The notes under the pieces: model-generated
Told to the model about the DNA's origin: nothing
Database searches by the model: none
The model's input: only the letters and a program-made list of their open reading frames with translations
Made by a program: the position numbers and the translations under genes
In this document: piece by piece, positions 1 through 64,000 of the stretch
How positions within the stretch are numbered: position 1 is the stretch's first letter
Layout of the letters: each line of letters begins with the position of its first letter
Assembly: GCA_964645795.1 (NCBI GenBank)
Contig: CAZYCL010000004.1
Location: forward strand, 21,830-85,829
Length of the DNA: 64,000 nucleotides
Direction of reading: 5' to 3'
Origin: an uncultured Planctomycetales bacterium
Lineage (GTDB): Bacteria; Omnitrophota; Gorgyraeia; Gygaellales; Profunditerraquicolaceae

Positions 1-219
1 AGGCAAAGCAGCTTGAGCGATTTCGGGAACGCCGGTGGAGCGCCAGCGACAAAACCGGCGCGGCGATGCTGTTTGAGCGGCTTTTGTTAGAACAAAAGCC
101 GCGAGTTCAGCAGCCGCCGAAAACGCGAAAGACCTTTGCCGGCACCGCCAAAGGCGGTGTAAAAGCGACCTGAGCGAGAAGCTTGGCAGATTCATTTAAA
201 AGTAAATTGCTTTCAGGAG

Positions 220-777
220 GTGCTTATGTGCCTTTGCAATACGCTCAACAAAATAATGAAACCTTTTGTTAATAAAATAGCCGTGCGATATTATGCTCAG
301 CGTCAAAAAAAGTCACAACAGGAAGATGATTGGATTAAGGCGGAGGCTGAGGTTAAAAGGAGTTTAGCTGGTTTGTTATATTTGTTCGCGGGAGCTTTAT
401 TAATCATAAAAGTGCCTCTTGTGTCCGAAAATATTATAAAGTTAATTGGCTGGTTAATTAAGTTGATTGGGAAAATACCCAGTAACCAGGAAGTCTATGT
501 TTGGTGTATAGGTTGGTCAGCCATCGGCTTGGGGGCCGGTTTAATCAATACTCGAAATCACCAATATGGAAATTGGTATACGCAACATTTAGGATATTGT
601 GGATTTGTGTTAATAGTTATATCGACCTTAGCATACACGCTTCCTTTGTACTTTAATAATAATTTAGCTAGCCCGGGAGATAAATACTATTTGTTTTCCA
701 TGTTAATTGGTTTAATAGGAGGGTTCTTAGGAGATAGCCTCCATTCAATAGCAGAAAGATTTGTAGGTAAAAAGTAA
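220..777 (+). CDS. hypothetical integral membrane protein (4-5 predicted TM helices)
   Basis: ORF of 185 aa with several long hydrophobic stretches. AGGAGG RBS 8 nt upstream of the ATG. AT-rich relative to the rest of the window. No recognisable family motif. Confidence 0.3.
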   Translation: MLMCLCNTLNKIMKPFVNKIAVRYYAQRQKKSQQEDDWIKAEAEVKRSLAGLLYLFAGALLIIKVPLVSENIIKLIGWLIKLIGKIPSNQEVYVWCIGWSAIGLGAGLINTRNHQYGNWYTQHLGYCGFVLIVISTLAYTLPLYFNNNLASPGDKYYLFSMLIGLIGGFLGDSLHSIAERFVGKK

Positions 778-901
778 AATAGATTTATTTTGTATGGATT
801 ACGCCATAAGATAAATAACTGAAGTTTCTAGTTACGGCAACGATTAATGATAGGCAAACTGGCAAAAGAATTGGCCAATGGGGTAATGCCCAAGGGGGGC
901 T

Positions 902-1360
902 ATGGGGCAGGCTACTTCCGGATATAATGTGTTAGGAAGCCAGATAATGTTCTACGGGGGCGTCGGGCTGATGCTCGCATTAGCCGTGGGCGCGCTTGTA
1001 TTCGCTTATAAGCTGATACCCAGGACAATAAAATCCAGGGTATGCCCGGTGGAAGATTTTATGCGCGCAGCCAAAATCGCCATTTACCTGCCGCGGGATA
1101 GCGATATTATTATTAAACCGGATTCTAAATATTTCTCCGAGTTGATCGGAAATTTTATTGCCGATAAAAAGCCGCCAGCCGGGTCGGTTGTTTACCGCGG
1201 CAAATTATCCTTGTGGGTAAAAGGCAGGCGCTATGCGATAGAGGTGTCGCCGGAGGGATGGAATTTTGAAGGAGAAGAGCCGGGTACCAGGAGCTTACGT
1301 AATCCCGCGCGGGCGATGGAAATTATAGATTCGATCAAAGAAGAGCATTCCAAGAAATAA
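902..1360 (+). CDS. hypothetical protein with N-terminal transmembrane anchor
   Basis: ORF of 152 aa with a G-rich RBS upstream. One N-terminal hydrophobic helix, then a charged soluble region. No family recognised. Confidence 0.3.
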   Translation: MGQATSGYNVLGSQIMFYGGVGLMLALAVGALVFAYKLIPRTIKSRVCPVEDFMRAAKIAIYLPRDSDIIIKPDSKYFSELIGNFIADKKPPAGSVVYRGKLSLWVKGRRYAIEVSPEGWNFEGEEPGTRSLRNPARAMEIIDSIKEEHSKK

Positions 1361-1405
1361 TCGACGGTGCGCTTACTCACTAACGCATAATAACGGAGCG
1401 ACAAA

Positions 1406-2155
1406 ATGGAAATGAAGAAAGATGTGCATCTGACAGGCAAGGACCTGACGGCGATGGTGCAATTGCGGCCGCAGGATGTGGGAAAATACGCGATCGTGCC
1501 CGGGCCGCGGGACAGGCTTGAGGTCTTACTGAAGAAGATCGAGAATCCGGTGAAGAACTTCTCTTTTATGGAATATTCCATGTATACCGGAACGCTTGGC
1601 GGGATAAAGGTCAGCGCTATAAATGGAGGAAGGTTCTCTACCGATACCTCCATAACTACCGAAGTAATGTGTAACGCCCAAATCCCCAATATTATCCGTA
1701 TCGGCACCTGCGGGGCCCTCGATGAGAATATCAAGGTCGGAGACCTGATCGTGGTGGATAAGGTGCTGCGCGGAGACGGGGTGACCCCTTATTATGTGGA
1801 TTCTAAATTCGAGACTAAAGCCGATAGAAAAATCGCCGATACTTTATTTGAAGTAGCTAAGGGTATGGGCGTCAATGTTCACCGCGGCACAACCTGGACC
1901 ACCGATGCGCTTTTGCGCGAAACCAGGGAGTTAGTCGAGGCCAAGCGCAAAGAAGGCGCGATAGCAGTAGATATGGTATCATCGACGCTGATAACCATAG
2001 CCCAGACTTACAACATCAAGGCTGGCTCGATTTTGGCGGTAAGCGATAACGTGATCACCGCAGAGATGGGCTTCATGAACCCGCTCTATTATATGGCGGA
2101 GTCGAACCTGATCACGATAGCGCTGGAGGCAGTTAAGAAGCTGGAAGGAAAGTAA
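1406..2155 (+). CDS. nucleoside phosphorylase, PNP/UDP family 1 (DeoD-type); candidate 5'-methylthioadenosine / 5'-deoxyadenosine phosphorylase
   Basis: Motifs align with DeoD/UDP phosphorylases: 'YAIVPGPRDR' matches 'MPGDPLRA'; 'RIGTCGAL' matches 'RVGSCGA'; 'VDMVSST...SDN' matches 'VEMEAA...SDH'. First gene of an operon that continues with MtnA. Confidence 0.65.
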   Translation: MEMKKDVHLTGKDLTAMVQLRPQDVGKYAIVPGPRDRLEVLLKKIENPVKNFSFMEYSMYTGTLGGIKVSAINGGRFSTDTSITTEVMCNAQIPNIIRIGTCGALDENIKVGDLIVVDKVLRGDGVTPYYVDSKFETKADRKIADTLFEVAKGMGVNVHRGTTWTTDALLRETRELVEAKRKEGAIAVDMVSSTLITIAQTYNIKAGSILAVSDNVITAEMGFMNPLYYMAESNLITIALEAVKKLEGK

Positions 2156-2264
2156 CATTCGTTTGTATCGCGTATTGTGTTGTGCGTATTGTGTAAAATC
2201 TTAAAGCCTTTAAGTTTTACGCACGACGCAAAACACATGATGCAATACGGAACAGGAATAAAAG

Positions 2265-3194
2265 ATGAACTATTCACCTTTATTCTGGCCGATAAAATTG
2301 GAAGGCAGCGTCATCCATATCCTGGATGAAACGCAGCTGCCAAAGAAGCTTGTCTATATCAAGGCCCGGGATCATAAGCAGGCCATAAAGGCCATAAAAG
2401 AGATGAAGACCCGGGCAGTGGGCCAGGTGCTTTTGGTGATGTATATCTTCCTATTGGTAGCCAGGAAAAATAAAGGCAAGAAGAATCTTATTTCTACGTT
2501 AGAGAAGCTCGCTTCCCAGATAAATTCCAGCCGTCCGACGCTGCCTTTTAAAGTCCTGACAGATATGGTGTTGGGCTGGGCAGCGGGCGAGGCGCCTTTA
2601 GAGAAAAGCATCCAGGGTTTTCTTGAAGGCCTGAAGGCCAGGCGCCTGGAGCAGGCCAGGAAAGCCGCCCAGATGCTCGATAATAAAGATGCGGTGCTTA
2701 CTCACTGCAATATCAGCGGACTGATGCCGCTAATAGGAGAGTTGGCGCGCCAGCAGGGAAAGTCCATAAGCTTCTTTGTCACCGAGACCCGCCCCTATCT
2801 GCAGGGGTCGCGCCTCACCGCCTGGGAGTTGCAGCGCGCGGGCTTTGACGTGACGGTGATCTGCGACAATATGGTAGCCCAGGTGATGCACGAGGCCAAG
2901 ATAAAGAAAGTTATCGTGGGTGCGGACCACCTGGCCAGAAACGGCGATATCGCCAATAAGATCGGCACCTACCAGATAGCCCTGCTTGCCAGGCATTTTC
3001 ATATACCTTTTTATGTGATATGCCCTCCGGCATCAAAGGCGGAGAGCGGGCGCGATATCGTCATTGAAGTGCGCCCGGATAAAGAAGTGCTGGAGTATAA
3101 GGGGATGGCCTTTGCGCCAAAAGGGGCAAAGGCGTATTATCCGGCCTTTGACGTTACGCCGCGCGAACTTATTACCATGCATATCTATTTATAG
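2265..3194 (+). CDS. mtnA: S-methyl-5-thioribose-1-phosphate / 5-deoxyribose-1-phosphate isomerase (MtnA, eIF-2B alpha/beta/delta family)
   Basis: Characteristic MtnA motifs 'VTETRPYLQGSRLTAWEL', 'VGADHLARNGDIANKIGTYQIAL' and 'PAFDVTP'. Ends with a TAG stop. Confidence 0.8.
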   Translation: MNYSPLFWPIKLEGSVIHILDETQLPKKLVYIKARDHKQAIKAIKEMKTRAVGQVLLVMYIFLLVARKNKGKKNLISTLEKLASQINSSRPTLPFKVLTDMVLGWAAGEAPLEKSIQGFLEGLKARRLEQARKAAQMLDNKDAVLTHCNISGLMPLIGELARQQGKSISFFVTETRPYLQGSRLTAWELQRAGFDVTVICDNMVAQVMHEAKIKKVIVGADHLARNGDIANKIGTYQIALLARHFHIPFYVICPPASKAESGRDIVIEVRPDKEVLEYKGMAFAPKGAKAYYPAFDVTPRELITMHIYL

Positions 3195-3203
3195 GAAGGG
3201 AGA

Positions 3204-4211
3204 ATGATGTTTTCAAGCAGAGAAAGGAAATTAAGGAAAGAGCTTATCGTGACAGGCAGAGAAATTTATAAAATGCGCCTTGTAGCGGCAAGCTCGGGCA
3301 ACCTAAGCGTGCGTCTTGATGACGAGCATATTTTGATCACCTCTACGGGTTCGATGCTGGGGAGGCTTGCTCCCGGAGACGTCTTGAAGGTAAATTTTAT
3401 TTCAGCCACCAAAGACGCAAAAAAGCGCGTTACTTCGGAGTTCCCGCTGCATCAGCTTATCCATAAGAACTTCCCCGGCAAGGCCGTAGTGCACTGCCAT
3501 CCGGCCCTGACTAACGGATATTTTGCGGTATGCTCCGATATCAAAATGCTTACCTTTGAAGGCAAGCTGTATCTGTCGAGCGTGCCGGTAGTCATTCAAG
3601 AAACGCCGGCGGTGACCAGGCCCGAAGAGGTAGTCGAAGCATTGAAGTCCAGCAATATCGTGATGCTTAAGAACCACGGGGTTTTAAGCATTGCAGAAAA
3701 CTTCCATAGCGCGCTTAATCTGGTTGAGATGTTGGAGGAGGCGGTAAGGAGCGCGGGGCTGGCTCGTCTGTTCAAAAAAAATATCCTGGATGAACTTGAT
3801 AAAGAGTTAAAAGAAGATTTTGCGCAGGATGCGGCATATCCGATGTTCAGCCACCAACACATCCAGGCAATCGTCGATTTGGTCAATAGAGATGAGTTTA
3901 TCTCACAAAAGGGTAAAGAGATGGACCTCACCGTAGAGCTGGCGATATGCCTGGACGGCACGGATAAAACCTTTAAGTTCAGCTTTGAAAAAGGTAGAAT
4001 AGTGAAGTTAGAGAACGACGCGCAGGCGCCGTTCGTCATCTCGGCGCCGGCGGAAGTCTGGCAGCAGGTGTTTTTGGGAAAGCTCGATTCGTTTGTCGCG
4101 GTGACTCAGGGCAAGATGAAGCTTAAAGGAGAGCTGGGCAAGCTTTCGCGCTGGTATGTGCCTTTTAGCAGGCTCTTTGAGCTATTTAGAAAAGTAAAGA
4201 TCAGCCTTTAA
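3204..4211 (+). CDS. class II aldolase/adducin-domain protein (MtnB/Ald2/DrdA/FucA-like) fused to C-terminal SCP2 sterol-carrier domain
   Basis: N-terminal ~200 aa carries class II aldolase signatures ('AASSGNLSVR', 'HCHP', 'LKNHGVLSIAENF'). C-terminal ~110 aa ends in SCP2-like 'LGKLDSFVAVTQGKMKLKGELGKLSRW'. The fusion is unusual. Confidence 0.65.
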   Translation: MMFSSRERKLRKELIVTGREIYKMRLVAASSGNLSVRLDDEHILITSTGSMLGRLAPGDVLKVNFISATKDAKKRVTSEFPLHQLIHKNFPGKAVVHCHPALTNGYFAVCSDIKMLTFEGKLYLSSVPVVIQETPAVTRPEEVVEALKSSNIVMLKNHGVLSIAENFHSALNLVEMLEEAVRSAGLARLFKKNILDELDKELKEDFAQDAAYPMFSHQHIQAIVDLVNRDEFISQKGKEMDLTVELAICLDGTDKTFKFSFEKGRIVKLENDAQAPFVISAPAEVWQQVFLGKLDSFVAVTQGKMKLKGELGKLSRWYVPFSRLFELFRKVKISL

Positions 4212-4229
4212 AATTACGGAGGTGCGATA

Positions 4230-5018
4230 ATGGATTGGGGTATGAAGAACCGGCTGCAGAGGCTTATTCCCGACGGCAAGTGTTTTTTTATGCCGATAGA
4301 CCACGGCTACTTTCAGGGGCCGACCCGCTGCCTGGAGAAGCCAGGGGAGACTATCAAGCCTTTGCTTAAGTATTGTGACGGGCTGTTTGTCAGCCGCGGG
4401 GTATTGCGCTCATGCGTGGATACTGCAATTGAAAAGCCGATAATCCTGCGCGTTTCCGGAGGGACAAGCATGGCCGGAAAAGACTTGGCCAACGAAGTGA
4501 TCACTACCTCTATCGAAGAGATCGTGCGGCTTAATGCCAGTGCCGTAGGCGTATCGGTATTTGTGGGCAGCGATTACGAAAAACAAACCCTGCAGAACCT
4601 GGCGGGCCTGGTAAATGAATGCGAAGGTTACGGCATACCGGTCATGGCTGTAACGGCAGTAGGAAAAGAGATGGAGAAGCGCGAAGCCCGTTACCTTGCC
4701 CTTGCCTGCCGCATCTGCGCCGAGCTTGGCGCCAAGGTCGTCAAGACCTACTGGTGCGAAAAGGATTTTGACAAAGTGGTAGCGGGGTGTCCGGTGCCGG
4801 TAGTTGTTGCCGGCGGGCCGAAGTGCGAGAGCGAAAAAGAAGTGTTTGAGTTCGTCCATGACGGGATGCAAAAAGGGGCGATAGGTATAAACCTGGGCAG
4901 GAATGTCTGGCAGAGCCCGCATCCGGCGGCAGTTGCCAAAGCCTTAAGGGCGATAGTGCACGAAAAAGCATCGGTGAAGCAGGCGCTGGGTATATTCGCT
5001 GAAGCAAAAAAGAGCTAA
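4230..5018 (+). CDS. DhnA/FbaB-family class I aldolase (ADH-synthase / LsrF-like)
   Basis: 262 aa. TIM-barrel class I aldolase pattern with candidate Schiff-base lysine context 'KVVKTYW' and 'GAIGINLGRNVWQ'. Resembles archaeal-type DhnA aldolases. Confidence 0.6.
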   Translation: MDWGMKNRLQRLIPDGKCFFMPIDHGYFQGPTRCLEKPGETIKPLLKYCDGLFVSRGVLRSCVDTAIEKPIILRVSGGTSMAGKDLANEVITTSIEEIVRLNASAVGVSVFVGSDYEKQTLQNLAGLVNECEGYGIPVMAVTAVGKEMEKREARYLALACRICAELGAKVVKTYWCEKDFDKVVAGCPVPVVVAGGPKCESEKEVFEFVHDGMQKGAIGINLGRNVWQSPHPAAVAKALRAIVHEKASVKQALGIFAEAKKS

Positions 5019-5023
5019 ATTCC

Positions 5024-6055
5024 ATGAAAGTAGCAATGTACTACAACAACCGGGATGTGCGCATCCAGGAGATGCCCAAGCCCGAGATCGGCCCTGACGA
5101 GCTCCTGGTAAAGGTCGTCTCCAGCGGTATCTGCGGCAGCGATGTCCTGGAGTGGTACAGGCTGAAAAAAGCGCCGCTGGTCCTGGGGCATGAGATATCC
5201 GGCGAGATCGCGGAAGTAGGCAGCGAGGTGAGCGGCCATAAAGTAGGTGAGCGCGTTTTTGTCTCCCATCATGTACCCTGCAACCGCTGCCGTTATTGCC
5301 TCAGCGGCAATCACACCGTCTGCTCAACCCTGCATACTACCAACTTCTATCCCGGCGGATTCGCAGAATACCTGCGTGTGCCGGCGCTTAACGTTGACCG
5401 TGGGACATTTATATTACCCGAAGAGGTATCTTTTGACGAAGCTACTTTCATCGAGCCGTTGGGTTGCGTCATACGCGGCCAGAGGCTCGCAGAGCTTAAG
5501 ACCGGCCAGACAGTATTGATACTGGGAGCGGGGATCTCCGGGCTCCTGCATTTATTGACTGCCAAGATTAACGGCGCCGCAAGGATTTTGGCTACCGATA
5601 TCAGCGACTTTAGGTTGAAAACCGCCAAAAACCTGGGGGCTGATGCGGTAATCAACGCCCAGGAAGACGTGCTGGAAATATTGCGGGAGCTAAATGACGG
5701 ACGGGGCGCAGACCTGGTGATCATCTGCACGGGCGCGTATCCTGCGTTTCTGCAGGGGCTGCAGTGCGTAGATAAGGCCGGCACCATACTTTGTTTTGCC
5801 GCAACCGAACCCGAAGTGACCCTGCCCGTGCCGGTAAATGATTTCTGGCGCCAGAGCATAAAAATAATCCATTCTTACGGCGCAGCACCCCTTGATCTAC
5901 AGACCGCTATCGACCTTTTATCCGGCAAAAAAGTTGCGGTAGAAGATCTTATTACCCATAGACTGCCGCTTGCTCAGACAGGACTGGGGTTCAAATTAGT
6001 CGCCGAGGCTAAAGACTGCATCAAGGTGATCATTCGGCCGCACAAAACCGCATAA
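5024..6055 (+). CDS. Zn-dependent alcohol dehydrogenase (MDR superfamily)
   Basis: 'GICGSDV', 'GHEISGEI' and structural-Zn cysteine cluster 'CNRCRYCLSGNHTVC'. Rossmann motif 'LILGAGISG'. Confidence 0.8.
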   Translation: MKVAMYYNNRDVRIQEMPKPEIGPDELLVKVVSSGICGSDVLEWYRLKKAPLVLGHEISGEIAEVGSEVSGHKVGERVFVSHHVPCNRCRYCLSGNHTVCSTLHTTNFYPGGFAEYLRVPALNVDRGTFILPEEVSFDEATFIEPLGCVIRGQRLAELKTGQTVLILGAGISGLLHLLTAKINGAARILATDISDFRLKTAKNLGADAVINAQEDVLEILRELNDGRGADLVIICTGAYPAFLQGLQCVDKAGTILCFAATEPEVTLPVPVNDFWRQSIKIIHSYGAAPLDLQTAIDLLSGKKVAVEDLITHRLPLAQTGLGFKLVAEAKDCIKVIIRPHKTA

Positions 6056-6057
6056 AC

Positions 6058-7500
6058 ATGAGCCTTAAACAAAAGATAACGAACCCTTCGAACGCAGAAA
6101 CGATCGCTGAGGTTGATCTTCTGGAGGGTAAAGGAATCCTGCAGAAGCTCTCTGCTGCCAGAAAGGCCTTTGACAAAGGGCCGTGGAGCGGGTTTTCGCT
6201 TTCGCAAAGGAAAGAGGTGATCTTAAAGATCAGCCAGGGTATACTGGATAAGGCAGCAGAGCTTGCTGCCTTAGAGACGCGCAACTCCGGCAAACCCATA
6301 AAAGAGACTACTTTTATGGATATACCTTCCAGCTCCAAGACCTTTGAATACTTCGGCAATAACCTCGAAAGGCTTTTGGCGGATGAAGAAGTGGGGATAT
6401 CCGCGGAGGCAGAGGCCCGGCTCCTGCGTCAGCCCCACGGGGTTGTAGTCCTGATCGTCCCGTGGAATTATCCTCTGCTTATTGCCTCCTGGAAAGCGGC
6501 GCAGGCGCTTGCCGCCGGCAATACCGTGCTTTTAAAACCATCAGGCCTTACTCCGCTAACCGCTATGGAATTGGAAAAGATAATTCTTGAAAGCGGGATC
6601 CCTGAAGGGGTATTTAGCGTAGTCAATGCTACCGGAGATATGGTGGGTGAGCTTCTGTGCGCCGACAAGCATGTTGATATGGTGTCCTTTACCGGTTCAA
6701 ACGAGGTGGGCAGGAAGATCGTCGCCTACGGCACAAGGTTTGCCAAGAAGATGATCATGGAGCTTGGCGGGAAATCCGCCTCCATCGTTATGGATGACGC
6801 GGATATCGAGGTGGCGGTGAACAGCTCGCTTTGTTCCATATTCCTGAACCAGGGGCAGATGTGCACGGCGATGTCGCGTATATTGGTGGATGCCAGGATT
6901 TACGATAGGTTTCTGGAGAGCTTTGCGGCCAAGGCCCGGCGCATCAAGCTGGGCCCCGCAGATGATTTCGAAACCCAGATGGGGCCGCTTATTTCGCATA
7001 ATCAGCGCCTTAAAGTTTTAGATTTTATAGAGAGGGCCAAGAGGGAAGGCGCCAGGGTTGTTTCTGGAGGCAGGATCCCGGAAGCCCCCGCCCTGAAAAA
7101 GGGTTTTTTCTTCGAGCCTACGGTATTGTCCGAGACAACTTCAGCAATGCATATCTTCCAGGAGGAGGTCTTCGGGCCGGTGGCCTGCGTGAGCAAATTC
7201 TCAAGCGTCAATGAAGCAGTTGAGTTAGCCAACTTTACCGATTATGGCCTGGCAGCCTGTGTATGGTCGGCGGATAAATCAAAGGCTCAAAGCATCGGGG
7301 CGCGCATAAATGCCGGGATCTGCTGGATAAATACTTACGGCATGTTCTTCAATGAACTCCCTTACGGCGGGTTCAAACAGAGCGGTTTCGGAAAAGAGCT
7401 GGGCCGCGAGGGCTTCTTGGAGTATAGCCGCCTTAAGAACATGGTCATCGATAAGAGCAAGGATGGCAGGCCCCTGGTGAATTATTGGTACGGTTTCTAG
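6058..7500 (+). CDS. NAD(P)+-dependent aldehyde dehydrogenase
   Basis: ALDH signatures 'ELGGKSA' and catalytic-Cys region 'QGQMCTA'. Also 'GFKQSGFGKELG' and 'LIVPWNYP'. Confidence 0.85.
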   Translation: MSLKQKITNPSNAETIAEVDLLEGKGILQKLSAARKAFDKGPWSGFSLSQRKEVILKISQGILDKAAELAALETRNSGKPIKETTFMDIPSSSKTFEYFGNNLERLLADEEVGISAEAEARLLRQPHGVVVLIVPWNYPLLIASWKAAQALAAGNTVLLKPSGLTPLTAMELEKIILESGIPEGVFSVVNATGDMVGELLCADKHVDMVSFTGSNEVGRKIVAYGTRFAKKMIMELGGKSASIVMDDADIEVAVNSSLCSIFLNQGQMCTAMSRILVDARIYDRFLESFAAKARRIKLGPADDFETQMGPLISHNQRLKVLDFIERAKREGARVVSGGRIPEAPALKKGFFFEPTVLSETTSAMHIFQEEVFGPVACVSKFSSVNEAVELANFTDYGLAACVWSADKSKAQSIGARINAGICWINTYGMFFNELPYGGFKQSGFGKELGREGFLEYSRLKNMVIDKSKDGRPLVNYWYGF

Positions 7501-7503
7501 GCC

Positions 7504-8343
7504 ATGGCGAGATTTCCGGATAAAAGAAAAAAGATACTCGTTATTCTCCTTTCCCTGGCGGTGCTTGGGCTGATATGGTTGCTGGATCATGTCAGCTGGC
7601 AGGGCCTGTCTTTTATCATGTTATACCTGGGGCCGATATTCATCGCTACCTGGTTTGCCGGGGCCATGGCAGGGGCGGGGATATCCCTATGTTCTTCGGC
7701 GATTTGGTCCTTCGATGATTTCGTAGTCTGCCGCAGCGGGGAAGGTTTACACATACCGTTTATAAACACCGCGGTCACATTCCTTTTCTTTCTGCTTTTG
7801 GTATTTTTCATTAGCCGCATCAAGCGTACGCTCGTCCTGGAGGAAGAGTACGCCAACACCGATTATCTTACCAAGGCATATAACGGGAGGTTCTTTCGCT
7901 AGGTGGCCGGTATCGAGATCAAAAAGGCGCGCCGCTTTAAACGCCCCTTTACGATTATGTACTTTGACCTGGATAATTTCAAAGGCGTCAACGATAACTT
8001 CGGCCACAGTGAGGGGGATGCGCTACTGAAAAGGGTGGCGGAGATGGTGAAGCTGGCTGTGCGCTCGATCGATATATTTGCCCGTATCGGAGGGGATGAG
8101 TTTGCCGTGCTTATGCCGGATACGGATTATAACGGCTCGGAGCTTGTGGCCAAGCGCATCCAGGAATGGGTCTTCAGGGTCGCCCAGGAGAAGAACTGGC
8201 CGGTCACCGCCAGCATCGGGCTGGTTACCTGCATCGAAACCCCCGCTACTGCCGATGAGATGATCAAATGGGCGGATACTGTAATGTACCGGGCAAAAAA
8301 CGGCGGGAAAAACAGGATCGTACATGAAGAGTGCAAGGCTTGA
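7504..8343 (+). pseudogene. membrane-anchored GGDEF diguanylate cyclase interrupted by a single in-frame TAG (7900-7902)
   Basis: ORF 7504-7902 ends '...DYLTKAYNGRFFR*' and ORF 7903-8343 continues in the same frame with 'VAGIEIKKARRFKRPFTIMYFDLDNFKGVND...IGGDEFAVL'. Together they form one uninterrupted GGDEF domain. TAG is used as a genuine stop by mtnA and the ALDH. Confidence 0.6.
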
Positions 8344-9841
8344 TATGGATATCGCCAAATTATTGGAAGAAAAAGCGGCAGGGCTCGGCGAGAAGCCGGC
8401 AATAATCTTCAAGGGCCAGCGTACCAGCTTTTTGCAGCTCAAAGAGTCGTCGTTTAAGCTTGCCAACGCGCTAAAGGGTATCGGTATCGGCAAGGGCGAC
8501 AAGGTCGCCATATACCTGCCTAACTGGCCCCAATACTGCATAAGCTACCTTGCCTGCTGGTCAATAGGGGCGGCCTGCGTGCCGCTGGATTTTATGCTTA
8601 CGGAGGATGAGCTGGTTTCCTGTATTAATCATTCCGAGGCCAAGGCCCTGATCGCTAAAAGCAAAGCCAGCCTTTCCTTAGAGAAGATCAAATCCAGGTC
8701 CGAACGGCTGGAAAATATAATCGTCTGCCAGCAGGAGAAAGAGGGTTTTTTCTCATTCGAAGAGCTTATCGAAAAAAGCAGCGCAAATAACCCTCAAGTG
8801 CATATTGAGCCGAAAGATTACGCGATAATCTTTTACACTTCAGGCACCACAGGAAAGCCGAAAGGGGTCTTGATAAATTACCAACAGTTGGAGGCGCCTC
8901 CCAAGTCCATGACCTTCTTTGTGGATTTAAAACATGAAGATATCGCTTTAAGCGCGCTCCCTTTTTCCCATCTGGGAGGGCTTATCTATCTGCAGAACTG
9001 TATAGTCTACGGGATCACCGTAGTTCTGATGGACAGGTTTTCTACGCACGAGTTTCTTAAAAACGTGCAGGATTACCGCGTCAGCTGTTTCTGGCTGGTT
9101 CCCTCGATGTACTACGCGCTGTTGCAGCTAAAGGATTTTGAGAGTTTTAATATGGAAAGCGTGCGCTGGATGGTGATATTCGGCGCTCCAAGCTCTGCGG
9201 ATGCGCTGAGGAGATTCCATGCCCACTGCCCAAAGACCATCCTTCTTAACGGCTGGGGCATGACCGAGACCAATGCCCCGACCTGTGTTATCCCCATGGG
9301 CTCAGAAAAGATTGAGAGCGTAGGCCGCCCCGTGCCTTGGGTTGAGGTCAAGATATTCGATGATAACGATAAGGAATTACAGCAGGGCCAGGCCGGAGAG
9401 ATAGTGGTTAGAGGCTGGGTGGTTACCGACGGATACTTCAAGGACCCTGAGCTTACGGCCCAGACGATGCGCAACGGGTGGTTTCATACCGGTGACTTGG
9501 GCAGATTTGACCGTGACGGATACCTTTACATCGTGGGCAGGAAGAAGGAGATGATCAAGGTAGCCGGTGAGATCGTCTTTGAACCGGAGGTGGAGAGCGT
9601 GATCCTTAAGCATCAGGCAGTGGCCGAGGCAGCGGTAATCGGCGTGCCGGACAAGCTCAGAGGCGAAGTGCCCAAGGCATTTGTGGTGCGCAAGGAAGGC
9701 TCGAGCCTCAGTGAAGAAGAGCTGCGCTCTTTCTTAAAAGAGCATCTTGCGCATTACAAGATCCCGCATTATTTTGAATTCCCTTCCCAGCTCCCCAAGA
9801 ACCGCACGGGTAAGACCGATAAGGAGATCCTGAGGAAATAA
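8324..9841 (+). CDS. AMP-dependent acyl-CoA synthetase/ligase (FadD-like)
   Basis: AMP-binding signature 'IFYTSGTTGKPKGV', 'GWGMTET' and the C-terminal 'PKNRTGKTDK' lysine motif. An alternative ATG at 8345 would avoid overlap with the upstream GGDEF stop. Confidence 0.8.
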   Translation: MKSARLDMDIAKLLEEKAAGLGEKPAIIFKGQRTSFLQLKESSFKLANALKGIGIGKGDKVAIYLPNWPQYCISYLACWSIGAACVPLDFMLTEDELVSCINHSEAKALIAKSKASLSLEKIKSRSERLENIIVCQQEKEGFFSFEELIEKSSANNPQVHIEPKDYAIIFYTSGTTGKPKGVLINYQQLEAPPKSMTFFVDLKHEDIALSALPFSHLGGLIYLQNCIVYGITVVLMDRFSTHEFLKNVQDYRVSCFWLVPSMYYALLQLKDFESFNMESVRWMVIFGAPSSADALRRFHAHCPKTILLNGWGMTETNAPTCVIPMGSEKIESVGRPVPWVEVKIFDDNDKELQQGQAGEIVVRGWVVTDGYFKDPELTAQTMRNGWFHTGDLGRFDRDGYLYIVGRKKEMIKVAGEIVFEPEVESVILKHQAVAEAAVIGVPDKLRGEVPKAFVVRKEGSSLSEEELRSFLKEHLAHYKIPHYFEFPSQLPKNRTGKTDKEILRK

Positions 9842-9910
9842 GAGATTTAAAACATGGTGGCGGTTATTTTAGTAAGTCCGCACCTATTACACTGAAGATA
9901 GGCAAGAAAT

Positions 9911-10933
9911 ATGAGAGATATTAAAGAATTAAGCCTTCAGGAATTGCAGACAGTTCTCAAGCAATGGGGTGAGAAAGATTTTCGGGCCAAGCAGATCCTT
10001 GAGTGGATATACTCAAAGGCCAAGCTTGATTTTAGCGGGATGAGCAGCCTTTCTGGGCCTTTGCGTAAAAAGCTGGAGCAGCAGTTTTTTATCAGCGGAT
10101 TGTCCCTGGTAGAGGCTTTAAGCGCGCGCGACGGGACCGAGAAGCTGCTTTTTAAGACGCGGGATGCAAATTTTATCGAATCCGTGATCATCCCTGCCGA
10201 GGGCAGGGTCAGCGTATGCCTGTCTACCCAGGCAGGCTGCAGGTTTGCCTGCAAATTTTGCGCCAGCGGCGCCGGCGGATTCAAAAGGAACCTCTCTTGG
10301 CAGGAGATCATCGATCAACTGCTGCATATAAAATCCCGCTCTCCGAAGCTCTCTCATGTGGTATTCATGGGGACTGGCGAGCCGCTGGACAATTACGACA
10401 ATCTGCTGCGGGCGATAAGGCTGATTAATTCAAGCCAGGGTTTTGCCATCGGGGCACGCCGGATCACGATTTCTACCTGCGGCCTGATTCCTCAGATCAG
10501 GAAGCTGGCAGGAGAGGGGCTGCAGATCGAGTTATCCGTTTCGCTGCATGCCTCCAGCGACGCCCAGAGGAGCACAGTCATGCCGGTAAACAAAAAATAT
10601 CCGCTCAAACTTTTACTGGACGCCTGCAGGGATTATATAAAACAGACTCACCGCCAGGTGACTTTCGAGTACTGCCTTATCGAAGGGTTTAATTCGGATT
10701 TGCAAAATGCCCGGGATTTGAGTAAAATGCTTAAGGGCCTGAACTGCAAGGTCAACATAATCGCGGTCAACCCCATAAAGGAGTCCGGCGCCAGGGTTTG
10801 TAACAAGATGCAGGCGATATTTTTCCGCGACCGTCTTTTAAAAGAAGGAATAACGGCGACAATCAGGAAGTCGCGCGGCGATGATATCAACGCTGCCTGC
10901 GGGCAGCTGAGGCTGCGGTATGAAAAGAAATAG
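9911..10933 (+). CDS. rlmN: 23S rRNA (adenine2503-C2)/tRNA methyltransferase RlmN, radical SAM
   Basis: Radical SAM cluster motif 'GCRFACKFCASG' and 'VFMGTGEPLDN'. Conserved C-terminal Cys in 'AACGQL'. Confidence 0.85.
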   Translation: MRDIKELSLQELQTVLKQWGEKDFRAKQILEWIYSKAKLDFSGMSSLSGPLRKKLEQQFFISGLSLVEALSARDGTEKLLFKTRDANFIESVIIPAEGRVSVCLSTQAGCRFACKFCASGAGGFKRNLSWQEIIDQLLHIKSRSPKLSHVVFMGTGEPLDNYDNLLRAIRLINSSQGFAIGARRITISTCGLIPQIRKLAGEGLQIELSVSLHASSDAQRSTVMPVNKKYPLKLLLDACRDYIKQTHRQVTFEYCLIEGFNSDLQNARDLSKMLKGLNCKVNIIAVNPIKESGARVCNKMQAIFFRDRLLKEGITATIRKSRGDDINAACGQLRLRYEKK

Positions 10934-11585
10934 GCTTATCGGCGTAATCTTATGTTTTATAGGGTTTTCGGCCTACCTAATCTTTAGCCCTGCCGGCTGC
11001 GGCAGGAAAACGATAAAGAACGTCGGCTCATCCGGCTCTACCATTGTCTGCTTCGGGGACAGCCTTACTTTCGGTTACGGCGTGCCCGGCGGGGATGATT
11101 ACCCGGCGGCGCTTTCGAAGATGCTGAACATGCCGGTAATCAACGCCGGCATCGATGGAGATTCTTCTGGCGAGGCGCTTAAGCGCATCCAATCGGATGT
11201 CCTGGACCGCAACCCGATGCTGGTGATCATTGAGTTCGGGGGAAACGATTTTTTAAGGAAAGTGCCCCTCGAGAACACGATCGCCAATATCAGCCAGATG
11301 GCGGATATGGTGCAGGAGAAAGGCGCGATGGCCGCCATTGTGGATATAAGCTCGGGGATATTCATGGCTACTTACCGTAAGGCCCTTCGCGCTCTTGCGG
11401 AGAACAAGCAGGCGATATTCGTGCCTTCGGTGTTAAGCGGCATCATCACTAATCCCGAAATGAAAAGCGATTTTCTCCATCCCAATGCCGAAGGCTACAG
11501 GCTGATAGCCCAGAGGGTGCACAAGGAGGTCGCCGGCTACCTCAGGCGCAATAGCCCGCCTGCCGTCCAAGCGGATAAAAATTAA
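10920..11585 (+). CDS. SGNH/GDSL-family lipase-esterase (TesA-like), probable lipoprotein
   Basis: 'VCFGDSLTFGYG' GDSL block I, 'GGNDF' block III and 'DFLHPN' block V. N-terminal signal with an 'AGC' lipobox. Confidence 0.7.
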   Translation: MKRNRLIGVILCFIGFSAYLIFSPAGCGRKTIKNVGSSGSTIVCFGDSLTFGYGVPGGDDYPAALSKMLNMPVINAGIDGDSSGEALKRIQSDVLDRNPMLVIIEFGGNDFLRKVPLENTIANISQMADMVQEKGAMAAIVDISSGIFMATYRKALRALAENKQAIFVPSVLSGIITNPEMKSDFLHPNAEGYRLIAQRVHKEVAGYLRRNSPPAVQADKN

Positions 11586-11589
11586 GGTT

Positions 11590-11970
11590 TTGAGGGAGGC
11601 TGATATGAAAAAGATTCTGGTGATAGACGACGACATTAATTTCCTTAAGTTCGTCAAGGCAAGTCTTGAGAAAAAAGGGGGGTTTGAGGTCGCTGTCTGC
11701 AGCGAAGGCCGGCTGGGGTTTGATACGGCCAGGTCCGTCTCGCCCGGATTAATACTCCTGGACGTGATGATGCCGGATATGGAGGGGCCGGATGTCGCCG
11801 CGAAGCTGCGCGCCGACCCGCAGCTAAAAAATATTCCTCTTTTGTTTCTGACCAGCGCCATAACCGAAAAAGAAGAACAGCGCCTTAAGGATAACCGCGG
11901 CTGGCAGTATCTTTCCAAGCCCATAGATGCGGCAAAGCTGTTGGAAGCGGTGAGCGTGTTCTTTAAGTAG
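11590..11970 (+). CDS. single-domain response regulator (CheY-like receiver)
   Basis: 'ILVIDDD', phospho-acceptor context 'LILLDVMMPDMEG', conserved 'LTS' and 'KP' positions. No output domain. Confidence 0.75.
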   Translation: MREADMKKILVIDDDINFLKFVKASLEKKGGFEVAVCSEGRLGFDTARSVSPGLILLDVMMPDMEGPDVAAKLRADPQLKNIPLLFLTSAITEKEEQRLKDNRGWQYLSKPIDAAKLLEAVSVFFK

Positions 11971-11982
11971 CGATTAAAAAAT

Positions 11983-12020
11983 AAAGAGGGCTTTCTATTT
12001 CTAGAAAGCCCTCTTTATTG
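11983..12020 (+). terminator. rho-independent terminator downstream of response regulator
   Basis: Perfect 13-bp stem 'aaagagggctttc / gaaagccctcttt' with a T-rich tail. Confidence 0.6.
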
Positions 12021-12027
12021 TTCTTGC

Positions 12028-12084
12028 AAATTTTTCCTTGTCGCAAAAAATGAACCTAGGCACCACGCTCGCTGCTCGCCTTGT
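12028..12084. repeat. 57-bp direct repeat, copy 1 (2 mismatches to copy at 12275-12331)
   Basis: 'aaatttttccttgtcgcaaaaaatgaacctaggcaccacgctcgctgctcgccttgt' recurs at 12275-12331. Confidence 0.7.
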
Positions 12085-12259
12085 TAATGAGCAGATAACT
12101 TACGCAGCGCAGTAAGCGCGACGTAAGTTATAGGCCGAAGGCCGCCTGCGAATTAATCCCGCCGCCTTTTGGCGGGATCTGCCTCGTGATGGCCGCTTAA
12201 CGCTTGAGCACCTTAAGCATTTATCCAGCGAAATACTTGTGAGCGCAAGCGAACAAGTA

Positions 12260-12296
12260 CGCTTTGGTGCCACCAAATTTTTCCTTGTCGGAAAAA
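12260..12296. repeat. 37-bp direct repeat (copy 1) of the tRNA-Ala 3'-flanking hairpin module
   Basis: 'cgctttggtgccaccaaatttttccttgtcggaaaaa' is identical to 12348-12384. Confidence 0.7.
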
Positions 12297-12331
12297 ATGA
12301 ACCTAGGCACCACACTCGCTGCTCGCCTTGT
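12275..12331. repeat. 57-bp direct repeat, copy 2
   Basis: Near-identical to 12028-12084. Its first part is also a degenerate copy of the tRNA-Ala 3' hairpin. Confidence 0.7.
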
Positions 12332-12347
12332 CGGCTCGCTTAACGCT

Positions 12348-12384
12348 CGCTTTGGTGCCACCAAATTTTTCCTTGTCGGAAAAA
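12348..12384. repeat. 37-bp direct repeat (copy 2), overlaps the tRNA-Ala terminator hairpin
   Basis: Identical to 12260-12296. Confidence 0.7.
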
Positions 12385-12392
12385 TTTGGTGG
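12358..12392 (-). terminator. terminator hairpin immediately 3' of tRNA-Ala (stem includes the encoded CCACCA end)
   Basis: Perfect 15-bp stem 'ccaccaaatttttcc / ggaaaaatttggtgg' with a 5-nt loop. A-run then T-run on the minus strand. Confidence 0.55.
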
Positions 12393-12462
12393 AGCAGAAG
12401 AGATTTGAACTCTCGACCCCTTGCATGCCATGCAAGTGCTCTCCCAGCTGAGCTACTGCCCC
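12387..12462 (-). tRNA. tRNA-Ala (anticodon GGC), CCA encoded
   Basis: Reverse complement folds as a canonical cloverleaf GGGGCAGTAGCTCAGCTGGGAGAGCACTTGCATGGCATGCAAGGGGTCGAGAGTTCAAATCTCTTCTGCTCCACCA. It has the G3:U70 alanine identity pair and anticodon loop AT-GGC-AT. Confidence 0.85.
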
Positions 12463-12610
12463 AAACCCAATTTTACTTATTGTCTTGGGGCATCCTACTG
12501 AGTTCAACTTCAGGAGGATTGTCCCCCAAATACCATATTCCTTGGTCTATATTTATCTGTTGACCGTAGCTATTTTAGACTATAAAATATTGTCCGTCAA
12601 TGAATTTTGC

Positions 12611-12693
12611 GCCGAAGTGGTGGAATGGCATACACGTCGGTCTCAAAAACCGATGGGCTCACGCCCGTAAGGGTTCAACTCCCTTCTTCGGCA
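12611..12693 (+). tRNA. tRNA-Leu (anticodon CAA), type II with long variable arm, CCA not encoded
   Basis: GCCGAAG acceptor pairs with CTTCGGC. Anticodon stem is TCGGT/ACCGA with loop CT-CAA-AA. Variable-arm hairpin GGGC-TCAC-GCCC and T-arm AAGGG-TTCAACT-CCCTT. Closely resembles bacterial tRNA-Leu. Confidence 0.85.
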
Positions 12694-12832
12694 CTTACTC
12701 TAACGGGTTCTCCCGCAAAAATCGTGCGGGATTCCCGCTTACGCGGGATTTCGCCGTACAGAGCTTTAAGGAGCTCATAATTCGGCCATACAACTTACGT
12801 TCGCTGGCGCTCCGTAAGTTGTGGCCTCATTG

Positions 12833-12854
12833 AAACTCCCTTCTTCGGCACTTA
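12833..12854. repeat. direct repeat duplicating the last ~21 nt of tRNA-Leu (att-like)
   Basis: 'aactcccttcttcggcactta' at 12677-12697 (tRNA T-arm and acceptor 3' end) recurs at 12834-12854, about 140 bp downstream. Confidence 0.6.
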
Positions 12855-12941
12855 AAAATCAGGGACGGTTCTCAAGACAATCTAAAAGTGTCCCCTTTAG
12901 GGGGACAGTTCTAAATCAGCTTGAGAACCGTCCCTGATTTT
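12853..12941. terminator. long perfect 23-bp inverted repeat with nested hairpin; bidirectional terminator between tRNA-Leu and convergent response regulator
   Basis: Outer stem 'aaaaatcagggacggttctcaag' (12853-12875) pairs with 'cttgagaaccgtccctgattttt' (12919-12941). Nested hairpin 'gtcccc-ttta-gggggac' in the loop. A/T runs on both sides. Confidence 0.6.
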
Positions 12942-13306
12942 TAGGGGAGGAGCAGGTTGATCTGGCTGAAGAGCTCTTCGAAGTTGCAGGGTTTCATTAG
13001 GTGTTTTATGGAAGCCCCTGCAAGGCTTTCAAAAGCGCTCAAGTCTGCCAGTTGCTGTGCAGAGAAAATGATGATCGGTATTGCCTGGGTCTCGGAGTTG
13101 GCGCGCAGCCTTCTGCATGCTTCGAAGCCGTCCATCTCCGGCATGTTTATATCCAGGAGGATCAGGTCCGGCCTGCCGCGTGAGACCTTCTCCAACGCCT
13201 CCCGTCCGTTAGTCGCGATCTCGGTATTAAAACCCCTGTTCTCCAAAAAATACCCTACGGTCGCCCTTATGGTTTCTTCGTCATCCGCTATGAGCACCTT
13301 TTTCAT
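12941..13306 (-). CDS. single-domain response regulator (CheY-like receiver)
   Basis: 'VLIADDEE', 'LILLDINMPEMDG', 'IPIIIFSA', 'KP'. Convergent with the + strand response regulator across the tRNA locus. Confidence 0.75.
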   Translation of the reverse strand: MKKVLIADDEETIRATVGYFLENRGFNTEIATNGREALEKVSRGRPDLILLDINMPEMDGFEACRRLRANSETQAIPIIIFSAQQLADLSAFESLAGASIKHLMKPCNFEELFSQINLLLP

Positions 13307-13397
13307 ATTGCCTCCTGTTTAAGTTTATTGCATTTTATCGCCAAAATCAAGAGCGAATAGGTAGTCTGATCAGGGTCGGATATGGTATAATTAGCGC

Positions 13398-15629
13398 ATG
13401 TCCATTGAGCCAAAAACCTTAGCGCTGCGCTTTTTTTCTGCGGCGATGTTTTTGCTTTGCGTTCTCGCGTTGGCCGGAGTATTTCTTTATGTGTTCTTGA
13501 ACATGGCCCAGGAGCTGCACGATCCTGACATATGGCTGCATTTGAAGAGTGGCCAATACATAATTGAAAACAAGGCTGTGCCCAAGGCAGATATTTTTTC
13601 CGTGGCGCTGGAGGGAAAAGATTGGATCGATCACTCCTGGCTTACTCAGGTGGCCTATTACCTTATTTTTCGTTCCGGAGGCGCTGACGCCCTGCTTATC
13701 TTCTCCGCCTGGGTGATGGCGGGGGCTTTTTTGGTGTTATCATTGGCTATCCTGCCCGGCCGGGGGCATTTGGCTTTAAGCACCTGCATCGTTGCCGCGT
13801 CAATATTTGCCTGTTCTTTACGTCTTAATCTGCGTCCGGAGAACATATCGATTTTGTTCTTCGCTCTGTATCTGTTGATCATTACCAGGGGCCTGGGAAC
13901 GCGATGGGCGTATTTGTTAATCCCGCTGCAGGTATTATGGGTGAATATGCACGGGTTCTTCATCCTTGGGCCCCTCCTGCTGGGTCTTTATTTAGCCGCG
14001 GATTATCTTCTTCGTTTAAAGCCCCTGGCCAAGTTGCTCAAGGCCCCGCCCCTCCAGAGGCATCAGTTACGGTCAATGCTGGTCATATTTCCCCTGGTTG
14101 TCGCCGCGTCCCTGCTTAATCCTTATGGCCATAAAGGAGCGCTTTATCCGCTTGGGATAATTCATCAAAGCTTGATCTCCTCGAAATCTTTTTTGTATCT
14201 TTACATCACGGAGCTTGAGCCGGTATCCCTGCTTTTTAACAGCGGGTATCCGGTTTTCGCGTATTATTTACTTTTGGCCCTGACGTCGGTATTGGTAGCA
14301 GTGCGTTTTCTCCGGCTGCATCTTTTTTATCCTGCATGTTGGCTTGCGCTTGCGGCAGGATCATTAGCCGTCAACCGTAATATGGCGTATTTCAGCTTAT
14401 TTTCTGCCGTCGTCCTGGGCATGGCGGTCTTTGGCCTCATCCAGGAGTACAAGGTAAAGAGAGCGCTATATCAGGGCGCGGCGGCCGTCATACTGGCCCT
14501 AGTTTTGCATATCTCCTGGAGCGCCGATATACAAATGCTTTCCGCAAGCTATCGCAGCGCGCAGGATAATCGCCTGAAAGGCGCGCTTCTGGGCGTAAAC
14601 CCCCGCTTTTATCCCGTGAAGGCCGCGGATTTCCTGGCAAAGAACGCCCTGCCCGCCAACATATTCAATCTTTTTGACCACGGCGCTTACCTGATTTACC
14701 GCCTCTATCCCAAGTACAAGGTGTTCATTGACGGCAGGACAGAGCTTTACGGCCAGGAGCTTTTTTGCGAATCGCTCAAGATGCTTTATGGAAACCAGGA
14801 GTCAATAGAGAGGCTTTGTTCTGAATACCGGATCAATACCGTGCTCGTAAGCGATGTATCCGCATCCTACCGCGATTGCTTTAAATATTTCTTAACCAGC
14901 TCCGAATGGGCACTGGTATACCTGGACTGGGACGGGCTCATATTCGTGCGGCGAAAGGCCATGGATAAGAAAAAGCTGGCCTCTCTGGTCATGGATCCGG
15001 CAAAACGCAGGACGCCGAGGGCAAATCTGCCTGGATTTTCAGGGAACAGGGCTTACGCCGAGCAGTATCTTCTGCGCGGTCAGCTCCTTTACAGCCTGGG
15101 TTTTTATGATCAGGCGCTTTCCGAGGTCGCTGAGGCACTGCGCATTTTTCCCAGGCAGGCTTTCGCATATATCATTATGGCGAAGGTGCATCTGGCCAGG
15201 GGCTTGCTGCAGCAGGCTTATGAGGATATACGCCGCGCCAGCGCCTGTTCCCCTCAAGACAGGTCCGTGTTTATCCTGCTGGCAGAGTATTACGCGGCGC
15301 GCGGCGACAGCCAAGCGGCAATAAAGATTTACCGGGGCCTGCTCAAGCGCCGCCCGCGTCTTTCAAGGGATTATTACCGTCTGGGCAGGGAGTACGCGCG
15401 CATCAAAGAATACGCTCAAGCATCCGAGGTTTTAAGGAAGGCCGTAGCATTGCATCCCCTTCAGGCCGCCTATTATAAGGAGCTGGGCCAGGCGCTGGCT
15501 GCTGATGACCGCGCGCAGGAGGCGATAAAGTTATATGAAGAGGCTGTGGTGCTGGGGCTGGATGCCCATTTTTTCCGCCGCAAGATCATCGATCTGATTG
15601 ACGCTCGTCAAGGGCTGGGGTATAATTGA
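13398..15629 (+). CDS. large polytopic membrane protein (GT-C/ArnT-PMT-like N-terminal domain) with C-terminal TPR repeats
   Basis: About 500 aa with at least 10 hydrophobic helices and an early 'DPDIW' loop motif. C-terminal ~230 aa is made of TPR-like repeats (AYIIMAKVHLARGLLQQAYEDIRRA...). Confidence 0.45.
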   Translation: MSIEPKTLALRFFSAAMFLLCVLALAGVFLYVFLNMAQELHDPDIWLHLKSGQYIIENKAVPKADIFSVALEGKDWIDHSWLTQVAYYLIFRSGGADALLIFSAWVMAGAFLVLSLAILPGRGHLALSTCIVAASIFACSLRLNLRPENISILFFALYLLIITRGLGTRWAYLLIPLQVLWVNMHGFFILGPLLLGLYLAADYLLRLKPLAKLLKAPPLQRHQLRSMLVIFPLVVAASLLNPYGHKGALYPLGIIHQSLISSKSFLYLYITELEPVSLLFNSGYPVFAYYLLLALTSVLVAVRFLRLHLFYPACWLALAAGSLAVNRNMAYFSLFSAVVLGMAVFGLIQEYKVKRALYQGAAAVILALVLHISWSADIQMLSASYRSAQDNRLKGALLGVNPRFYPVKAADFLAKNALPANIFNLFDHGAYLIYRLYPKYKVFIDGRTELYGQELFCESLKMLYGNQESIERLCSEYRINTVLVSDVSASYRDCFKYFLTSSEWALVYLDWDGLIFVRRKAMDKKKLASLVMDPAKRRTPRANLPGFSGNRAYAEQYLLRGQLLYSLGFYDQALSEVAEALRIFPRQAFAYIIMAKVHLARGLLQQAYEDIRRASACSPQDRSVFILLAEYYAARGDSQAAIKIYRGLLKRRPRLSRDYYRLGREYARIKEYAQASEVLRKAVALHPLQAAYYKELGQALAADDRAQEAIKLYEEAVVLGLDAHFFRRKIIDLIDARQGLGYN

Positions 15630-16480
15630 AACCAATGCGTTTGGGTGTGCACATCAGCGGATTCAAGGATTTCCCTGAAAGCCTGGAGAAAGCCAGGGGC
15701 CTAAAGACCAACACCATGCAGATATTTACCCATAGCCCCCGGGTCTGGCAGGGCAAGTCGCCCTCGGAAGAATCGGCAAACGCATTCCGAGAAGCTCGCA
15801 AAAATACGGGGATCTCCCCGGTATTTATCCACGCTTCGTATCTGATAAACCCGGCTTCTCCGGATAAAAAGCTCTACGCTGCCTCCATATCCGCCTGCAT
15901 CCGCGAGGTCAGGGATGCCGGCAGGCTCGGAGCAGATTATTATGTCACCCATATGGGCAGCCACAAGCAGACTTCAGAGGCCGAAGGCATAGAAAGGCTG
16001 GTGGCAGCCCTTAACAAGGTGGCTGAGGCGACATCCGATAGCGGGGTAGTGATCCTTTTGGAGAATACCGCCGGAGGAGGCTCCAGCCTCGGCTACAGCT
16101 TCGCACATCATAAAGAGATCCTGCGCGGCCTCGGGAATAAAGACAGGTTCGGCTTGTGTTTCGATACCTGTCACGCCTATGCCGCCGGTTATAATATAGG
16201 CGATAATAACGGACTGCAGGCTTGCGTCGAAGAAGTCCGGGAGTGCGCGGGATTAGAGCGTTTGAAGCTCATACATTTAAACGATTGCTCCGGCAAACTA
16301 GGCTCGCATCTTGATCGGCACGAGCACCTGGGCAAAGGAGCGCTCGGCAACAAGGGGATAACTCGCATCATAAACCATGCAGAGCTGCGGGATAAGCCGT
16401 TTATACTGGAGACCCCCAAAGATACGCCGAGAAGCGACATTATCAATCTTAATAAGGTAAGGAAGATGAGAGAAGGCTGA
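15626..16480 (+). CDS. nfo: endonuclease IV (AP endonuclease family 2)
   Basis: '[16 protein letters not shown]', '[15 protein letters not shown]' and '[22 protein letters not shown]' are conserved Zn-ligand regions of Nfo. Confidence 0.8.
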
Positions 16481-16482
16481 TT

Positions 16483-18888
16483 ATGGCTTACGATTTCAAG
16501 AAGATAGAAGAAAAATGGCAGAAGGCCTGGGAAGCCGATAAGGCTTTTCGGGCTAAACCCGATGCGGGGCGCAAAAAATATTACCTGCTGGAGATGTTCC
16601 CCTATCCTTCGGGTAAGATCCATATGGGCCATGTGCGTAACTATACTATCGGAGACGTGGCCGCGCGCTTCAGGTCCATGCAGGGTTACAATGTGCTTCA
16701 CCCCATGGGATTCGACGCATTCGGCCAGCCCGCCGAGAACGCCGCAATAAAAAACAAGACCAAGCCCGACGTCTGGACGCATAAATGCATAAGCCAAATG
16801 CAGAAAGAGCTCAAGCGCATGGGCTTCTCTTATGATTGGGAGAGGGAGGTGTCTACCTGTGACAGCGGGTATTACAGGTGGAACCAGTGGATATTCCTTA
16901 AGATGTATGAGAGGGGGCTGGCTTATCGAAAGGCCTCCGCGGTAAACTGGTGCCCTTCGTGTCAGACGACCCTGGCCAACGAAGAGGTCATCGACGGCGG
17001 TTGCTGGCGATGCCACTCCGGCGTAGAGCAGAAAGAACTCGAGCAGTGGTATCTGAAGATCTCCGAATATAAAGAAAGGCTCCTTGATGACCTGGATAAG
17101 CTTCAGCATTGGCCGGAGAGGGTCAGGGCCATGCAGACTCATTGGATAGGGAAAAGCCAGGGCGTGATAATTTATTTTAGGCTCAAGGACGATAACTCGG
17201 TGATCCCGGTTTTTACTACCCGTGCAGATACCATCTTTGGCGCCACCTATGTGGTGCTTGCCCCGGAACACCCTCTGGTAGCAGGGCTTATCAAGGGCAG
17301 GCCGCAGGAGAGGGAGGTGTTGCGTTTCATCGAAAAAGTTTCCAAGCAGAGCAAGGTAAGCCGCGCTTCTTCATCCGAGCTTGAGAAGGAAGGGGTTTTT
17401 ACCGGCGCCTATGCCGTAAATCCGGTTAACAATGAGGCCATCCCGATATGGGTGGCCGATTACGTGCTTATGGAGTATGGGACGGGCGCTATAATGGCAG
17501 TGCCCACGCACGACCAGCGCGATTTCCTTTTTGCCAGGAGACATAAGCTGGCGATGCGGGTAGTAATAAAGTCACCAGGACACCAGGACACCAGGACACC
17601 GGAAGAAATGGATGAGGCTTATGAGGGGGACGGGATTCAGGTGAACTCCGCTCAGTTTGACGGCCTGCCTAATAATGAGGCCAAAGAGAAGATCTCTCAG
17701 TGGATGGAAAAGAACGCAACCGGAAAGATCCAGGCCCACTGGCGGCTTCGCGACTGGCTGATCTCGCGCCAGCGCTACTGGGGCACGCCCATCCCGGTTA
17801 TCTATTGTGCGTCTTGCGGGGTAGTGCCTGTTGCATATGAGGAGCTCCCGGTAAAATTACCGGCGCAGGCGCCTTTTACCGGCGAAGGAGGAAGCCCCCT
17901 GGGGAAGGTGAAAGAGTTTGTGGAAACCGTCTGCCCCAAGTGCAAAGGGCCTGCACGCCGCGAAACCGATACCATGGCCACCTTCTTTGACTCTTCCTGG
18001 TATTTTCTAAGATTCTGTTCTCCCGGATTCAAGGATGCGCCGTTTGAGCAGAAAGAAGCCTCCTACTGGATGCCGGTCGACCAGTACATCGGCGGTATCG
18101 AGCATGCCATCCTGCACCTTTTGTATTCGCGATTTTTTACCAAATTCTTCAAAGACCTGGGGTTGACGGGGCTTGACGAACCGTTCAGCCGCCTGCTTAC
18201 CCAGGGCATGGTTTTGAAAGACGGCGAAGTCATGTCCAAGTCAAAAGGCAACACCGTGGACCCCGATTCGATTATCGAGAATTATGGCGCCGACACCATG
18301 AGGCTCTTCATATTGTTCGCCGCACCCCCGGAGACCGAGCTGGAATGGGATGACCGCGGCATAGAAGGGGCCTTTAGGTTCCTTAACCGCGTCTGGCGCA
18401 TACAGGAGAACCTGAAAGATAAAGCTGACGAGGGGCTGATAAGATCGTTGCATAAGACCATCAAGAAAGTGACGGAGGATATCGCGGAATTCAAGTTCAA
18501 TACCGCCATCGCCAGCCTTATGGAGCTGACCAACGCGATATACCAGGCGGGAGCAGATAAGAAGGTATTTTGCGATCTTATACTAATGTTGGCCCCGATC
18601 GTCCCGCACTTCAGCCAGGAGCTTTGGCACCTTCAGGGTAACGGCGGAAGCGTATTACAGGCGCCCTGGCCTAAGTATGATGAGAGGCTTTTGGTAGAAG
18701 ATACGGTTACTCTTGTAGTTCAGATAAACGGCAAGCTGCGCGCCAAGTTAGAGCTGGCCGCCGGCTTAAGTCAGGAAAAGATTAAAGAGAGCGTTTTCGC
18801 AGACGATAAGGTAAAACAGTGGTTGGCCGATAAGCCCGTAAAGAATTTTATAGTCGTAGGGGATAAGCTTGTCAATATCGTCGTTTAG
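16483..18888 (+). CDS. leuS: leucyl-tRNA synthetase
   Basis: Class I 'HMGH' motif ([12 protein letters not shown]), 'VMSKSKGN' KMSKS motif and the CP1 editing domain. Full length 801 aa. Confidence 0.95.
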
Positions 18889-19257
18889 TTACTTCTGGAG
18901 GGCTTCGTGCATCAGATGCAGGAGCCTGGCGTAATCTATCGGTTTTTCCACGTACTCCATTATCCCGCTCTTTAGGGCCACGTGCTTATCGATATCCTCC
19001 TTTTTCAGGGATACCGCGATGATGGGGATGTTCTCGCACATGGGGATGTTTTTTAGCTGCTGGGCGATCTTAAAGCCGCTCTGGTCCGGCAGCACCAGGT
19101 CCAGCAGGATCAGGTCAGGTTTAATGATCCTTAATTTCCTTAAGCCTTCCTGGCCGTTTGCAGCCGAGAGCACTTCGTAATCGCCCTGGTTGAGCAGCTT
19201 CTTGGTTTCCTGGCAGGTGGTCGGATCATCGTCAATGATAAGGATCCTTTTGCCCAT
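18889..19257 (-). CDS. single-domain response regulator (CheY-like receiver)
   Basis: 'ILIIDDDP', 'LILLDLVLPDQSG', 'IPIIAVS', 'KP'. Confidence 0.75.
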   Translation of the reverse strand: MGKRILIIDDDPTTCQETKKLLNQGDYEVLSAANGQEGLRKLRIIKPDLILLDLVLPDQSGFKIAQQLKNIPMCENIPIIAVSLKKEDIDKHVALKSGIMEYVEKPIDYARLLHLMHEALQK

Positions 19258-19302
19258 AGAAATAAGTATACCCGATTAAAGGCTTTTTTTCAAAGCCGAA
19301 GC

Positions 19303-19333
19303 AAAAACGCCTTCCTTGAGGAAGGCGTTTTTT
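19303..19333 (-). terminator. rho-independent terminator downstream of 19351-19707 gene
   Basis: 'aaaaacgccttcc-ttga-ggaaggcgttttt' is a perfect stem flanked by A/T runs. Confidence 0.55.
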
Positions 19334-19350
19334 ACCGCAACTAAACCGGA

Positions 19351-19707
19351 TTACTTGATCAGGCGCAGGTTTATCGGGTACTTATAATCCTGGCCGTTAG
19401 AGGCTTTTATCGCGGCCTGGATGACGCAGATCACATCGGTGACATAAAGGGCGATCCCGCCGATCATGGCGATGGGCAGGCCTATAACGGTAAATCCGAT
19501 GATCATCAGCACTACGCCGTAAATAGTAAGCGAGATCTGGAAGTTCACCGCTTCTTTGCCCTGGGTCTCTATGAGCCCGGATTCGTTCTTTTTGATCAAC
19601 CAGATCGCCGCGGGGATGATCAGGTTCATAAGATACACGGGTATAATGCCTCCGAGATGGCAGAATACCAGCCAATTCCGCGCTTCCTTTTCCTTCATCT
19701 TCTCCAT
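19351..19707 (-). CDS. small membrane protein (DUF4870-like)
   Basis: 118 aa with two or three TM helices. Pattern 'LVFCHLGGI...PAAIWLIKK...FQISLTIYGVVLMII' is typical of DUF4870 proteins. Confidence 0.4.
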   Translation of the reverse strand: MEKMKEKEARNWLVFCHLGGIIPVYLMNLIIPAAIWLIKKNESGLIETQGKEAVNFQISLTIYGVVLMIIGFTVIGLPIAMIGGIALYVTDVICVIQAAIKASNGQDYKYPINLRLIK

Positions 19708-19806
19708 CTGAGCCCTCCTTGTTAACCGTTACAGGCATATTTTATCATCTGGGCGGCTGGCATTCAACTATTTTCGTAAGATTCGCCGGCTTGTTCCGTC
19801 TATTAG

Positions 19807-20154
19807 TTGCGGGAGGAGGATAGCCGGATGGATCTCACCGAGCAGGAGCGCAGGGCTTTATTGTTTATAAGCGTCGTTGTCGCGTCGGGCCTGTTCATAA
19901 GTTTTCTGTCGCGCAAACTCTCCGGCAAAGAGAGTGTATCCGAATTCAACAAAGACGTCTGCAAGATCGACATTAACCGCGCCAGCCCCCAAGAGCTTAC
20001 CAGGATAAAGGGCATAGGAGAGAGGCTCGCCCGCAGGATCGTAGAATACCGACAGGAGAAGGGCGGGATAAGCGATATTGGGCAGCTAAGGCAGATAAAA
20101 GGCCTGCAGGGCGAACGTTTCAAAAAGCTGGAGGATTCGGTTTTCCTGCGATGA
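19807..20154 (+). CDS. comEA: competence protein ComEA (helix-hairpin-helix DNA-binding)
   Basis: N-terminal TM anchor plus C-terminal HhH pair 'IDINRASPQELTRIKGIGERLARRIVEYRQEKGGI'. Confidence 0.7.
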   Translation: MREEDSRMDLTEQERRALLFISVVVASGLFISFLSRKLSGKESVSEFNKDVCKIDINRASPQELTRIKGIGERLARRIVEYRQEKGGISDIGQLRQIKGLQGERFKKLEDSVFLR

Positions 20155-21536
20155 AGAGCGCGCTGGGGTATGTCACTGCGAGTTTTGCCGCCGGGGTTTT
20201 CGCCGCTTCGGCATTGAAGCTGCCCGCGCGCTTTTACTGCGCGCTATTGGCGGCCTTGGCCGCCTTGTTGCCGCTCTTAGTAAAGAGAAGATTGGATTTT
20301 AGGGTGTTGGCGGCTTTCTGGCTTATTCTGGGCGCCGTGCGCCTGCTTGACACTGCGGTGATTGCCAGAAATCATTTTTCCGCGTACCTGGAAGGCAGGG
20401 GTGCGCGTGATTATATCGTTAGAGGACGGGTTCTAGGGAGGGAGTTCATGCCGCGGCAGGGAAATTGTTACAGGCTGCGGGTAAGCCAGATCGGCGATCA
20501 GGAAAAGGCCCGTCTTTGCAGCGGGGAGTTGTTAGCTTGTCTGGGCAGGCCGGAGAGCCTGGAATTTTCCGAGACGATCATCCTTAAAGGGAGATTATCC
20601 GAGCTCGATGGCAAAATGAGGCCGTTTTCCAGACAGGGGCCTACCGGCTATGTATTGGAGGCGGATAAAGCATCCCGCATCGTAAGGGAAACCGGAGCCA
20701 GCGGAGTTAGGGGCCCGGCGGCGCGTTTAAAAAAAAGGCTCTCTGGCATCTTATCCGACAACTTCTCCGGAGTTTGCGCCGGGGTGCTTAAGGCGATGGT
20801 CCTGGGGGACGAAAAGGAGGTGCCCGCGATGCTCTACCGGGCGATGATCCGCTCAGGCACGGTGCATGTGCTGGTAGTAAGCGGGTTTAACGTCGCCTTG
20901 GTGGCGCTGTCAGCCGAGATCTTGTTGAAGGCGCTCAGGTTTAAACGGCGCCTGCGCTGGGTAGCGGTTTTGCCCGTGTTGGTCTTTTACTGTTTTATAA
21001 CCGGGGCGTCCCCTCCGGTGGTACGCGCAACGATCATGGCTACCGCTTTTATTATCTCCTTAATATTAAAGCGGGAGCTGCAGGTATTCAATTCTTTGAG
21101 CCTGGCCGTCTTGGTCATGCTTTTAGCCGACCCGCGCCAGCTCTTTGATATAGGATTTCAGCTTTCCTTCTTAAGCGTGCTGGGGATAGCTTGTGCCGCA
21201 ACCAGGCTCTTGCGTTTGGATTGGCCAGCCTTTTTCACGCGGCCTTTAAGATTCTTCGCGGAGGTGGCGGTAATATCGTTTTGCGCCTGGGCCTTCACTG
21301 CGCCGGCTGTATTTTATCATTTCAGGGCGGTGAGCCTGATCGCGGTCTTTGCCAATATGCTGGTCGTGCCGCTGGCCACCCTGATAACCCTCTGCGGGTT
21401 TGCCTTCCTGTTCTTGCATCTGGCGCATTTAAGCTTTTTTGCCGCACAGTTGGCCTCATGCATAGAAGCAGCGGTATTTATCCTTGCCAGGAGCGTGCTG
21501 CTGCTGGCAAACCTGCCGTTCGCGTATCTTAATTGA
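20151..21536 (+). CDS. comEC: ComEC/Rec2 DNA internalisation channel (competence domain only, no C-terminal metallo-beta-lactamase domain)
   Basis: Polytopic membrane protein with ComEC core 'GTVHVLVVSGFNVALVA'. Translationally coupled to comEA (ATGA overlap). Confidence 0.7.
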   Translation: MKSALGYVTASFAAGVFAASALKLPARFYCALLAALAALLPLLVKRRLDFRVLAAFWLILGAVRLLDTAVIARNHFSAYLEGRGARDYIVRGRVLGREFMPRQGNCYRLRVSQIGDQEKARLCSGELLACLGRPESLEFSETIILKGRLSELDGKMRPFSRQGPTGYVLEADKASRIVRETGASGVRGPAARLKKRLSGILSDNFSGVCAGVLKAMVLGDEKEVPAMLYRAMIRSGTVHVLVVSGFNVALVALSAEILLKALRFKRRLRWVAVLPVLVFYCFITGASPPVVRATIMATAFIISLILKRELQVFNSLSLAVLVMLLADPRQLFDIGFQLSFLSVLGIACAATRLLRLDWPAFFTRPLRFFAEVAVISFCAWAFTAPAVFYHFRAVSLIAVFANMLVVPLATLITLCGFAFLFLHLAHLSFFAAQLASCIEAAVFILARSVLLLANLPFAYLN

Positions 21537-21570
21537 CAAAAGCCCCCATCCATGTTAGAGTTATCCTATT

Positions 21571-22536
21571 ATGAAACGAGCGATCATACTTATAATCATT
21601 TTTATGTGGCTGTCTGCGCCCGCGGCCTATCCTTATTGGATATGGACCCCCAAGACAGGCAAGTGGGTCAATCCCAAGAACAACCCTAAGTCCACCCCTA
21701 AGGAGCAGTTTGACTACGCCAAGGCCCTGCTCGATGCCAAGAAGTACGAAGAGGCCAAGCGGGAGTTCAGGCGGTTGATGAAGTTCTACCCCAAGTCATT
21801 TGAGGCCTCTGAAGGCCAGTACTACCTGGGCTTGATCGAAGAGGCGCAGGATAACCTCTACGAGGCATACCTCGCCTACCAAAAAGTCATCGATAAGTAC
21901 CCTTTTTCCGAAAGGATCCAGCAGATCATAGAGAAGGAGTACAGGATAGCCGAAGCGTTCATGCGCGGCTATAAGCGCAAGGCTATGGGCGTAGTCCTGC
22001 CCGTGGAAAACCCGGCGATAGAGATATTCAGCAAGATCATCGAGAACTCCACTTACGGTCCCCTGGCCCCGAAAGCGCAATACCAGCTGGGCCTGGTTTT
22101 TAAAAGCCTGATGCGCTATTATGAGGCCGAAGAAGCTTTCAGTAAAGTCCTGACCAATTATCCGGATAGCGAGTGGGTGGAGCCGGCGCAATTCCAGATC
22201 GCCGCCTGCCGCCAGGCCCTTTCACGCAGCCCCGAGTATGACCAGGGTGCGACCGAAGAGGCAAAAGACAAATTCGAACAGTTCGTTCGGGATCACCCGG
22301 ATGCGGTACTGTCGGCAGAGGCCGAACAGAACATATCCCAGCTTAAGGAGAAAGAAGCGGAGAGCAATTACAATATCGGGCGTTTCTACGAGAGGCAGAA
22401 CAATATTGAATCAGCCAAAATATACTATAAGGCGGTATTGGAAGGCGCCCCGGAAAGCGCCTGGGCGTCTAAAGCGGTAGCAAGGCTGCGGATGATCGAG
22501 AAGAACAGTCTCAACAAGGCGGAGAAGAGAAAATGA
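21571..22536 (+). CDS. secreted TPR-repeat protein (BamD/YbgF-like)
   Basis: Signal peptide, then repeated TPR-like helices (YAKALLDAKKYEEAKREFRRL...; YQLGLVFKSLMRYYEAEEAF...). Confidence 0.4.
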   Translation: MKRAIILIIIFMWLSAPAAYPYWIWTPKTGKWVNPKNNPKSTPKEQFDYAKALLDAKKYEEAKREFRRLMKFYPKSFEASEGQYYLGLIEEAQDNLYEAYLAYQKVIDKYPFSERIQQIIEKEYRIAEAFMRGYKRKAMGVVLPVENPAIEIFSKIIENSTYGPLAPKAQYQLGLVFKSLMRYYEAEEAFSKVLTNYPDSEWVEPAQFQIAACRQALSRSPEYDQGATEEAKDKFEQFVRDHPDAVLSAEAEQNISQLKEKEAESNYNIGRFYERQNNIESAKIYYKAVLEGAPESAWASKAVARLRMIEKNSLNKAEKRK

Positions 22537-23081
22537 GGCTATTGCGTTGTTGCGTCCTTATGTTGGCGGGCATATCGATTTTGAGTTTGGCCGGCTGCGG
22601 CTATACCAGCCGTTCTGCGATACGCGAGAAATACACAACCATATATGTCGCCGCCTTTGCCAACAAAACCGACATAACCCAGGAGTCCTACACCGCCAGC
22701 AGGCACCGTATCTACCGGCCTACCATCGAGACCGATATTACCCGTGCGGTCATTGACAGGTTCCTTTCCGACGGCAACCTTAAGCTTGTCGGCGAAAGCG
22801 AATCGGACCTTGCTCTTACGGGCGAGGTCGTCGACTACCGCCGCGACCCGCTGCGTTACGACAACAATGACGAGGTGCTGGAGTACAGGATAAACCTTGT
22901 GGTCAACATCCGCCTCTTCGACAAGCTGGGCAATACCCTGCTGTGGGAAGAAAATAATTTTACGGGAGATACTACGTATTTGACCAGAGGCGCCAATTCC
23001 AAGTCCGAAAATACCGCGGTGTCGGACGCCCTTAAAGACCTCGCCCGCCGGATAGTAGAGCGCACCGTAGAGATGTGGTAA
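22533..23081 (+). CDS. lipoprotein, LptE-like (LPS assembly)
   Basis: Lipobox 'LAGCGY' straight after the signal peptide. LptE-like size and N-terminus. Sits directly upstream of a holA-like gene, as in lptE-holA synteny. Confidence 0.4.
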   Translation: MRLLRCCVLMLAGISILSLAGCGYTSRSAIREKYTTIYVAAFANKTDITQESYTASRHRIYRPTIETDITRAVIDRFLSDGNLKLVGESESDLALTGEVVDYRRDPLRYDNNDEVLEYRINLVVNIRLFDKLGNTLLWEENNFTGDTTYLTRGANSKSENTAVSDALKDLARRIVERTVEMW

Positions 23082-23090
23082 ACCGAAGAG

Positions 23091-23747
23091 ATGGTCTATC
23101 TTTTTATCGGTCAAGACAGCCCCGCCAAAGATACTCAGTTCAATAAGATCAAGCAGGATCTCCTTGCCAAAGAGGTCGAGGATTTTAACCTCGATATACT
23201 TTTTGCACGGGATCTCACCCTCAAGAAACTCCAGGAGCGGATCCTCTGTCTTCCCGTAAAAAGCCCCGCCAGGATCGTGCTGATAAGAGAGGCTGAATCG
23301 CTGAAAGAGGAGATCAAGGAGTTCGTTCTCAGGTACGCGGCCAAGCCCCAGAAGAGATTATGCCTGATACTGGACATGCATTCCCCGTTGAAAGAGCGCA
23401 AAGACGGCTTTTTAAACCGCCTCCTGCCTTACGTCAAGATAATGCGTTTTAAGCAAGAGCCGGAGATCGACGCCTTCACCCTTGCCAGGCAAATAGGCTC
23501 AAGGCAGGCGGATTCCGCACTCAGGGTTTTGAGCCGCCTGCTTTCGCAAGGGGAGCGTCCGGAGCGGATATTGGGAGGTTTGAGGTTTGCTTTCGAAAAA
23601 GAGGGCTTCGGCTGGCCGCAGGCACGAAAAAGGCTGAAGCTCCTTCTCGCCTGCGATATCGACATGAAGAGCGGAAGGCTTAAACCGGATTTTGCGCTGG
23701 AAAAACTGGTGGTAAGCTTATGCGGTCTTGGAAAGCCGCAGCATTAA
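23091..23747 (+). CDS. holA: DNA polymerase III delta subunit-like (short HolA)
   Basis: N-terminal 'VYLFIGQD...' and 'IVLIREAESL' align with the HolA clamp-loader delta N-domain. Only 218 aa. Confidence 0.45.
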   Translation: MVYLFIGQDSPAKDTQFNKIKQDLLAKEVEDFNLDILFARDLTLKKLQERILCLPVKSPARIVLIREAESLKEEIKEFVLRYAAKPQKRLCLILDMHSPLKERKDGFLNRLLPYVKIMRFKQEPEIDAFTLARQIGSRQADSALRVLSRLLSQGERPERILGGLRFAFEKEGFGWPQARKRLKLLLACDIDMKSGRLKPDFALEKLVVSLCGLGKPQH

Positions 23748-23981
23748 ACGGGATTTCTTCCTGTCGGCGCTACCCGGATGGATGACCCTTTTCTTCGCTG
23801 CCTTGTCCAGCTGGGAAAAGACCTTTTGGATAAGCGCCCTGGCTTCGGCGGATTTCTTGGCTAAGAGTAGTTCGTTGAATTGCTTCAAGCTTTTCTTCAG
23901 TGCCTTTTTAACTATCAGGTTTCTGACCCTTTTTTTCTTATCGGCACGTGTTTTCTTTACGGAAGTCCTGCGTCTGGGCAT
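23718..23981 (-). CDS. rpsT: 30S ribosomal protein S20
   Basis: 87 aa, highly basic. 'SVKKTRADKKKRVRN...KSAEARALIQKVFSQLDKAAKKRVIHPGSADRKKSRL' matches the S20 pattern. Confidence 0.8.
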   Translation of the reverse strand: MPRRRTSVKKTRADKKKRVRNLIVKKALKKSLKQFNELLLAKKSAEARALIQKVFSQLDKAAKKRVIHPGSADRKKSRLMLRLSKTA

Positions 23982-24050
23982 ATTCGTTCTCCTTGAGCGA
24001 CAATACCCACAGCGTCTGTGCGGGTTGAATTAACCTTATAGCATAATTCG

Positions 24051-25622
24051 TTGCCCATGTCAACAAACAAATCCATTTTCAAATCCGCCGTATTCATAGG
24101 CCTGGCAACCCTGTGCTCGCGCGTCTTAGGATTTTGCCGAGACCTGGTCATCGCCAGGATATTCGGAGTTTACCTCTACGCCCAGGCTTTCGTGGTAGCC
24201 TTCAAGATCCCGAATCTCTTCCGTGATTTTGTGGCGGAAGGCGCCACTAATTCCGCCCTCGTCCCGGTCTTCAGCCAGTACAACCAAAGGCAGAGTAAAG
24301 AGGAGTTCTGGGAGCTGGCCAATGTAGTGCTTAATCTGCTTCTGGTGATCGTAAGCGCCATAGTCCTTTTGGGGGTGGTGTTGGCGCCGCTGGTTATTCG
24401 TCTGGTAGCTCCGGGTTTTGCCAATGACCCCGCCAAGTTTGAAGCCACCGTAAGGCTCACAAGGCTGGTTTTCCCTTATTTGCTGCTGGTAAGCCTGTCT
24501 GCTTACTGCATGGGCATCTTAAACTCCCTGAAAGATTTTGTTGTATCCGCCTTTGCCCCCTGTTTTTTGAATATCGCGATAATCATCTGCGCGATGCTCT
24601 GGGGAGAGGGTATAAAAGGATTGGCCTTCGGCGTTCTTTTGGGCGGAGCGCTGCAGCTGCTTGTTCAGATCCCGAAGCTGAGATCAAAGGGCATGCGGCT
24701 TAAGCTGTTGCGGCGCTTCAGGCACCCTGCGGCAAGCGAAATCTGGGTCCTGATGGCCCCCCGATTGCTTAGCTCCGGAATATACCAGGTCAATAATTTC
24801 GTGGATACGATGTTCGCATCCCTGGGGTTCATCGTGGGTGACGCAGCGGTGGCTGTCCTGTATTTTTCCTACAGGCTCGTGCAGTTCCCTCTGGGCATAT
24901 TCAGTACCGCCCTTTCCCAGGCACTATTGCCGACTCTTTCGGCCCAGGCGCTTGAGCAGGACGACTATCTTCAACTTAAGGATACCTTTTGCTGGGGCCT
25001 GCGCATGACTTTCTTTATGCTTGTGCCGGCTACCGTAGGGCTGTTGACCCTGTCCGGGCCGATAGTCAGCTTCCTCTTTGAGGGGGGCAGATTCGACTCC
25101 CAGGCATCACGCCTTACCGCGCAGGCGCTGTTTTTCTATAGCCTGGGGTTAAGTGCCTTCGGCGCCACCAAAATCCTGCAGTCATGTTTTTTTGCCTTAA
25201 AGGACACGGCAACTCCTGCCAAGGCCGCTTTCCTGGGCTTGATAGTAAATATAATCCTTAATGCGCTTTTGATGTTTCCACTAAAGGCGGCGGGGTTGGC
25301 CCTGGCAACGTCTTTATCCGGCATATTCACCTTTTCGGCGCTTTTTATGTGGCTTAAGAAAAAGCTGCCGGGCTTTAAGAGCGACGAGATTGTCCGGTCG
25401 TTTTTAAGGATACTGATCTCTGCGGTCCTTATGGGGTTGGTGTGCGTGGGTGCGGCAGCCCTACTGCCCTGCACAGACAGCTACCTGCTGCGGCTGGCGA
25501 GCCTCTTCTTCTTGTTGTGCGCGGCGGTTTTATCCTATATTTTGTTCTGTTTTTTGTTAAGGGTGCGTGAAATAAGAGAGATCCGCCGATGGGCCAGCCA
25601 GAGATTATGGCAAAGACAGTGA
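24051..25622 (+). CDS. murJ: lipid II flippase MurJ (MviN)
   Basis: N-terminal 'FKSAVFIGLATLCSRVLGFCRDLVIARIFG' is the MurJ signature. 14-TM MOP-superfamily architecture. Confidence 0.85.
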   Translation: MPMSTNKSIFKSAVFIGLATLCSRVLGFCRDLVIARIFGVYLYAQAFVVAFKIPNLFRDFVAEGATNSALVPVFSQYNQRQSKEEFWELANVVLNLLLVIVSAIVLLGVVLAPLVIRLVAPGFANDPAKFEATVRLTRLVFPYLLLVSLSAYCMGILNSLKDFVVSAFAPCFLNIAIIICAMLWGEGIKGLAFGVLLGGALQLLVQIPKLRSKGMRLKLLRRFRHPAASEIWVLMAPRLLSSGIYQVNNFVDTMFASLGFIVGDAAVAVLYFSYRLVQFPLGIFSTALSQALLPTLSAQALEQDDYLQLKDTFCWGLRMTFFMLVPATVGLLTLSGPIVSFLFEGGRFDSQASRLTAQALFFYSLGLSAFGATKILQSCFFALKDTATPAKAAFLGLIVNIILNALLMFPLKAAGLALATSLSGIFTFSALFMWLKKKLPGFKSDEIVRSFLRILISAVLMGLVCVGAAALLPCTDSYLLRLASLFFLLCAAVLSYILFCFLLRVREIREIRRWASQRLWQRQ

Positions 25623-25646
25623 TGTCCTAGCAAAGCCTGCCGTCCG

Positions 25647-26891
25647 ATGGATGAAAAAGCGAAGAATGCCGTAGGGCAGTTCCCCGATTCTCCCGGTGTC
25701 TACATCTTCAGGGATGCCTCGGGCAGGATAATCTATATCGGTAAGGCCGCCTCCCTTAAGAAAAGGGCGCAGTCTTATTTTTCCCGGGGCCTGTCTTCGA
25801 AAACCCGGGCTATGGTCTCCAGGATATCCTCTGTCCAATACAAGGCGACGCCTTCCGAAAGCCAGGCCGAGATCCTTGAGGCCGAACTTATAAAACGACA
25901 TCGTCCCCAGTACAACACAAGCCTTAAAGACGACAAGTCGTTCCCCTATATCCAGATCACCAAAGAGGATTTTCCCCGGATAATCGTGTCCAGGAGAAGG
26001 AAAAAGGGTAATGATGATCCGGATATTTATTTAGGCCCCTATACGGACGCGCTGCATCTGCGCCAGGCGGTAAAAGCGATCCGCAGGATATTCGGTTTTC
26101 GTTCATGCAAAAAGATGCCTTCGAGGCGCTGTCTTTACGGACGTCTGGGCTTGTGTCCGGCTCCCTGCGTCGGCAATATCTCAAAAGACAGCTATGCTCA
26201 GATAATCGCCAACGTAATCCTTCTGCTCGAAGGCAAGACCGAAAATCTTATCGGCGAGCTTCTCAGGCAGATGCGCCAAAGCTCCGGGCAGATGCGCTAT
26301 GAGGAGGCGGCGCGGCTCAGGGACCAGGTAAATGCCCTTACGGCAGTCACAAGAGAGGGGCGGGGAGGGTTGTTGGCAGACGGGCTTGAAGGGCTTAAGA
26401 GGCTTGCCGGCATGGGCAGATCTCCGGACAGGATAGAGGGTTTTGATATCTCCGATATCGGCGGCCAAGAGGCTTGCGGGGCGATGGTTAGCTTTTATAA
26501 AGGCCGTCCGGATAAGGATAATTACCGCAGGTTCCGCATCAAGGCCGTTAAGGGTATAGACGATTACGGGATGCTGGCGGAGGTGGTTAGCAGGAGGTAC
26601 TCCAGGCGCATAAAGGAAGGCCTGCCTTTGCCGGACATGATCCTGATTGACGGAGGTAGCGGGCATCTGGCGGTCGCCAGAAAAGAATTAAAGGGGCTGG
26701 GCCTGGATATCGCGCTTGTAGGGATTGCCAAAGAACAGGAGAATATTTACGTCGGTTCAAGGCGTAAGCCGGTGAGGCTTAGCAGCGAATCTCCCGTGCT
26801 TAATCTGATCAGGCGCATAAGGGACGAGGCGCACAGGTTTGCGCAAAGCTATCATCATGTTTTGAGGAGAAAGAAGATAATCGGCAGATGA
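25647..26891 (+). CDS. uvrC: excinuclease ABC subunit C-like (GIY-YIG + UVR + RNase-H-like endonuclease domains; C-terminal HhH missing)
   Basis: GIY-YIG motif 'GVYIFRDASGRIIYIGKAASLKKR', Cys-rich 'CKKMPSRRCLYGRLGLCPAPC', UVR motif 'YEEAARLRDQVNAL' and endonuclease 'IEGFDISDIGG...LIDGGSGHL'. 414 aa, against about 600 aa for canonical UvrC. Confidence 0.6.
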   Translation: MDEKAKNAVGQFPDSPGVYIFRDASGRIIYIGKAASLKKRAQSYFSRGLSSKTRAMVSRISSVQYKATPSESQAEILEAELIKRHRPQYNTSLKDDKSFPYIQITKEDFPRIIVSRRRKKGNDDPDIYLGPYTDALHLRQAVKAIRRIFGFRSCKKMPSRRCLYGRLGLCPAPCVGNISKDSYAQIIANVILLLEGKTENLIGELLRQMRQSSGQMRYEEAARLRDQVNALTAVTREGRGGLLADGLEGLKRLAGMGRSPDRIEGFDISDIGGQEACGAMVSFYKGRPDKDNYRRFRIKAVKGIDDYGMLAEVVSRRYSRRIKEGLPLPDMILIDGGSGHLAVARKELKGLGLDIALVGIAKEQENIYVGSRRKPVRLSSESPVLNLIRRIRDEAHRFAQSYHHVLRRKKIIGR

Positions 26892-27166
26892 AACCGTTCG
26901 CAAAGAAGGTATTAAGGGTCGTTGCGGATATTCCTTTGGGTGAGGTGCGCAGCTACAGGTGGGTTGCCAAGAAGGCCGGTTTTCCCCGGGCCTGGCGCGC
27001 GGTAGGCACAGCGCTGCGCAATAACCCCTGGCCGCTGCTCATCCCATGCCACAGGGTGGTAAAGAGCTGCGGTGACCCCGGAGATTACAGCCGCGGGAAA
27101 AACAAGAAAAGGACGCTTATCAAACTCGAACAGGAAATCAAGAGATGTCTGCGGAACAAAGAATAA
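26888..27166 (+). CDS. methylated-DNA--protein-cysteine methyltransferase (MGMT/Ogt DNA-binding domain, 92 aa)
   Basis: Active-site 'IPCHRVV' plus a helix-turn-helix ahead of it. Confidence 0.65.
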   Translation: MKPFAKKVLRVVADIPLGEVRSYRWVAKKAGFPRAWRAVGTALRNNPWPLLIPCHRVVKSCGDPGDYSRGKNKKRTLIKLEQEIKRCLRNKE

Positions 27167-28125
27167 GGGGTATCTTGTTTTATTTGAGCGTAGGCGCCTT
27201 CTTTGCCGGCCTGCCGTTCATCCTTTCTTTTGCCCTGGGTTATAAGTTCGACGCGCGCAAGCTTAAATTCATGAAAGCCGGGATAATAATGCTCAGGACC
27301 CAGCCTTCGGGGGCCAGCGTCTGGCTTAACGGAAGGCCGGAAAATGAAAAGACCCCCATGACTATCGATGAGCTTATGCCGGGAAATTATAATCTTGAGG
27401 TCAGGCTTGAAAAGCATTACCCCTGGTCGGCCGCGGTGGCGGTAGAGCCGGGCAGGGTCAGCCGCCTGGATAAGATCATCCTTTTTCCCTTACGCCCCAA
27501 CACCAAACAGATCAACAGATTCCAGTTTTCCGCGTTCTGGCTGGACAAGGAGGCCAACGAAATCTACTACCTGAGCCTTGACCGCAAAAGTATTTATAGG
27601 TCGAATCTGGAAGGGGGGCAGCTTGAGAGGGTGGGAGACTTCCTTGAGATAAAACCCTCACCGAAGAAGTGGCTAGTCTCGGAAGACAGGGAAAAGCTTC
27701 TTTATTTTAACCGTCAGCAGATAGCGGTGGTATATTTAAACAAGGCATTCCAGGACAGCCCCCCGCGGGAGGCATTCGTCATAGATTATCCCAGGGCCCA
27801 GGTCCTGGACGTCTTCTGGCACTCCAACAGCTATCACTTGATTGTCGCCACCGACAGGGGGATAGAGGCGCGCGAAGCCCGTCCCCAAGGGCATTCGGTG
27901 AATTTAGTCAATCTTAACAAGCCCAAGGCCTTCTCTTACTACGACGCCAGGACCGATACCCTCTATTTCGTGGATACCGAACGGGCCTCCGACGGCAATG
28001 TTTACGATAACCTCTATACATTACAGCTTAATAACAAGCTCTTTTCATTCCAGGAGCTGATGAGACTGGCTCCCGGTTTTGAAAAGACAAAACTTAAGAC
28101 AGGTCCAAAAGATGAAGAAAGATAG
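27145..28125 (+). CDS. membrane-anchored PEGA-domain protein with beta-rich C-terminal domain
   Basis: N-terminal TM, then PEGA-like 'RTQPSGASVWLNGRPENEKTPMTIDELMPGNYNLEVRLEKHYPW'. Confidence 0.4.
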   Translation: MSAEQRIRGILFYLSVGAFFAGLPFILSFALGYKFDARKLKFMKAGIIMLRTQPSGASVWLNGRPENEKTPMTIDELMPGNYNLEVRLEKHYPWSAAVAVEPGRVSRLDKIILFPLRPNTKQINRFQFSAFWLDKEANEIYYLSLDRKSIYRSNLEGGQLERVGDFLEIKPSPKKWLVSEDREKLLYFNRQQIAVVYLNKAFQDSPPREAFVIDYPRAQVLDVFWHSNSYHLIVATDRGIEAREARPQGHSVNLVNLNKPKAFSYYDARTDTLYFVDTERASDGNVYDNLYTLQLNNKLFSFQELMRLAPGFEKTKLKTGPKDEER

Positions 28126-29590
28126 GGCGCTTGAAATATTGCCCGGCCTGATATCATGGAGCACGATCGTTTTTTTCGTGGTGCTGGCGTTCTTTAATCC
28201 TGTCGCCTGCGCGGTGTCGATCATCGTCTTTGATTTCTACTGGATCATCCGCACCGTCTATCTTACTACCATGCTGGTCCTGGCCTACCGCAAGCTTTCC
28301 GAAGAGGAGAATAAAGATTGGTTTGCCGCCTGCTCTGCCCTGGGGCGGGGGGATGAGCTGAAAAGGATATACCAGCTTGTGATCTTTCCCATATATAAAG
28401 AAAGCCCGGATATCATGCGCCCGTCCCTGGAAGCGCTTAAGGCCAGCCACTACCCCAGGGACCGGATAATTGTGGTCCTGGCTTTTGAAGAGCGAAATGC
28501 CGATGCCCGGGCCAATGCCGCGGCCCTTGAACGGGAATTCAGGCAGGCGTTTTTTGCCTTCGTTTCGACTTTTCATCCCGACGGCATAGAAGGGGAAAGG
28601 CGCACCAAAGGGGCTAACGCCACCTGGGCAGCAAGGCGCGCCAGGGAGTTCCTGGATAAAGAAGGGATACGTTATGAAAACGTCATCGTCTCCTGCTTCG
28701 ACGCCGATACCTGCGTCAACCGCCAGTATTTCGGATGCCTGACCTATCATTTCATGACCGCGGCCCTGCCTCATCAGGCCAGTTATCAGCCCATGCCCGT
28801 CTATAACAACAACATCTGGTATGCGCCGTCACTGGCCAGGCTTGTCGAGGTCAGCGCATCATTCTGTCAGCTTATCGAGAGCATGCGCCTGGAAAAATTC
28901 GTCACCTTCTCCAGCCACAGCATGAGCTTCAAGACACTGGTCGATATTGATTACTGGCCTACGGACATGGTATCCGACGACTCCGTAGTCTACTGGAAGG
29001 CGTTTTTGCATTATAAAGGCAAATACCGCGTCCTGCCCCTGTATATTACGGTATCCATGGATGTGGCCTACGGGAGCAGTTTTATCAAGACCCTGCTTAT
29101 ACAATACAGGCAAAAAAGAAGGTGGGCATGGGGCGTGGAGAATTTTCCGTTTGTGGCCGGCAGGTTCATGCGCGATTCCGAAATGCCTTTTTGGCTCAAA
29201 GCCAGAAGGGCCTTTCATCTTCTGGAGAGCCACGTAAGCTGGGCGGTATGGGCGGTGGTAATAATTTTCATGCCTTCCATGTCGATGCTCCTGGGCGGGG
29301 CGTACTTTTCGCAGTTGACCGCCATCGGCTATAACCTGCCGCGCGTGACCGGCTACCTTTTTAACCTCACGATCATTACCAGCCTTATCTGGATAATCCT
29401 GAGCTGGACGATACTGCCTCCCCGGCCCAAAGACGTCAGGTGGACCAAGATCCTGGTGATGGTCCTGGAATGGCTGATGGTCCCCTTCCTGATAGCGATA
29501 CTGGGCTCCGTGCCGGCGCTTGATGCCCAGACAAGGCTGATGCTGGGCAGGTACATGGAATTTAATCCTACCGAAAAAAGAAAAAAATGA
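28079..29590 (+). CDS. membrane glycosyltransferase family 2 (processive, cellulose/PNAG-synthase-like topology)
   Basis: GT-A core with 'IFPIYKESPD', 'CFDADT' (DxD) and C-terminal TM bundle. 'QYRQKRRWAWG' resembles the Q(R/Q)xRW motif. Confidence 0.55.
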   Translation: MKRQNLRQVQKMKKDRALEILPGLISWSTIVFFVVLAFFNPVACAVSIIVFDFYWIIRTVYLTTMLVLAYRKLSEEENKDWFAACSALGRGDELKRIYQLVIFPIYKESPDIMRPSLEALKASHYPRDRIIVVLAFEERNADARANAAALEREFRQAFFAFVSTFHPDGIEGERRTKGANATWAARRAREFLDKEGIRYENVIVSCFDADTCVNRQYFGCLTYHFMTAALPHQASYQPMPVYNNNIWYAPSLARLVEVSASFCQLIESMRLEKFVTFSSHSMSFKTLVDIDYWPTDMVSDDSVVYWKAFLHYKGKYRVLPLYITVSMDVAYGSSFIKTLLIQYRQKRRWAWGVENFPFVAGRFMRDSEMPFWLKARRAFHLLESHVSWAVWAVVIIFMPSMSMLLGGAYFSQLTAIGYNLPRVTGYLFNLTIITSLIWIILSWTILPPRPKDVRWTKILVMVLEWLMVPFLIAILGSVPALDAQTRLMLGRYMEFNPTEKRKK

Positions 29591-29602
29591 TATAATAAGG
29601 CC

Positions 29603-30673
29603 ATGGGTATCAAAGAGCTGCTCAAATATATGGTGGATAAAGGCGCATCCGACCTTTTCTACAGGGCCGGAGGGACCAGCCGTCTGCGCCTGGACGGCAA
29701 AGTCATCAGCCTCGACAATAAAGAGCTTTCCGTGGATGACGTGATGAAGGCGGTAGGGGAATTGACCTCTGCCCAGCAGAAAGAGGTTTTTAAGCAGTCC
29801 CTGGACATCGACTTCGCTTACTATTATCCGGAGATAGACCGGCGTTTCCGGGTGAGCGTGTTCATGCAGCGCAACTGGCCTTCTATCGTGGTCAGGAACG
29901 TTCGCAACCAGGCCTACACCTTTGAAGAGTTGAATCTTCCGGCGGACATCCTGAAGAAACTTTCCATGGAGAAAAGGGGGTTGGTGCTTTTGACCGGGAC
30001 GATGGGCAGCGGCAAATCCACTACCATCGCCAGCATGATAGAATATATCAACGCCAACTTTCACAAGCACATCCTTACGGTAGAGGAACCCATAGAGTTC
30101 ACCTTCAAGGATAAGCAGTCCATCGTCAACCAAAGAGAGCTGGGTTTGGACGTGTCCAGCTATTCGGTGGCCCTTAGGGCGTTTACCCTGCAGAGCCCGG
30201 ACGTGATCTTTATCGGCAACATCCGCGATTACGAGACGATGTCCGCGGCTGTCACCGCGGCCGAGACCGGGGTCCTGGTCTTAAGCACCCTGCATACGGT
30301 AAATGCCGTCCAGAGCGTGGAAAGGATCATTAATTTTTTCCCGCCCCACGAGCACCAGGAAAAGAGAAACCAGCTCTCCAGCCTCTTAAAAGGGGTGATA
30401 TCCCTGAGGCTTATACCCTGCAAGGACGGCAAGGGCCGGGTGCCTGCCTACGAGACGATGTTATTGACCCCTACCATCAGCCGCCTTATCCGGGAAGGCA
30501 AGGTCTGGGAGATCCCGCAGTTTATCTCCGACGGAGAGGTCTTCGGCATGCAGAGCTTTGACCAGTCGCTGGTAAAGCTGGTAAATAGCGGCAAGATCAG
30601 CCCCGAAGAGGCCTTCGATTTCGCCGATAACAAAGACGAGTTCGCCCTTTCCCTGAAAGGCATAAAACGCTAA
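29603..30673 (+). CDS. pilT: type IV pilus retraction ATPase PilT/PilU family
   Basis: Walker A 'GTMGSGKSTT', Asp box, 'FIGNIRDYETMSAAVTAAETGVLVLSTLHT' His box. Confidence 0.8.
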   Translation: MGIKELLKYMVDKGASDLFYRAGGTSRLRLDGKVISLDNKELSVDDVMKAVGELTSAQQKEVFKQSLDIDFAYYYPEIDRRFRVSVFMQRNWPSIVVRNVRNQAYTFEELNLPADILKKLSMEKRGLVLLTGTMGSGKSTTIASMIEYINANFHKHILTVEEPIEFTFKDKQSIVNQRELGLDVSSYSVALRAFTLQSPDVIFIGNIRDYETMSAAVTAAETGVLVLSTLHTVNAVQSVERIINFFPPHEHQEKRNQLSSLLKGVISLRLIPCKDGKGRVPAYETMLLTPTISRLIREGKVWEIPQFISDGEVFGMQSFDQSLVKLVNSGKISPEEAFDFADNKDEFALSLKGIKR

Positions 30674-30693
30674 CGCCATCATAAGGAGTGGAT

Positions 30694-31807
30694 ATGCTCG
30701 AAGATGCTTTAAAGAACCTCGGTTTAGTGCACGCGCGACTGGAACAACTCCGAGGTTATCTTTGACATAGATGCCAAAAACAAGAGGGCCGCGCAGTTAT
30801 CGCAGCAGATGACGCAGGAAGGCTTCTGGAACGACAGCGATAGCTCCACCAAAACGGTAAAGGAATTAAAGAGCCTCAAATCTTCAGTCGAGGCCTGGGA
30901 AGCGGCCGTTAAAAAACATAAGGACTTAAAGGAGCTTGCCGAAATACTCTCCCCCCAGGATAACGACCTCGTTAAGGACCTGTCCAGCAATATAAACGCC
31001 CTTTTAAAAGACACCGAAGAGCTGGAGTTCAAGACTCTCTTGAGCGGTGAATACGATTCCAACAGCGCGATATTGAGCATCAATGCCGGCGCAGGCGGGA
31101 CAGAGTCATGCGATTGGGCGAGTATGCTTTTCAGGATGTACGCGCGTTTTGCCGAGGCCCACGGCTACAGCACAAAGACCATCGATGTGCTGGAAGGGGA
31201 GGAGGCGGGGATAAAGAACGTGACCATGCTTGTTGAGGGGGAGTATGCCTACGGGTATCTCAAGACGGAGCGCGGTGTGCACAGGCTGGTTCGCATCTCG
31301 CCTTTTGATTCCAATAAGCGCCGGCACACTTCTTTTGCCTCCGTGGACGTCATCCCCGAAGTTGCCGATGATACAAATATAAAGCTCGAAGAAAAAGAGC
31401 TGCGCATAGAAGTATACCGTTCTAAGGGGGCCGGAGGCCAGAGCGTAAACACCACAGACTCGGCGGTAAGGATCACCCATGTCCCTACCGGGATAGTAGC
31501 GCAGTGCCAGAACGAGCGCTCGCAGTATCAGAACAAGCAGACGGCATTTAAGATACTCAAGGCCCGTCTTTATGAGTTTGAGCGCCAGAAAAAAGACGAG
31601 GAGTTGGCGAAGCAGTTCGGGGGGGTCAAGAAAAAGATAGAATGGGGAAGCCAGATACGCTCTTATGTGCTGCATCCCTATAATATGGTAAAGGACCACC
31701 GCACGGACCACGAGACCGGCGATACCGCCAGGGTCATGGACGGGGGGCTGGATGATTTTATCGAGGCCAGCCTTAAGGCGCAAAAGCTCCAGAATAAAGA
31801 AGGATAG
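30694..31807 (+). CDS. prfB: peptide chain release factor 2, requires +1 programmed frameshift at 30760-30766
   Basis: ORF0 is ATG 30694 ...'LRGYL' CTT TGA C. The +1 frame continues 'D...' into the 332-aa ORF with '[16 protein letters not shown]' and the GGQ motif 'GAGGQSVN'. SD-like GAGGT lies 3 nt upstream of CTT, identical in layout to the E. coli prfB site. Confidence 0.9.
30752..30766 (+). other. prfB +1 ribosomal frameshift site (SD-like GAGGT - TAT - CTT TGA C)
   Basis: Exact CUU UGA C slippery/stop context with an internal Shine-Dalgarno. Confidence 0.85.
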
Positions 31808-31812
31808 CGCAG

Positions 31813-34737
31813 ATGCTGGGATTTATCAAAAGAGGATTACTCAAGCATAAGCAGGGTATCATCAGAAAAAGGTATCCCGGAGTCAATATTACGCTTCATT
31901 TGGATATGCCGGCTTCTTCCATGAACAAGATGGTAGAGATGGCCAGGATCGTAGAGAAAATCAACTCTTTTGAGCCGGAAATGAAAAGCTGCACCGATGC
32001 CGAGCTGAGACAGAAGAGCCAGGCGTTCAGGCAGATCATATTGGCTAAGGACAAAGAGCGCGCTCAGGAGATCCTGGGGCTTAAGGAGTCGATGGCTGCC
32101 GCCGCTATCCCCGAGGAGAAGGAGAGGATGAGGCGAAAGCTGCGTGATGCGCGCAACAGGATATTTGAAGATGTCCTGCCCGAGGCCTTTGCCCTGGTGC
32201 GTGAAGCCTCCAGGAGGACGATAGGCCTTCGACACTTTGACGTGCAGCTGGCCGGCGGCATCATCCTGCATGAGGGCAAGATCTCCGAGATGTCCACCGG
32301 AGAAGGCAAGACCCTCGTGGCGACACTGCCCGCCTGCCTCAATGCCCTGTTGGGCCGGGGCGTGCATATAGTGACGGTAAATGATTACCTGGCCCGCCGC
32401 GACCGCGAATGGATGGGGCCGGTGTTCGAGTTTCTGGGGCTTACGGTAGGGGTGATACAGCATGAGATGTCCGACGACCAGAGACGGCTGGCCTACGCCT
32501 GCGATATTACTTACGGCACCAATAATGAGTTCGGCTTCGACTATTTGCGCGATAACATGAAGTACTCCGGCGAAGACCTGGTGCAGAGGCCGTTTTACTA
32601 CGCTATCGTCGATGAAGTCGATTCTATCCTGATCGATGAAGCCCGCACCCCGCTTATTATCTCCGGGCCAAGCGAGGAGTCCACCGATAAATACTATACC
32701 GCCAGGCAAATCGGCGAACAGCTTAAAGGCAGGCGGGTCACCGAATCCGACGAGATAGACGCCAAGCATAAAGGCCTGGACCTGGCCAAGGGTTTTGATT
32801 ATACGGCGGACGAAAAGAACCAGACTATTGCCCTGACCGAAGACGGGGAAGCCAAGGCCACCAGGTTCTGGGGAGTGGAAAGCCTCCACAGCCTTGAGAC
32901 TATTGAGTACCGGCATCACACCATTCAGGCCCTTAGGGCCAAGGAGTTCTATGACAGGGACGTGGACTATGTGGTAAAAGACGGCCAGGTGGTCATCGTA
33001 GATGAGTTTACGGGCAGGTTGATGCCGGGCAGGCGCTGGTCCGACGGGCTGCATCAGGCAGTAGAGGCTAAAGAGGGTTTAAAGATCGAAAGGGAGAACC
33101 AGACCCTGGCCACCATCACCTTCCAGAATTACTTCCGCATGTATGAGAAGCTGGCCGGGATGACCGGTACGGCTTTTACCGAGGCCGCAGAATTCGAAAA
33201 TATCTACCAGCTTGAAGTCGAGGTAATCCCTACCAACAGGAAGCTTTGCAGGGTAAACCAGGCCGACAGGATTTACAAGACCGAGAAAGAGAAGTTCGCC
33301 GCGGTTGTCGATGAGATCGCCGACTGCCACCAGAAGGGGCAGCCGGTGCTGGTAGGGACGATCTCCATAGAGAAATCCGAAAAGATCTCGGAGATGCTCA
33401 AGAAACGGGGTATAGCCCATCAGGTGCTTAACGCCAAGTATCACGAGATGGAGGCCCAGATCATCGCCCAGGCAGGCAGGTACAAAGGGGTGACCATTGC
33501 CACCAATATGGCCGGGCGGGGCACGGATATACTGTTGGGCGGGAACCCGGATTTCATCGCCCGCAGCGTTGCCAAGCAGAAGCTTAAAGACGATGATCCG
33601 GATTACCAACAAGAGTACGGTAGGCTTCTGGAAAGATTCAGAAAAGAGGCGCAGGCCGAGCACGATAAGGTGGTAGAGGTGGGAGGGCTGCATGTGTTAG
33701 GCACGGAGCGCCACGAAGCCCGCCGTATCGACAATCAGCTGCGCGGCCGCTCCGGCCGGCAGGGCGATCCCGGTTCATCGAGGTTTTATGTATCGCTGGG
33801 GGATGACCTGATGCGCTTATTCGTCGATTCCAACCGGATGGTAGCGATGATGGAAAAGCTGGGCCTGGAGGACGGCCAGGTGATAGAGCATTCCTGGATC
33901 ACTCACTCCATCGAAAGGGCGCAGCGCCGCGTGGAACAGCATAACTTTGAGATCAGAAAGCAGCTTCTTGAGTATGACAATGTAATGAATAAACAGAGGG
34001 AGATCATCTACGGTCAGCGCCGGCAGGTGCTGGAAGGGGCCAGCTTAAAGGAGAATATCATCGAGATGGCCTCCGGCATGCTTGAGCGGATCATCGATAG
34101 TTATAGCGCCAACAAAGCGATAGGAGAAGAGCTGGATACGGCGGGTCTGCTGCAGGCGCTAAGATCCGCGTTTGGCCTGGAGCACGAAAATATTCCGCTA
34201 GATCCTTCCGGTGATATCAAAGAGCAGCTGGCTGCCGTATTGATAAAAGCCTATGAGGAGAAAGAGCGCCTCATCGGTTCGGAGCTTCTGCGCTACATGG
34301 AGCGGATGCTCTTTTTGCAGATAATCGACACCAAATGGAAGGATCACCTGTATGCCATGGATAACCTGAGAGAAGGTATTGGGCTGCGCGCCTACGGCCA
34401 GCGCGACCCGCTGGTAGAGTACAAGCGGGAGGCATTCCACATGTTCAGCGAGATGATGTCCCTGATCGAGGGGGAAGTAGTTGAGGCCGCTTTCAGGTTG
34501 AAGGCCGCAAGGCAGGAGCGGGTAAAGACCGTATTCGGCGCCTCCGGCCAGCAGATGATCCACCCCGAAGCCAGGAAGCTTGAGCCTGCCGCCCTTCATG
34601 CCGCAGAAGATGCCCAGGACCCGGATGCAGCCGCGCCGAGACCAAAGCCGGTACAGCTGTCCGGACCCAAGGTCGGGCGAAATGATCCCTGTCCCTGCGG
34701 TTCAGGGAAAAAATATAAGAAATGTTGCGGGCAATAA
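31813..34737 (+). CDS. secA: preprotein translocase ATPase SecA
   Basis: DEAD-like motor motifs, '[10 protein letters not shown]', and C-terminal Zn finger '[14 protein letters not shown]'. 974 aa. Confidence 0.95.
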
Positions 34738-36275
34738 AAAAAGTCATCCAGCTAAAGAGCAAAGATATCGGTTTGTGTTTGGCCAGCGCGCTTATGCTGG
34801 CCTTTTCATTTCCCCGCGCCAATATCTGGATCCTGGCCTGGGTCGCTTTTGTCCCGCTGTTTTTGGCGCTGGAGAACAAAAACCTCATTCAATCTTTTTT
34901 GCTGGGTTTTATCACCGGGATCGCCTTTTGGTGGCTGGCCATTTATTGGCTGGTACACGTCACCTTCATCGGTACGTTCGTATTGGTCTTATATCTGGCC
35001 TTGTACTTTGGGCTGTTTTGTTTGATCCTTAGGCCGTTTACCAGATGCTCCAGGCTTTATGTTTTGATACTTGCTCCTTCAGTCTGGGTGCTGCTTGAGT
35101 ATGCCCGGTCGCATCTTCTGACGGGTTTTCCCTGGGCCCTGCTCGGCCATTCCCAGTATTTAAACCTTGCGGCCATCCAGGTTTCCGATTTCAGCGGGGC
35201 ATTCGGTGTTTCATTCCTGGTCGTTATGGCCAATGCCGCGGCGACGGAGTCTGTCTGGGCGATCAGAAGGCGGCTATGGGGCAGGCTTGTCAAGGCCGTT
35301 ATTTTAATGCTCGCCTTCTTGCTGCCCGCGCTATATTACGGGCATCTCCGGTTGGCTGAGCAGCCACAGGCCGGCGGCAAGAGGTCTTTACGCGTATCGG
35401 CGGTCCAGGGCAATATCCCGCAGGAGTTAAAATGGGAGCCTCGCGCGCGCTCTCCTATCGTAAACAAATACCTTTCTCTCTCGAAGGGTTCGCTGGATAG
35501 CCGGCCGGAGCTGGTCATCTGGCCGGAAGCAAGCTTTCCTGAACCGGTCGAGCCCGGGGCGCGCTATCTTGACAGGGTAAAAGAGTTCTGCGCCAAAAAT
35601 AAGGTAGCCCTGCTTATGGGCGCGGTGACCGTATCCGCGGGCGGTTATTATAACAGCGCCATGCTTATATCCGGCTCCGGCAAAGAGGAAGGCCGTTATA
35701 ATAAGATACACCTTGTGCCTTTCGGCGAGTACATACCACTTAAAAAGATATTTCCGTTCCTGGAAGTAGTCGTGCCTATCGGAGACATTTCGGCGGGGAA
35801 AGACTATACTATATTTAAGTTAGCCGGCAGCCCGGGGCGCCAGCCATTGAAGTTCGGGGTGCTTATTTGTTTTGAAGATCTTTTCCCCGGGCTTTCCAGA
35901 AGCCTCGTGGGCAAGGGCGCGGATTTCCTGGTCAACATCACCAATGATGCCTGGTATAAGGATACCAGCGCTGCCGAGCAGCACTTTCAGTCCTCGGTAT
36001 TCCGGGCGGTAGAGAACCGCAGGCCGGTCATCCGCTCTGCCAACACGGGCATATCCGGGTTTATTTTACCTTCAGGAAGGCATGTTTGGCTCAAAAGCGA
36101 AAGCGGCAAAGAATTATTTGTCGAAGGATTTCTGACACAGGAGGTCTGGAAAGCCAAAAACGGACAAAGCTTTTACTGCCGTTACGGCGATATCTTTGTT
36201 TTGCTGTGCCTGGCAGCGTTCATCGCGGCTCCATGTGCACTACCACGTCGGTTACTTCCGGGATCCCCTTCTTGA
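34722..36275 (+). CDS. lnt: apolipoprotein N-acyltransferase
   Basis: N-terminal 6-8 TM, then nitrilase-fold domain with '[11 protein letters not shown]' (catalytic Cys) and 'VNITNDAWY'. Confidence 0.85.
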
Positions 36276-37095
36276 TCGCCCCCTCAATACTATAACTTAT
36301 TTTGTGCGCGTCTTGCATGTGCATGCTGGGATTTACCTGCACATGCAGGTCTACGTGTATATCATCGGGCCTGCCGCGGGAGCGTATCTTATGGCATGCC
36401 TTGACGCCTTTGACCGCCAGCACGATATCGCTGATCTTCTTTTCGTCGATTATCGCCGCCGTATCGCAGAGAATCTGCGAGCTTTTTTTCATGATTTCGA
36501 AACCCGCATGCGCGATCAAAAGGGCGATAAGGATGGTAATTACGGGGTCAAAGACCGGATACCCCGCTTTGATAAAGAAAAGGGCGGCAATGACCGACAG
36601 AGACGTCATTATATCGGCGCGGGTGTGCATCGCGTCCGATACCAGGATATCGCTTTTTAACTGGATGCCTTTTTTGCGCTCGTAAAGCATTACCCAGATG
36701 TTCAGTGCCAAAGTGACCAGCATTATCGCAAAACTCACCCTGTCGACATCGGGCCAGACGGGCGAGCGCAAGCGTTCGATGCTTTCGTTGATGAGATTGA
36801 AGGCAAGCAAAAAAAGCAACATCGCTATCCCGAGGGAAAAGAATGTTTCGTATTTTTTGTGTCCGTAGGGATGGTCCTTGTCCTTTGGCTGGCAGGCAAA
36901 GTGAATGCCTGCCAGGCCTATGATATTGGATGCCCCATCGGAAAGCGAGTGGAACCCGTCGGCGGTCATACTGGAGCAGCGGGTCATCAGGCCGTAAACT
37001 ATCTTTGCCAGCGCGACTGCCCAGTTAAGCGACAGGATGACCAGCAGTATGCGGGTAATTTGGCGGTAATAGTTTTTAATTGCCTTTTCTTCCAT
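36220..37095 (-). CDS. cation diffusion facilitator (CzcD/ZitB-type Zn/Co/Cd efflux)
   Basis: 'ADGFHSLSDGASN' and 'DHPYGHKKYETF' CDF signature. Six TM plus a C-terminal cytoplasmic domain. Confidence 0.8.
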   Translation of the reverse strand: MEEKAIKNYYRQITRILLVILSLNWAVALAKIVYGLMTRCSSMTADGFHSLSDGASNIIGLAGIHFACQPKDKDHPYGHKKYETFFSLGIAMLLFLLAFNLINESIERLRSPVWPDVDRVSFAIMLVTLALNIWVMLYERKKGIQLKSDILVSDAMHTRADIMTSLSVIAALFFIKAGYPVFDPVITILIALLIAHAGFEIMKKSSQILCDTAAIIDEKKISDIVLAVKGVKACHKIRSRGRPDDIHVDLHVQVNPSMHMQDAHKISYSIEGAIKKGIPEVTDVVVHMEPR

Positions 37096-37202
37096 AATAA
37101 TAAGTATAGGTTTTTTAGGGGCGATTGCAAATCCTTTTTGGCCAAATTAATGATAAAAGTTTGCTTTAAGAAGGCGCGGCTTTGTGTTAGAATAGACCGC
37201 CC

Positions 37203-38612
37203 ATGAAAAGAATACTGGCTTGTGCCATCATTTTGGCCCTTTTTTACGGATGTTGCGGCCGCACCGTAGAACCAAAGGACAGGGGTCCCGTGAAGGGGGT
37301 CCCCCACATCAAGCACTTTATAAAGGCAGACCGGGTTTTGATCCTTGCCCCGCACCCCGACGACGAGGCTATAGGTTGCGCCGGGATAATCCAGGATGCT
37401 TTGGGCTCGGGGGCCAGGGTGCGCGTATGCTTTCTTACCAACGGGGATCATAACCAGGTCGCTTTCATAATCTATGAGAAGAGGCTGGTCCTGAGGAAGA
37501 ACGAGTTTATATATCTTGGCCAGGTGCGCCGCAAGGAATCCGTCAAGGCGATGGCGTCCCTGGGCCTGGAAGAAAAAGACCTGGTGTTTTTGGGATATCC
37601 GGATTTCGGCACCTTTACTATTTTTTCCCAATACTGGCAGAGCCGCAAGCCCTTTAAGAGCTGGCTTACGCGCATATCGCAGGTGCCCTACAAAAACAAT
37701 CTTTCCTACGGGGCCCCGTATGTCGCAGAGAGCATATTAGAAGACCTAAAGCAAGTGCTTGCCGCTTACAAGCCGACGAAGATCTTTGTATCGCATCCGG
37801 CCGACGTCAATTGTGACCACCGTTCCTTCTATCTTTTCCTGCAGATCGCGCTAAGGGATCTTAAGGGCAAGATCCCGCCCCCCGAAGTTTACCCCTACCT
37901 TATCCACTGCGTGGGTTGGCCATCCCCAAGGTCTTATCATCCCAAACTTGACCTTTTGCCTCCGCAGAAATTCAAGAATTCGCGGATCAACTGGCTGGTG
38001 TCGGCTTTGGACCGCCAACAGCTTGAGAAGAAACACAAGGCGATACTCGCTTATAAGAGCCAGACGCAATCAAGCGCATTTTATCTTTTGGCATTTGCGC
38101 GCAAGAACGAGCTGTTCGGTGATTATCCGGCGATAGAACTGACCAGGCAAAGACAGGAGGGGGCGCGAGGCATCAGCTATTCGGAGGAGTCGGTAATTTA
38201 TCATGAAGCCGCGGGAGGCTTGACAGACGGCAGGCAGGAGGAGGGAAAGCTTGGCACGGTAAGCTACGCGGTAGTAAACGACCAGCTGCTCATCCGTATC
38301 CAGAAAGACCAGGAGACGCATTCGACTTTCAGCTTCATGGCCTACCTCTTCGGATATAATAAGAACGTGCCTTTTGCCAAGATGCCCAAGATCCGCATAC
38401 AGACCAGGAATCGCAGTTTCAGGGTGTTTGAAGGCAAGAGGGCCGTGGCCGCCGAAGGCGTATGGTTTAAGCAGGAGCACCGGTCAGCTACCCTCGGGGT
38501 GCCGCTTGAGCTTTTGGGCGAACCTGATTTTATATTGGCTTCGCTTAAGGTGCGCCGGGGCATCCTGCCGGTGGATGCCTCGGCTTTCAGGAAGATAGAG
38601 ATCAAAAGATAG
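37203..38612 (+). CDS. PIG-L/LmbE-family N-acetylglucosaminyl deacetylase with ~220-aa C-terminal extension
   Basis: 'VLILAPHPDDEAIGCAGII' and 'HPADVNCDHRS' are LmbE metal-ligand motifs. Lipoprotein-like N-terminus (GCC). Confidence 0.6.
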   Translation: MKRILACAIILALFYGCCGRTVEPKDRGPVKGVPHIKHFIKADRVLILAPHPDDEAIGCAGIIQDALGSGARVRVCFLTNGDHNQVAFIIYEKRLVLRKNEFIYLGQVRRKESVKAMASLGLEEKDLVFLGYPDFGTFTIFSQYWQSRKPFKSWLTRISQVPYKNNLSYGAPYVAESILEDLKQVLAAYKPTKIFVSHPADVNCDHRSFYLFLQIALRDLKGKIPPPEVYPYLIHCVGWPSPRSYHPKLDLLPPQKFKNSRINWLVSALDRQQLEKKHKAILAYKSQTQSSAFYLLAFARKNELFGDYPAIELTRQRQEGARGISYSEESVIYHEAAGGLTDGRQEEGKLGTVSYAVVNDQLLIRIQKDQETHSTFSFMAYLFGYNKNVPFAKMPKIRIQTRNRSFRVFEGKRAVAAEGVWFKQEHRSATLGVPLELLGEPDFILASLKVRRGILPVDASAFRKIEIKR

Positions 38613-38637
38613 TGACGGCAGGGCAAGGAGCAAGGAG

Positions 38638-39132
38638 GTGGTCGGCATGGAGCTTAAAAGCATAAAGATAAAAAAGCCGGATGAGGTAAATCTCATATTA
38701 GGGCAAAGCCATTTTATCAAAACGGTAGAGGACCTGTTTGAGGCTTTGGTTGCATCCGTCGACGGAATAAAATTCGGATTTGCCTTCGCGGAATCAAGCG
38801 GCGCCTGCAAAATACGCTGCGAAGGGACTGATCCGGAGCTAAAAGCCCTGGCAGCCCAGAATATGCTTGAGATCGGCGCGGGGCATGCCTTCCTGGTATT
38901 GTTGCGTAACGCCTACCCCATCAACGTGTTGAATGCAGTAAAGAACATCCACGAGGTCTGCGGGATTTACTGCGCCACCGCTAATCCCGTGGAGGTGATC
39001 GTAGCAGAGGGCAAATCCGGCGGCAGGGGCATATTAGGAGTGATCGACGGTGCAAGGCCCGAGGGGATAGAGACGCAGGATGATATCAAGTGGCGCAAAG
39101 ACCTGTTGCGCAAGATCGGATACAAGCTCTAA
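38638..39132 (+). CDS. conserved 164-aa protein, PF04008-like (adenosine-specific kinase family) - tentative
   Basis: Pattern 'VNLILGQSHFIKTVEDLFEAL', 'PINVLNAVKNIHEVCGIYCATANPVEVIVAE', 'GILGVIDG' and 'LRKIGYKL' recalls the small archaeal/bacterial family. Assignment is from memory only. Confidence 0.35.
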   Translation: MVGMELKSIKIKKPDEVNLILGQSHFIKTVEDLFEALVASVDGIKFGFAFAESSGACKIRCEGTDPELKALAAQNMLEIGAGHAFLVLLRNAYPINVLNAVKNIHEVCGIYCATANPVEVIVAEGKSGGRGILGVIDGARPEGIETQDDIKWRKDLLRKIGYKL

Positions 39133-39194
39133 AAGCCATATCCAGCTTGATTACTTGTTCAATTCTGATATAATTATAGCCGGTTAGCGGCATC

Positions 39195-40115
39195 ATGGAT
39201 AATAAGAAGATAAGAAAAGCATTAAGTCATTTCGCCGGACGCGCAGGCCTGGGTTTCTGTTCTTTGATAGTAAAGTTCACGCCGCAGCGCTGCCTCTATG
39301 GCCTGGCTGAAGGGCTGGCCTCGATAGGTTATACCTTTGCCAAAAGACAAAGGAATATCGCCCTGGACAGCCTCTCCAAAGCCTTCGGAAAAGATCTGCC
39401 CAGGCAGAAGCTGGAGGCCATAGCCAGAGACTGCTTTCGCGATATGGCCAAATCTGCGCTGGAGCTGCTTTTTCTCATGGACCGGCCCGGGCTGCTTAAG
39501 AGGAGCGTAAGCTTCAAGGGGCTTGATAACCTGAAGGCCGCTCTTCTAAGGGGAAAAGGGGCGGTCCTGGTAAGCGCCCACTTCGGCAACTTCCCGCTTT
39601 TGATGGCAAAGCTGGCCCTTGAGGATTACGATATCTCGGGGATAATGCGGCCGATGCGCGACAGCCGGGTGGAAAAGCTGTTTATGGAAAAACGCCAGAG
39701 GCTCAAGGTCAAGACCATCTACAGCCAGCCCAGGGACACCTGCGTAAACGCCACTATCCAGTCGCTCAGGGCCAACGGCCTTGTTTTCATACCCCTTGAC
39801 CAGAACTTCGGCACGGCGGGAGTATTCGTAGATTTCTTCGGCCAGAAGGCGGCGACTGCTACCGGCCCGGTGATATTCGCTCAGCGCACAGACGCGGCCT
39901 TGATCCCATGTTTTATAGTAAGGAAGCCGGATAATACCCATGAGATCATCTTTGAGCCGCAGCTGGAGCTGGAAGAGGTTAAGGAAGGCCAGAACGCCGT
40001 GCGCATCAATGTCCAGAGGATAACGGATGTTATCGAAAGATATATAAGAAAGTACCCGCATCAATGGGGATGGATCCATAGAAGGTGGAAGAGCAGGCCA
40101 AAAGAGGAAAGTTAA
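39195..40115 (+). CDS. lipid A biosynthesis (Kdo)2-lipid IVA acyltransferase, LpxL/HtrB family
   Basis: Lysophospholipid acyltransferase motif 'VLVSAHFGNFPL' (HX4D-like region) and 'HQWGWIHRRWK' typical C-terminus. Confidence 0.7.
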   Translation: MDNKKIRKALSHFAGRAGLGFCSLIVKFTPQRCLYGLAEGLASIGYTFAKRQRNIALDSLSKAFGKDLPRQKLEAIARDCFRDMAKSALELLFLMDRPGLLKRSVSFKGLDNLKAALLRGKGAVLVSAHFGNFPLLMAKLALEDYDISGIMRPMRDSRVEKLFMEKRQRLKVKTIYSQPRDTCVNATIQSLRANGLVFIPLDQNFGTAGVFVDFFGQKAATATGPVIFAQRTDAALIPCFIVRKPDNTHEIIFEPQLELEEVKEGQNAVRINVQRITDVIERYIRKYPHQWGWIHRRWKSRPKEES

Positions 40116-40127
40116 AAGGAGGGCGAG

Positions 40128-40328
40128 ATGGCAGAAGAGGTAAAAAAACCGGAGGGAAAGAACGTTTTTTCCGTGATCATCAAGGTCATCTTGGGGCTGG
40201 GGTTCTTGACTCTGGGGGTTATGGCGGTAATGAGGTGGTGGATGCTTATCCTCTGGGTAGCCAAGGCTTGCGTAGGCCCGTTTCTTATCCTGGCAGGCAT
40301 AATCACCCTGGCCATAGCCAAGGAGTAA
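40128..40328 (+). CDS. small two-TM membrane protein
   Basis: 66 aa, two hydrophobic helices. Good RBS 'aaaggaggg'. Confidence 0.3.
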   Translation: MAEEVKKPEGKNVFSVIIKVILGLGFLTLGVMAVMRWWMLILWVAKACVGPFLILAGIITLAIAKE

Positions 40329-40357
40329 CGGCTGGATACCGGTCAAGTGTCATTTAA

Positions 40358-40397
40358 GGGGGCCCGAAGACAGACGTGGCCCCCCTTATTTTTTATT
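40358..40397 (+). terminator. rho-independent terminator
   Basis: 'gggggcc-N13-ggccccc' followed by 'ttattttttatt'. Confidence 0.6.
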
Positions 40398-40399
40398 CC

Positions 40400-40427
40400 T
40401 TGACATCAAAGTTATTTCTGATATAGT
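40400..40427 (+). promoter_or_regulatory. near-consensus sigma70-type promoter of the hydrogenase operon
   Basis: TTGACA (40400-40405), 16-nt spacer, TATAGT (40422-40427). Confidence 0.45.
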
Positions 40428-40435
40428 ATTGACAA

Positions 40436-40469
40436 TTCACCCTGGAAAAGGGTGAATTTTTTGTTTTTT
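40436..40469 (+). promoter_or_regulatory. terminator-like leader hairpin (candidate attenuator) between promoter and first hydrogenase gene
   Basis: 'ttcaccc-tggaaaa-gggtgaa' followed by a 13-nt T-run, ending 6 nt before the ATG at 40476. Confidence 0.4.
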
Positions 40470-40475
40470 AGGCAT

Positions 40476-41909
40476 ATGAGCTACGAAAACACGCTTAAAT
40501 TAATAATAATAATTCCTGTTATAGGCGCTTTCCTGCTGCCGCTTCTGGGCCGCCTAAGCGCAGGCTTAAGGAATGGCCTTGCCCTGGCTTTTACCTCTTC
40601 TTCTTTTGCCCTTTCTCTTTCCCTGGTGCCCCTGGTTATGGGGGGAGGTTCGGTTTCGTTCTTTAAGGGGCTGCCCCTGGGATTCGACCTTTACTTCATG
40701 GCGGATGGCCTGGCGGTATTTATGGCCTGCGTTTCTTCACTGGTCAGTTCCGTCATAGTCCTTTACTCTTTCGGTTATATAAACCACTACCGTAACCAGA
40801 ACGAATACTACTGCATGGTAGTCCTGTTCATGGGCGCCATGATGGGGCTGGTCTTTTCCGCAAACCTGATCATACTCTACGTTTTTTGGGAGATCACCGC
40901 TATTACCAGCTGGAGGCTGATAGGGTTCTTTCGCAAGAAAGAGTATGTGCTAAAAGCCGACAAATCATTTCTGGTTACGGTCTTTGGAGCCGTAGCTATG
41001 CTTTTAGGGCTGGTCGCGATCTACCAGCAGACAGGCTCGTTTAATATCGTCGACCTTCAGGATATGAAGCTAGGGAATCTGGCCGCGCTCCTGATCCTTG
41101 CCGGCATACTCTCCAAATCCGCGACGCTGCCCTTCCATACCTGGCTTCCCGATGCGGGTGTGGCGCCGTCTCCGGTGACCGCCCTTCTTCACGCCGCGGT
41201 GCTGGTTAAGATCGGAGTTTATGTATTCGCGCGCCTTTTTATCGTCGTTTTCGGACTGGAGGGTTTTTGGCAGGCCGTTGTCCTGCTCATCGCAGTTGCC
41301 AGCACCCTGATCTCTGCCGGCGCCGCCCTTATCGAGACGGACCTTAAGCGTATCATCGCCTACTCTACCATCAGTCAGATCGGCTTTATATTCTTCGGCC
41401 TGGCTAGCGATAACCCGCTGGGCGTAGCCGGGGCGATGCTTTATATACTTATGCACGGTATTGCCAAAGCGGGGCTGTTCCTCTGCGCCGGCATAGTCGA
41501 ACAGAACACCAAGAACAAAGATATCACCAGGCTCGGCGGCCTCATCCGGACCATGCCGGTAACCGCAGTGTCGTTTTTGGTCTGCGCATTTTCGGTCATG
41601 GGCATCCCTCCCTTAGGCGGTTTTTTCAGCAAATACATGGTGTTCGCCGGAGCTATAAACGCTCGCCAGTTTTTCATTTCCTTTGTATTCTTGGCCGGCG
41701 CGATCATGACGGTGGTTTATCTGTTCAGGGTCTTTAACCTGGTCTTCCTGGGAGAAGAGAAGGCCCCTTTTGCCAAGGAGAGGCAGCCGGTAATGGTCTT
41801 TTCGGTAGCGTTATTGGCGCTGCTGTCCGTCCTGGGAGGGGTATTCATTAATTATCCCGCCGGTTTTGCGCAAGAGTGCGCGCGGCAGATGCTGGGGTTT
41901 GTGCAATGA
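40476..41909 (+). CDS. group-4 hydrogenase membrane subunit, Mrp/NuoL-M-N antiporter-like (1 of 3)
   Basis: Proton-antiporter core 'LPFHTWLPDAGVAPSPVTALLHAAVLVKIGVYV'. ORF-track GTG 40452 lies inside the leader T-run, so the ATG at 40476 was chosen. Confidence 0.7.
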   Translation: MSYENTLKLIIIIPVIGAFLLPLLGRLSAGLRNGLALAFTSSSFALSLSLVPLVMGGGSVSFFKGLPLGFDLYFMADGLAVFMACVSSLVSSVIVLYSFGYINHYRNQNEYYCMVVLFMGAMMGLVFSANLIILYVFWEITAITSWRLIGFFRKKEYVLKADKSFLVTVFGAVAMLLGLVAIYQQTGSFNIVDLQDMKLGNLAALLILAGILSKSATLPFHTWLPDAGVAPSPVTALLHAAVLVKIGVYVFARLFIVVFGLEGFWQAVVLLIAVASTLISAGAALIETDLKRIIAYSTISQIGFIFFGLASDNPLGVAGAMLYILMHGIAKAGLFLCAGIVEQNTKNKDITRLGGLIRTMPVTAVSFLVCAFSVMGIPPLGGFFSKYMVFAGAINARQFFISFVFLAGAIMTVVYLFRVFNLVFLGEEKAPFAKERQPVMVFSVALLALLSVLGGVFINYPAGFAQECARQMLGFVQ

Positions 41910-43735
41910 GCGTTGATTATTTGCTGTTACCCGTTTTAATACCGCTGGGCGGCTCTATCTTGGCGCTTATCTTTAACAGGGTTAGAGGCGCAAGGGAAGC
42001 GGTAGTGCTTTCCGCCACACTTCTCAACCTCCTGACAGGGATCTTCCTTTTTAATAAAGAGCTCTATTATGGCCGCGCATGGTTCTCGGGGTTTGATTTT
42101 CTGCTCAGGCTCTATCCTTTCAGCTCATTTGGGATACTGGCAATATCGTTCTTTGTTTTTCTTATAAGCCTCTATTCCTGTGGGTTCCTTAAGGGCAAGC
42201 TTTATGCCGGCTATTTCTATTTCTACCTGTTGCTGTGCACAGCCTTTGCCCAGGGGGCGATGCTGGCGGACCACCTTATTGTCCTGCTCTTTTTTTGGGA
42301 AGGCCTGCTTATATCGCTGTTCGGGATGATCGCCATCACCGGGCCTGGCGCGTTTAAGACCGCTACCAAGGCTTTTATCATCGTCGGTATCGCAGACCTC
42401 TGTATGATGGTAGGCATTGCCATCACGGGGTTTTTGGCCAAAACGCTTACTATTTCCAAGCTTCATCTGGGGATTGAGGGTTGGGGGGCGGCGGCATTCC
42501 TACTTTTATTCATAGGCGCCATATCCAAGGCCGGCTCCATGCCGTTTCACACCTGGATACCCGATGCCGCAACAGATGCGCCGCTGCCGTTCATGGCGCT
42601 TATCCCGGGCGCGCTGGAAAAGCTCGTAGGGATATACTTGCTTACCCGGATATCCCTGGACATGTTCAGGCTCGATCCGCATTCGGGCATGAGCATACTG
42701 ATGATGGCCGTCGGGGCGGCTACGATCCTGTTGGCGGTGATGATGGCGCTTATCCAGAAGGATTACAAAAGGCTGCTTTCATATCATGCCATAAGCCAGG
42801 TGGGCTACATGGTCCTGGGCATAGGCACGGCGCTGCCCGTGGGTATAATCGGCGGGCTTTTTCACATGCTCAACAACGCTTTGTACAAAAGCTGCCTGTT
42901 CCTCACCGCCGGTGCCGTGGAAAGACAGGCGGGGACCACTAGCCTCTCAAAACTCGGTGGTTTGCGCTTCGGGATGCCGGTGACGTTTGTTTGTTTCGTG
43001 GTAACCGCCGCCTCCATATCGGGAGTCCCGCCTTTTAACGGGTTCTTCTCCAAGGAGCTGGTATATGAGGCGGCACTGGAAAGGGGGCTGTTATTTTATC
43101 TGGCGGCCCTGGCCGGCTCATTTTTTACCGCTGCCTCTTTCCTGAAATTAGGGCACGCCGCTTTTATCGGTAAAACCGCCGGGCAATACCAGGAAGTAAA
43201 GGAAGCGCCCTGGGGGATGCTTTTACCGATGATAATGATCGCATTTCTATGTACGGCCTTCGGGTTGTTCAACTCCCTGCCGATAAACAGCTTCTTTATG
43301 GGCGTCCTGGGAGAGGAAGCCAGAGCCGCCCATCATTTTTCCGGCTGGCCGCAGAACCCGGTGTTAGTGGTTTCAAGCCTTGCAGTGCTGCTGGGGGCGG
43401 CCCTCAATCATTACTTCGGAGTCAGATCCACGGGAAGCGGCTTGAAGGCCTCGGATCACATACATTATGCCCCGTTTTTACATGCCTTATACGATAAAGC
43501 CGAGCAGAGGCGGTTCGATCCTTTCGAGTGGGGCATGAGTCTCATGGGCGTTGTTTCACGGGCGGCGCTGGCTTTAGACCGTATCATAGACTGGATATAT
43601 GACGGGCTGGCCGTCGGGCTTACGGGTTTTTGCGCAAGGCAAATCAAGGGGCTTCACTCCGGGAGTTATTCCCTTTATCTGGGGTGGGGTTTGATCGCTA
43701 CAGCCGCCGTGATATTTTTCATTCTCGGCGTATAG
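41906..43735 (+). CDS. group-4 hydrogenase membrane subunit, MrpA/NuoL/HyfB-like antiporter (2 of 3)
   Basis: 610 aa with 'MPFHTWIPDAATDAPLPFMALIPGALEKLVGIY'. ATGA overlap with the upstream gene. Confidence 0.65.
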   Translation: MSVDYLLLPVLIPLGGSILALIFNRVRGAREAVVLSATLLNLLTGIFLFNKELYYGRAWFSGFDFLLRLYPFSSFGILAISFFVFLISLYSCGFLKGKLYAGYFYFYLLLCTAFAQGAMLADHLIVLLFFWEGLLISLFGMIAITGPGAFKTATKAFIIVGIADLCMMVGIAITGFLAKTLTISKLHLGIEGWGAAAFLLLFIGAISKAGSMPFHTWIPDAATDAPLPFMALIPGALEKLVGIYLLTRISLDMFRLDPHSGMSILMMAVGAATILLAVMMALIQKDYKRLLSYHAISQVGYMVLGIGTALPVGIIGGLFHMLNNALYKSCLFLTAGAVERQAGTTSLSKLGGLRFGMPVTFVCFVVTAASISGVPPFNGFFSKELVYEAALERGLLFYLAALAGSFFTAASFLKLGHAAFIGKTAGQYQEVKEAPWGMLLPMIMIAFLCTAFGLFNSLPINSFFMGVLGEEARAAHHFSGWPQNPVLVVSSLAVLLGAALNHYFGVRSTGSGLKASDHIHYAPFLHALYDKAEQRRFDPFEWGMSLMGVVSRAALALDRIIDWIYDGLAVGLTGFCARQIKGLHSGSYSLYLGWGLIATAAVIFFILGV

Positions 43736-43753
43736 GTTATAAGAAAGGCGCAA

Positions 43754-45184
43754 GTGTCGATCCTTTTTATTTTACTCCCGTTTTTGTGCGTTATACTGCT
43801 TAACCTTCTGCCTAGAAGGTCGGCTGGTAGAGCCGCCGCTGCCGTGGCGGCGTTATTCTGCCTTGCCCAGACAGCGGTAGTGTCGTCGGGTAAGCTTTTG
43901 GGGCTGCTGTCGGCCCGGGCGGCAGGCATATCCGGTTTTGACCCGAAGCTGGATGCCCTGACAAGATTGGTGCTTTTGTGCATCGGTATAGTGGCCTGCG
44001 TTAGCGTTGTCGCAGGAGAAGCGCTTATCAAAGATGAGAAAAGAAGGTTCAACTTTGCCTGCCTGGTGCTTTTGGCAGTCGCGGGGATGAACGGGGTGGC
44101 CACGGTTGGCGACATATTTTCCCTTTATGTGTATCTGGAGATTACCGCAGTCGTTTCGTTTGTTCTTATCGCCTTTGAGCGAAAGCTCGACGCCCTGGAA
44201 GGGGCTTTCAAATATATCGTGATGTCGGCACTGGCTACGGTCATGATGCTTAGTGCCATATCCATAATGTTTTTTTGCTGCGGCTCAACCTCTTTTGACG
44301 CCCTTTACGCCGCGCTAAAAGTGCAGACCCATAACCAGCTGTTGATGCTTGCTGTGGGGTTGTTAGTCTGCGGTTTCTTCATAAAAAGCGGGCTTATCCC
44401 TTTCCACGGCTGGCTGCCGGACGCTTACTCCGCTTGCCCGTCATGCGTCTCGATCCTTTTGGCCGGCATAATCACCAAGGTTTGCGGTGTCTATGTGCTG
44501 ATGCGGCTGGTTATTTCAGTGTTCGGTTTTACCTTAGCCGTCGGTCAGGCGCTTTTATTCATCGGGGCGTTATCTGTGGTTGCCGGCGCTTTAGCAAGCC
44601 TGGCCCAGAACGACTTTAAAAGGATGCTTGCGTATTCTAGCATCAGCCAGATGGGCTACATAATCATGGGCCTGGGATGCGGCTCTCCTTTAGGCCTTTG
44701 CGGGGCGGCCTTCCATCTTTTTAACCACGCGGTCTTTAAGTCTTTATTATTTGTCAACGCCGCGGCAGTAGAAGAGCAGTCCGGCACCGGGGACCTGGAT
44801 AAGATATCGGGGCTTGCGGAGAAGATGCCCATTACCGGCCTGACTTGCGCCCTGGCCAGCCTTTCCACCGCCGGGATACCTCCGCTATCGGGTTTCTGGA
44901 GCAAGCTTGTTATCATCATGGCGCTCTGGGCCGGCGGCTTTAGGGCATATGCTGCGATCGCCGTTTTTGCCAGCGTTATAACGCTGGCGTACTTTCTTTC
45001 GTTGCAGAGGAGGGCGTTCTTCGGTATCTTGCCGGATGAGCTTAGCGACATCAAGGAAGCGGGTCTTGCGCTGAGCCTAGTGGCGCTGCTTTTGGCCTGC
45101 ATTACCGTAGGCGCAGGAATATTCTTTCCTGTGCTGTTAAATAACTTTATCATGCCCGTAGCGGTAGAAGTCTTAGGAGGTTAG
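43754..45184 (+). CDS. group-4 hydrogenase membrane subunit, MrpD/NuoM-N-like antiporter (3 of 3)
   Basis: 'IPFHGWLPDAYSACPSCVSILLAGIITKVCGVYV'. Confidence 0.65.
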   Translation: MSILFILLPFLCVILLNLLPRRSAGRAAAAVAALFCLAQTAVVSSGKLLGLLSARAAGISGFDPKLDALTRLVLLCIGIVACVSVVAGEALIKDEKRRFNFACLVLLAVAGMNGVATVGDIFSLYVYLEITAVVSFVLIAFERKLDALEGAFKYIVMSALATVMMLSAISIMFFCCGSTSFDALYAALKVQTHNQLLMLAVGLLVCGFFIKSGLIPFHGWLPDAYSACPSCVSILLAGIITKVCGVYVLMRLVISVFGFTLAVGQALLFIGALSVVAGALASLAQNDFKRMLAYSSISQMGYIIMGLGCGSPLGLCGAAFHLFNHAVFKSLLFVNAAAVEEQSGTGDLDKISGLAEKMPITGLTCALASLSTAGIPPLSGFWSKLVIIMALWAGGFRAYAAIAVFASVITLAYFLSLQRRAFFGILPDELSDIKEAGLALSLVALLLACITVGAGIFFPVLLNNFIMPVAVEVLGG

Positions 45185-45186
45185 TT

Positions 45187-45678
45187 TTGTTTCTGTTCAT
45201 CGTTTTATTGGCGCTTTTGGTCTTGGCATCCCTCTGGACCATAATGACAAGCACTTTATTGTTTTCGGCTATCGGGCTGGCCCTGACCAGCGTAGTTTTG
45301 ACCATTCTGATCTTCAGTATGGGTTCCTCGCTGGCAGCGGTTTTTGAGCTTTCTGTCTGCGCGGGGCTGATCTCGGTGCTGTTTATCAGCGCCATAAGCC
45401 TGACCGAAGCTGCCAGCCCCAAGCGGCTGCTTGAGCTGGCCAAAGAAAAGGCCGCCCGTTACCGCCTGCTCCCCCTGGCGATCATCGTTTTGGCGGCGCT
45501 GGCCTATTTTGTGCGGCCCGAGTTCGATGCGATAAAGGTTTCAATGGCTTCCGGGATCGACGATGCGCGCCTCATCCTGTGGGGGAACAGGCAGCTGGAT
45601 ATCCTCGGCCAGATAATCATCCTTATCTGCGGGGTCTTTGGCGTACTCATACTCTTTAAGGAAGGGCATAAGAAATGA
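45187..45678 (+). CDS. MnhB/MrpB-like small membrane subunit
   Basis: 163 aa, four TM. Typical position and size of Mbh/Mrp B-type subunits. Confidence 0.5.
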   Translation: MFLFIVLLALLVLASLWTIMTSTLLFSAIGLALTSVVLTILIFSMGSSLAAVFELSVCAGLISVLFISAISLTEAASPKRLLELAKEKAARYRLLPLAIIVLAALAYFVRPEFDAIKVSMASGIDDARLILWGNRQLDILGQIIILICGVFGVLILFKEGHKK

Positions 45679-45995
45679 GCCTGAACCAGCCGGTTTTATT
45701 TTATCTGGCCTGTATTGCAGCGCTGATGCTGGCGGTTGCCGGCCTTTATTGTCTTTTGGTAACCCGCAATTTGATCAGGGCGCTGATAGGCCTGGAGATC
45801 ATCATCAAGGCGGTTACGTTATTGATCATCACCGTGGGTTTTTACTCGGGGCAATCCGCCTTTGCCCAGGCCATGGTCATAACCCTGATCGTTGTCGAAG
45901 TGGTTATAATGACCGTGGCCGTGGGAGTGGTTATCGGGATACACCGCAGGTGCGGCTCATTGGATACGCATAATATAAGGAACCTCAAAGGTTGA
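45675..45995 (+). CDS. NuoK/MrpC-like membrane subunit
   Basis: 'LIRALIGLEIIIKAVTLLII' matches the NuoK/ND4L 'LxGLEImLNAxNL' pattern. Confidence 0.6.
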   Translation: MSLNQPVLFYLACIAALMLAVAGLYCLLVTRNLIRALIGLEIIIKAVTLLIITVGFYSGQSAFAQAMVITLIVVEVVIMTVAVGVVIGIHRRCGSLDTHNIRNLKG

Positions 45996-46330
45996 ACATG
46001 ACCAGCTTATTGAAAAATCCGGCTTCCGCCTTTTTAATGGTCCTGGCGGTTTCTTATCTGGCGGCCCTATTTTTCTCGCGTCTTTCCTGGCGCGGCAAAG
46101 ATGTCAGTGCGGCAGGCAAGAAGCCGTATGCCTGCGGAGAGGATTCTTATGACCATCAGGCCAATCCCGATTACAGCAGCTTTTTCCCGTTCGCATTTTT
46201 CTTTACTCTGGCCCACGTTGCCTGCATGATCATTACCATTCTGCCCAAGGCCGATCATGGGGCATTTGTGTTGGCAGCGGTTTTTATCCTCGCGACATTG
46301 GCGGGGCTGCGCATACTGCTTAAGGGGTAA
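45992..46330 (+). CDS. small membrane subunit (MbhI/NuoA-like)
   Basis: 112 aa, three TM. Lies between NuoK-like and NuoB-like genes. Confidence 0.4.
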   Translation: MNMTSLLKNPASAFLMVLAVSYLAALFFSRLSWRGKDVSAAGKKPYACGEDSYDHQANPDYSSFFPFAFFFTLAHVACMIITILPKADHGAFVLAAVFILATLAGLRILLKG

Positions 46331-46335
46331 GCGTT

Positions 46336-46791
46336 ATGGAGATTATAAAAAAGGTCGTTATCTGGGCCCGCCTGAAATCGCCCTGGATAATCCATTTTAA
46401 CAGCGGCGCCTGCAACGGCTGCGACATCGAGATAATCGCCGCCCTTACCCCAAGCTATGATTTGGAGAGGTTCGGGATACAGCTTAAAGGGACTCCCCGC
46501 CACGCCGACATCCTGATATGCACCGGGCCCGTTACCAGGCAGATCGAAGACAGGCTTGTAAGAATATACGAGCAGATGACCGAGCCAAAGTTTGTGGTAG
46601 CTGTCGGGACCTGTGCCTGCACCGGAGGGGTTTTTGCCGGTCTCTATAATATCAAGGGCGGGATAAACACGGTTATCCCGGTTTCGGCTTATATACCGGG
46701 ATGCCCGGCCAGCCCCAAGGCGATCATTGACGGAGTAGTCAAGCTTTTGGCCGGCTATGAGACCAGCCGGGAGGATCATCCTGGACCCTAA
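46336..46791 (+). CDS. [NiFe] hydrogenase small subunit / NuoB-like (proximal 4Fe-4S)
   Basis: Four conserved Cys: 'CNGCD', 'GTCACTGG', 'IPGCPASP'. Confidence 0.75.
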   Translation: MEIIKKVVIWARLKSPWIIHFNSGACNGCDIEIIAALTPSYDLERFGIQLKGTPRHADILICTGPVTRQIEDRLVRIYEQMTEPKFVVAVGTCACTGGVFAGLYNIKGGINTVIPVSAYIPGCPASPKAIIDGVVKLLAGYETSREDHPGP

Positions 46792-46801
46792 GAGGAGCCT
46801 T

Positions 46802-47269
46802 ATGTTTTCGGAAGACCAGATCCAGCAGGAGTTGGTCAAAAAATTCAATTTCCTGGAGGGCAAGGTTCTTATTCTGCGCCCCAGAAGGATAAAGCTGGAG
46901 GTTTCCCCGGAGAATTTCTTTGAAGTATTGGAGTTCGTGCTCTATGAGCTGGAATTTAGGCATCTGTGCACGATTACGGGGCTGGATGATAAGGACAGGC
47001 TTTCTATTTTGTATCATCTGGCTCAGGAAAAGGGCAAGATGCTTAATATCAAGTTGAGCGTTCCCAAAAGCGATCCGGTGATCAAGTCTATTATAAGCTA
47101 CTTTCCCGGCGCGGAGGTTTATGAGAGGGAGCTGGTAGACCTTTTAGGCGCTAGGGTCGAAGGCCTGCCGCCGGGTAACCGCTATCCCCTTACCGATGAT
47201 TGGCCTGCAGGCGAGTATCCTTTACGTAAAGACTGGCGCCCGAAGTATGGCGCCGAGAAAGGGTCCTAA
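46802..47269 (+). CDS. NuoC-like (30-kDa) subunit of group-4 hydrogenase
   Basis: Strong RBS 'aagaggag' before the ATG at 46802. 'RYPLTDDWP..EYPLRKDW' is typical of NuoC/HycE N-domains. Confidence 0.6.
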   Translation: MFSEDQIQQELVKKFNFLEGKVLILRPRRIKLEVSPENFFEVLEFVLYELEFRHLCTITGLDDKDRLSILYHLAQEKGKMLNIKLSVPKSDPVIKSIISYFPGAEVYERELVDLLGARVEGLPPGNRYPLTDDWPAGEYPLRKDWRPKYGAEKGS

Positions 47270-47271
47270 AA

Positions 47272-48504
47272 ATGCATAATCAGCGCGATTTTAAAATACC
47301 CATCGGCCCGCAGCATCCTGCTTTAAAGGAGCCGGAGGGCTTCAGCATCGCCCTTAAAGGCGAAAAGATCCTGGGGGTTGATGTCCGGTTAGGCTACAAC
47401 CACCGCGGTATCGAGAAGGCCTGTGAAGAGAGGAGTTATGTGCAGGATGTCTACCTTATCGAGCGCGTCTGCGGGATATGCTCGCATGCCCACTCGACCG
47501 CTTTTGTCCAGGCGGTGGAGGAGATCGCCGGTATTGAAGTGCCTGCCAGGGCTAAATATATCCGCGTCCTGATCGGAGAGCTAGAACGCGTCCACAGCCA
47601 TCTGCTTTGGCTTGGCGTTGCGGGCCACGAGATAGGTTTTGATACGCTGCTTATGTATAGTTGGCGTGACCGCGAGATCGTCATGGACCTTTTCGCCGAG
47701 ATCACCGGCAACCGGGTGCATTACGGGATGAATACCATAGGCGGGGTGAGGCGCGACGTAGACAAGGAGCAGCTTGAGGGCGTCCTGAAAGCCCTGGATA
47801 AGCTCGAAGAGCGGACCAAATATTATATTGAACTTGCGATGGAAGAGCCCACGTTGATCAAGAGGTTAAAAGGCGTAGGAATGCTCTTGCGGGAGGACGC
47901 GCTTAGGCTTGATGCCGTAGGGCCCACGGCCAGGGCTTCGATGGTCGAGCGCGACGTAAGAAAGGACGATCCCTACGCCGCATATGCAGAGCTCGATTTT
48001 AAGGTGATCACCGACGATCACTGCGATGTATACGGCCGCACCATCGTGCGCGTTAAAGAGCTGCTTGAGGCCTATAATATAATGCGCCAGGTCATAAAGA
48101 AGATTCCCGAAGGCCCCATCTCGGTAAGGGCCCCGCGCAAGATTCCCGAAGGAGAGGCTACCAGCCGCTATGAAGCGCCGCGCGGTGAAGACGTACATTA
48201 CGTGCTTTCTAACGGCACGGAGAAGCCCGAAAGGGTAAAGGTCAGGGCCCCCACTTTAGCTAATGTCCAGGCAGTAAAACATATGTTAAGGGACAGGTAT
48301 TTGGCTGATATGCCCATAGTCATCGCGGCGATCGACCCGTGCTTTTCCTGTACGGACAGGTTGGTATCTATAAAAAAGCAAGGCCCGGCCCATAAAAAGA
48401 CCTTTACCTGGGGGCAGCTTCATGAATACAGCATCGGCTGGTACAAGGAGCACGGAATAGATTTCAGCCGTCTTAACCGAAAGTATAGGGACAGGTTGGG
48501 TTAG
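47272..48504 (+). CDS. group-4 [NiFe] hydrogenase large (catalytic) subunit / NuoD-like
   Basis: N-terminal Ni-Fe ligands 'RVCGICSHAH' and C-terminal 'DPCFSCTDR'. A ~45-aa C-terminal extension is consistent with protease processing. Confidence 0.8.
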   Translation: MHNQRDFKIPIGPQHPALKEPEGFSIALKGEKILGVDVRLGYNHRGIEKACEERSYVQDVYLIERVCGICSHAHSTAFVQAVEEIAGIEVPARAKYIRVLIGELERVHSHLLWLGVAGHEIGFDTLLMYSWRDREIVMDLFAEITGNRVHYGMNTIGGVRRDVDKEQLEGVLKALDKLEERTKYYIELAMEEPTLIKRLKGVGMLLREDALRLDAVGPTARASMVERDVRKDDPYAAYAELDFKVITDDHCDVYGRTIVRVKELLEAYNIMRQVIKKIPEGPISVRAPRKIPEGEATSRYEAPRGEDVHYVLSNGTEKPERVKVRAPTLANVQAVKHMLRDRYLADMPIVIAAIDPCFSCTDRLVSIKKQGPAHKKTFTWGQLHEYSIGWYKEHGIDFSRLNRKYRDRLG

Positions 48505-48554
48505 TTAACAGCTGACAGTTCAGGGCATAATATCAAGCGACAGGAACAGATAAA

Positions 48555-49496
48555 ATGATCGAGACGGTTTTCTATATACTGATTTTCCCGGGTTTTGTGT
48601 TCGTAAGCATCTTCGGGCTGCTCGCCGAATTCGTGGACCGCAAGCTTTACGCCCGCCTGCAGAACCGTATCGGCCCGCCGTGGTTCCAGCCGTTGGCGGA
48701 TTTCATAAAATTATCATCCAAAGAGGAGCTCATCCCCTCCGCCGCCAATCCGGTCGTCTTTACCCTGGCGCCGCTCATGGCTTTCTCCGCCTCTGTCAGC
48801 GCTTTTTTATATATTCCGCTCTGGAATCCGCAGCCACTCGCGTCTTTTACGGGCGACGTCATCGTCGTTTTATACCTGTTGACCATTCCCACCCTTTGTT
48901 TCTTCATCGGAGGCTGGTACTCGACTTCACTTTTTTCCAAAATAGGCTCGGCGCGCGCCTTAACGCAGCTTTTTTCCTACGAGGTCCCGCTTTTCATGAG
49001 CATCCTCTCGGCAGCCATGCCTGCCGATTCCTGGTCATTAAAAGAAATTTCCCAGTTTTATATCGGCCATCCCTGGTTCTGCTTTTTTAACTCCATAGGG
49101 TTTTTTGTGGCCCTGGTAGCCCTCCTGGGAAAGCTTGAGAAGGTCCCTTTTGATATACCGGAGGCAGAGACCGAAGTCGTGGCCGGGGCGTTTACCGAGT
49201 ATAGCGGCAGGCTTTATGCCTTCCTCAGGCTGGCGGTGAACGTCGAGATGGTGGTCGGCGCCTCGCTTATGTCGGCGGTCTTCATCCCGTTTGGAATGGC
49301 ATTTGCCCCGCCCTATGCTTTCCTGGCCTACATATTGAAAGTGCTGTTTATCGTAGGGCTCCTGTCTCTTATCAGGGCGGTGGTAGCGCGTTTGCGTATC
49401 GATCAGATGGTCAGCTTCTGCTGGAAGTACCTGGTGCCGCTTTCGGTCATCCAGCTGGTAATAAGCCTGGCATTCAAAGGAGCGATCCTTAAATGA
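48555..49496 (+). CDS. NuoH/HycD-like membrane subunit
   Basis: Eight TM. 'DRKLYARLQNRIGP', 'AETEVVAGAFTEYSG' NuoH signature. Confidence 0.7.
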   Translation: MIETVFYILIFPGFVFVSIFGLLAEFVDRKLYARLQNRIGPPWFQPLADFIKLSSKEELIPSAANPVVFTLAPLMAFSASVSAFLYIPLWNPQPLASFTGDVIVVLYLLTIPTLCFFIGGWYSTSLFSKIGSARALTQLFSYEVPLFMSILSAAMPADSWSLKEISQFYIGHPWFCFFNSIGFFVALVALLGKLEKVPFDIPEAETEVVAGAFTEYSGRLYAFLRLAVNVEMVVGASLMSAVFIPFGMAFAPPYAFLAYILKVLFIVGLLSLIRAVVARLRIDQMVSFCWKYLVPLSVIQLVISLAFKGAILK

Positions 49497-49891
49497 AGAT
49501 GAAGCCTGGAAAGATGATACCTGAGGTTTTGCGCAGCGCCGTAAGAAAACCGGCTACCAACCTATATCCTCACGAAAAGCTTGAGATGCCGGCTAAATTC
49601 CGTGGGAAGCTCAAGTTTTATCCAGAGAAATGCATCGGCTGTAAGCTATGCATGCGCGACTGTCCGTCCGCGGCGATCGTAATCAATAAGCTGGAAGACG
49701 GCAGCTTTGAGGCAGCCATTAACCTGGGCAGATGTATTTATTGCGCCCAGTGCGTCGATACCTGCCCCAAGAAGGCGCTGGAGGCTACGCGTGAAGTGGA
49801 GCTTGCGCAACTCGACGCCAAAAAACTTAAAGTAACCTATAATGCGGGCACTCTCCCTCCAGCTAAAAAACAGGATAAAAAAGAAGAGTAG
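49493..49891 (+). CDS. 2x[4Fe-4S] ferredoxin subunit (NuoI/HycF-like)
   Basis: 'CIGCKLCMRDCP' and 'CIYCAQCVDTCP'. Confidence 0.75.
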   Translation: MKMKPGKMIPEVLRSAVRKPATNLYPHEKLEMPAKFRGKLKFYPEKCIGCKLCMRDCPSAAIVINKLEDGSFEAAINLGRCIYCAQCVDTCPKKALEATREVELAQLDAKKLKVTYNAGTLPPAKKQDKKEE

Positions 49892-50348
49892 GCTTTGTTT
49901 TTTGTGTATCGGCTCGCGGCTGCGGGCAGATGACGCTGCAGGGATGCTGGTCTACGAAAGGCTCTGGCGCTTCGTGCAAAGCCGCGGTTTTTCCAAGCGC
50001 GTGCTGGTTATCGCGGCTGATACAGCGCCCGAGAATTTTACCGGCCAGATCAGGAGATTCCGGCCTTCCTGCCTGGTAATGGTCGATGCGGCTGACACCG
50101 GTAAAGTACCCGGCGAGATCAGCGTGCTTGGCCACGAAGAGATAGCGGGGCTGTCGTTTTGCACGCATAAGCTGCCGCTTAAGATACTGGCGGATTACCT
50201 GGTTAATTCGACGGGCTGCCAAGTCGTGGCCATCGGCATCAAGCCGGGGAAGATAAAATTTGCTCACCGCGTATCAGCCAGGGTAAATAAGGCTGCGGGC
50301 AAGGTTGCGGCAGCCATAAAGGAGCTTTTAACTCAAATAATGTCATGA
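49842..50348 (+). CDS. hydrogenase maturation endopeptidase (HycI/HybD family)
   Basis: 'LCIGSRLRADDAAG' matches protease 'GIGNxLxxDDGxG'. The true start is probably TTG 49902, right after the ferredoxin stop, not the overlapping ATG 49842. Confidence 0.6.
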   Translation: MRALSLQLKNRIKKKSRLCFLCIGSRLRADDAAGMLVYERLWRFVQSRGFSKRVLVIAADTAPENFTGQIRRFRPSCLVMVDAADTGKVPGEISVLGHEEIAGLSFCTHKLPLKILADYLVNSTGCQVVAIGIKPGKIKFAHRVSARVNKAAGKVAAAIKELLTQIMS

Positions 50349-50959
50349 ACGAGACTGCCCTGCAAGACCAGATGATGCGCCTGATCGCGGAGTTCCAGGA
50401 CCTGGGCCTGTTCCTGGCGATGTTTTTGGAGTCAAGCATCGTACCGATACCTTCGGAGGTGGTGGTGATCGGCGCCGGGGCCATAGGGATACCGGTATTA
50501 TCCATTGTCATTTTCGGTTCGCTCGGCTCTACTTTCGGTGCGATGGTCGGCTACCTGCTGGGCAGATACGCGGCGATGCCCGTGATAATAAAGTTCGGCA
50601 AATACATCCTGATCAAGCCCCACCATATCCACCGGGCCGAAGCCTTTGCCAAGAAGTACGGAGTCCCTGGTGTGCTTTTGGGCAGGATGCTGCCGGTGGT
50701 CCCATTTAAAGTTTTTTCCATAGCCGCCGGTATAACCAATATGTCCGTGGTCCCGTTTTTGGTATGCACTCTCATCGGGGTCGTGCCGCGGATGTACGTG
50801 CTTGCGGTATTCGGTTCCCTGCTCTTAAAGTACAAGAAGCCGGCGCTGGTAATTATCCTGGCCGCGGTCCTATTAATTTTCGCTTTTAAAATCAGCAAAA
50901 TGTTTTACAATAATAAACAAGATACAACAAGAGGAGAGAATAATGGAAGCCATACTTAG
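50345..50959 (+). CDS. DedA/SNARE-associated (VTT-domain) membrane protein
   Basis: 'FLESSIVPIPSEVVVIGAG' DedA signature. Four to five TM. Confidence 0.75.
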   Translation: MNETALQDQMMRLIAEFQDLGLFLAMFLESSIVPIPSEVVVIGAGAIGIPVLSIVIFGSLGSTFGAMVGYLLGRYAAMPVIIKFGKYILIKPHHIHRAEAFAKKYGVPGVLLGRMLPVVPFKVFSIAAGITNMSVVPFLVCTLIGVVPRMYVLAVFGSLLLKYKKPALVIILAAVLLIFAFKISKMFYNNKQDTTRGENNGSHT

Positions 50960-51509
50960 AAGAGAGATAATCAAGGACAAGCTAATCTGCCGTCTGTTGG
51001 CAGCGGCGGCCTTTACTGCGCTGACCGCGCTGGGGGCCTATATCCGCATTCCCTTGCCTTTTACCCCCGTACCGCTGACACTGCAGACGTTTTTTGTTTT
51101 GCTGGCCGCGCTGATGATCGGGCCGAGGCTTGCTTCTGCCAGCCAGGTTGCCTACATCGCCTTAGGAGTAATGGGATTGCCGCTTTTTACGCTTTCCGGA
51201 AGCGGCTGGTCGTATCTTTGCGGCCCGACCACGGGTTATCTTTTTGGGTTTATCGGCGCAACCGTCTTTATCGGCAGGCTTTCAGCGCGCGCCGGACAAA
51301 GCCACCTGAGGCTTTTCGTCCTGTTATGCGCCGCGCAATTAATCTTGTTGGCCTGTGGGGCCCTGTGGCTTAAGTTTATAACCGGGGTTTCCTGGCAAAA
51401 GGCATTTTTCATGGGGTTTTTGCCGTTTCTGGCAGGGGATATTCTTAAGGCGGCGGCAGCATCCGCCATCTACCTGAGGATAAGGAGCAGGGCAAGAGAG
51501 ATATTCTAA
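50943..51509 (+). CDS. bioY: BioY-family biotin transporter S-component
   Basis: 'PLTLQTFFVLLAALMIGP' and 'CGPTTGYLFGF' BioY pattern. Confidence 0.7.
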   Translation: MEAILRREIIKDKLICRLLAAAAFTALTALGAYIRIPLPFTPVPLTLQTFFVLLAALMIGPRLASASQVAYIALGVMGLPLFTLSGSGWSYLCGPTTGYLFGFIGATVFIGRLSARAGQSHLRLFVLLCAAQLILLACGALWLKFITGVSWQKAFFMGFLPFLAGDILKAAAASAIYLRIRSRAREIF

Positions 51510-51563
51510 ACCCGTAACCGACGGCTTCGGGGCAGGAGCGTTTTTATTTTAAGGAGGTGGCTC

Positions 51564-52004
51564 GTGATTAAAAAGTGCTTAATCGTGAGCATGGTTTTTG
51601 TTTTGGTGTCTGCTTCCGGGCTTTTGGCTTTCAACAGCACGGGGCAGGACGGCAGCGATACGGTGGCGCAAGAGGAGCCTGAAATACAATGGGTGTGGGG
51701 TGAGGTCGTCCTGGCCGACCCCGTGAGCAACAGGCTCACCGTTAAGTACTTGGATTATGACACTGACCAGGAGAACGAGATGGTCTTTGCGGTCAACGAC
51801 AAGACCACATACGAGAATGCCGTTTTTCTCGGCGACATCAAGCCAGGGTCTCCGGTAGGGGTTGATTACATAATTGACGAAGAAGGTAACGGTATTGCCG
51901 TTAATATAAGCATCGAAAATATCGACTCTTTATCCGCGGAAGCCAACCCCTTGGAAAAGCTGCCTGAGAAAGACGCGCAGGAGATCTGCGCCCAAGACAG
52001 GTAG
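51564..52004 (+). CDS. secreted hypothetical protein
   Basis: Signal peptide (VFVLVSASGLLA), acidic mature region. No family recognised. Confidence 0.3.
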   Translation: MIKKCLIVSMVFVLVSASGLLAFNSTGQDGSDTVAQEEPEIQWVWGEVVLADPVSNRLTVKYLDYDTDQENEMVFAVNDKTTYENAVFLGDIKPGSPVGVDYIIDEEGNGIAVNISIENIDSLSAEANPLEKLPEKDAQEICAQDR

Positions 52005-52236
52005 GCAGGATGCGCCAGGTTCAAGGGTCCTTAATGAGGCAGGGTCTCCCTGCCTCTGTACTTTCGCGGCTAAAAGTTTAACTCCTTAAGTCCTGGTAGA
52101 GCGAAATCCTTGTGCGTAGCGCAAGGACCCTGCCTTTTAGGGCAAGGGCGGTTACTGGCCGCTTCAAGTATTCCGCTTCTGGCAACTCCGTGCCTTAGCC
52201 CGGATAGGGGCTCCATTTTTTAAGAGGAGGCCTTAT

Positions 52237-52875
52237 TTGAGAGACGTGAAACTGGTGATATTCGATCTGGACGGCACGCTTGCCGATGCCTACACGTCAA
52301 TAGCCAGAAGCACCAACTTTGTCCTGCGCGCCCTGGGTTATCCGGACCAGGACCCTGCCAATATCCGCAGGTCAGTCGGCTGGGGGGACAGGAACCTGAT
52401 GTCTTTCTTTGTGCAAGACAAAGATGCCGGCAAGGCCTTGTCTTTGTACCGCCGGCACCATGCCATGGCCCTGCGCAAGCACTCCAAGCTCATGCCCGGC
52501 GCCAGGCCAATCCTGGACTACCTAAAGAAGAAAGGTTATAAGCTTGCCTTGGCCACTAACCGTCCGACTAGATTCTCCCATATCTTGCTAAGGCAGCTTG
52601 GAATACGCAGTTACTTTAGTTGTGTGCTATGCGCGGATAAAATCAAACGCCCAAAACCTGACCCCGAGATCCTGCGCTTGGTAATGGCCAGGCTTGGAGT
52701 GCCCGCGGCCAAGACCCTCTATGTAGGGGATATGGCAATTGATGCGCTCACCGGCAGGCGCGCGCATGTCAAGACCGTGATCGTTACCACCGGCTCTGAC
52801 ACCAGGGCCGCGATCAGGAAAGCAAAGCCGTTTAGCATCATCCGCGGCATCGGCTCGCTCGCCGGTATCCTGTGA
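52237..52875 (+). CDS. HAD-superfamily phosphatase (Gph/GmhB-like)
   Basis: Motif I 'VIFDLDGTLAD', motif II 'ATN' and motif IV 'GDMAIDA'. Confidence 0.65.
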   Translation: MRDVKLVIFDLDGTLADAYTSIARSTNFVLRALGYPDQDPANIRRSVGWGDRNLMSFFVQDKDAGKALSLYRRHHAMALRKHSKLMPGARPILDYLKKKGYKLALATNRPTRFSHILLRQLGIRSYFSCVLCADKIKRPKPDPEILRLVMARLGVPAAKTLYVGDMAIDALTGRRAHVKTVIVTTGSDTRAAIRKAKPFSIIRGIGSLAGIL

Positions 52876-52956
52876 CCCGGTTTAAAATAACTTGCCCAGG
52901 CAATACCTTTATGATATTTTATAAGGACCAGCTTCGCCCCAACCCATAAAACCCCT

Positions 52957-53892
52957 ATGGAAAGAATACTGATCACCGGCGGTGCCGGCTACATCGGTTC
53001 AGTATTGACCGGTTTTCTCCTTCGGCACAAGCATAAAGTGACGGTATTAGACAATCTTTGCTTCCAGCAATCAAGCCTTTTTCATTGCGCCTCAGATGCA
53101 AATTTTGATTTTGTAAGAGGGGATGTCCGCGATGAACGACTGATGCAGGAGATCATCCCCAAGCACGACGTGATCCTGCCTTTGGCGGCACTGGTAGGCA
53201 TGCCCATTTGCGAAAAGGACAAGCCCGGCGCCCGCTCAGTAAACCTCGATGCGATTATCATGCTTAACCGTCTGCGCTCTCGCCAGCAGAAGGTGATCTT
53301 GCCTTGCACCAATAGCGGATACGGCACCAAATCCGGGCAGGTATCTTGTGATGAAGAGACTCCTCTGGAGCCGGTCTCGCTTTACGGCGAAACTAAAGTA
53401 AAGGCGGAAGAGGAGCTTTTAGGCTCTCCTAACGCCATATCCTTGAGGCTGGCAACGGTCTTTGGCCCGTCGCCGCGCATGCGCACCGACCTTTTAGTAA
53501 ATGATTTTGTCTTAAGGGCCCTGACTGACCGGTATCTGGTGATATTCGAAAAGGAGTTCAGGCGCAATTACGTGCACATTGAGGACGTCGCCGAGTGCTT
53601 CCTGTTTTGCCTCAATAATTTTGATTCCATGAAGGGCCAGGCTTATAACGTCGGTCTTAACGACGCCAGCCTCTCCAAGGCAGAGCTCGCCTTAAAGATC
53701 AAAGAGCAGATGCCTGAGCTTTACATCCATTACGCAGAGGTCGGTTACGATCCCGACAAAAGAAACTACGTCGTCTCCAACGCCAAGATCAACCAGAAGG
53801 GTTTTTACGCCAAGCGTTCGCTTGAAGAAGGGATAGGGCAGTTGATAAAACTCTATCGCATGCTGCCGAGAGCGGATTTCAAGAATGTCTGA
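52957..53892 (+). CDS. NAD-dependent sugar epimerase/dehydratase (extended SDR)
   Basis: 'ILITGGAGYIGS' Rossmann and 'YGETKVKAEE' catalytic YxxxK. Confidence 0.7.
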   Translation: MERILITGGAGYIGSVLTGFLLRHKHKVTVLDNLCFQQSSLFHCASDANFDFVRGDVRDERLMQEIIPKHDVILPLAALVGMPICEKDKPGARSVNLDAIIMLNRLRSRQQKVILPCTNSGYGTKSGQVSCDEETPLEPVSLYGETKVKAEEELLGSPNAISLRLATVFGPSPRMRTDLLVNDFVLRALTDRYLVIFEKEFRRNYVHIEDVAECFLFCLNNFDSMKGQAYNVGLNDASLSKAELALKIKEQMPELYIHYAEVGYDPDKRNYVVSNAKINQKGFYAKRSLEEGIGQLIKLYRMLPRADFKNV

Positions 53893-55105
53893 AGGTTATA
53901 CGCTTGACAGATGCCGCGTCTGCGAAGGCCGCCAGTTAAGACCCGTTCTCGATCTGGGCGATCAACCCTGGTGCAACAACTTCTTAAAGCCCGATGAGCT
54001 GGGTAAAGAGCCGCTTTATCCCTTGCGCCTTGTTTACTGCAGCGGTTGTTCGGCCGCGCAGTTGGATTATACCGTGCCCAAAGAGGTGATGTTCGCCGAC
54101 CACACGTATCTGTCGGGGATCACCAGGTCCCTGGACGAGCATTTTAAATCAGTGGCCGGGGAGGTGGACAGGGAATTTTTCAGGCAAGAGAAAGAGAAGT
54201 CCGTCCTGGATATCGGCTCCAACGACGGCACGCAGCTAAGGCATTACCGGGATCTCGGCTACGAAGTCTTAGGGGTGGAGCCTGCCATGACCCCCTGCTC
54301 AATAGCCGTTGACAAAGGCATCCCCACCATTAACGCGTTCTTTAACCTGGAGTTATCCAGAAAGCTGGCCAGGAAGTTCCATGTGGTAAACGCCTCGGGA
54401 GTACTTTTTCACCTCGAGGAGCTTCATTCCGTTATCGAGGGCATACGCCTGGCGCTGCGGCCGGACGGGGTGTTGGTTGCGCAGTTTATATATATGAAGG
54501 CGGTCATGGCTAACTGCGCCTTCGACCAGATATACCACGAGCACTTGCTCTATTATACCCTCTGGACCATAAACAGGCTTTTAAGGCTGCATGGCCTGGA
54601 GTTGTTCGATGCTTACATAAGCCCCATACACGGCGGCTCGGTCATAGGCTTTATTACTCATGCCGCAAGACGGCCGGTTACCGGCCGTCTGATGCGGCTA
54701 TTCAGGGAGGAAGAGGCAAGCGGGGCAAATGATTTCGGCGGCTACAGCGAATTTTCCTCGAGGGTGGCGGGGATGAAAGATAAGAACATCGCCTACCTTC
54801 AGGCCGCCAGAAAAAACAAAAAGAAAGTGTTCGGTTTCGGCGCCCCGGCCAAAGGAAACACCCTTCTGAATTATTTCGGGATAGGCAGCGCTCATATCTG
54901 TTGCCTTGTGGAAAAGAACAGATTGCGCAAAGGCCTTTATTCTCCCGGCGCCCACATACCGGTGGTAATGGAAGAAGAATTAGCGGATACGCCGGATATC
55001 TATTACGTGCTGGCCTGGAACTTCAAGGACGAAATACTCTCAAATAATAAACACCTCCTGGAAAAAGGCGTAGAGTTCTATTTTCCCGTAAACCCTCAAA
55101 CTTAA
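53885..55105 (+). CDS. NDP-sugar C-methyltransferase (TylCIII/CloU-like; N-terminal Zn-ribbon + class I SAM MTase + C-MT C-terminal domain)
   Basis: 'CRVCEG...CSGCSAAQ' Zn ribbon, 'VLDIGSNDG' SAM motif I. Overall 406-aa architecture of sugar 3-C/5-C methyltransferases. Confidence 0.55.
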   Translation: MSEGYTLDRCRVCEGRQLRPVLDLGDQPWCNNFLKPDELGKEPLYPLRLVYCSGCSAAQLDYTVPKEVMFADHTYLSGITRSLDEHFKSVAGEVDREFFRQEKEKSVLDIGSNDGTQLRHYRDLGYEVLGVEPAMTPCSIAVDKGIPTINAFFNLELSRKLARKFHVVNASGVLFHLEELHSVIEGIRLALRPDGVLVAQFIYMKAVMANCAFDQIYHEHLLYYTLWTINRLLRLHGLELFDAYISPIHGGSVIGFITHAARRPVTGRLMRLFREEEASGANDFGGYSEFSSRVAGMKDKNIAYLQAARKNKKKVFGFGAPAKGNTLLNYFGIGSAHICCLVEKNRLRKGLYSPGAHIPVVMEEELADTPDIYYVLAWNFKDEILSNNKHLLEKGVEFYFPVNPQT

Positions 55106-55112
55106 GCCAAGA

Positions 55113-56027
55113 ATGAATATCATTGTCACCGGGGCAAGCGGATTTCTGGGTAGACACCTTTGCAGGCAGCTTAAGGCAGAGGGGCAGAGCCTTACAGAGC
55201 TGGATTCAAAGAACTGCGATCTGACAAAGGGCGAATCGCTGCTCGGTTTTAACGGCGCAAGATACGACCAGATCTATCACCTTGCGGCCTGGACGCAGGC
55301 AGGCGATTTCTGCATGCGCCACTGCGGCCAGCAGTGGCTCGTTAACCAGAAGATCAATACCAGCGTTCTTTCCTGGTGGCAGGAGCATCAGCCGCAGGCA
55401 AAGCTTATCTGTATAGGCTCCAGCTGTGCCTACGATCCGCGCTTACCTTTAAGCGAAGATAATTATCTGCTTGGTTCTGCGGAGAACAGCCTTTACGGCT
55501 ACGCCATGACCAAGCGAATGCTGTATGTAGGCCTGGTTTCCCTGCGGCGGCAATTCGGCTTGACCTATCTTTGCGTCGTCCCGGCCACGCTCTACGGCCC
55601 GGATTACCATACAGACCAGAGGCAGGCGCATTTCATCTTTGATATAATGCATAAGCTTATCAGGGCTAAATTCAGAGACGAGCCGGCCGTATTGTGGGGA
55701 GACGGCCATCAGAAAAGGGAGCTGATTTTCGTCGAAGACTTCGTAAGGCTGCTCCTGAGGCTTAATCAGACCTGTTCCAACGAGCTGGTGAATATCGGCA
55801 CAGGCCGCCAGTACAGCATCCGCCATTATGCCGGGCTTATCTGCGAATACCTGGATTACGATATTAATAAGATCCGTTTTGATGCTTCGGCATACGTGGG
55901 CGCGCGATCAAAATGCCTGTCCGTAAAAAAACTCAGGCGCCTGATAAAAGACGCCTCCTTTATGAGCCTGGAGGCGGGGCTCAAGATCACTCTTGATTGG
56001 TGTAAATCCATTCAACTTGGCCGCTAA
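55113..56027 (+). CDS. GDP-4-keto-6-deoxy-sugar epimerase/reductase (GDP-L-fucose synthase-like SDR)
   Basis: 'IIVTGASGFLG', 'ICIGSSCAYDP' and 'YAMTKRM' (YxxxK) parallel the Fcl/WcaG family. Confidence 0.6.
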   Translation: MNIIVTGASGFLGRHLCRQLKAEGQSLTELDSKNCDLTKGESLLGFNGARYDQIYHLAAWTQAGDFCMRHCGQQWLVNQKINTSVLSWWQEHQPQAKLICIGSSCAYDPRLPLSEDNYLLGSAENSLYGYAMTKRMLYVGLVSLRRQFGLTYLCVVPATLYGPDYHTDQRQAHFIFDIMHKLIRAKFRDEPAVLWGDGHQKRELIFVEDFVRLLLRLNQTCSNELVNIGTGRQYSIRHYAGLICEYLDYDINKIRFDASAYVGARSKCLSVKKLRRLIKDASFMSLEAGLKITLDWCKSIQLGR

Positions 56028-56030
56028 TAT

Positions 56031-57035
56031 ATGATCATCGCTCAAACGCCTTCCCGGGTCAGCTTTTTAGGCGGCGGAACGGATTATCCCGCGTATTTTC
56101 GTTCCTGCGGCGGCGGCGCCACGCTGGCAGCGGCGATCAACCAGTTCGTCACCATTACCGTCCATCCGCTTACCAGGTTCGTCGACTGCCGCCTGCGCAT
56201 ACATTATTCAAAGCTTGAATCCGTGGCAAGCATCGACGATATTCAGCACCCTTCGGCGCGCGAATGCCTCAGGTTCATGAATATTGACGGTGGGGTCGAG
56301 ATACATTATATAAACGACCTGCCGGCGCGTACCGGGCTTGGTTCTTCATCCGCCGCTACCGTCGGCCTGCTTCTGGCCCTGCACGCCTTTAAGGGGGAGA
56401 GCGTCTCTCAGGAAGAAGTCGCCCGCGAAGCCCTGCATGTCGAACAGGAGATGATCCGGGAGAATGTCGGCTGCCAGGACCAGTATATATGCTCCCTGGG
56501 AGGCTTTCTGCATCTAAGGTTTCTTGAAGACGGCAAGGTAATCTACGAGCGCTTAGCCCTGGAGCAGCAACGGCTTGAAGAGCTGCGCCGTAACCTGGTG
56601 CTTTTCTATACGGGAGTGCAGAGAGACGCGCATCTGGTGCTTGGCGAACAGATAAATAACACTCTCTGCGGCCGCAACTGCGCTCAGCTTGACAAGATGA
56701 AAGAGCTGGTGGGCCAGGGCCTTGAGTTGTTAAAGGGCAGCGCCGACCTTAGGGAATTCGGTAAGCTCCTCGATCAAACCTGGGCGCTTAAAAGACTTCT
56801 CTCCGCCAAGATCAGTACTCCTCTGATAGACCAGGCGTATAAAGCGGCAAGGGATGCCGGGGCATTGGGAGGAAAGCTTCTGGGAGCCGGGGCTGGCGGG
56901 TTTCTTTTGTTCTACGTTGAACCGGAGTCTCAAGAGAAAGTGCGCCGGGCGCTTTCCGGATTAAACGAAGCTGATTTTTCATTTGAACATTCAGGCAGCA
57001 GGATAATCTTTTCCCAGGGAAAGCAGACGCGATGA
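56031..57035 (+). CDS. GHMP sugar kinase (HddA-like heptose-7-P kinase / fucokinase-like)
   Basis: 'PARTGLGSSSAATVGLLLAL' GHMP ATP-binding motif and 'GAGAGGFLLFY' C-terminal glycine motif. Confidence 0.65.
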   Translation: MIIAQTPSRVSFLGGGTDYPAYFRSCGGGATLAAAINQFVTITVHPLTRFVDCRLRIHYSKLESVASIDDIQHPSARECLRFMNIDGGVEIHYINDLPARTGLGSSSAATVGLLLALHAFKGESVSQEEVAREALHVEQEMIRENVGCQDQYICSLGGFLHLRFLEDGKVIYERLALEQQRLEELRRNLVLFYTGVQRDAHLVLGEQINNTLCGRNCAQLDKMKELVGQGLELLKGSADLREFGKLLDQTWALKRLLSAKISTPLIDQAYKAARDAGALGGKLLGAGAGGFLLFYVEPESQEKVRRALSGLNEADFSFEHSGSRIIFSQGKQTR

Positions 57036-57778
57036 ACCACCAGATACCCGCAGTAATTCTTGCCGGAGGGCAAGGCAGGAGGCTTCGCCGGGCCTTGCCT
57101 GAAGGTTTGCCCAAGCCCATGGCCCCTGTCCGCGGCAGGCCTTTTCTGGAGTACAAGATCCAACAGCTGCGCTGCGCTGGATTCCTCAACCTCATACTTT
57201 CTCTGGGGTACGGATCAGAACTCATCCGTAACCATTTTGGGGACGGTTCAGATTTTGGCGTGCGCATCTCTTATGCCCTAGAAGACCAGCCTTTGGATAC
57301 CGCAGGCGCCCTTTCCCACGCCCAAGATCTTATAAAATCCGAAGACTTCCTGGTTACCAATGCCGACACTTACTGCCGGCTGGATTTCCGGGCGCTGCTC
57401 AATCAGCATGCATCGACTAATGCCGTGGTAACGATGGCGGTGGTATTTTCTGATACCGGGGTCAAAGATTTTGGGCTGGTAGAGCTATCCGGCAATGGTC
57501 AGATCGTAAAATTTGGCGAAAAAGATGGCGGGCAGGAAAGCGGATTTGTGAGCTGCGGTGTCTATGTATGCAGCCGCGGGATCTTTAAGCTTATTCCTGG
57601 CGGTCAAAGGTGCTCGTTAGAAACGGAGGTATTCCCCGCATTGGCGGGCAAGGGCTTGCACGCCTTTAAGACCAGCGGCACCTTTATAGATATAGGGACG
57701 CCCGAGCAGTGGAGGGCGGCGCAAGATATCCTCGGCGAGATCCCCTCCGGCAAGCCCGATACGGACAAACGCGCATGA
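57032..57778 (+). CDS. sugar-1-phosphate nucleotidyltransferase (HddC/GDP-mannose pyrophosphorylase-like)
   Basis: 'AVILAGGQGRRLR...PKPMAPV' NTP-transferase signature. Confidence 0.7.
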   Translation: MNHQIPAVILAGGQGRRLRRALPEGLPKPMAPVRGRPFLEYKIQQLRCAGFLNLILSLGYGSELIRNHFGDGSDFGVRISYALEDQPLDTAGALSHAQDLIKSEDFLVTNADTYCRLDFRALLNQHASTNAVVTMAVVFSDTGVKDFGLVELSGNGQIVKFGEKDGGQESGFVSCGVYVCSRGIFKLIPGGQRCSLETEVFPALAGKGLHAFKTSGTFIDIGTPEQWRAAQDILGEIPSGKPDTDKRA

Positions 57779-58851
57779 CAGGCACCGGTCCGAAAAATCC
57801 CCTGCTTTCCTTTGTTATACCCGGGCGCAATGATGATTTCATGGGCAACTTTCGATGGCGCTTTGAGACGTCATTGAATTACCTGGCGGATAACCTGCTG
57901 CGGACCGGAAAGCTTGAGCAGGCCGAGATTATCGTCTGCGACTGGGGCAGCAAGGTGCCCTTATATCAAAGCCTGACCTTGGGCGCCGCCGCCAGGAAGC
58001 TTGTGCGTTTTGTCCTTGTCCCGGAGCAGCTGACTTGCCAGTTGCAAAAAGACAGCGATTTCCCTGTGGTATTCGCCTATAACATAGGGGTCAGGCGCGC
58101 CAGGGGCAAGTTCATCGCCCAGACGGACTCCGACATCCTGTTTACCGCAAAAGCACTCGGGCTTTTGTTTGGGGTCCTGGAGGGAGAACGCGGCCTGTCA
58201 ACGCCTTTGCCAGAGACGTTTTTTTACGCCTGGAGAAGGATGGTGCCCTGCAGGTATGTGTTAAGCAGCCCCAGGGTCGAGGAGCTTGATTGGCTGGTGT
58301 GCAATTGCGCAAAGCTCCTGCCGCTGTATTCGGATTTCAACCGCAAGTTCTGCAATACCGGTTTTGTTTTGATGCACCGCAACCTCTGGGAAGAGTCTTC
58401 CGGATTCGACGAGCGCCTAATTTACTGGGGTTGGATGGAAACCGATCTTGGCCTGCGCATGAGCCGCAGGTATCCGACATTTAACATGTATAAGCTGGGA
58501 ATGGAGCTGTTTCATTTGGAGCACTATCAAAGGCAGCTGCGGCGCCTGACTTCGCGCAAATGCAACAGGCAGGAACAGGAAAATGTCTTTTGCCCCGGAG
58601 GCAAGGATTGGGGGTTGGCGGGTTTTGAGTTTATGGAGTATGTATTTGTGCAGCCGGGACCGATGCCTCCGGCCTGCCCCCCGAGAACGATGCTTTTGCC
58701 CGGACCCGGGATGGTTTTAGCGCTTTTCGATGCCATCGCCGAGTCGGCTTTACGCTCCCTGAAGAATGCTTGCGCCGGGCTCCAGCATTACTGTGTCAGG
58801 GGTTTGCAGATATGCCGGGATAAGATCGTCAATCTCTGCCGGCAGGTTTGA
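57775..58851 (+). CDS. putative glycosyltransferase (GT-A like)
   Basis: ATG 57775 (ATGA overlap with upstream stop) gives 'LSFVIPGRNDD', the GT2 N-terminal pattern, and 'AQTDSDILFT' (DxD). The 57709 start in the ORF track would overlap heavily. Confidence 0.4.
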   Translation: MTGTGPKNPLLSFVIPGRNDDFMGNFRWRFETSLNYLADNLLRTGKLEQAEIIVCDWGSKVPLYQSLTLGAAARKLVRFVLVPEQLTCQLQKDSDFPVVFAYNIGVRRARGKFIAQTDSDILFTAKALGLLFGVLEGERGLSTPLPETFFYAWRRMVPCRYVLSSPRVEELDWLVCNCAKLLPLYSDFNRKFCNTGFVLMHRNLWEESSGFDERLIYWGWMETDLGLRMSRRYPTFNMYKLGMELFHLEHYQRQLRRLTSRKCNRQEQENVFCPGGKDWGLAGFEFMEYVFVQPGPMPPACPPRTMLLPGPGMVLALFDAIAESALRSLKNACAGLQHYCVRGLQICRDKIVNLCRQV

Positions 58852-58914
58852 CAGGGGCTTATTCTCTTGACACCCATTGGTTTTGGTAATATATTATCTA
58901 AAAAAGGAGAAGGA

Positions 58915-59493
58915 ATGAGGAAGCTGTTTTTGGTCTCCATCATGGCGTTGGCGGTTTTTGGGATCGCCGCTGCCCAGAAGGCGCAGCCCGGGGCAAGAAG
59001 CCCGAAAGTGATCCTGTTGATCAGCGAACAGAATATCGGAGGCCCTCAGCGGGCCTGGTGGGCCAGCGAAGTCGACCTTTCCACTACCGAAGTAAAGGTG
59101 GCCCAGGCTCTTATGCAGGCCGGTTTTGAGGTTCTGGAGCCTTCTTATTTGAGTAAAGCGGTAAAGCAGGATAAGGCATTCAGGGTAGTGAATATTTCAG
59201 ATGGCAAATCCGTTAAGCTCGGCAATCTTTCCAGGGCCGATTATGTGGTGCTGGGAAAGGCGGTTGCTTCTGCGGGAGGCAGCGTGCCGCAATCCAGCAT
59301 GAGATCATGCTTTGCCAATGCCACTGCCAAGCTTATTAAGGTAAAAGACGGTAAGGTCTTGGCTTATCTGGATGCCAGCGGTAACTCCGCGCATATGGAT
59401 ATCATAACCGGAGGCAGAGAGGCGCTGGCTAATGCCGGAGAGGATTTGGGATTAAAGTTAGCAGATGCCATAAACAAGCAAGGAGGTAAGTAA
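58915..59493 (+). CDS. secreted protein, possible CsgG/LpoB-fold partner
   Basis: Signal peptide from Met at 58915 (MRKLFLVSIMALAVFGIAAA). 'KVILLISEQNIGG' resembles the CsgG-family N-terminal strand. Confidence 0.3.
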   Translation: MRKLFLVSIMALAVFGIAAAQKAQPGARSPKVILLISEQNIGGPQRAWWASEVDLSTTEVKVAQALMQAGFEVLEPSYLSKAVKQDKAFRVVNISDGKSVKLGNLSRADYVVLGKAVASAGGSVPQSSMRSCFANATAKLIKVKDGKVLAYLDASGNSAHMDIITGGREALANAGEDLGLKLADAINKQGGK

Positions 59494-59494
59494 G

Positions 59495-60244
59495 ATGAAG
59501 AGGCTCGGGGCTTTATTTTTCTGTTTTTTACTGTTCTTTACTTCTGCGGGATGCGCCGGGTTTGATTCGATGCTTCAACCCACGGCCCAGGTGGATAATT
59601 ACGCGGGGGCACAGCCTCTTCCGCCTTACTCGGGGCCTAAGGCGCGCATAGCGGTCGCAGACTTCGACGTAAAAGCCGCCAAGGCAGGAGGCGAGATTGG
59701 CACGGGCCTGCGCGAGATGCTGGTCACCGCCCTTATCAACAGCAGCCGTTTCTCCGTGGTTGAGCGCCAGGTATTGGGGGCGTTGATGCAGGAGCAGGAG
59801 CTGGCGGCCTCAGGTGCCGCGCAGCAGGGGGCAGGCGGTGCGCAGCGCGGCAAAATCAAGACCGCGGACCTTATCATTACTGCCGCAGTCACGGAGTTTG
59901 AGCCTCAGGCTTCAGGCGGCGGAGCGGGTATCGGCGGAGGCGGCGGGGTAGGCAGCGGAGTATTGGGAGGCCTGCTGGGCGCGGCGATGAACAAAGCGCA
60001 TATGGCCCTGGATATCCGTCTTATCGATGCTTCTACTTCCGAAGTTTTGGCGGCGACCCGCGTTCAGGGACAGGCCTCGGATGTCGCCGGAGGCTTTGCG
60101 ATGGGCTTTATGGGCAGCTGGGCATTAGGCGGCGGGCTTGGTGCTTACGCTAACACCCCTATGGAGAAGGCGATCCGTATTTGCATAATCGAGGCAGTAC
60201 GTTATATCTCGCAGACGATACCTGCGACATATTACAAATATTAA
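59495..60244 (+). CDS. CsgG-family outer-membrane lipoprotein (curli-type secretion channel family)
   Basis: Lipobox 'TSAGC', 'RIAVADFD', 'GTGLREMLVTALINSSRFSVVERQVLGALMQEQELAASG', 'ADLIITAAVTEFE'. Gly-rich channel loop. Confidence 0.65.
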   Translation: MKRLGALFFCFLLFFTSAGCAGFDSMLQPTAQVDNYAGAQPLPPYSGPKARIAVADFDVKAAKAGGEIGTGLREMLVTALINSSRFSVVERQVLGALMQEQELAASGAAQQGAGGAQRGKIKTADLIITAAVTEFEPQASGGGAGIGGGGGVGSGVLGGLLGAAMNKAHMALDIRLIDASTSEVLAATRVQGQASDVAGGFAMGFMGSWALGGGLGAYANTPMEKAIRICIIEAVRYISQTIPATYYKY

Positions 60245-60349
60245 AAAGGACATCACGCAATGGGAAAAAGAAAACGCAGAGGAAAATTGAACTGGCGCTC
60301 CAAAAGGGCCAATAAAGGCAGAAAACCCTGCTTGGGCTAATATGCATCC

Positions 60350-61090
60350 ATGGTTTTAGTCTGGATATTGGCGAGCACGTTTCTGGTAAGCATTGTTTCC
60401 TTGGCAGGGGTTTTTACCCTGTCCATAAAAGAAAGATTGTTGCATCGGCTGCTTTTTTGCCTTATCGGCTTCTCCGCCGGGGCCCTCATCGGAGGGGCTT
60501 TCCTGCATATCCTTCCCGAAGCGCTGGAGAACTCCCCCAGTAATTACGTGTTCTCCAGCCTTATCCTGGGTATAGTGATTTTCTTTGCCTTGGAAAGATA
60601 CCTCTATTGGCGCCACTGCCACGAAGGCGTCTGCGAGGTGCACGCGTTCTCCTACCTTAACCTTGTCGGGGACGGGTTCCACAACTTTATAGACGGGATA
60701 CTCATCGCCGTCAGTTACCTGGTGTCGGTAAAGCTGGGGATAATTACCACCATTGCCATTATCCTGCATGAGATACCGCAGGAACTGGGTGATTTTGGCG
60801 TGCTGGTGTACGGCGGCTTCTCCAAGCAAAAGGCGCTTTTCTACAACTTCGTCAGCGCCATCACCGCCATCTTCGGCGCCATCCTGGGTTATTTTATAAC
60901 CGACCTTGCCAAGGGTTTCTCGGCCTTCATGCTACCGGTTACCGCCGGAGGTTTTATTTATATCGCCACCAGCGACCTCATCCCCGAGATCCATAAGGAG
61001 AAAAGCCTGAAGCGTTCGACCATCGCCTTCATTGCATTTCTTATAGGAATAATCTTCATGGCCCTGGCCAAACACCTCCTGTCCGAATAA
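60350..61090 (+). CDS. zupT: ZIP-family zinc/metal transporter ZupT
   Basis: 'HNFIDG' and 'HEIPQELGDFGVL' ZIP signatures. Confidence 0.85.
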   Translation: MVLVWILASTFLVSIVSLAGVFTLSIKERLLHRLLFCLIGFSAGALIGGAFLHILPEALENSPSNYVFSSLILGIVIFFALERYLYWRHCHEGVCEVHAFSYLNLVGDGFHNFIDGILIAVSYLVSVKLGIITTIAIILHEIPQELGDFGVLVYGGFSKQKALFYNFVSAITAIFGAILGYFITDLAKGFSAFMLPVTAGGFIYIATSDLIPEIHKEKSLKRSTIAFIAFLIGIIFMALAKHLLSE

Positions 61091-61150
61091 GCCTTAAATC
61101 CCCGGTTCTTTCCTTGATTTAGCGTCATGCTTAGGTTAGAATAGTACTCT

Positions 61151-61387
61151 ATGAAGAAACTCTCATTGATCCAGTTGAAAGAGAACCAGAAGGGCATCGT
61201 GGCGGAGATATCCGCAGGCCACGGGCTCACGGGGCGCTTTATGAGCATGGGTATCTATAAAGGAAGGGAGATCACTAAGCTGAGCAACTTTGCACTTAGG
61301 GGGCCGATAGCCATCAAAGTGGGCAGGTCGGTGCTTGCCTTAGGCTTTGGCATGGCCTCCAAGATAATCGTCGAGACCAATGATTAA
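61151..61387 (+). CDS. feoA: ferrous iron transport protein A
   Basis: 78-aa SH3-like FeoA with 'LKENQKGIVAEI', 'RFMSMGIYKGREI' and 'GPIAIKVG'. Confidence 0.8.
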   Translation: MKKLSLIQLKENQKGIVAEISAGHGLTGRFMSMGIYKGREITKLSNFALRGPIAIKVGRSVLALGFGMASKIIVETND

Positions 61388-63110
61388 GAAGATATTCCTT
61401 ATCGGCAACCCCAACGTCGGTAAAAGCGTGGTTTTCTCTCGTCTTACCGGGGTCAACGTCATTACTTCTAATTATCCGGGGACCACCGTTGAGGTGACCA
61501 AGGGATATCTGAGGCAGTCAAACGGGGAAGTGGAGGTAGTCGATCTTCCCGGGACCTATTCGCTGGAACCGTCATCCAAGGCAGAAGGGGTGGCGGTAAC
61601 CTTCCTTAAGGGCGAAGACAAAAACGATTTCGTAATCATTAATGTCATCGATTCCACAAATCTTGAAAGAAACCTCTATCTGACCCTAAGCCTTATCGAA
61701 GAGGGCTATCCCGTGATCGTTTCCCTGAACATGTGCGACGATACCGCGCACCGGGGTATAAGCATAGATGCCGCAAAGCTTGAGAAGATATTAGGCGTGC
61801 CGGTAATCCCGACGTGCGCGGTGACCGGAGTAGGGATAAGGATCCTGTCCGAAAGGTTAGGTGAGGCTAGCCTGCGGCAGGAGAAGAGGCTTAGCCATCA
61901 GGACAGGTGGCTGAGGATCTGTCAGATAATTGATGAAGTCCAGCATTTAAGCCACCGGCACCACAACGTAAGGGAACTCCTGGAGGATGCATCGGTCAGG
62001 CCATTGTCCGGCGCAGCCATGGCCCTGGCAGTGGTCTTTGCCTCTTTCCATGTCATACGCTTTATCGGAGAATGGCTGATAGAGAAGGTCTGCGATCCGG
62101 TATTTACAAATTTCTATCAGCCTTTACTGGAAAAGGTCGGTATCGTCCTGGGAGGCGACGGATTCTGGCACCATCTTCTGATCGGCGACCTCATCAACGG
62201 GCAGATCGATTTTAAACAATCGCTGGGGCTCTTGACCACGGCTCCCTACATAGAGTTTGCGATGGTCTTGCCTTACGTCGTCGCTTTTTACCTGGTGCTG
62301 GGCATATTGGAGGATGTGGGTTTCCTGCCGCGCCTGGCAATGCTTTTGGATAACATAATGCACAGGGTAGGCCTGCACGGTTTTGCCATAATCCCGGTGC
62401 TTCTGGGTTTTGGCTGCAATGTCCCGGGTATACTGGCTACGCGGGTCCTTGAGTCAAAAAGGGAAAGGTTCATCGCCGCCACACTTATCTCCATCGCCGT
62501 ACCATGCGTGCCGCTTCAAGCGATGATCTTCGGTTTGCTGGGGAGCATCTCCGGATACTATGTGGCCGGGGTTTATTTCGTCCTGTTCTGCGTATGGCTG
62601 GTCCTTGGTTTTGTCCTGAACAGGATCCTTAAAGGGCATAGCCCGGAGTTCCTGCTCGAAATACCTCCGTACAGGTTCCCGCCTTTATCTGCCCTGACGC
62701 AGAAGCTATTTTTCCGCATCAAGGGTTTTATTTTCGAAGCCCTCCCTTTTGTTTTCCTGGGTATATTGGTAATAAACATCCTTATATACTTGCGCGCCTT
62801 TGACCTGGTAACCGGATTTTTCTCTCCGGTCATCACCGGGCTGTTCGGCCTGCCGAAGGAGGCGGTAGTCGCGCTCTCCGTGGGGTTCTTCAGGAAAGAT
62901 GTTGCCGTAGGCCTGCTTATGCCGCTGGGTTTGGACGCCAACCAGCTTTTCATTTCCGTCGTGCTTCTAGCGATGACATTCCCCTGTGTCGCCACCTTCG
63001 CCATACTCTTCAAGGAGTTAGGCCTGCGCTCGCTGTTGAAATCCACCAGCATTATGGTCGCCTCCGGAATCATAGTCGGAGGATTCCTGCATTTAGCGGT
63101 ATTGCGTTAG
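61380..63110 (+). CDS. feoB: ferrous iron transporter FeoB (G-domain + permease)
   Basis: G1 'GNPNVGKS', G2 'GTT', G3 'DLPG', Gate motifs in the membrane domain. Overlaps feoA by 8 nt. Confidence 0.85.
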   Translation: MIKKIFLIGNPNVGKSVVFSRLTGVNVITSNYPGTTVEVTKGYLRQSNGEVEVVDLPGTYSLEPSSKAEGVAVTFLKGEDKNDFVIINVIDSTNLERNLYLTLSLIEEGYPVIVSLNMCDDTAHRGISIDAAKLEKILGVPVIPTCAVTGVGIRILSERLGEASLRQEKRLSHQDRWLRICQIIDEVQHLSHRHHNVRELLEDASVRPLSGAAMALAVVFASFHVIRFIGEWLIEKVCDPVFTNFYQPLLEKVGIVLGGDGFWHHLLIGDLINGQIDFKQSLGLLTTAPYIEFAMVLPYVVAFYLVLGILEDVGFLPRLAMLLDNIMHRVGLHGFAIIPVLLGFGCNVPGILATRVLESKRERFIAATLISIAVPCVPLQAMIFGLLGSISGYYVAGVYFVLFCVWLVLGFVLNRILKGHSPEFLLEIPPYRFPPLSALTQKLFFRIKGFIFEALPFVFLGILVINILIYLRAFDLVTGFFSPVITGLFGLPKEAVVALSVGFFRKDVAVGLLMPLGLDANQLFISVVLLAMTFPCVATFAILFKELGLRSLLKSTSIMVASGIIVGGFLHLAVLR

Positions 63111-63115
63111 CCGGT

Positions 63116-64000
63116 ATGAAAGCAATAGCCCTGATCTCAGGAGGCCTGGATAGCATCCTGGCCGCCAGGCTCATTCAGGAGCAGGGGGTGGAAGTATCCC
63201 CCGTTTATTTCAGGATCCCTTTTTGCAGCCGGTCGGCCGCTTCTGTTTTTAATCTGGAGAAGTACCTGGGTAAGCCGATCCTCAACTGCGACATCAGCGC
63301 AGATTTTTTAAAGATCGTCGAGAGTCCACGCCACGGCTTCGGTTCGAATCTCAACCCTTGCATCGATTGCAAGATCCTTATGCTTTCAAGGGCCAGAGAG
63401 ATGATGCCGCAAGAGAATGCGCAGTTTGTGGTTACCGGAGAAGTGCTGGCGCAGAGGCCGATGTCGCAAAACAGGCAGGCGCTGGATACCATTGAAAGAA
63501 GCTCCGGCCTCCAAGGGTTAGTGGTTCGGCCGCTTTCGGCAAGATTGCTGGCCGAAAGCCTGCCCGAATCAAAAGGGTGGATCGACCGCCGCAGGCTTTT
63601 GAAGTTTTCCGGCCGGCAGCGCCGGCAACAGATAGAATTGGCCGAGAAGCTGGGCGTCAGAGATTACGCCCAGCCAGCCGGCGGATGTTTATTGACCGAC
63701 CCAGCCTTTGCCGCAAGGCTCGACGATCTGGTAAGCCATAAAGAGCTGGACCTGGATAATGTAGAGCTGTTGAAGCTCGGGCGGCACTTCCGGATTTCGG
63801 AAAATGCAAAACTGGCGGTTGGGCGCAACCAGGCCGAGAACGAAGCGATTGTTTCTCTGGCAAAAGACGGCGATTATTTGTTCATGCCTGACGAATCGAC
63901 CGCCGGCCCCACTTCCCTGGGCAGAGGGAGCTTCAGCCAGGGCCTCATCGAATTGGCAGCAAAAATAACCTGCCGTTATTGTGACCCGAAGGGCAAAGAT
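63116..64000 (+). CDS. PP-loop ATP pyrophosphatase family protein (tRNA thiolase/ThiI-MnmA-like candidate), 3' end truncated by window
   Basis: 'IALISGGLDS' PP-loop (SGGxDS) at the N-terminus and 'NPCIDCK' Cys motif. No stop before the window end. Confidence 0.45.
   Translation, partial: MKAIALISGGLDSILAARLIQEQGVEVSPVYFRIPFCSRSAASVFNLEKYLGKPILNCDISADFLKIVESPRHGFGSNLNPCIDCKILMLSRAREMMPQENAQFVVTGEVLAQRPMSQNRQALDTIERSSGLQGLVVRPLSARLLAESLPESKGWIDRRRLLKFSGRQRRQQIELAEKLGVRDYAQPAGGCLLTDPAFAARLDDLVSHKELDLDNVELLKLGRHFRISENAKLAVGRNQAENEAIVSLAKDGDYLFMPDESTAGPTSLGRGSFSQGLIELAAKITCRYCDPKGKD

Follow-up and report, generated by a model that had tools for sequence, protein, structure and literature searches.

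Comparison of 160 related loci gives us high confidence that the six plus-strand open reading frames (ORFs) at 1406–7500 of a 64,000-nucleotide stretch of a Candidatus Omnitrophota genome (the window) are two modules nested together rather than a single operon whose enzymes duplicate one another. Module A comprises genes for a phosphorylase-like protein, an MtnA-like isomerase, a class II aldolase fused to an SCP2 domain and an aldehyde dehydrogenase (ALDH). Module B is a movable two-gene cassette for an LsrF-like protein and a zinc-dependent MDR dehydrogenase, which databases label as a quorum-signal enzyme. Both modules probably dispose of pentose-1-phosphates from the waste nucleosides of SAM chemistry (5'-deoxyadenosine and possibly methylthioadenosine), and the cassette, despite its label, may complete the same breakdown as module A by an undescribed route free of aldehydes.

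Two nested modules

The six genes are separated, in order, by 109, 9, 18, 5 and 2 bp, and their products match the Pfam families PNP_UDP_1, IF-2B, Aldolase_II plus SCP2, DeoC/DhnA, ADH_N plus ADH_zinc_N, and Aldedh, respectively. This confirms the same-strand run described in an earlier note on this DNA, and the motifs quoted there (TETRPYLQGSRLTAWEL in the MtnA-like protein, ELGGKSA in the ALDH) are present in the translations, as is the catalytic Cys of the ALDH (GQMCTA). The gene order is identical in three independent assemblies, and dozens of related loci also carry the cluster, so the arrangement is not due to chance. The run of genes in the same direction extends past 7500. As that note had it, no MtnB/C/D/E/K-type family is matched among the 40 further ORFs of the window, and there is no sugar-regulon context. 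The host is an anaerobe, and no oxygen-dependent methionine-salvage genes lie nearby.

The comparison across loci does not support the earlier reading of a single operon that holds two aldolases together with both a reductase and a dehydrogenase. The MtnA-like gene lies directly upstream of the aldolase-SCP2 gene in 57 of 57 loci, the phosphorylase-like gene is upstream of it in all 42 loci with room, and the ALDH gene is downstream in all 30 loci that offer 4 kb or more of room. An acyl-CoA ligase gene is usually next, following either the ALDH gene or the LsrF-like/MDR pair in 28 of 30 loci. The pair itself sits inside module A in only 14 of 30 loci, and there it occupies any of three positions, with either of its genes first. 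In a set of 80 species genomes that spans many phyla, about 75 have the LsrF-like and MDR genes side by side, the exceptions being at contig ends; module A genes are found with them in only 11. The cassette mostly stands alone, in many anaerobic phyla: about 65 of the 80 cassette loci have no nearby module A gene, and most have no MtnA nearby. Two loci (L015 and L026) hold the MtnA-like, aldolase-SCP2, ALDH, LsrF-like and MDR genes all together, the first three being only 34–38% identical to those of the window. Stand-alone cassettes occur in housekeeping contexts that lack a transporter, a kinase and LsrK/LsrG, as expected of a metabolite-disposal unit.

Family placement of the enzymes

The first gene (1406–2155) encodes a divergent hexameric-type nucleoside phosphorylase-like protein (PNP_UDP_1, 128 bits) that passes no curated NCBIfam model; it comes closest to uridine phosphorylase (115, cutoff 280), and MTAP scores 22 against 275. 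It retains Udp R30, R91 and T94 and DeoD D204. The Udp Q166/R168 insert is absent, so the protein is not a uridine phosphorylase. The ribose-binding Glu (Udp E198/DeoD E181) is Val, and Arg48 of the neighbouring subunit, a phosphate-site residue, is Met. The PNP/UDP family assignment made earlier stands, and "DeoD-type" is a loose label because no curated model is passed and the ribose-binding Glu is missing. The protein also keeps the His with which Udp and DeoD contact the 5'-OH, so a 5'-deoxy substrate is not favoured by this feature.

The second product (2265–3194), a predicted aldose-1-phosphate to ketose-1-phosphate isomerase, scores just under the cutoffs of the NCBIfam MtnA models (253 against 271 and 234 against 279), passes the eIF-2B_rel model (207 against 186), and reaches 116 with the R15P isomerase model and 69 with aIF-2B. 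Against the PDB, MtnA structures score about 160 bits and R15P isomerase 88, and the catalytic Cys (THCN) and Asp (GAD) motifs align. The third product (3204–4211) joins a class II, metal-dependent aldolase domain (residues 13–182) to a C-terminal SCP2 domain (residues 250–314; 28 bits against the Pfam cutoff of 21.3), the fusion recognised before. N33, E79, H97, H99 and H158 are invariant, and the fusion is preserved, even in 35%-identical versions; the metal and phosphate ligands of a class II aldolase are intact. Its best NCBIfam match is "aldolase" PRK08660 (105 against 203), MtnB models score 53–58, and DrdA (6btd) gives only 30 bits. The last module A gene (6058–7500) encodes a predicted non-acylating NAD(P) ALDH, as first assigned (Aldedh, 511 bits), whose best NCBIfam match is BADH (489 against 669) and which passes no equivalog cutoff.

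The first cassette gene (4230–5018) encodes an LsrF-like Schiff-base enzyme and proposed thiolase that passes the LsrF thiolase model NF006081 (357 against 297); in the PDB, LsrF scores 251 bits, MJ0400 148 and archaeal FBA 102. This product had been called a DhnA/FbaB-family aldolase. We rejected an MJ0400- or FbaB-like identity on the LsrF-like scores and the absence of the catalytic Tyr of DhnA-type aldolases; the protein also has Asn where those enzymes have Ala. D57, H58, K203, Y205, G226, G227, G253 and R254 are invariant among the cassette proteins, and every LsrF ligand residue is kept. The position of LsrF Asp251 is Asn in 77 of 77 cassette proteins and Asp in every LsrF from an lsr context, including those of E. 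coli, Bacillus and Sagittula. In LsrF, Asp251 is 2.9 Å from the Schiff-base Lys and is the proposed catalytic residue, so the chemistry of this Asn251 subfamily may differ from that of LsrF.

The second cassette gene (5024–6055) was correctly read as a Zn-dependent MDR enzyme; judged from its sequence, it is an NAD-type relative of polyol and threonine dehydrogenases, not an obvious acetaldehyde reductase. Among known structures it lies nearest to Tdh, sorbitol DH, ketose reductase and galactitol-1-P 5-DH, and its relatives oxidise penultimate secondary alcohols. The catalytic Zn ligands (C37, H56, E57 and E144), four structural Zn Cys, D192, W44-Y45-R46 and H82-H83 are invariant; it carries the NAD-type Asp signature and has a pocket that is polar as well as basic.

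Proposed pathway and alternatives

Published clusters for 5-deoxyribose use and the DHAP shunt combine a phosphorylase or kinase, an isomerase plus a class II aldolase (PMC6079011; PMC10986504). Module A has the same trio layout, with a built-in aldehyde-oxidising step as the extra. No enzyme here passes the equivalog cutoff for MtnP, MtnA or characterised Ald2/DrdA, so the trio are at most putative orthologues of these. The salvage operon proposed in the earlier note is supported in its layout, and its nucleoside substrate we infer. It is fairly likely that module A leads from a pentulose-1-phosphate to DHAP and an aldehyde, and an even bet that the substrate is a 5'-deoxy or 5'-methylthio compound. 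The phosphorylase-like enzyme would free the base to yield (5-deoxy)ribose-1-phosphate, the MtnA-like isomerase would convert this into the ribulose-1-phosphate, and the aldolase-SCP2 fusion would cleave it to DHAP and an aldehyde. The linked ALDH would oxidise the aldehyde and pull the unfavourable cleavage forward, which makes sense given an aldol equilibrium of ~1e-4 in favour of the ketose-phosphate (PMC6079011). The acyl-CoA ligase may then activate the resulting acid.

For module B we tentatively propose oxidation followed by thiolysis, a mechanism to which we give clearly less than an even chance. The NAD-dependent MDR would oxidise the penultimate carbon (C4-OH) of 5-deoxyribulose-1-phosphate to 3-hydroxy-2,4-pentanedione-5-phosphate, the known substrate of LsrF; by chemical reasoning, the match is exact. 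On the LsrF-like enzyme the conserved lysine would hold this diketone as a Schiff base, and transfer of its acetyl group to CoA would leave DHAP and acetyl-CoA, with no free aldehyde formed and no ATP used. Our literature search found no publication supporting this route; if true, it would add an undescribed finish to waste-nucleoside breakdown. The module A route together with the module B cassette, both serving SAM-derived waste nucleosides, is our best explanation of the whole, at a little under an even chance.

The LsrF-like protein could instead be a second, class I aldolase that splits the same ribulose-1-phosphates into DHAP and an aldehyde; the MDR would reduce the latter to ethanol or 2-methylthioethanol, so that the aldehyde could leave reductively as well as through the oxidising ALDH. 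The protein does belong to the DhnA/DeoC class I aldolase superfamily, all cassette proteins lack the distinctive Asp251, the metabolic gene found most often beside the stand-alone cassette is that for a class II aldolase, and an aldolase with an alcohol dehydrogenase is a familiar pairing. Indeed, R. rubrum reduces methylthioacetaldehyde and E. coli converts 5-deoxyribose to ethanol (PMC10986504). We nevertheless consider this unlikely, given the missing aldolase Tyr, the Asn in place of Ala, and an LsrF score far above that of ADH synthase or FBA. The MDR, nearest to dehydrogenases of secondary alcohols, scores only 87 against 470 with the aldehyde reductase Ahr and has, besides its NAD-type Asp, invariant Arg and His where acetaldehyde reductases are hydrophobic.

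It is quite improbable that the cassette has no functional link to module A, acts on another phosphorylated C5 compound, such as 1-deoxyxylulose-5-phosphate (DXP) or LuxS-derived DPD phosphate, which a dehydrogenase could turn into an LsrF-type diketone or make from one, and sits in the operon only through local Omnitrophota synteny. The many stand-alone cassettes suggest such independence, roughly half of the loci with module A have no cassette, DXP oxidised at C4 is also LsrF's substrate by chemical reasoning, and a Sagittula plasmid carries another cluster of a dehydrogenase, a kinase and LsrF. However, insertions of the cassette into the module A operon are seen at no fewer than three positions and in both orientations, and it persists beside deeply divergent versions of that operon; unless co-expression is selected for, this is difficult to account for. 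LsrK, LsrG, LuxS and DXP-pathway genes never recur beside it.

Catabolism of ordinary purine nucleosides, from ribose-1-phosphate, isomerised directly to ribulose-1-phosphate, to DHAP and glycolaldehyde, then glycolate and perhaps glycolyl-CoA, is distinctly improbable. In bacteria this would be a shorter way to the end point of the haloarchaeal non-carboxylating pentose bisphosphate pathway, and it would fit the retained DeoD Asp204 and 5'-OH-contacting His and the lactaldehyde/glycolaldehyde-type enzymes among the ALDH relatives, and the same chemistry suits both modules. Yet the isomerase scores much better as MtnA than as ribose-1,5-bisphosphate isomerase, the aldolase-SCP2 protein reaches 50 against a cutoff of 300 with the haloarchaeal ribulose-1-P aldolase model, and the operon contains no nucleoside transporter or regulator. 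We know of no described ribose-1-phosphate isomerase.

Downstream genes and the SCP2 domain

After the ALDH gene comes a plus-strand GGDEF gene (7504–8343) made of two abutting same-frame ORFs, with an in-frame TAG read in the sequence at 7900–7902, the same split in three assemblies and the GGDEF domain in the second ORF. It is absent between the ALDH and ligase genes of related loci and probably lies outside the pathway. The predicted AMP-forming acyl-CoA ligase (8324–9841, plus strand; 461 against 476 with PRK06187) is closest to long-chain fatty-acid-CoA ligases and may be the fifth gene of module A. The distant versions L011, L015, L026 and L051 lack it, and other Omnitrophota pair it with an MMPL transporter; it may belong with that gene instead. 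Were the cassette already to yield an acyl-CoA, a ligase beside a cassette without module A would be unaccounted for, as is the role of the SCP2 domain in our best explanation.

A substrate with a hydrophobic 5' substituent on adenosine, such as a radical SAM adenosyl-transfer adduct that module A turns into a lipid-like aldehyde, acid and acyl-CoA, would explain the SCP2 lipid-binding domain, its retention at 35% identity and the fatty-acid type of the ligase, and neighbours such as a GDSL lipase gene in the window, MMPL, and the upstream B12-radical SAM, SRPBCC and MFS genes of related loci point the same way, but the support is from gene neighbourhood alone, that upstream block is missing from the window, we know of no such pathway, and we regard it as very improbable. 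SCP2 domains also bind CoA esters.

The plus-strand gene at 9911–10933 encodes an RlmN-like radical SAM methyltransferase (RlmN_N plus Radical_SAM), a producer of 5'-deoxyadenosine; most related loci, the distant L026 included, likewise have it downstream of their cluster.

Two modules in the six-gene cluster

The six reading frames between 1406 and 7500 lie on the + strand and are separated by gaps of 109, 9, 18, 5, and 2 bp. Their positions agree exactly with those of the earlier note, the motifs quoted there are found in the translations, and the families are confirmed by Pfam. In order, the genes encode a PNP-like protein (PNP_UDP_1; 1406–2155), an MtnA-like protein (IF-2B; 2265–3194), a class II aldolase fused to an SCP2 domain (Aldolase_II and SCP2; 3204–4211), an LsrF-like protein (DeoC/DhnA in Pfam, LsrF in NCBIfam; 4230–5018), a zinc-dependent MDR dehydrogenase (5024–6055), and an aldehyde dehydrogenase (ALDH; Aldedh; 6058–7500). 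Downstream of the ALDH gene, an acyl-CoA ligase is encoded at 8324–9841, also on the + strand. The same locus is found in three independent assemblies, and the names given to close homologs assign the window to Candidatus Omnitrophota. Only one of the six proteins, the LsrF-like one, passes a curated NCBIfam cutoff.

The earlier note had viewed these genes as one operon holding two aldolases, a reductase, and a dehydrogenase; our locus censuses resolve them as two modules. We collected 80 species genomes that carry close relatives of the LsrF-like protein (73–83% identity), drawn from Omnitrophota, Elusimicrobiota, Desulfobaccales and other Thermodesulfobacteriota, Planctomycetota, Chloroflexota, Saganbacteria, Zixibacteria, Fibrobacterota, Nitrospirae, and others. 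The MDR gene adjoins the LsrF-like gene in about 75 of the 80, the five exceptions being contig ends, and the PNP-like, MtnA-like, aldolase–SCP2, and ALDH genes are found beside this pair in only 11. The reverse census started from the aldolase–SCP2 fusion in 80 metagenome loci, with counts limited to loci that have room for the gene in question. The MtnA-like gene is directly upstream of the fusion in 57/57 loci, the PNP-like gene is upstream in 42/42, and the ALDH gene is downstream in 30/30; the acyl-CoA ligase is present in 28/30, and the LsrF-like/MDR pair in only 14/30. Where present, the pair occupies the aldolase/ALDH gap, as in the window, or follows the ALDH or the ligase gene, with its two genes in either order. 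Hence the PNP-like, MtnA-like, aldolase–SCP2, and ALDH genes, usually with the ligase, are a fixed Omnitrophota unit (module A), and the LsrF-like and MDR genes are an autonomous cassette (module B) that is repeatedly nested in it. The association of the two is probably functional, because the insertion points vary and because the cassette persists in two related loci, L015 and L026, whose module A proteins are only 34–38% identical to those of the window.

Module A and the DHAP shunt

The PNP-like protein has its best NCBIfam score with uridine phosphorylase (115 against a cutoff of 280), and falls below the cutoffs of the DeoD models (86–90 against 230–232 bits), the MTAP model TIGR01694 (22 against 275), and the MTAN models (45–57 against 74–169). 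A uridine phosphorylase is ruled out, as the insert with the uracil-binding Gln166/Arg168 is absent, as it is in DeoD; a uridine-specific phosphorylase would have spoken against the earlier reading. In the alignment the phosphate ligands R30, R91, and T94 and the DeoD Asp204 are kept. In DeoD numbering, equivalents of R24, R87, and D204 are present. The ribose-binding Glu (Udp E198/DeoD E181) is replaced by Val and the Arg from the neighboring subunit (R43-type in DeoD) by Met; the His that contacts the 5′-OH is retained. These residues indicate an atypical purine-type enzyme. We looked in the cluster for a kinase in the role of MtnK or DrdK and found none; the place of an MtnP-type phosphorylase, or of a nucleosidase with a kinase, is taken by the divergent PNP_UDP_1 protein.

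Profile comparison did not give the MtnA-like protein a clean assignment between MtnA and the eIF2B type: it narrowly misses the MtnA cutoffs (253/271 and 234/279) and passes the broader eIF-2B_rel model. Its MtnA scores far exceed those for aIF-2B and for ribose-1,5-bisphosphate isomerase (116 against a cutoff of 314), and its motifs with the catalytic Cys and Asp line up with those of the MtnA structures. In the aldolase domain, the phosphate-binding N33, the catalytic E79, and the metal ligands H97, H99, and H158 are invariant even in relatives of 35% identity, in which the SCP2 fusion is also kept. The top NCBIfam model is "aldolase" PRK08660 (105/203), DrdA scores 30 bits, and the MtnB models score 53–58 against cutoffs of 137–226. 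The domain is a deep-branching class II member and at most a candidate ortholog of Ald2/DrdA. We also considered an MtnB-like dehydratase that would feed the MDR and LsrF-like enzymes toward methional. This was rejected on chemistry, since the dehydrated product lacks the C4 hydroxyl and could not undergo retro-aldol cleavage to DHAP, and the low MtnB scores speak against it as well. The ALDH is a standard non-acylating enzyme with no equivalog match in NCBIfam.

Module A shares its three-step logic and clustered layout with the DHAP shunt of R. rubrum, ExPEC E. coli, and Bacillus thuringiensis, which is built from MtnP or MtnN plus MtnK, MtnA/DrdI, and Ald2/DrdA. Each groups an enzyme that cleaves or phosphorylates nucleosides with an isomerase of the MtnA family (in module A, a protein just under the MtnA cutoffs) and a metal-dependent class II aldolase (PMC10986504, PMC6079011), and neither the isomerase nor the aldolase of module A has lost its catalytic residues. 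In contrast to the shunt, the phosphorylase of module A is a divergent hexameric-type PNP/UDP protein that lacks the ribose-binding Glu and is not MtnP, and the aldolase is distant from DrdA and fused to SCP2. Furthermore, the ALDH is always linked and the CoA ligase usually so, whereas the described systems use unlinked aldehyde enzymes (PMC10986504). The aldol equilibrium is about 1e-4 in favor of the ketose-phosphate (Beaudoin et al., PMC6079011), so that an obligatorily linked ALDH would be a sensible addition. Of the DHAP-shunt salvage route proposed in the earlier note, the shunt-like core stands as plausible on these comparisons, its enzymes being at most putative orthologs of those of the shunt, and the supposed second aldolase and reductase are better described as a separate LsrF-like/dehydrogenase cassette. 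Canonical methionine salvage is not encoded here: as the earlier note had said, the window holds no canonical mtnB/C/D/E/K, and no MtnB, MtnC/W/X, MtnD, MtnE, or MtnK family was found by Pfam among its 40 other ORFs. A sugar-catabolic regulon, the context that would have refuted the salvage reading, was found neither among the ORFs of the window nor among the neighbors of the cassette.

Ordinary purine-nucleoside catabolism, running from ribose-1-phosphate through ribulose-1-phosphate to glycolaldehyde, is a less likely reading, which the conserved His and Asp204 of the phosphorylase permit. However, it requires an undescribed ribose-1-phosphate isomerase, and the aldolase domain reaches only 50 of the 300 bits required by the haloarchaeal ribulose-1-phosphate aldolase model NF053831. 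The proteins of module A fail both the aldolase and the isomerase models of the haloarchaeal non-carboxylating pentose bisphosphate pathway. Independently of how the cassette is read, the fixed five-gene Omnitrophota module would be a variant of the DHAP shunt with its own aldehyde-oxidizing step and an SCP2 fusion.

The LsrF-like protein, its dehydrogenase partner, and a candidate route

The fourth gene had been labeled a DhnA/FbaB-type aldolase, an assignment that we replace. Its product passes NF006081 (LsrF, 3-hydroxy-5-phosphonooxypentane-2,4-dione thiolase; 357 against 297 bits) and stays below the cutoffs for ADH synthase (199 against 241–299) and archaeal FBA (127 against 430). Against solved structures it scores 251 bits with E. 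coli LsrF, 148 with MJ0400, and 102 with T. tenax FBA. The cassette protein and the LsrF of the AI-2 (lsr) operon are 46–53% identical and align end to end. Using the ligand and catalytic residues of LsrF described in PMC2728841, we found that Asp57, His58, Lys203, Tyr205, Gly226, Gly227, Gly253, and Arg254 are invariant in 77/77 cassette proteins. Like LsrF, the cassette protein thus has the Schiff-base Lys, the phosphate site, and the Asp57/His58 pair, and it lacks the aldolase Tyr. Asp251 of LsrF, which lies 2.9 Å from the Schiff-base Lys and was proposed as a special catalytic residue (PMC2728841), is the exception: all 77 cassette proteins have Asn there, but the Asp is kept in three LsrFs from lsr-type contexts, those of E. 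coli (lsrACDBFG), Bacillus (ABC transporter, SorC regulator, FGGY kinase, cupin, LsrF), and Sagittula. The N-terminal swap arm of E. coli LsrF is absent from the cassette protein, as it is from Bacillus LsrF.

The DhnA-type class I aldolases (MJ0400 ADH synthase, archaeal FBA, and FbaB) share with the cassette protein the TIM-barrel superfamily, the Schiff-base Lys, and the phosphate-binding loop. Unlike in these enzymes, the position of the catalytic Tyr of MJ0400 and T. tenax FBA (Tyr146) is a gap in the cassette protein, as in E. coli LsrF; at position 251, these two aldolases carry Ala. We could therefore rule out, from the missing Tyr, that the Asn251 clade is a reverted canonical DhnA class I aldolase. 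The partner differs from that of LsrF too, being the MDR rather than LsrK, LsrG, and the Lsr transporter. Neither the window nor the 150 nearest neighbors of the cassette contain LsrK, LsrG, the Lsr ABC transporter, or LsrR. A Pfam census of these 150 neighbors, taken for the stand-alone cassette, returned TPR, HisG, MMPL, FeoB, class II aldolase (5), and AMP-binding ligase (3), and within it no theme of transporter, kinase, LsrK/LsrG, or regulator was found; the setting of the stand-alone cassette is of a housekeeping type and not a nutrient regulon. The cassette protein represents a distinct LsrF-related subfamily, and the Asn251 substitution that defines it tracks the switch of partner gene.

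The structures nearest to the MDR dehydrogenase are threonine, sorbitol, ketose, xylitol, and galactitol-1-phosphate dehydrogenases. No curated model is passed (Tdh, 205 against 458), and homologs are named in their source records only as "L-iditol 2-dehydrogenase" or "zinc-dependent dehydrogenase". With the polyol/threonine Zn-MDRs (Tdh, sorbitol dehydrogenase, galactitol-1-phosphate 5-dehydrogenase) the MDR shares the zinc sites and NAD-type cofactor binding. Members of that group oxidize the secondary alcohol adjoining the chain end. Pairwise identity within the MDR set has a median of 57%, and the residues invariant in it include the Cys/His/Glu/Glu ligands of the catalytic zinc, the four Cys of the structural zinc, and the NAD-type Asp192. 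Also invariant are W44-Y45-R46, directly after the Cys ligand, and H82-H83; these are the MDR's own, unlike in the polyol/threonine enzymes, as is its being locked to an LsrF-like partner. In horse-liver ADH numbering, these positions belong to the hydrophobic pocket of ethanol/acetaldehyde enzymes, and invariant polar and basic residues there argue for a polar or anionic substrate.

It is possible, if doubtful, that the cassette constitutes an undescribed two-enzyme route, present in many anaerobic phyla, for the disposal of 5-deoxyribose, a radical-SAM by-product, by C4 oxidation and thiolysis. We infer its substrates and steps from sequence. The MDR would oxidize the C4 hydroxyl of 5-deoxyribulose-1-phosphate, at the penultimate carbon next to the terminal methyl; oxidation at this carbon is the typical regiochemistry of threonine, sorbitol, and butanediol dehydrogenases. 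The product would be 3-hydroxy-2,4-pentanedione-5-phosphate, the substrate of LsrF. With CoA, LsrF converts this compound to DHAP and acetyl-CoA, as is mirrored in RefSeq product names; the thiolase activity was reportedly established by Marques and colleagues in PNAS in 2014. The LsrF-like enzyme would likewise thiolyze the diketone phosphate to DHAP and acetyl-CoA. The two modules would then start from one and the same ketose-phosphate and end at DHAP, module B irreversibly and with neither free aldehyde nor ATP.

The Asp251Asn change counts against this model of module B. So do the loss of the ribose-binding Glu from a phosphorylase that still retains the His contacting the 5′-OH, the fact that most stand-alone cassettes have no MtnA gene nearby, and the SCP2 domain, for which the model does not account. 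The status of the ligase also counts against it, being uncertain: the ligase is absent from distant versions of module A and accompanies an MMPL transporter elsewhere. In a rival reading, the cassette has nothing to do with module A and acts, for example, on DXP or on a DPD-type compound. The cassette could also coherently be a class I aldolase with an aldehyde reductase, as first suggested, although the missing aldolase Tyr, the similarity at the level of LsrF, and the family and pocket residues of the MDR all speak against it. That the substrate is a hydrophobic 5′-substituted adenosine is suggested only by the SCP2 domain and the lipid-related neighbors.

In the literature we found nothing that links LsrF-type enzymes to 5-deoxyribose, nothing on LsrF-like proteins outside AI-2 or on LsrF with a dehydrogenase, and nothing on the aldolase–SCP2 fusion or on Omnitrophota in connection with MTA, 5′-deoxyadenosine, or AI-2. 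Users of radical SAM enzymes must dispose of 5′-deoxyadenosine, strict anaerobes have many such enzymes, and the disposal routes described to date are, to our knowledge, aldolase-based only. If oxidation and thiolysis by the cassette were correct, it would add an aldehyde-free, energy-conserving route that sidesteps the unfavorable aldol equilibrium, and a highly conserved gene pair (73–85% identity across phyla) now labeled by pipelines as a quorum-sensing enzyme would gain a function. Most proteins annotated as LsrF (AI-2) outside enteric bacteria and Bacillus would then be salvage enzymes, and AI-2 degradation and radical-SAM waste disposal would converge on the same intermediate.

Neighboring genes and related loci

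The co-directional run of genes extends past 7500, with no convincing + strand terminator before about 11980, where a strong bidirectional hairpin with an 18 bp stem (11980–12019) closes it. It is followed, in the 11980–12694 region, by tRNA-Ala(GGC) on the − strand and tRNA-Leu(CAA) on the + strand. Promoter and terminator scans gave counts within about 1.5–2 sd of the shuffled expectation and were of little use for delimiting the transcription unit. A GGDEF diguanylate-cyclase gene (7504–8343), missing at this position in related loci, is split by an in-frame TAG (7900–7902) that separates the membrane part from the GGDEF domain. The identical split in three independent assemblies indicates that this is not a sequencing error, and the gene could be a pseudogene or contain a read-through/recoding site. 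An RlmN-type radical SAM rRNA methyltransferase gene (9911–10933) lies downstream of the cluster here and in most relatives, among them loci L001, L017, L026 (divergent), L088, and many others. RlmN-type enzymes yield 5′-deoxyadenosine, and the proximity may reflect either a functional link or simple synteny.

Directly 5′ of the PNP-like or MtnA-like gene, related Omnitrophota loci (L001 3–7018, L026 442–5220, L051 6–6989, and similar ones) carry a block encoding a B12-binding radical SAM protein, a cyclase, an SRPBCC protein, an MFS transporter, an SDR, and an amidohydrolase_2 protein. A tblastn search of the window for this block gave no match, and its place is taken by two small ORFs (220–777 and 902–1360) without Pfam matches. 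Three independent Logan assemblies (L167–L169) have contigs that start about 12 bases before window position 1, which suggests a repeat or coverage break that halts assembly. Where distant versions of the cluster have another gene in place of the phosphorylase, we ruled out an MtnP; the gene encodes a class IV aminotransferase (regions L026 5263–7514, L015 970–3222, and L051 7086–7889). In some bacteria, enzymes of this class carry out the final step of methionine salvage, and by this analogy the gene may hint at an MTA/methionine link. L026 and L015 also have a truncated IF-2B-like paralog (~160 aa) after the MtnA-like gene.

Four Omnitrophota loci in which the cassette has no module A nearby (L025, L036, L047, and L077, ~10900–15800) show the cassette followed by the same acyl-CoA ligase and an MMPL-family transporter, an arrangement that resembles a FadD–MmpL-type lipid pair. 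The LsrF that is closest to the cassette protein among those of characterized context (53% identity, no N-terminal swap arm) is encoded in the lsr-type operon of Bacillus sp. N5-665 (L082 3939–7783), with a cupin gene, not of the LsrG type, directly upstream of lsrF; this 5.5-Mb record, filed as a plasmid, is presumably a mislabeled chromosome. On the Sagittula sp. P11 plasmid NZ_CP021914.1 (L083 650–6947), an lsrF that encodes Asp251 is clustered with a dehydrogenase and a class II aldolase-family gene. The genes there are a SorC-type regulator, a GlpD-like FAD dehydrogenase, an FGGY kinase, lsrF, and a 397-aa class II aldolase-family protein whose C-terminal half has no family assignment. 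On Rhizobium megaplasmids, genes for DhnA-type aldolases adjoin GlpD-like genes.

The rest of the window encodes anaerobe housekeeping functions (LeuRS, SecA, MurJ, Lnt, LpxL, a NiFe-hydrogenase/complex-I-like set, and sugar-nucleotide genes). A 164-aa protein of the adenosine-specific kinase family (PF04008, 239 bits; 38638–39132) is small, uncommon, and nucleoside-related, and is unlinked to the cluster. The membrane-bound NiFe hydrogenase/complex-I-like module at 40452–50348 comprises three Mrp/NuoL-type antiporter subunits, homologs of the 30-kDa and 49-kDa/NiFe large subunits, NuoH, and a HycI protease, and indicates an anaerobic, hydrogen-cycling lifestyle.

Follow-up and report, generated by a model that had tools for sequence, protein, structure and literature searches.

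The locus examined here, in a genome of Candidatus Omnitrophota, is a divergent pair of tRNA genes whose 3' trailers are filled with copies of two families of short folded repeats, denoted U and E, that recur in contigs across the uncultured Omnitrophota-type lineage. The gene for tRNA-Ala(GGC), with an encoded CCA, lies at positions 12387-12462 of the minus strand and that for tRNA-Leu(CAA), where CCA is not encoded, at 12611-12694 of the plus strand; both are predicted by ARAGORN and match the Rfam tRNA model with 62 and 59 bits, respectively. Between them, at 12560-12600, a pattern scan and an inverted repeat point to two sigma-70-like promoters that diverge and together form a palindrome (TTGACC-17-TAAAAT and TTGACG-17-TAAAAT). 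Outside the trailers lie two genes for CheY-like single-domain response regulators, RR(+) at 11605-11970 of the plus strand (PF00072, Response_reg, E = 4.2e-21) and RR(-) at 12941-13306 of the minus strand (PF00072, E = 3e-26). The RR(+) protein is found on 14 contigs. The whole stretch of DNA analysed, 64 kb in length, is referred to below as the window.

Ordinary terminators at this locus are limited to the two outermost hairpins, at 11977-12022 and 12853-12943, which are also the only ones that combine a G+C-rich stem with a U-tract. The first, with 21-nt arms that are 95% complementary, is a terminator-type hairpin that closes both RR(+) and the tRNA-Ala trailer: a pattern scan detects a minus-strand terminator-like site with a T-run (12019-11980), and on the plus strand the hairpin is preceded by an A-run and followed by T-rich sequence. 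The second, with 43-nt arms (86% complementary) and a predicted fold that is one long stem, contains an inner stem (12907-12889, minus strand) flagged as terminator-like and is probably a two-way terminator that serves tRNA-Leu and RR(-). A comparable long hairpin lies directly 3' of tRNA-Leu in the related contig L101. In an Rfam 15 scan of 11500-13400, only the two tRNAs reach the threshold, and the sub-threshold matches are all far below it and fall on the outer hairpins or on the first hairpin of family U (hp1). The ORFs of 99, 77 and 71 amino acids that cross the locus have no Pfam matches, in support of the first-pass annotation, which had considered no ORF here credible and had correctly placed both tRNAs, both CheY-like genes, the outer terminator hairpins and a series of inner ones.

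The inner hairpins comprise the AACTTACG..CGTAAGTT module at 12097-12129 and 12792-12820 (shuffle expectation 0, with no third copy in the 64-kb window), TCCCGC..GCGGGA at 12157-12177, 12711-12731 and 12733-12748 (0.14 expected), and ACTTGT..ACAAGT at 12236-12259. The mirrored order of modules that had been noted on the two sides is borne out by alignment: the tRNA-Ala block, read in the minus-strand sense, is colinear with the tRNA-Leu block with a score of 56, compared with 28.6 +/- 5.3 (maximum 46) in 200 shuffles, and the two trailers fold far better than their shuffled versions (z = -10.0 and -9.6). The two sides mirror each other because each of the divergent tRNAs is followed by members of the same repeat families, oriented alike relative to its transcription.

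Family U, which is absent from the first-pass annotation, is a unit of about 95 nt, present here behind tRNA-Ala, that begins inside the tRNA. Its first element, hp1, is a hairpin of 13-15 bp with a GACAA loop, the left arm of which begins with the discriminator base and the three bases after it, whether CCA or not, and continues through an A/T-rich trailer up to TTTTCC; hp1 is A/T-rich, with no T-run after it, and thus does not qualify as an intrinsic terminator. After hp1 comes a rod, which starts with the stem GGCACUN/N'AGUGCC. Next in the rod, two AGCGAGCG strands face each other and are joined by G-C/C-G steps and tandem G.A pairs, and beyond them a variable stem ends in a second C-GACAA-G loop.

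On the minus strand, the window contains one complete U, another that two inserts have split, and a short remnant of a third. The complete copy, U1 (12297-12393; match to the U model R1 with 94.2 bits, E = 5e-27), consists of hp1, with the left arm at 12392->12378 including the CCACCA of the tRNA, the loop at 12377->12373 and the right arm at 12372->12358, and the rod at 12359->12306. The 5' part of U2 (12260-12296: a degenerate left arm, a GACAA loop at 12289->12285, the right arm GGAAAAATTTGGTGG, then CACCAAAGCG) is a 100% identical repeat of 12348-12384. Then comes a module (12205-12259) made of the ACTTGT..ACAAGT hairpin and ATTTCGCTGGATAAATGCTTAAGGTGCTCA, which splits the U2 motif AAGCG^AGCGT and has homologues in L072, in L125 and, within the window, behind tRNA-Leu. 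The U2 piece AGCGTTAAGCGGCC (12191-12204), a direct repeat of its U1 counterpart AGCGTTAAGCGAGCC, separates this module from an E copy nested in the U2 GACAA loop (copy A, 12085-12190), and the 3' part of U2 follows at 12059-12084 (ACAAGGCGAGC AGCGAGCG TGGTGCC, a 97% repeat of the matching U1 part). The third U has only a truncated start at 12027-12058, namely the spacer TAGGTTCA, a degenerate left arm, a GACAA loop at 12042->12038 and the right-arm remnant GGAAAAATTTG, with a weak partial R1 match at 12029-12051. The array underlies two pairs of direct repeats that had not been listed before, one of 58 nt (12027-12084 and 12274-12331, 97% identical) and one of 37 nt (12260-12296 and 12348-12384, 100% identical). 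A reading of the 58-nt repeat as a target duplication around E was rejected, as the repeat reflects overlapping tandem U units and E lies within U2. The tRNA-Leu of the window carries no U, and contig L004 has one additional 88-bp U unit relative to the window.

The structure of U is supported by covariation. In an alignment of 69 sequences, 95.6% of the paired cells are complementary, compared with 77.7% after shuffling, a control that ignores the kinship of the sequences, and 34-43% when the partners are slid. Compensatory changes are found at 22 of the 31 pairs, with 391 cells altered on both sides against 116 expected (kinship again ignored), and RNAalifold, run independently, yields almost the same structure. 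Within the rod, G.T pairs outnumber A.C pairs (30 vs 9), and the G.A/A.G positions are nearly invariant; stable tandem pairing of the G.A type is expected on the sense strand only. In hp1, 863 of the 884 cells are Watson-Crick pairs and only 2 are G.T. Selection at the RNA level usually allows some wobble pairs, and the purity of hp1 would fit also a DNA-level palindrome or a right arm copied from the trailer. The variable stem falls into a few discrete subtypes common to unrelated tRNAs and contigs, and the units duplicate in tandem, with arrays observed; both are marks of spreading repeats.

A scan of JGI metagenomes with the pattern CCGACAAGG-N17-22-AGCGAGCGT-N6-12-GACAAG, the fixed letters of which are invariant in the U alignment by construction, finds 118 stretches, with fewer than one chance match estimated. 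In the 80 loci retrieved, a sample picked for carrying U, 45 of the 87 U matches begin 8-14 nt past the 3' end of a same-strand tRNA (at least 12 tRNA identities), other matches lie behind tmRNA genes, and 67 of the 71 distinct complete units adjoin the 3' end of a tRNA, a tmRNA or a tRNA fragment. In 16S-23S spacers (L058, L069, L071, L079, L115), U is found in the order tRNA-Ile-U-tRNA-Ala or tRNA-Ala-U-23S, and in L104, tRNA-Gly lies about 20 nt after U. The family is not obligatory, given that only 55 of the 146 tRNA or tmRNA genes in the retrieved loci carry it. Of the 135 distinct tRNA/tmRNA 3' flanks in these loci, 59 have a hairpin that is anchored to the end of the gene and pairs perfectly over 9 bp or more; at random sites the figure is 1.2%.

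The position of U is shared by orthologs. All nine related contigs with the tRNA pair (L062, L064, L066, L082, L085, L088, L101, L109, L122) carry U behind tRNA-Ala(ggc), with arm changes that are species-specific and compensated; in five of them the pair adjoins RlmN that is only 57-61% identical to the RlmN of the window, and all named relatives of this protein come from Candidatus Omnitrophota or Omnitrophica. No Rfam family matches U, and a literature search found no publication describing it. A pattern scan of genome contigs with CCTAGGTTCAN{4,7}CCGACAAGG, a species-specific motif, finds only two chance matches, in coding DNA, and scans of viral sequences with the U motif and the E tail give chance matches only, none with an upstream hairpin arm. 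A search of protein collections with a spurious ORF antisense to U and tRNA-Ala has no matches; the exact 42-amino-acid spurious ORF is on L004 only.

Family E includes the hairpins of the first-pass annotation and is a mosaic of hairpin modules with the core GGGAT-WAATTCG, a 14-bp bulged hairpin ..AACTTACG..CGTAAGTT.. (H_b) and CTCATT. Its model, R2, has 32 matches in 565 kb of related loci (about 1 per 18 kb in the retrieved loci), and in the window only two, at 12072-12185 of the minus strand (68.9 bits, E = 5e-10) and at 12748-12845 of the plus strand (68.1 bits). Copy A consists of H_a (12156-12178), GGGATTAATTCG, a mini-hairpin (12133-12143), H_b (12095-12131) and the tail CTGCTCATTA (12094->12085), and its junction CTCATTA|ACAAG recurs in L081. 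Copy L, on the plus strand, consists of TAATTCG, H_b (12784-12826) and the tail TCATTGA (12827-12833). In H_b, pairing reaches 97% and 6 of 10 pairs show compensatory changes; five different Watson-Crick versions of its 4-bp extension are seen. When relatives are compared for the presence or absence of the modules, R2 has no match at the orthologous tRNA pair, where U is present. The window copies are secondary insertions, one in the U2 loop and one between tRNA-Leu and its duplicated 3' end; most likely they are passengers that serve no function at this locus.

The duplication behind tRNA-Leu, also unlisted before, is an exact 21-nt repeat, the first copy of which (12677-12697) runs from the T-loop to the tRNA 3' end plus 3 nt (CTT) past 12694; the second, 100% identical, lies at 12834-12854, and the window contains no further copy (0.01 expected). 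They bracket a 136-nt insert (12698-12833) that comprises CTCTAACGGGTTC, TCCCGC hairpins at 12711-12731 and 12733-12748, TTTCGCC..GGAGCTCA at 12749-12777 and E copy L. The insert matches in design the one at tRNA-Ile in L071. In L101 and further related contigs, tRNA-Leu(caa) is not followed by such an insert. A pseudo-tRNA in the tRNA-Leu-side block was considered and dropped, with no match to the tRNA model at E <= 1. Inversion of the tRNA pair via the two inverted E copies is a misfit as well, as it would part tRNA-Leu from its repeat.

A direct repeat of the 3' part of a tRNA around an insert, with analogues in L071, L058 and L052, is the layout of an attachment site, and tRNA and tmRNA genes are classic integration targets. 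Accordingly, hp1 could be the core site of a tyrosine-type recombinase that uses these genes, and the duplicated 3' ends could be attL and attR of tiny or decayed integrative elements, an explanation that appears unlikely. Apart from the exact repeat at tRNA-Leu, its evidence consists of a like design at tRNA-Ile of L071 (17 nt from the T-loop, the second copy being a different allele) and at tRNA-Ala of L058 (a fragment from the anticodon loop), the resemblance of hp1 to inverted binding arms around a 5-nt spacer, and two contigs, L019 and L020, in which window sequence passes into a different tRNA precisely at CCTTGTCGG. However, the inserts are only about 95-150 nt long, without an ORF or integrase (in the 136-nt insert, there is no integrase or cargo between the repeats, and its ORFs have no Pfam match), the outer hp1 arms vary at every tRNA so that only about 7 conserved bp per arm are left, the conserved rod has features of the RNA type, and tandem U units, not a target duplication, account for the 58-nt repeat behind tRNA-Ala. 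The stretch common to L019 and L020 at the junction is only about 32 nt and may be a k = 31 artefact of the Logan assembler.

The reading that we prefer, with somewhat better than even confidence, is that U is a transcribed RNA structure of the 3' trailer that functions in tRNA and tmRNA processing, and that the E modules are inserted repeats. U would be transcribed within the pre-tRNA or pre-tmRNA, fold on the sense strand and act in cis on 3'-end maturation, locking the trailer, from the discriminator onward, in a double helix and a rigid rod whose conserved loops are possible protein targets. Such a structure might define where an endonuclease enters, or might part the tRNA from the downstream RNA, and would not halt transcription. 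Mimicry by hp1 of an RNase P or RNase Z minihelix was considered but not adopted; if RNase P cut at the hp1 foot, the discriminator would be lost. A more far-reaching possibility, which we put forward tentatively as rather improbable, is that U is an undescribed phylum-wide structured RNA, a regular part of the pre-tRNA and pre-tmRNA transcripts of Omnitrophota, with an unusual route of 3' maturation that could involve a dedicated nuclease, a protein that recognises both GACAA loops as well as the rod with its tandem G.A pairs, or self-cleavage at the hp1 foot, and that E is a new mobile element, with its kin among the small modules landing in hairpin loops, including T-loops and anticodon loops of tRNAs.

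Conversely, U and E might both be purely selfish, non-autonomous mobile elements, akin to MITEs, REPs or BIMEs, that target tRNA/tmRNA 3' ends and hairpin loops at the DNA level and are merely tolerated by the host because trailers are discarded; this we consider conceivable, without thinking it likely. Tandem units that differ in copy number between near-identical contigs (L004 vs the window), the discrete stem subtypes shared by different tRNAs, second units with arms that mismatch the local tRNA (L057, L074, L096), E cores in head-to-head inverted pairs of 190-310 bp that resemble MITEs with long terminal inverted repeats, modules nested inside loops of other hairpins and the near-perfect Watson-Crick pairing of hp1 are all compatible with it. 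Against this stand the compensated arm changes and the orthologous position of U in nine of the nine contigs with the pair, despite the divergence of the adjoining RlmN, which point to long-term selection on pairing, and the features of the rod that make sense only on the sense strand (tandem G.A, more G.U than A.C). Moreover, the analysis of U revealed no transposase, no terminal inverted repeats and no target duplication of constant length, and the 64-kb window has no further copies outside the locus. The first-pass annotation had offered two interpretations, one of which, a symmetric transcriptional insulator of stacked intrinsic terminators between the convergent genes, is now very unlikely. 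Two strong outer hairpins with T-runs do enclose a hairpin-rich interior (z about -10), but the inner modules lack T-tracts, U sits between co-transcribed genes in relatives, i.e. in rRNA operon spacers and between neighbouring tRNAs, and the E hairpins are missing at the same tRNA-Ala/tRNA-Leu pair in eight related contigs; in L101, tRNA-Leu is directly followed by one long hairpin.

It is similarly far-fetched that the locus carries antitermination signals, with boxB-like GACAA pentaloops and the E tail GCTCATTAACA as a boxA that recruits NusB/NusE. The GACAA loop of U, closed by C-G, is identical in sequence to the boxB pentaloop of phage P22, which adopts a GNRA-like fold with the C looped out (PMC12550061), although its invariance in U is partly forced by the scan pattern; the tail of copy A agrees with the boxA consensus of gamma-proteobacteria, GYTCTTTAANA, in 10 of 11 positions (PMC5725501), and for 8 of 25 E matches a long ORF starts 0-13 nt downstream of the tail. 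The boxA reading of the tail was nevertheless ruled out once the real boxA of this lineage was found in its rRNA spacers: it reads G[CT]TCTTTGACAAC and coexists with E in L058. All R-type E tails seen read CTCATT, with A where boxA has T, the downstream bases vary, and the AACAA in the window derives from the U loop. Furthermore, both E copies of the window face terminators and gene ends, not genes needing read-through, so that their positions are senseless for antitermination. To our knowledge, no N-like protein is known in this lineage.

Comparison with known systems reveals partial likenesses. The other interpretation in the first-pass annotation, a REP-like family at tRNA 3' flanks, holds insofar as the modules belong to dispersed, covarying repeat families in many contigs; like the RAYT-mobilised REP/BIME elements of Proteobacteria, the families of the window are short extragenic imperfect palindromes combined as mosaics, behind genes, in both orientations. 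However, the hairpins on which that interpretation was based, those of E, occur also away from tRNAs, often shortly before gene starts, and the family tied to tRNA 3' ends is U. REPs are defined as imperfect palindromes of 20-40 nt with a conserved GTAG-type head (5' GT(A/G)G), and this head is absent from the U and E alignments, where the conserved single-stranded parts are GACAA and AGCGAGCG in U, and GGGATWAATTCG and CTCATT in E. The density of E (2 per 64 kb) is far lower than that of REPs, which number in the hundreds in the extragenic DNA of a single genome, and U is tied to tRNA/tmRNA 3' ends and includes tRNA bases, whereas REPs do neither. The inverted E pairs (L085, L051, L096), with ends TAAGTGAGG...CTCATTNAA, resemble MITEs or foldback elements in being small, non-coding and multi-copy, but there is no consistent duplication at their ends or clear target-site duplication, no parent transposon was found, and the window has only single E halves nested in other hairpins. 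Integrative elements at tRNA/tmRNA genes include integrase-less derivatives, such as CIMEs, and share with the loci described here the order of an intact tRNA, an insert and a displaced copy of the tRNA 3' part from the T-loop or anticodon loop, tmRNA included; here, however, the inserts are geneless, homologous ones occur at different tRNAs, and U itself is not flanked by tRNA 3'-end repeats. Small RNAs linked to tRNAs are represented by the 3'ETS-leuZ sponge of E. coli and by co-transcripts of the tRNA-snoRNA and MALAT1-mascRNA type, in which a functional or structured RNA comes from a tRNA trailer and is freed by tRNA processing enzymes. Those are single loci or eukaryotic, whereas U is one fold behind many tRNAs and tmRNA in a phylum-level lineage, and its first helix incorporates the discriminator and CCA of the tRNA itself.

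If the rate in the retrieved loci (55 of 146 genes) holds genome-wide, U would be among the most abundant non-coding elements of Omnitrophota, present also in rRNA operons. Short-read assemblies break at these repeats, precisely where tRNAs end, and the repeats can be miscalled as genes, e.g. in JAHZTK010173556.1. Annotation would benefit from a covariance model for U. Both the nested hairpin modules and the tiny inserts between copies of tRNA 3' ends provide a compact system for the study of repeat colonisation of structured DNA and RNA. By tying the tRNA discriminator and CCA into a helix, U raises a testable question on how the 3' ends of tRNA and tmRNA are made in a large uncultured phylum.

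The locus is built around the genes for tRNA-Ala(GGC) (12387-12462, minus strand) and tRNA-Leu(CAA) (12611-12694, plus strand), both detected by ARAGORN and Rfam, which are flanked by two ORFs of 121 aa each, encoding a single receiver domain (PF00072). The features listed in the first-pass annotation, namely, the tRNA pair, the receiver-domain ORFs and the outer and inner hairpins, are all present. The outer hairpins, each partly flagged as terminator-like, occupy 11977-12022 (21-nt arms, 95% complementary) and 12853-12943 (43-nt arms, 86% complementary); the inner ones, AACTTACG..CGTAAGTT (12097-12129 and 12792-12820) and TCCCGC..GCGGGA (12157-12177, 12711-12731 and 12733-12748), are far above chance and have no further copy in the 64 kb. 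The mirrored order proposed for these modules is correct because the trailers align colinearly when both are read in the direction of their own tRNA (score 56; shuffles 28.6 +/- 5.3, maximum 46). Each of them also folds better than shuffled sequences, by about 10 standard deviations. The view that the locus harbors no credible ORF also held: a Pfam search of the ORFs crossing it gave no match. The divergent tRNA promoters at 12560-12600, TTGACC-17-TAAAAT (plus) and TTGACG-17-TAAAAT (minus), overlap as an inverted repeat with 18-nt arms, with the shared -10 regions back to back.

The downstream side of tRNA-Ala is dominated by direct repeats, rather than by the hairpins emphasized initially: 37 nt with 100% identity (12260-12296 and 12348-12384) and 58 nt with 97% identity (12027-12084 and 12274-12331). 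In minus-strand order, tRNA-Ala is followed by a complete copy (U1) of a structured repeat of about 95 nt, U, then by a second copy (U2), a stub of a third (U3) and the terminator. A search with R1, the model of U, recovers one complete copy in the window (12297-12393, 94 bits), along with fragments, and 96 matches in 80 fetched loci. A perfect 15-bp hairpin with a GACAA loop has the CCACCA of tRNA-Ala plus AAATTTTTCC as its left arm and GGAAAAATTTGGTGG as its right arm. More generally, the left arm of this first hairpin (hp1), in the tRNA sense, is made up of the discriminator, the three bases behind it, whether CCA or not, and an A/T-rich trailer with TTTTCC at its end, the loop is GACAA, and the right arm is the complement of the left. 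The second hairpin, the rod, follows hp1 and consists of GGCACUN, AAGCGAGCGU, a short A/U bulge, a variable stem capped with C-GACAA-G, AGCGAGCG and N'AGUGCC. In the facing AGCGAGCG strands, G-C and C-G pairs are interleaved with tandem G.A pairs, and the same arrangement is seen in one variable-stem subtype (GCGAGGC/GCCGAGC, present in the window as GCGAGCC/GGCGAGC). Across 69 sequences, 95.6% of the cells are paired, compared with 77.7% in shuffles, which ignore sequence relatedness, and 34-43% with slid partners, in a sample that was chosen for U and in which the letters of the scan pattern are invariant by construction. Compensatory changes occur in 22 of the 31 pairs; the columns that covary belong to outer hp1, stem P2 and the variable stem, where the scan pattern imposes no letters. 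RNAalifold independently yields nearly the same structure.

Contigs with exactly these response regulators share the sequence of the window base for base over their reach, and most of them stop in the repeats or in the long hairpin; compared with the window, one of them (L004, JAHZTK010173556.1) has an additional 88-bp unit. Short-read contigs from many samples (L001-L020 and L167) end exactly at hp1 or U or in the middle of the 12853-12943 hairpin (window positions 12291 and 12907); at tRNA genes, these repeats are a systematic cause of assembly breaks. Lake sediment and landfill are the sources of the samples with these contigs. Contigs L019 (1352-1800) and L020 follow the window (11971-12291) and then switch, inside CCTTGTCGG, to a different tRNA. 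This tRNA ends in ..GGGGTTCGAATCCCCTCAGCTCCA, with CCA not encoded, has a U unit of its own, and forms the same kind of hairpin at its 3' end with different, perfectly complementary arms (CCACTTAAAATTTCCC / GGGAAATTTTAAGTGG). The junction, with about 32 nt shared, may represent variation between strains or an artefact of chimeric assembly.

The conserved motifs for scanning sequence collections were derived from the comparison of the window with L019 and L020. A genome scan with a species-specific motif gave only two chance matches, and viral scans for the U and E motifs (E being the family of the initially noted hairpins) returned nothing real. A metagenome scan with the pattern CCGACAAGG-N17-22-AGCGAGCGT-N6-12-GACAAG, for which we estimate less than one chance match, identified 118 stretches, and 80 loci were fetched. 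Among 87 matches, 45 start 8-14 nt past the 3' end of a tRNA on the same strand, with at least 12 tRNA identities represented; others follow tmRNA genes, form the second or third unit in a tandem array, or lie at contig ends. Nearly all distinct complete units (67 of 71) abut the 3' end of a tRNA, a tmRNA or a tRNA fragment. Of the 135 distinct tRNA/tmRNA 3' flanks in these loci, 59 have a perfectly paired hairpin, 9 bp or longer, anchored to the end of the gene, compared with 1.2% of random sites; 10 of the 59 hairpins are of other types, e.g. with the loop TTCATTAATGAA. In 11 of 15 distinct tandem U arrays, the local right arm is kept throughout. Group I introns (RF00028) match at the 3' end of a tmRNA gene (L120:13003-13265) and just upstream of a tRNA-Tyr-like 3' end without an ARAGORN call (L073:2716-2922). 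Six other loci (L074, L075, L080, L090, L094 and L098) have this 3' end (TTCGAATCCTCTCCTGCCCA or a sequence differing by one base), likewise without a call and with U behind it, so group I introns in tRNA-Tyr genes may be common in this lineage.

The named relatives of the window RlmN, a protein encoded near the tRNA pair, are solely Candidatus Omnitrophota/Omnitrophica (58-63% identity). RlmN adjoins the tRNA-Leu(caa)/tRNA-Ala(ggc) pair in L066, L082, L085, L101 and L122, and also in L167 (RlmN labelled Omnitrophica by NCBI), a contig that ends two bases past tRNA-Ala. In all nine related contigs with the pair, U lies directly behind tRNA-Ala(ggc), with species-specific, compensated changes in the hp1 arms (in L122, CCACCAGAATTTTCC / GGAAAATTCTGGTGG) and different variable stems, while the sequence behind U and behind tRNA-Leu varies from contig to contig. 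U is thus conserved at the tRNA-Ala site, and the E hairpins are not. The gene order in relatives (L085, L101, L066 and L167) is RlmN, tRNA-Leu(caa) (minus), tRNA-Ala(ggc) (plus); in the window (11605-13306), it is RlmN, GDSL, response regulator (plus), tRNA-Ala (minus), tRNA-Leu (plus), response regulator (minus). The pair is thus flipped with respect to RlmN, and both regulators are particular to this genome. In L167, a 249-aa ORF with a weak LAGLIDADG_3 match (11663-12412, minus) lies directly downstream of tRNA-Leu(caa) and overlaps it.

E is a dispersed mosaic repeat. Its core consists of GGGAT-WAATTCG, a bulged hairpin and CTCATT, and 13 clear copies can be aligned, with 97% pairing in the 10-bp stem, compensatory changes at 6 pairs and five variants of a 4-bp extension (GCAG/CTGC, GGCC/GGCC, GCAC/GTGC, GCCC/GGGC and GCGC/GCGC). 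R2, the model of E, produces 32 matches in 565 kb, in the window only at 12072-12185 (minus) and 12748-12845 (plus), and none at the orthologous tRNA pair of relatives. The other cores are found close to tRNAs, pointing either way, as well as within rRNA spacers and ordinary intergenic DNA, often as head-to-head inverted pairs of 190-310 bp (three in L085; also L051 and L096); the searched loci are enriched for tRNA neighborhoods, so a specific attraction of E to tRNAs is not demonstrable from them. In 8 of 25 E matches (L085:935-1048, L051, L055 and L125 among them), a long ORF begins 0-13 nt downstream of the CTCATT tail CTCATTNAA. This tail shares bases with the start codon of RlmN in L085 (CTCATTAAATG), where no Shine-Dalgarno sequence is visible.

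Both sides of the tRNA pair contain inserts. The first part of U2 consists of the loop, the right arm and CACCAAAGCG; insert 1 (12205-12259), a hairpin with ATTTCGCTGG..GGTGCTCA, is followed by AGCGTTAAGCGGCC, and insert 2 (12085-12190), an E copy inside the GACAA loop, by ACAAGGCGAGC-AGCGAGCG-TGGTGCC. The junction of U2 with the E insert, CTCATTA|ACAAG, recurs in L081. Inserts of the 12205-12259 type are also present at CAAGC^ in L074, L075 and L099, and at other positions in L072 and L125. Behind tRNA-Leu come a 136-nt insert (CTCTAACGGGTTC, two TCCCGC hairpins, a module of the 12205-12259 type and E), an exact 21-nt copy of the tRNA 3' end, comprising its last 18 nt plus 3 nt (12677-12697 and 12834-12854, 157 nt apart), and the long hairpin. 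At tRNA-Ile of L071, a homologous insert (TCTAAC..GGTTC and two TCCCGC hairpins) precedes a second tRNA-Ile 3' part, which is a different allele, and at tRNA-Ala(tgc) of L058, E precedes the 3' half of another tRNA-Ala allele. These tRNA 3'-end copies beyond the inserts resemble the att sites of integrases, but the inserts here are only 95-150 nt long and carry no gene. Downstream of tRNA-Leu(caa) in L122 (1306-1389, minus), the 3' end CTCGGCA occurs three times in 52-nt tandem units (1150-1310), with CCA after the last copy only. In L090 and L098, the 5' half of a tRNA-Gly (GCGAGCGTAGTTCAATGGTAGAACAATAG) is broken by a hairpin module, TCATTTTTCC..GGAAAAATGA, with an intact tRNA-Gly nearby.

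With moderate confidence, we propose that U acts in cis as a transcribed part of the 3' trailers of pre-tRNAs and pre-tmRNAs, where it would fold into hp1 and the rod and serve 3'-end maturation or insulation. An endonuclease, RNase III for example, may find a double-stranded point of entry in it, and the rod may be rigid, with loops recognizable by a protein. Stable pairing of the G.A kind is expected on the sense strand only. The near-invariant G.A positions of the rod and its excess of G.T over A.C pairs (30 versus 9) favor folding of that strand. Watson-Crick pairs make up nearly all of hp1 (863 of 884 cells, 2 G.T), and its outer 5-7 bp vary between tRNAs and between orthologous tRNA-Ala(ggc) loci, a combination that does not fit simple RNA-level selection; selection on this weak A/U helix may be very strong, or one arm may be copied from the other. 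The main rival to a trailer function is that U is a selfish element; a DNA-level recombination site is a weaker alternative. Under the cis-element reading, U would multiply locally by tandem duplication, and E and related modules would be insertions that survive in loops and redundant tRNA fragments.

The interpretation of U and E as a stack of terminators is also weaker. By Rfam annotation, U lies inside rRNA operons, in the order 16S - tRNA-Ile - U - tRNA-Ala - 23S (L058, L071 and L079) or tRNA-Ala - U - 23S (L069 and L115), and in L104 a tRNA-Gly starts about 20 nt past U; the real terminators of the lineage, e.g. in L061 and L101, resemble the outer hairpins of the window. We conclude with moderate confidence that U does not terminate transcription. 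A Nus-type signal, another of the weaker readings, draws on the identity of the GACAA loop to the P22 boxB pentaloop (PMC12550061) and on the window E tail, which matches 10 of the 11 positions of the gamma-proteobacterial boxA consensus (PMC5725501), but the lineage's own spacer boxA, G[CT]TCTTTGACAAC, differs from this tail and coexists with E. Rfam contains no family matching U or E, and the literature covered, which is incomplete, yielded no description of such tRNA-trailer elements or of Omnitrophota repeats. The locus is a variation on extragenic structured repeats and functional tRNA trailers, and U is the part of it worth pursuing.
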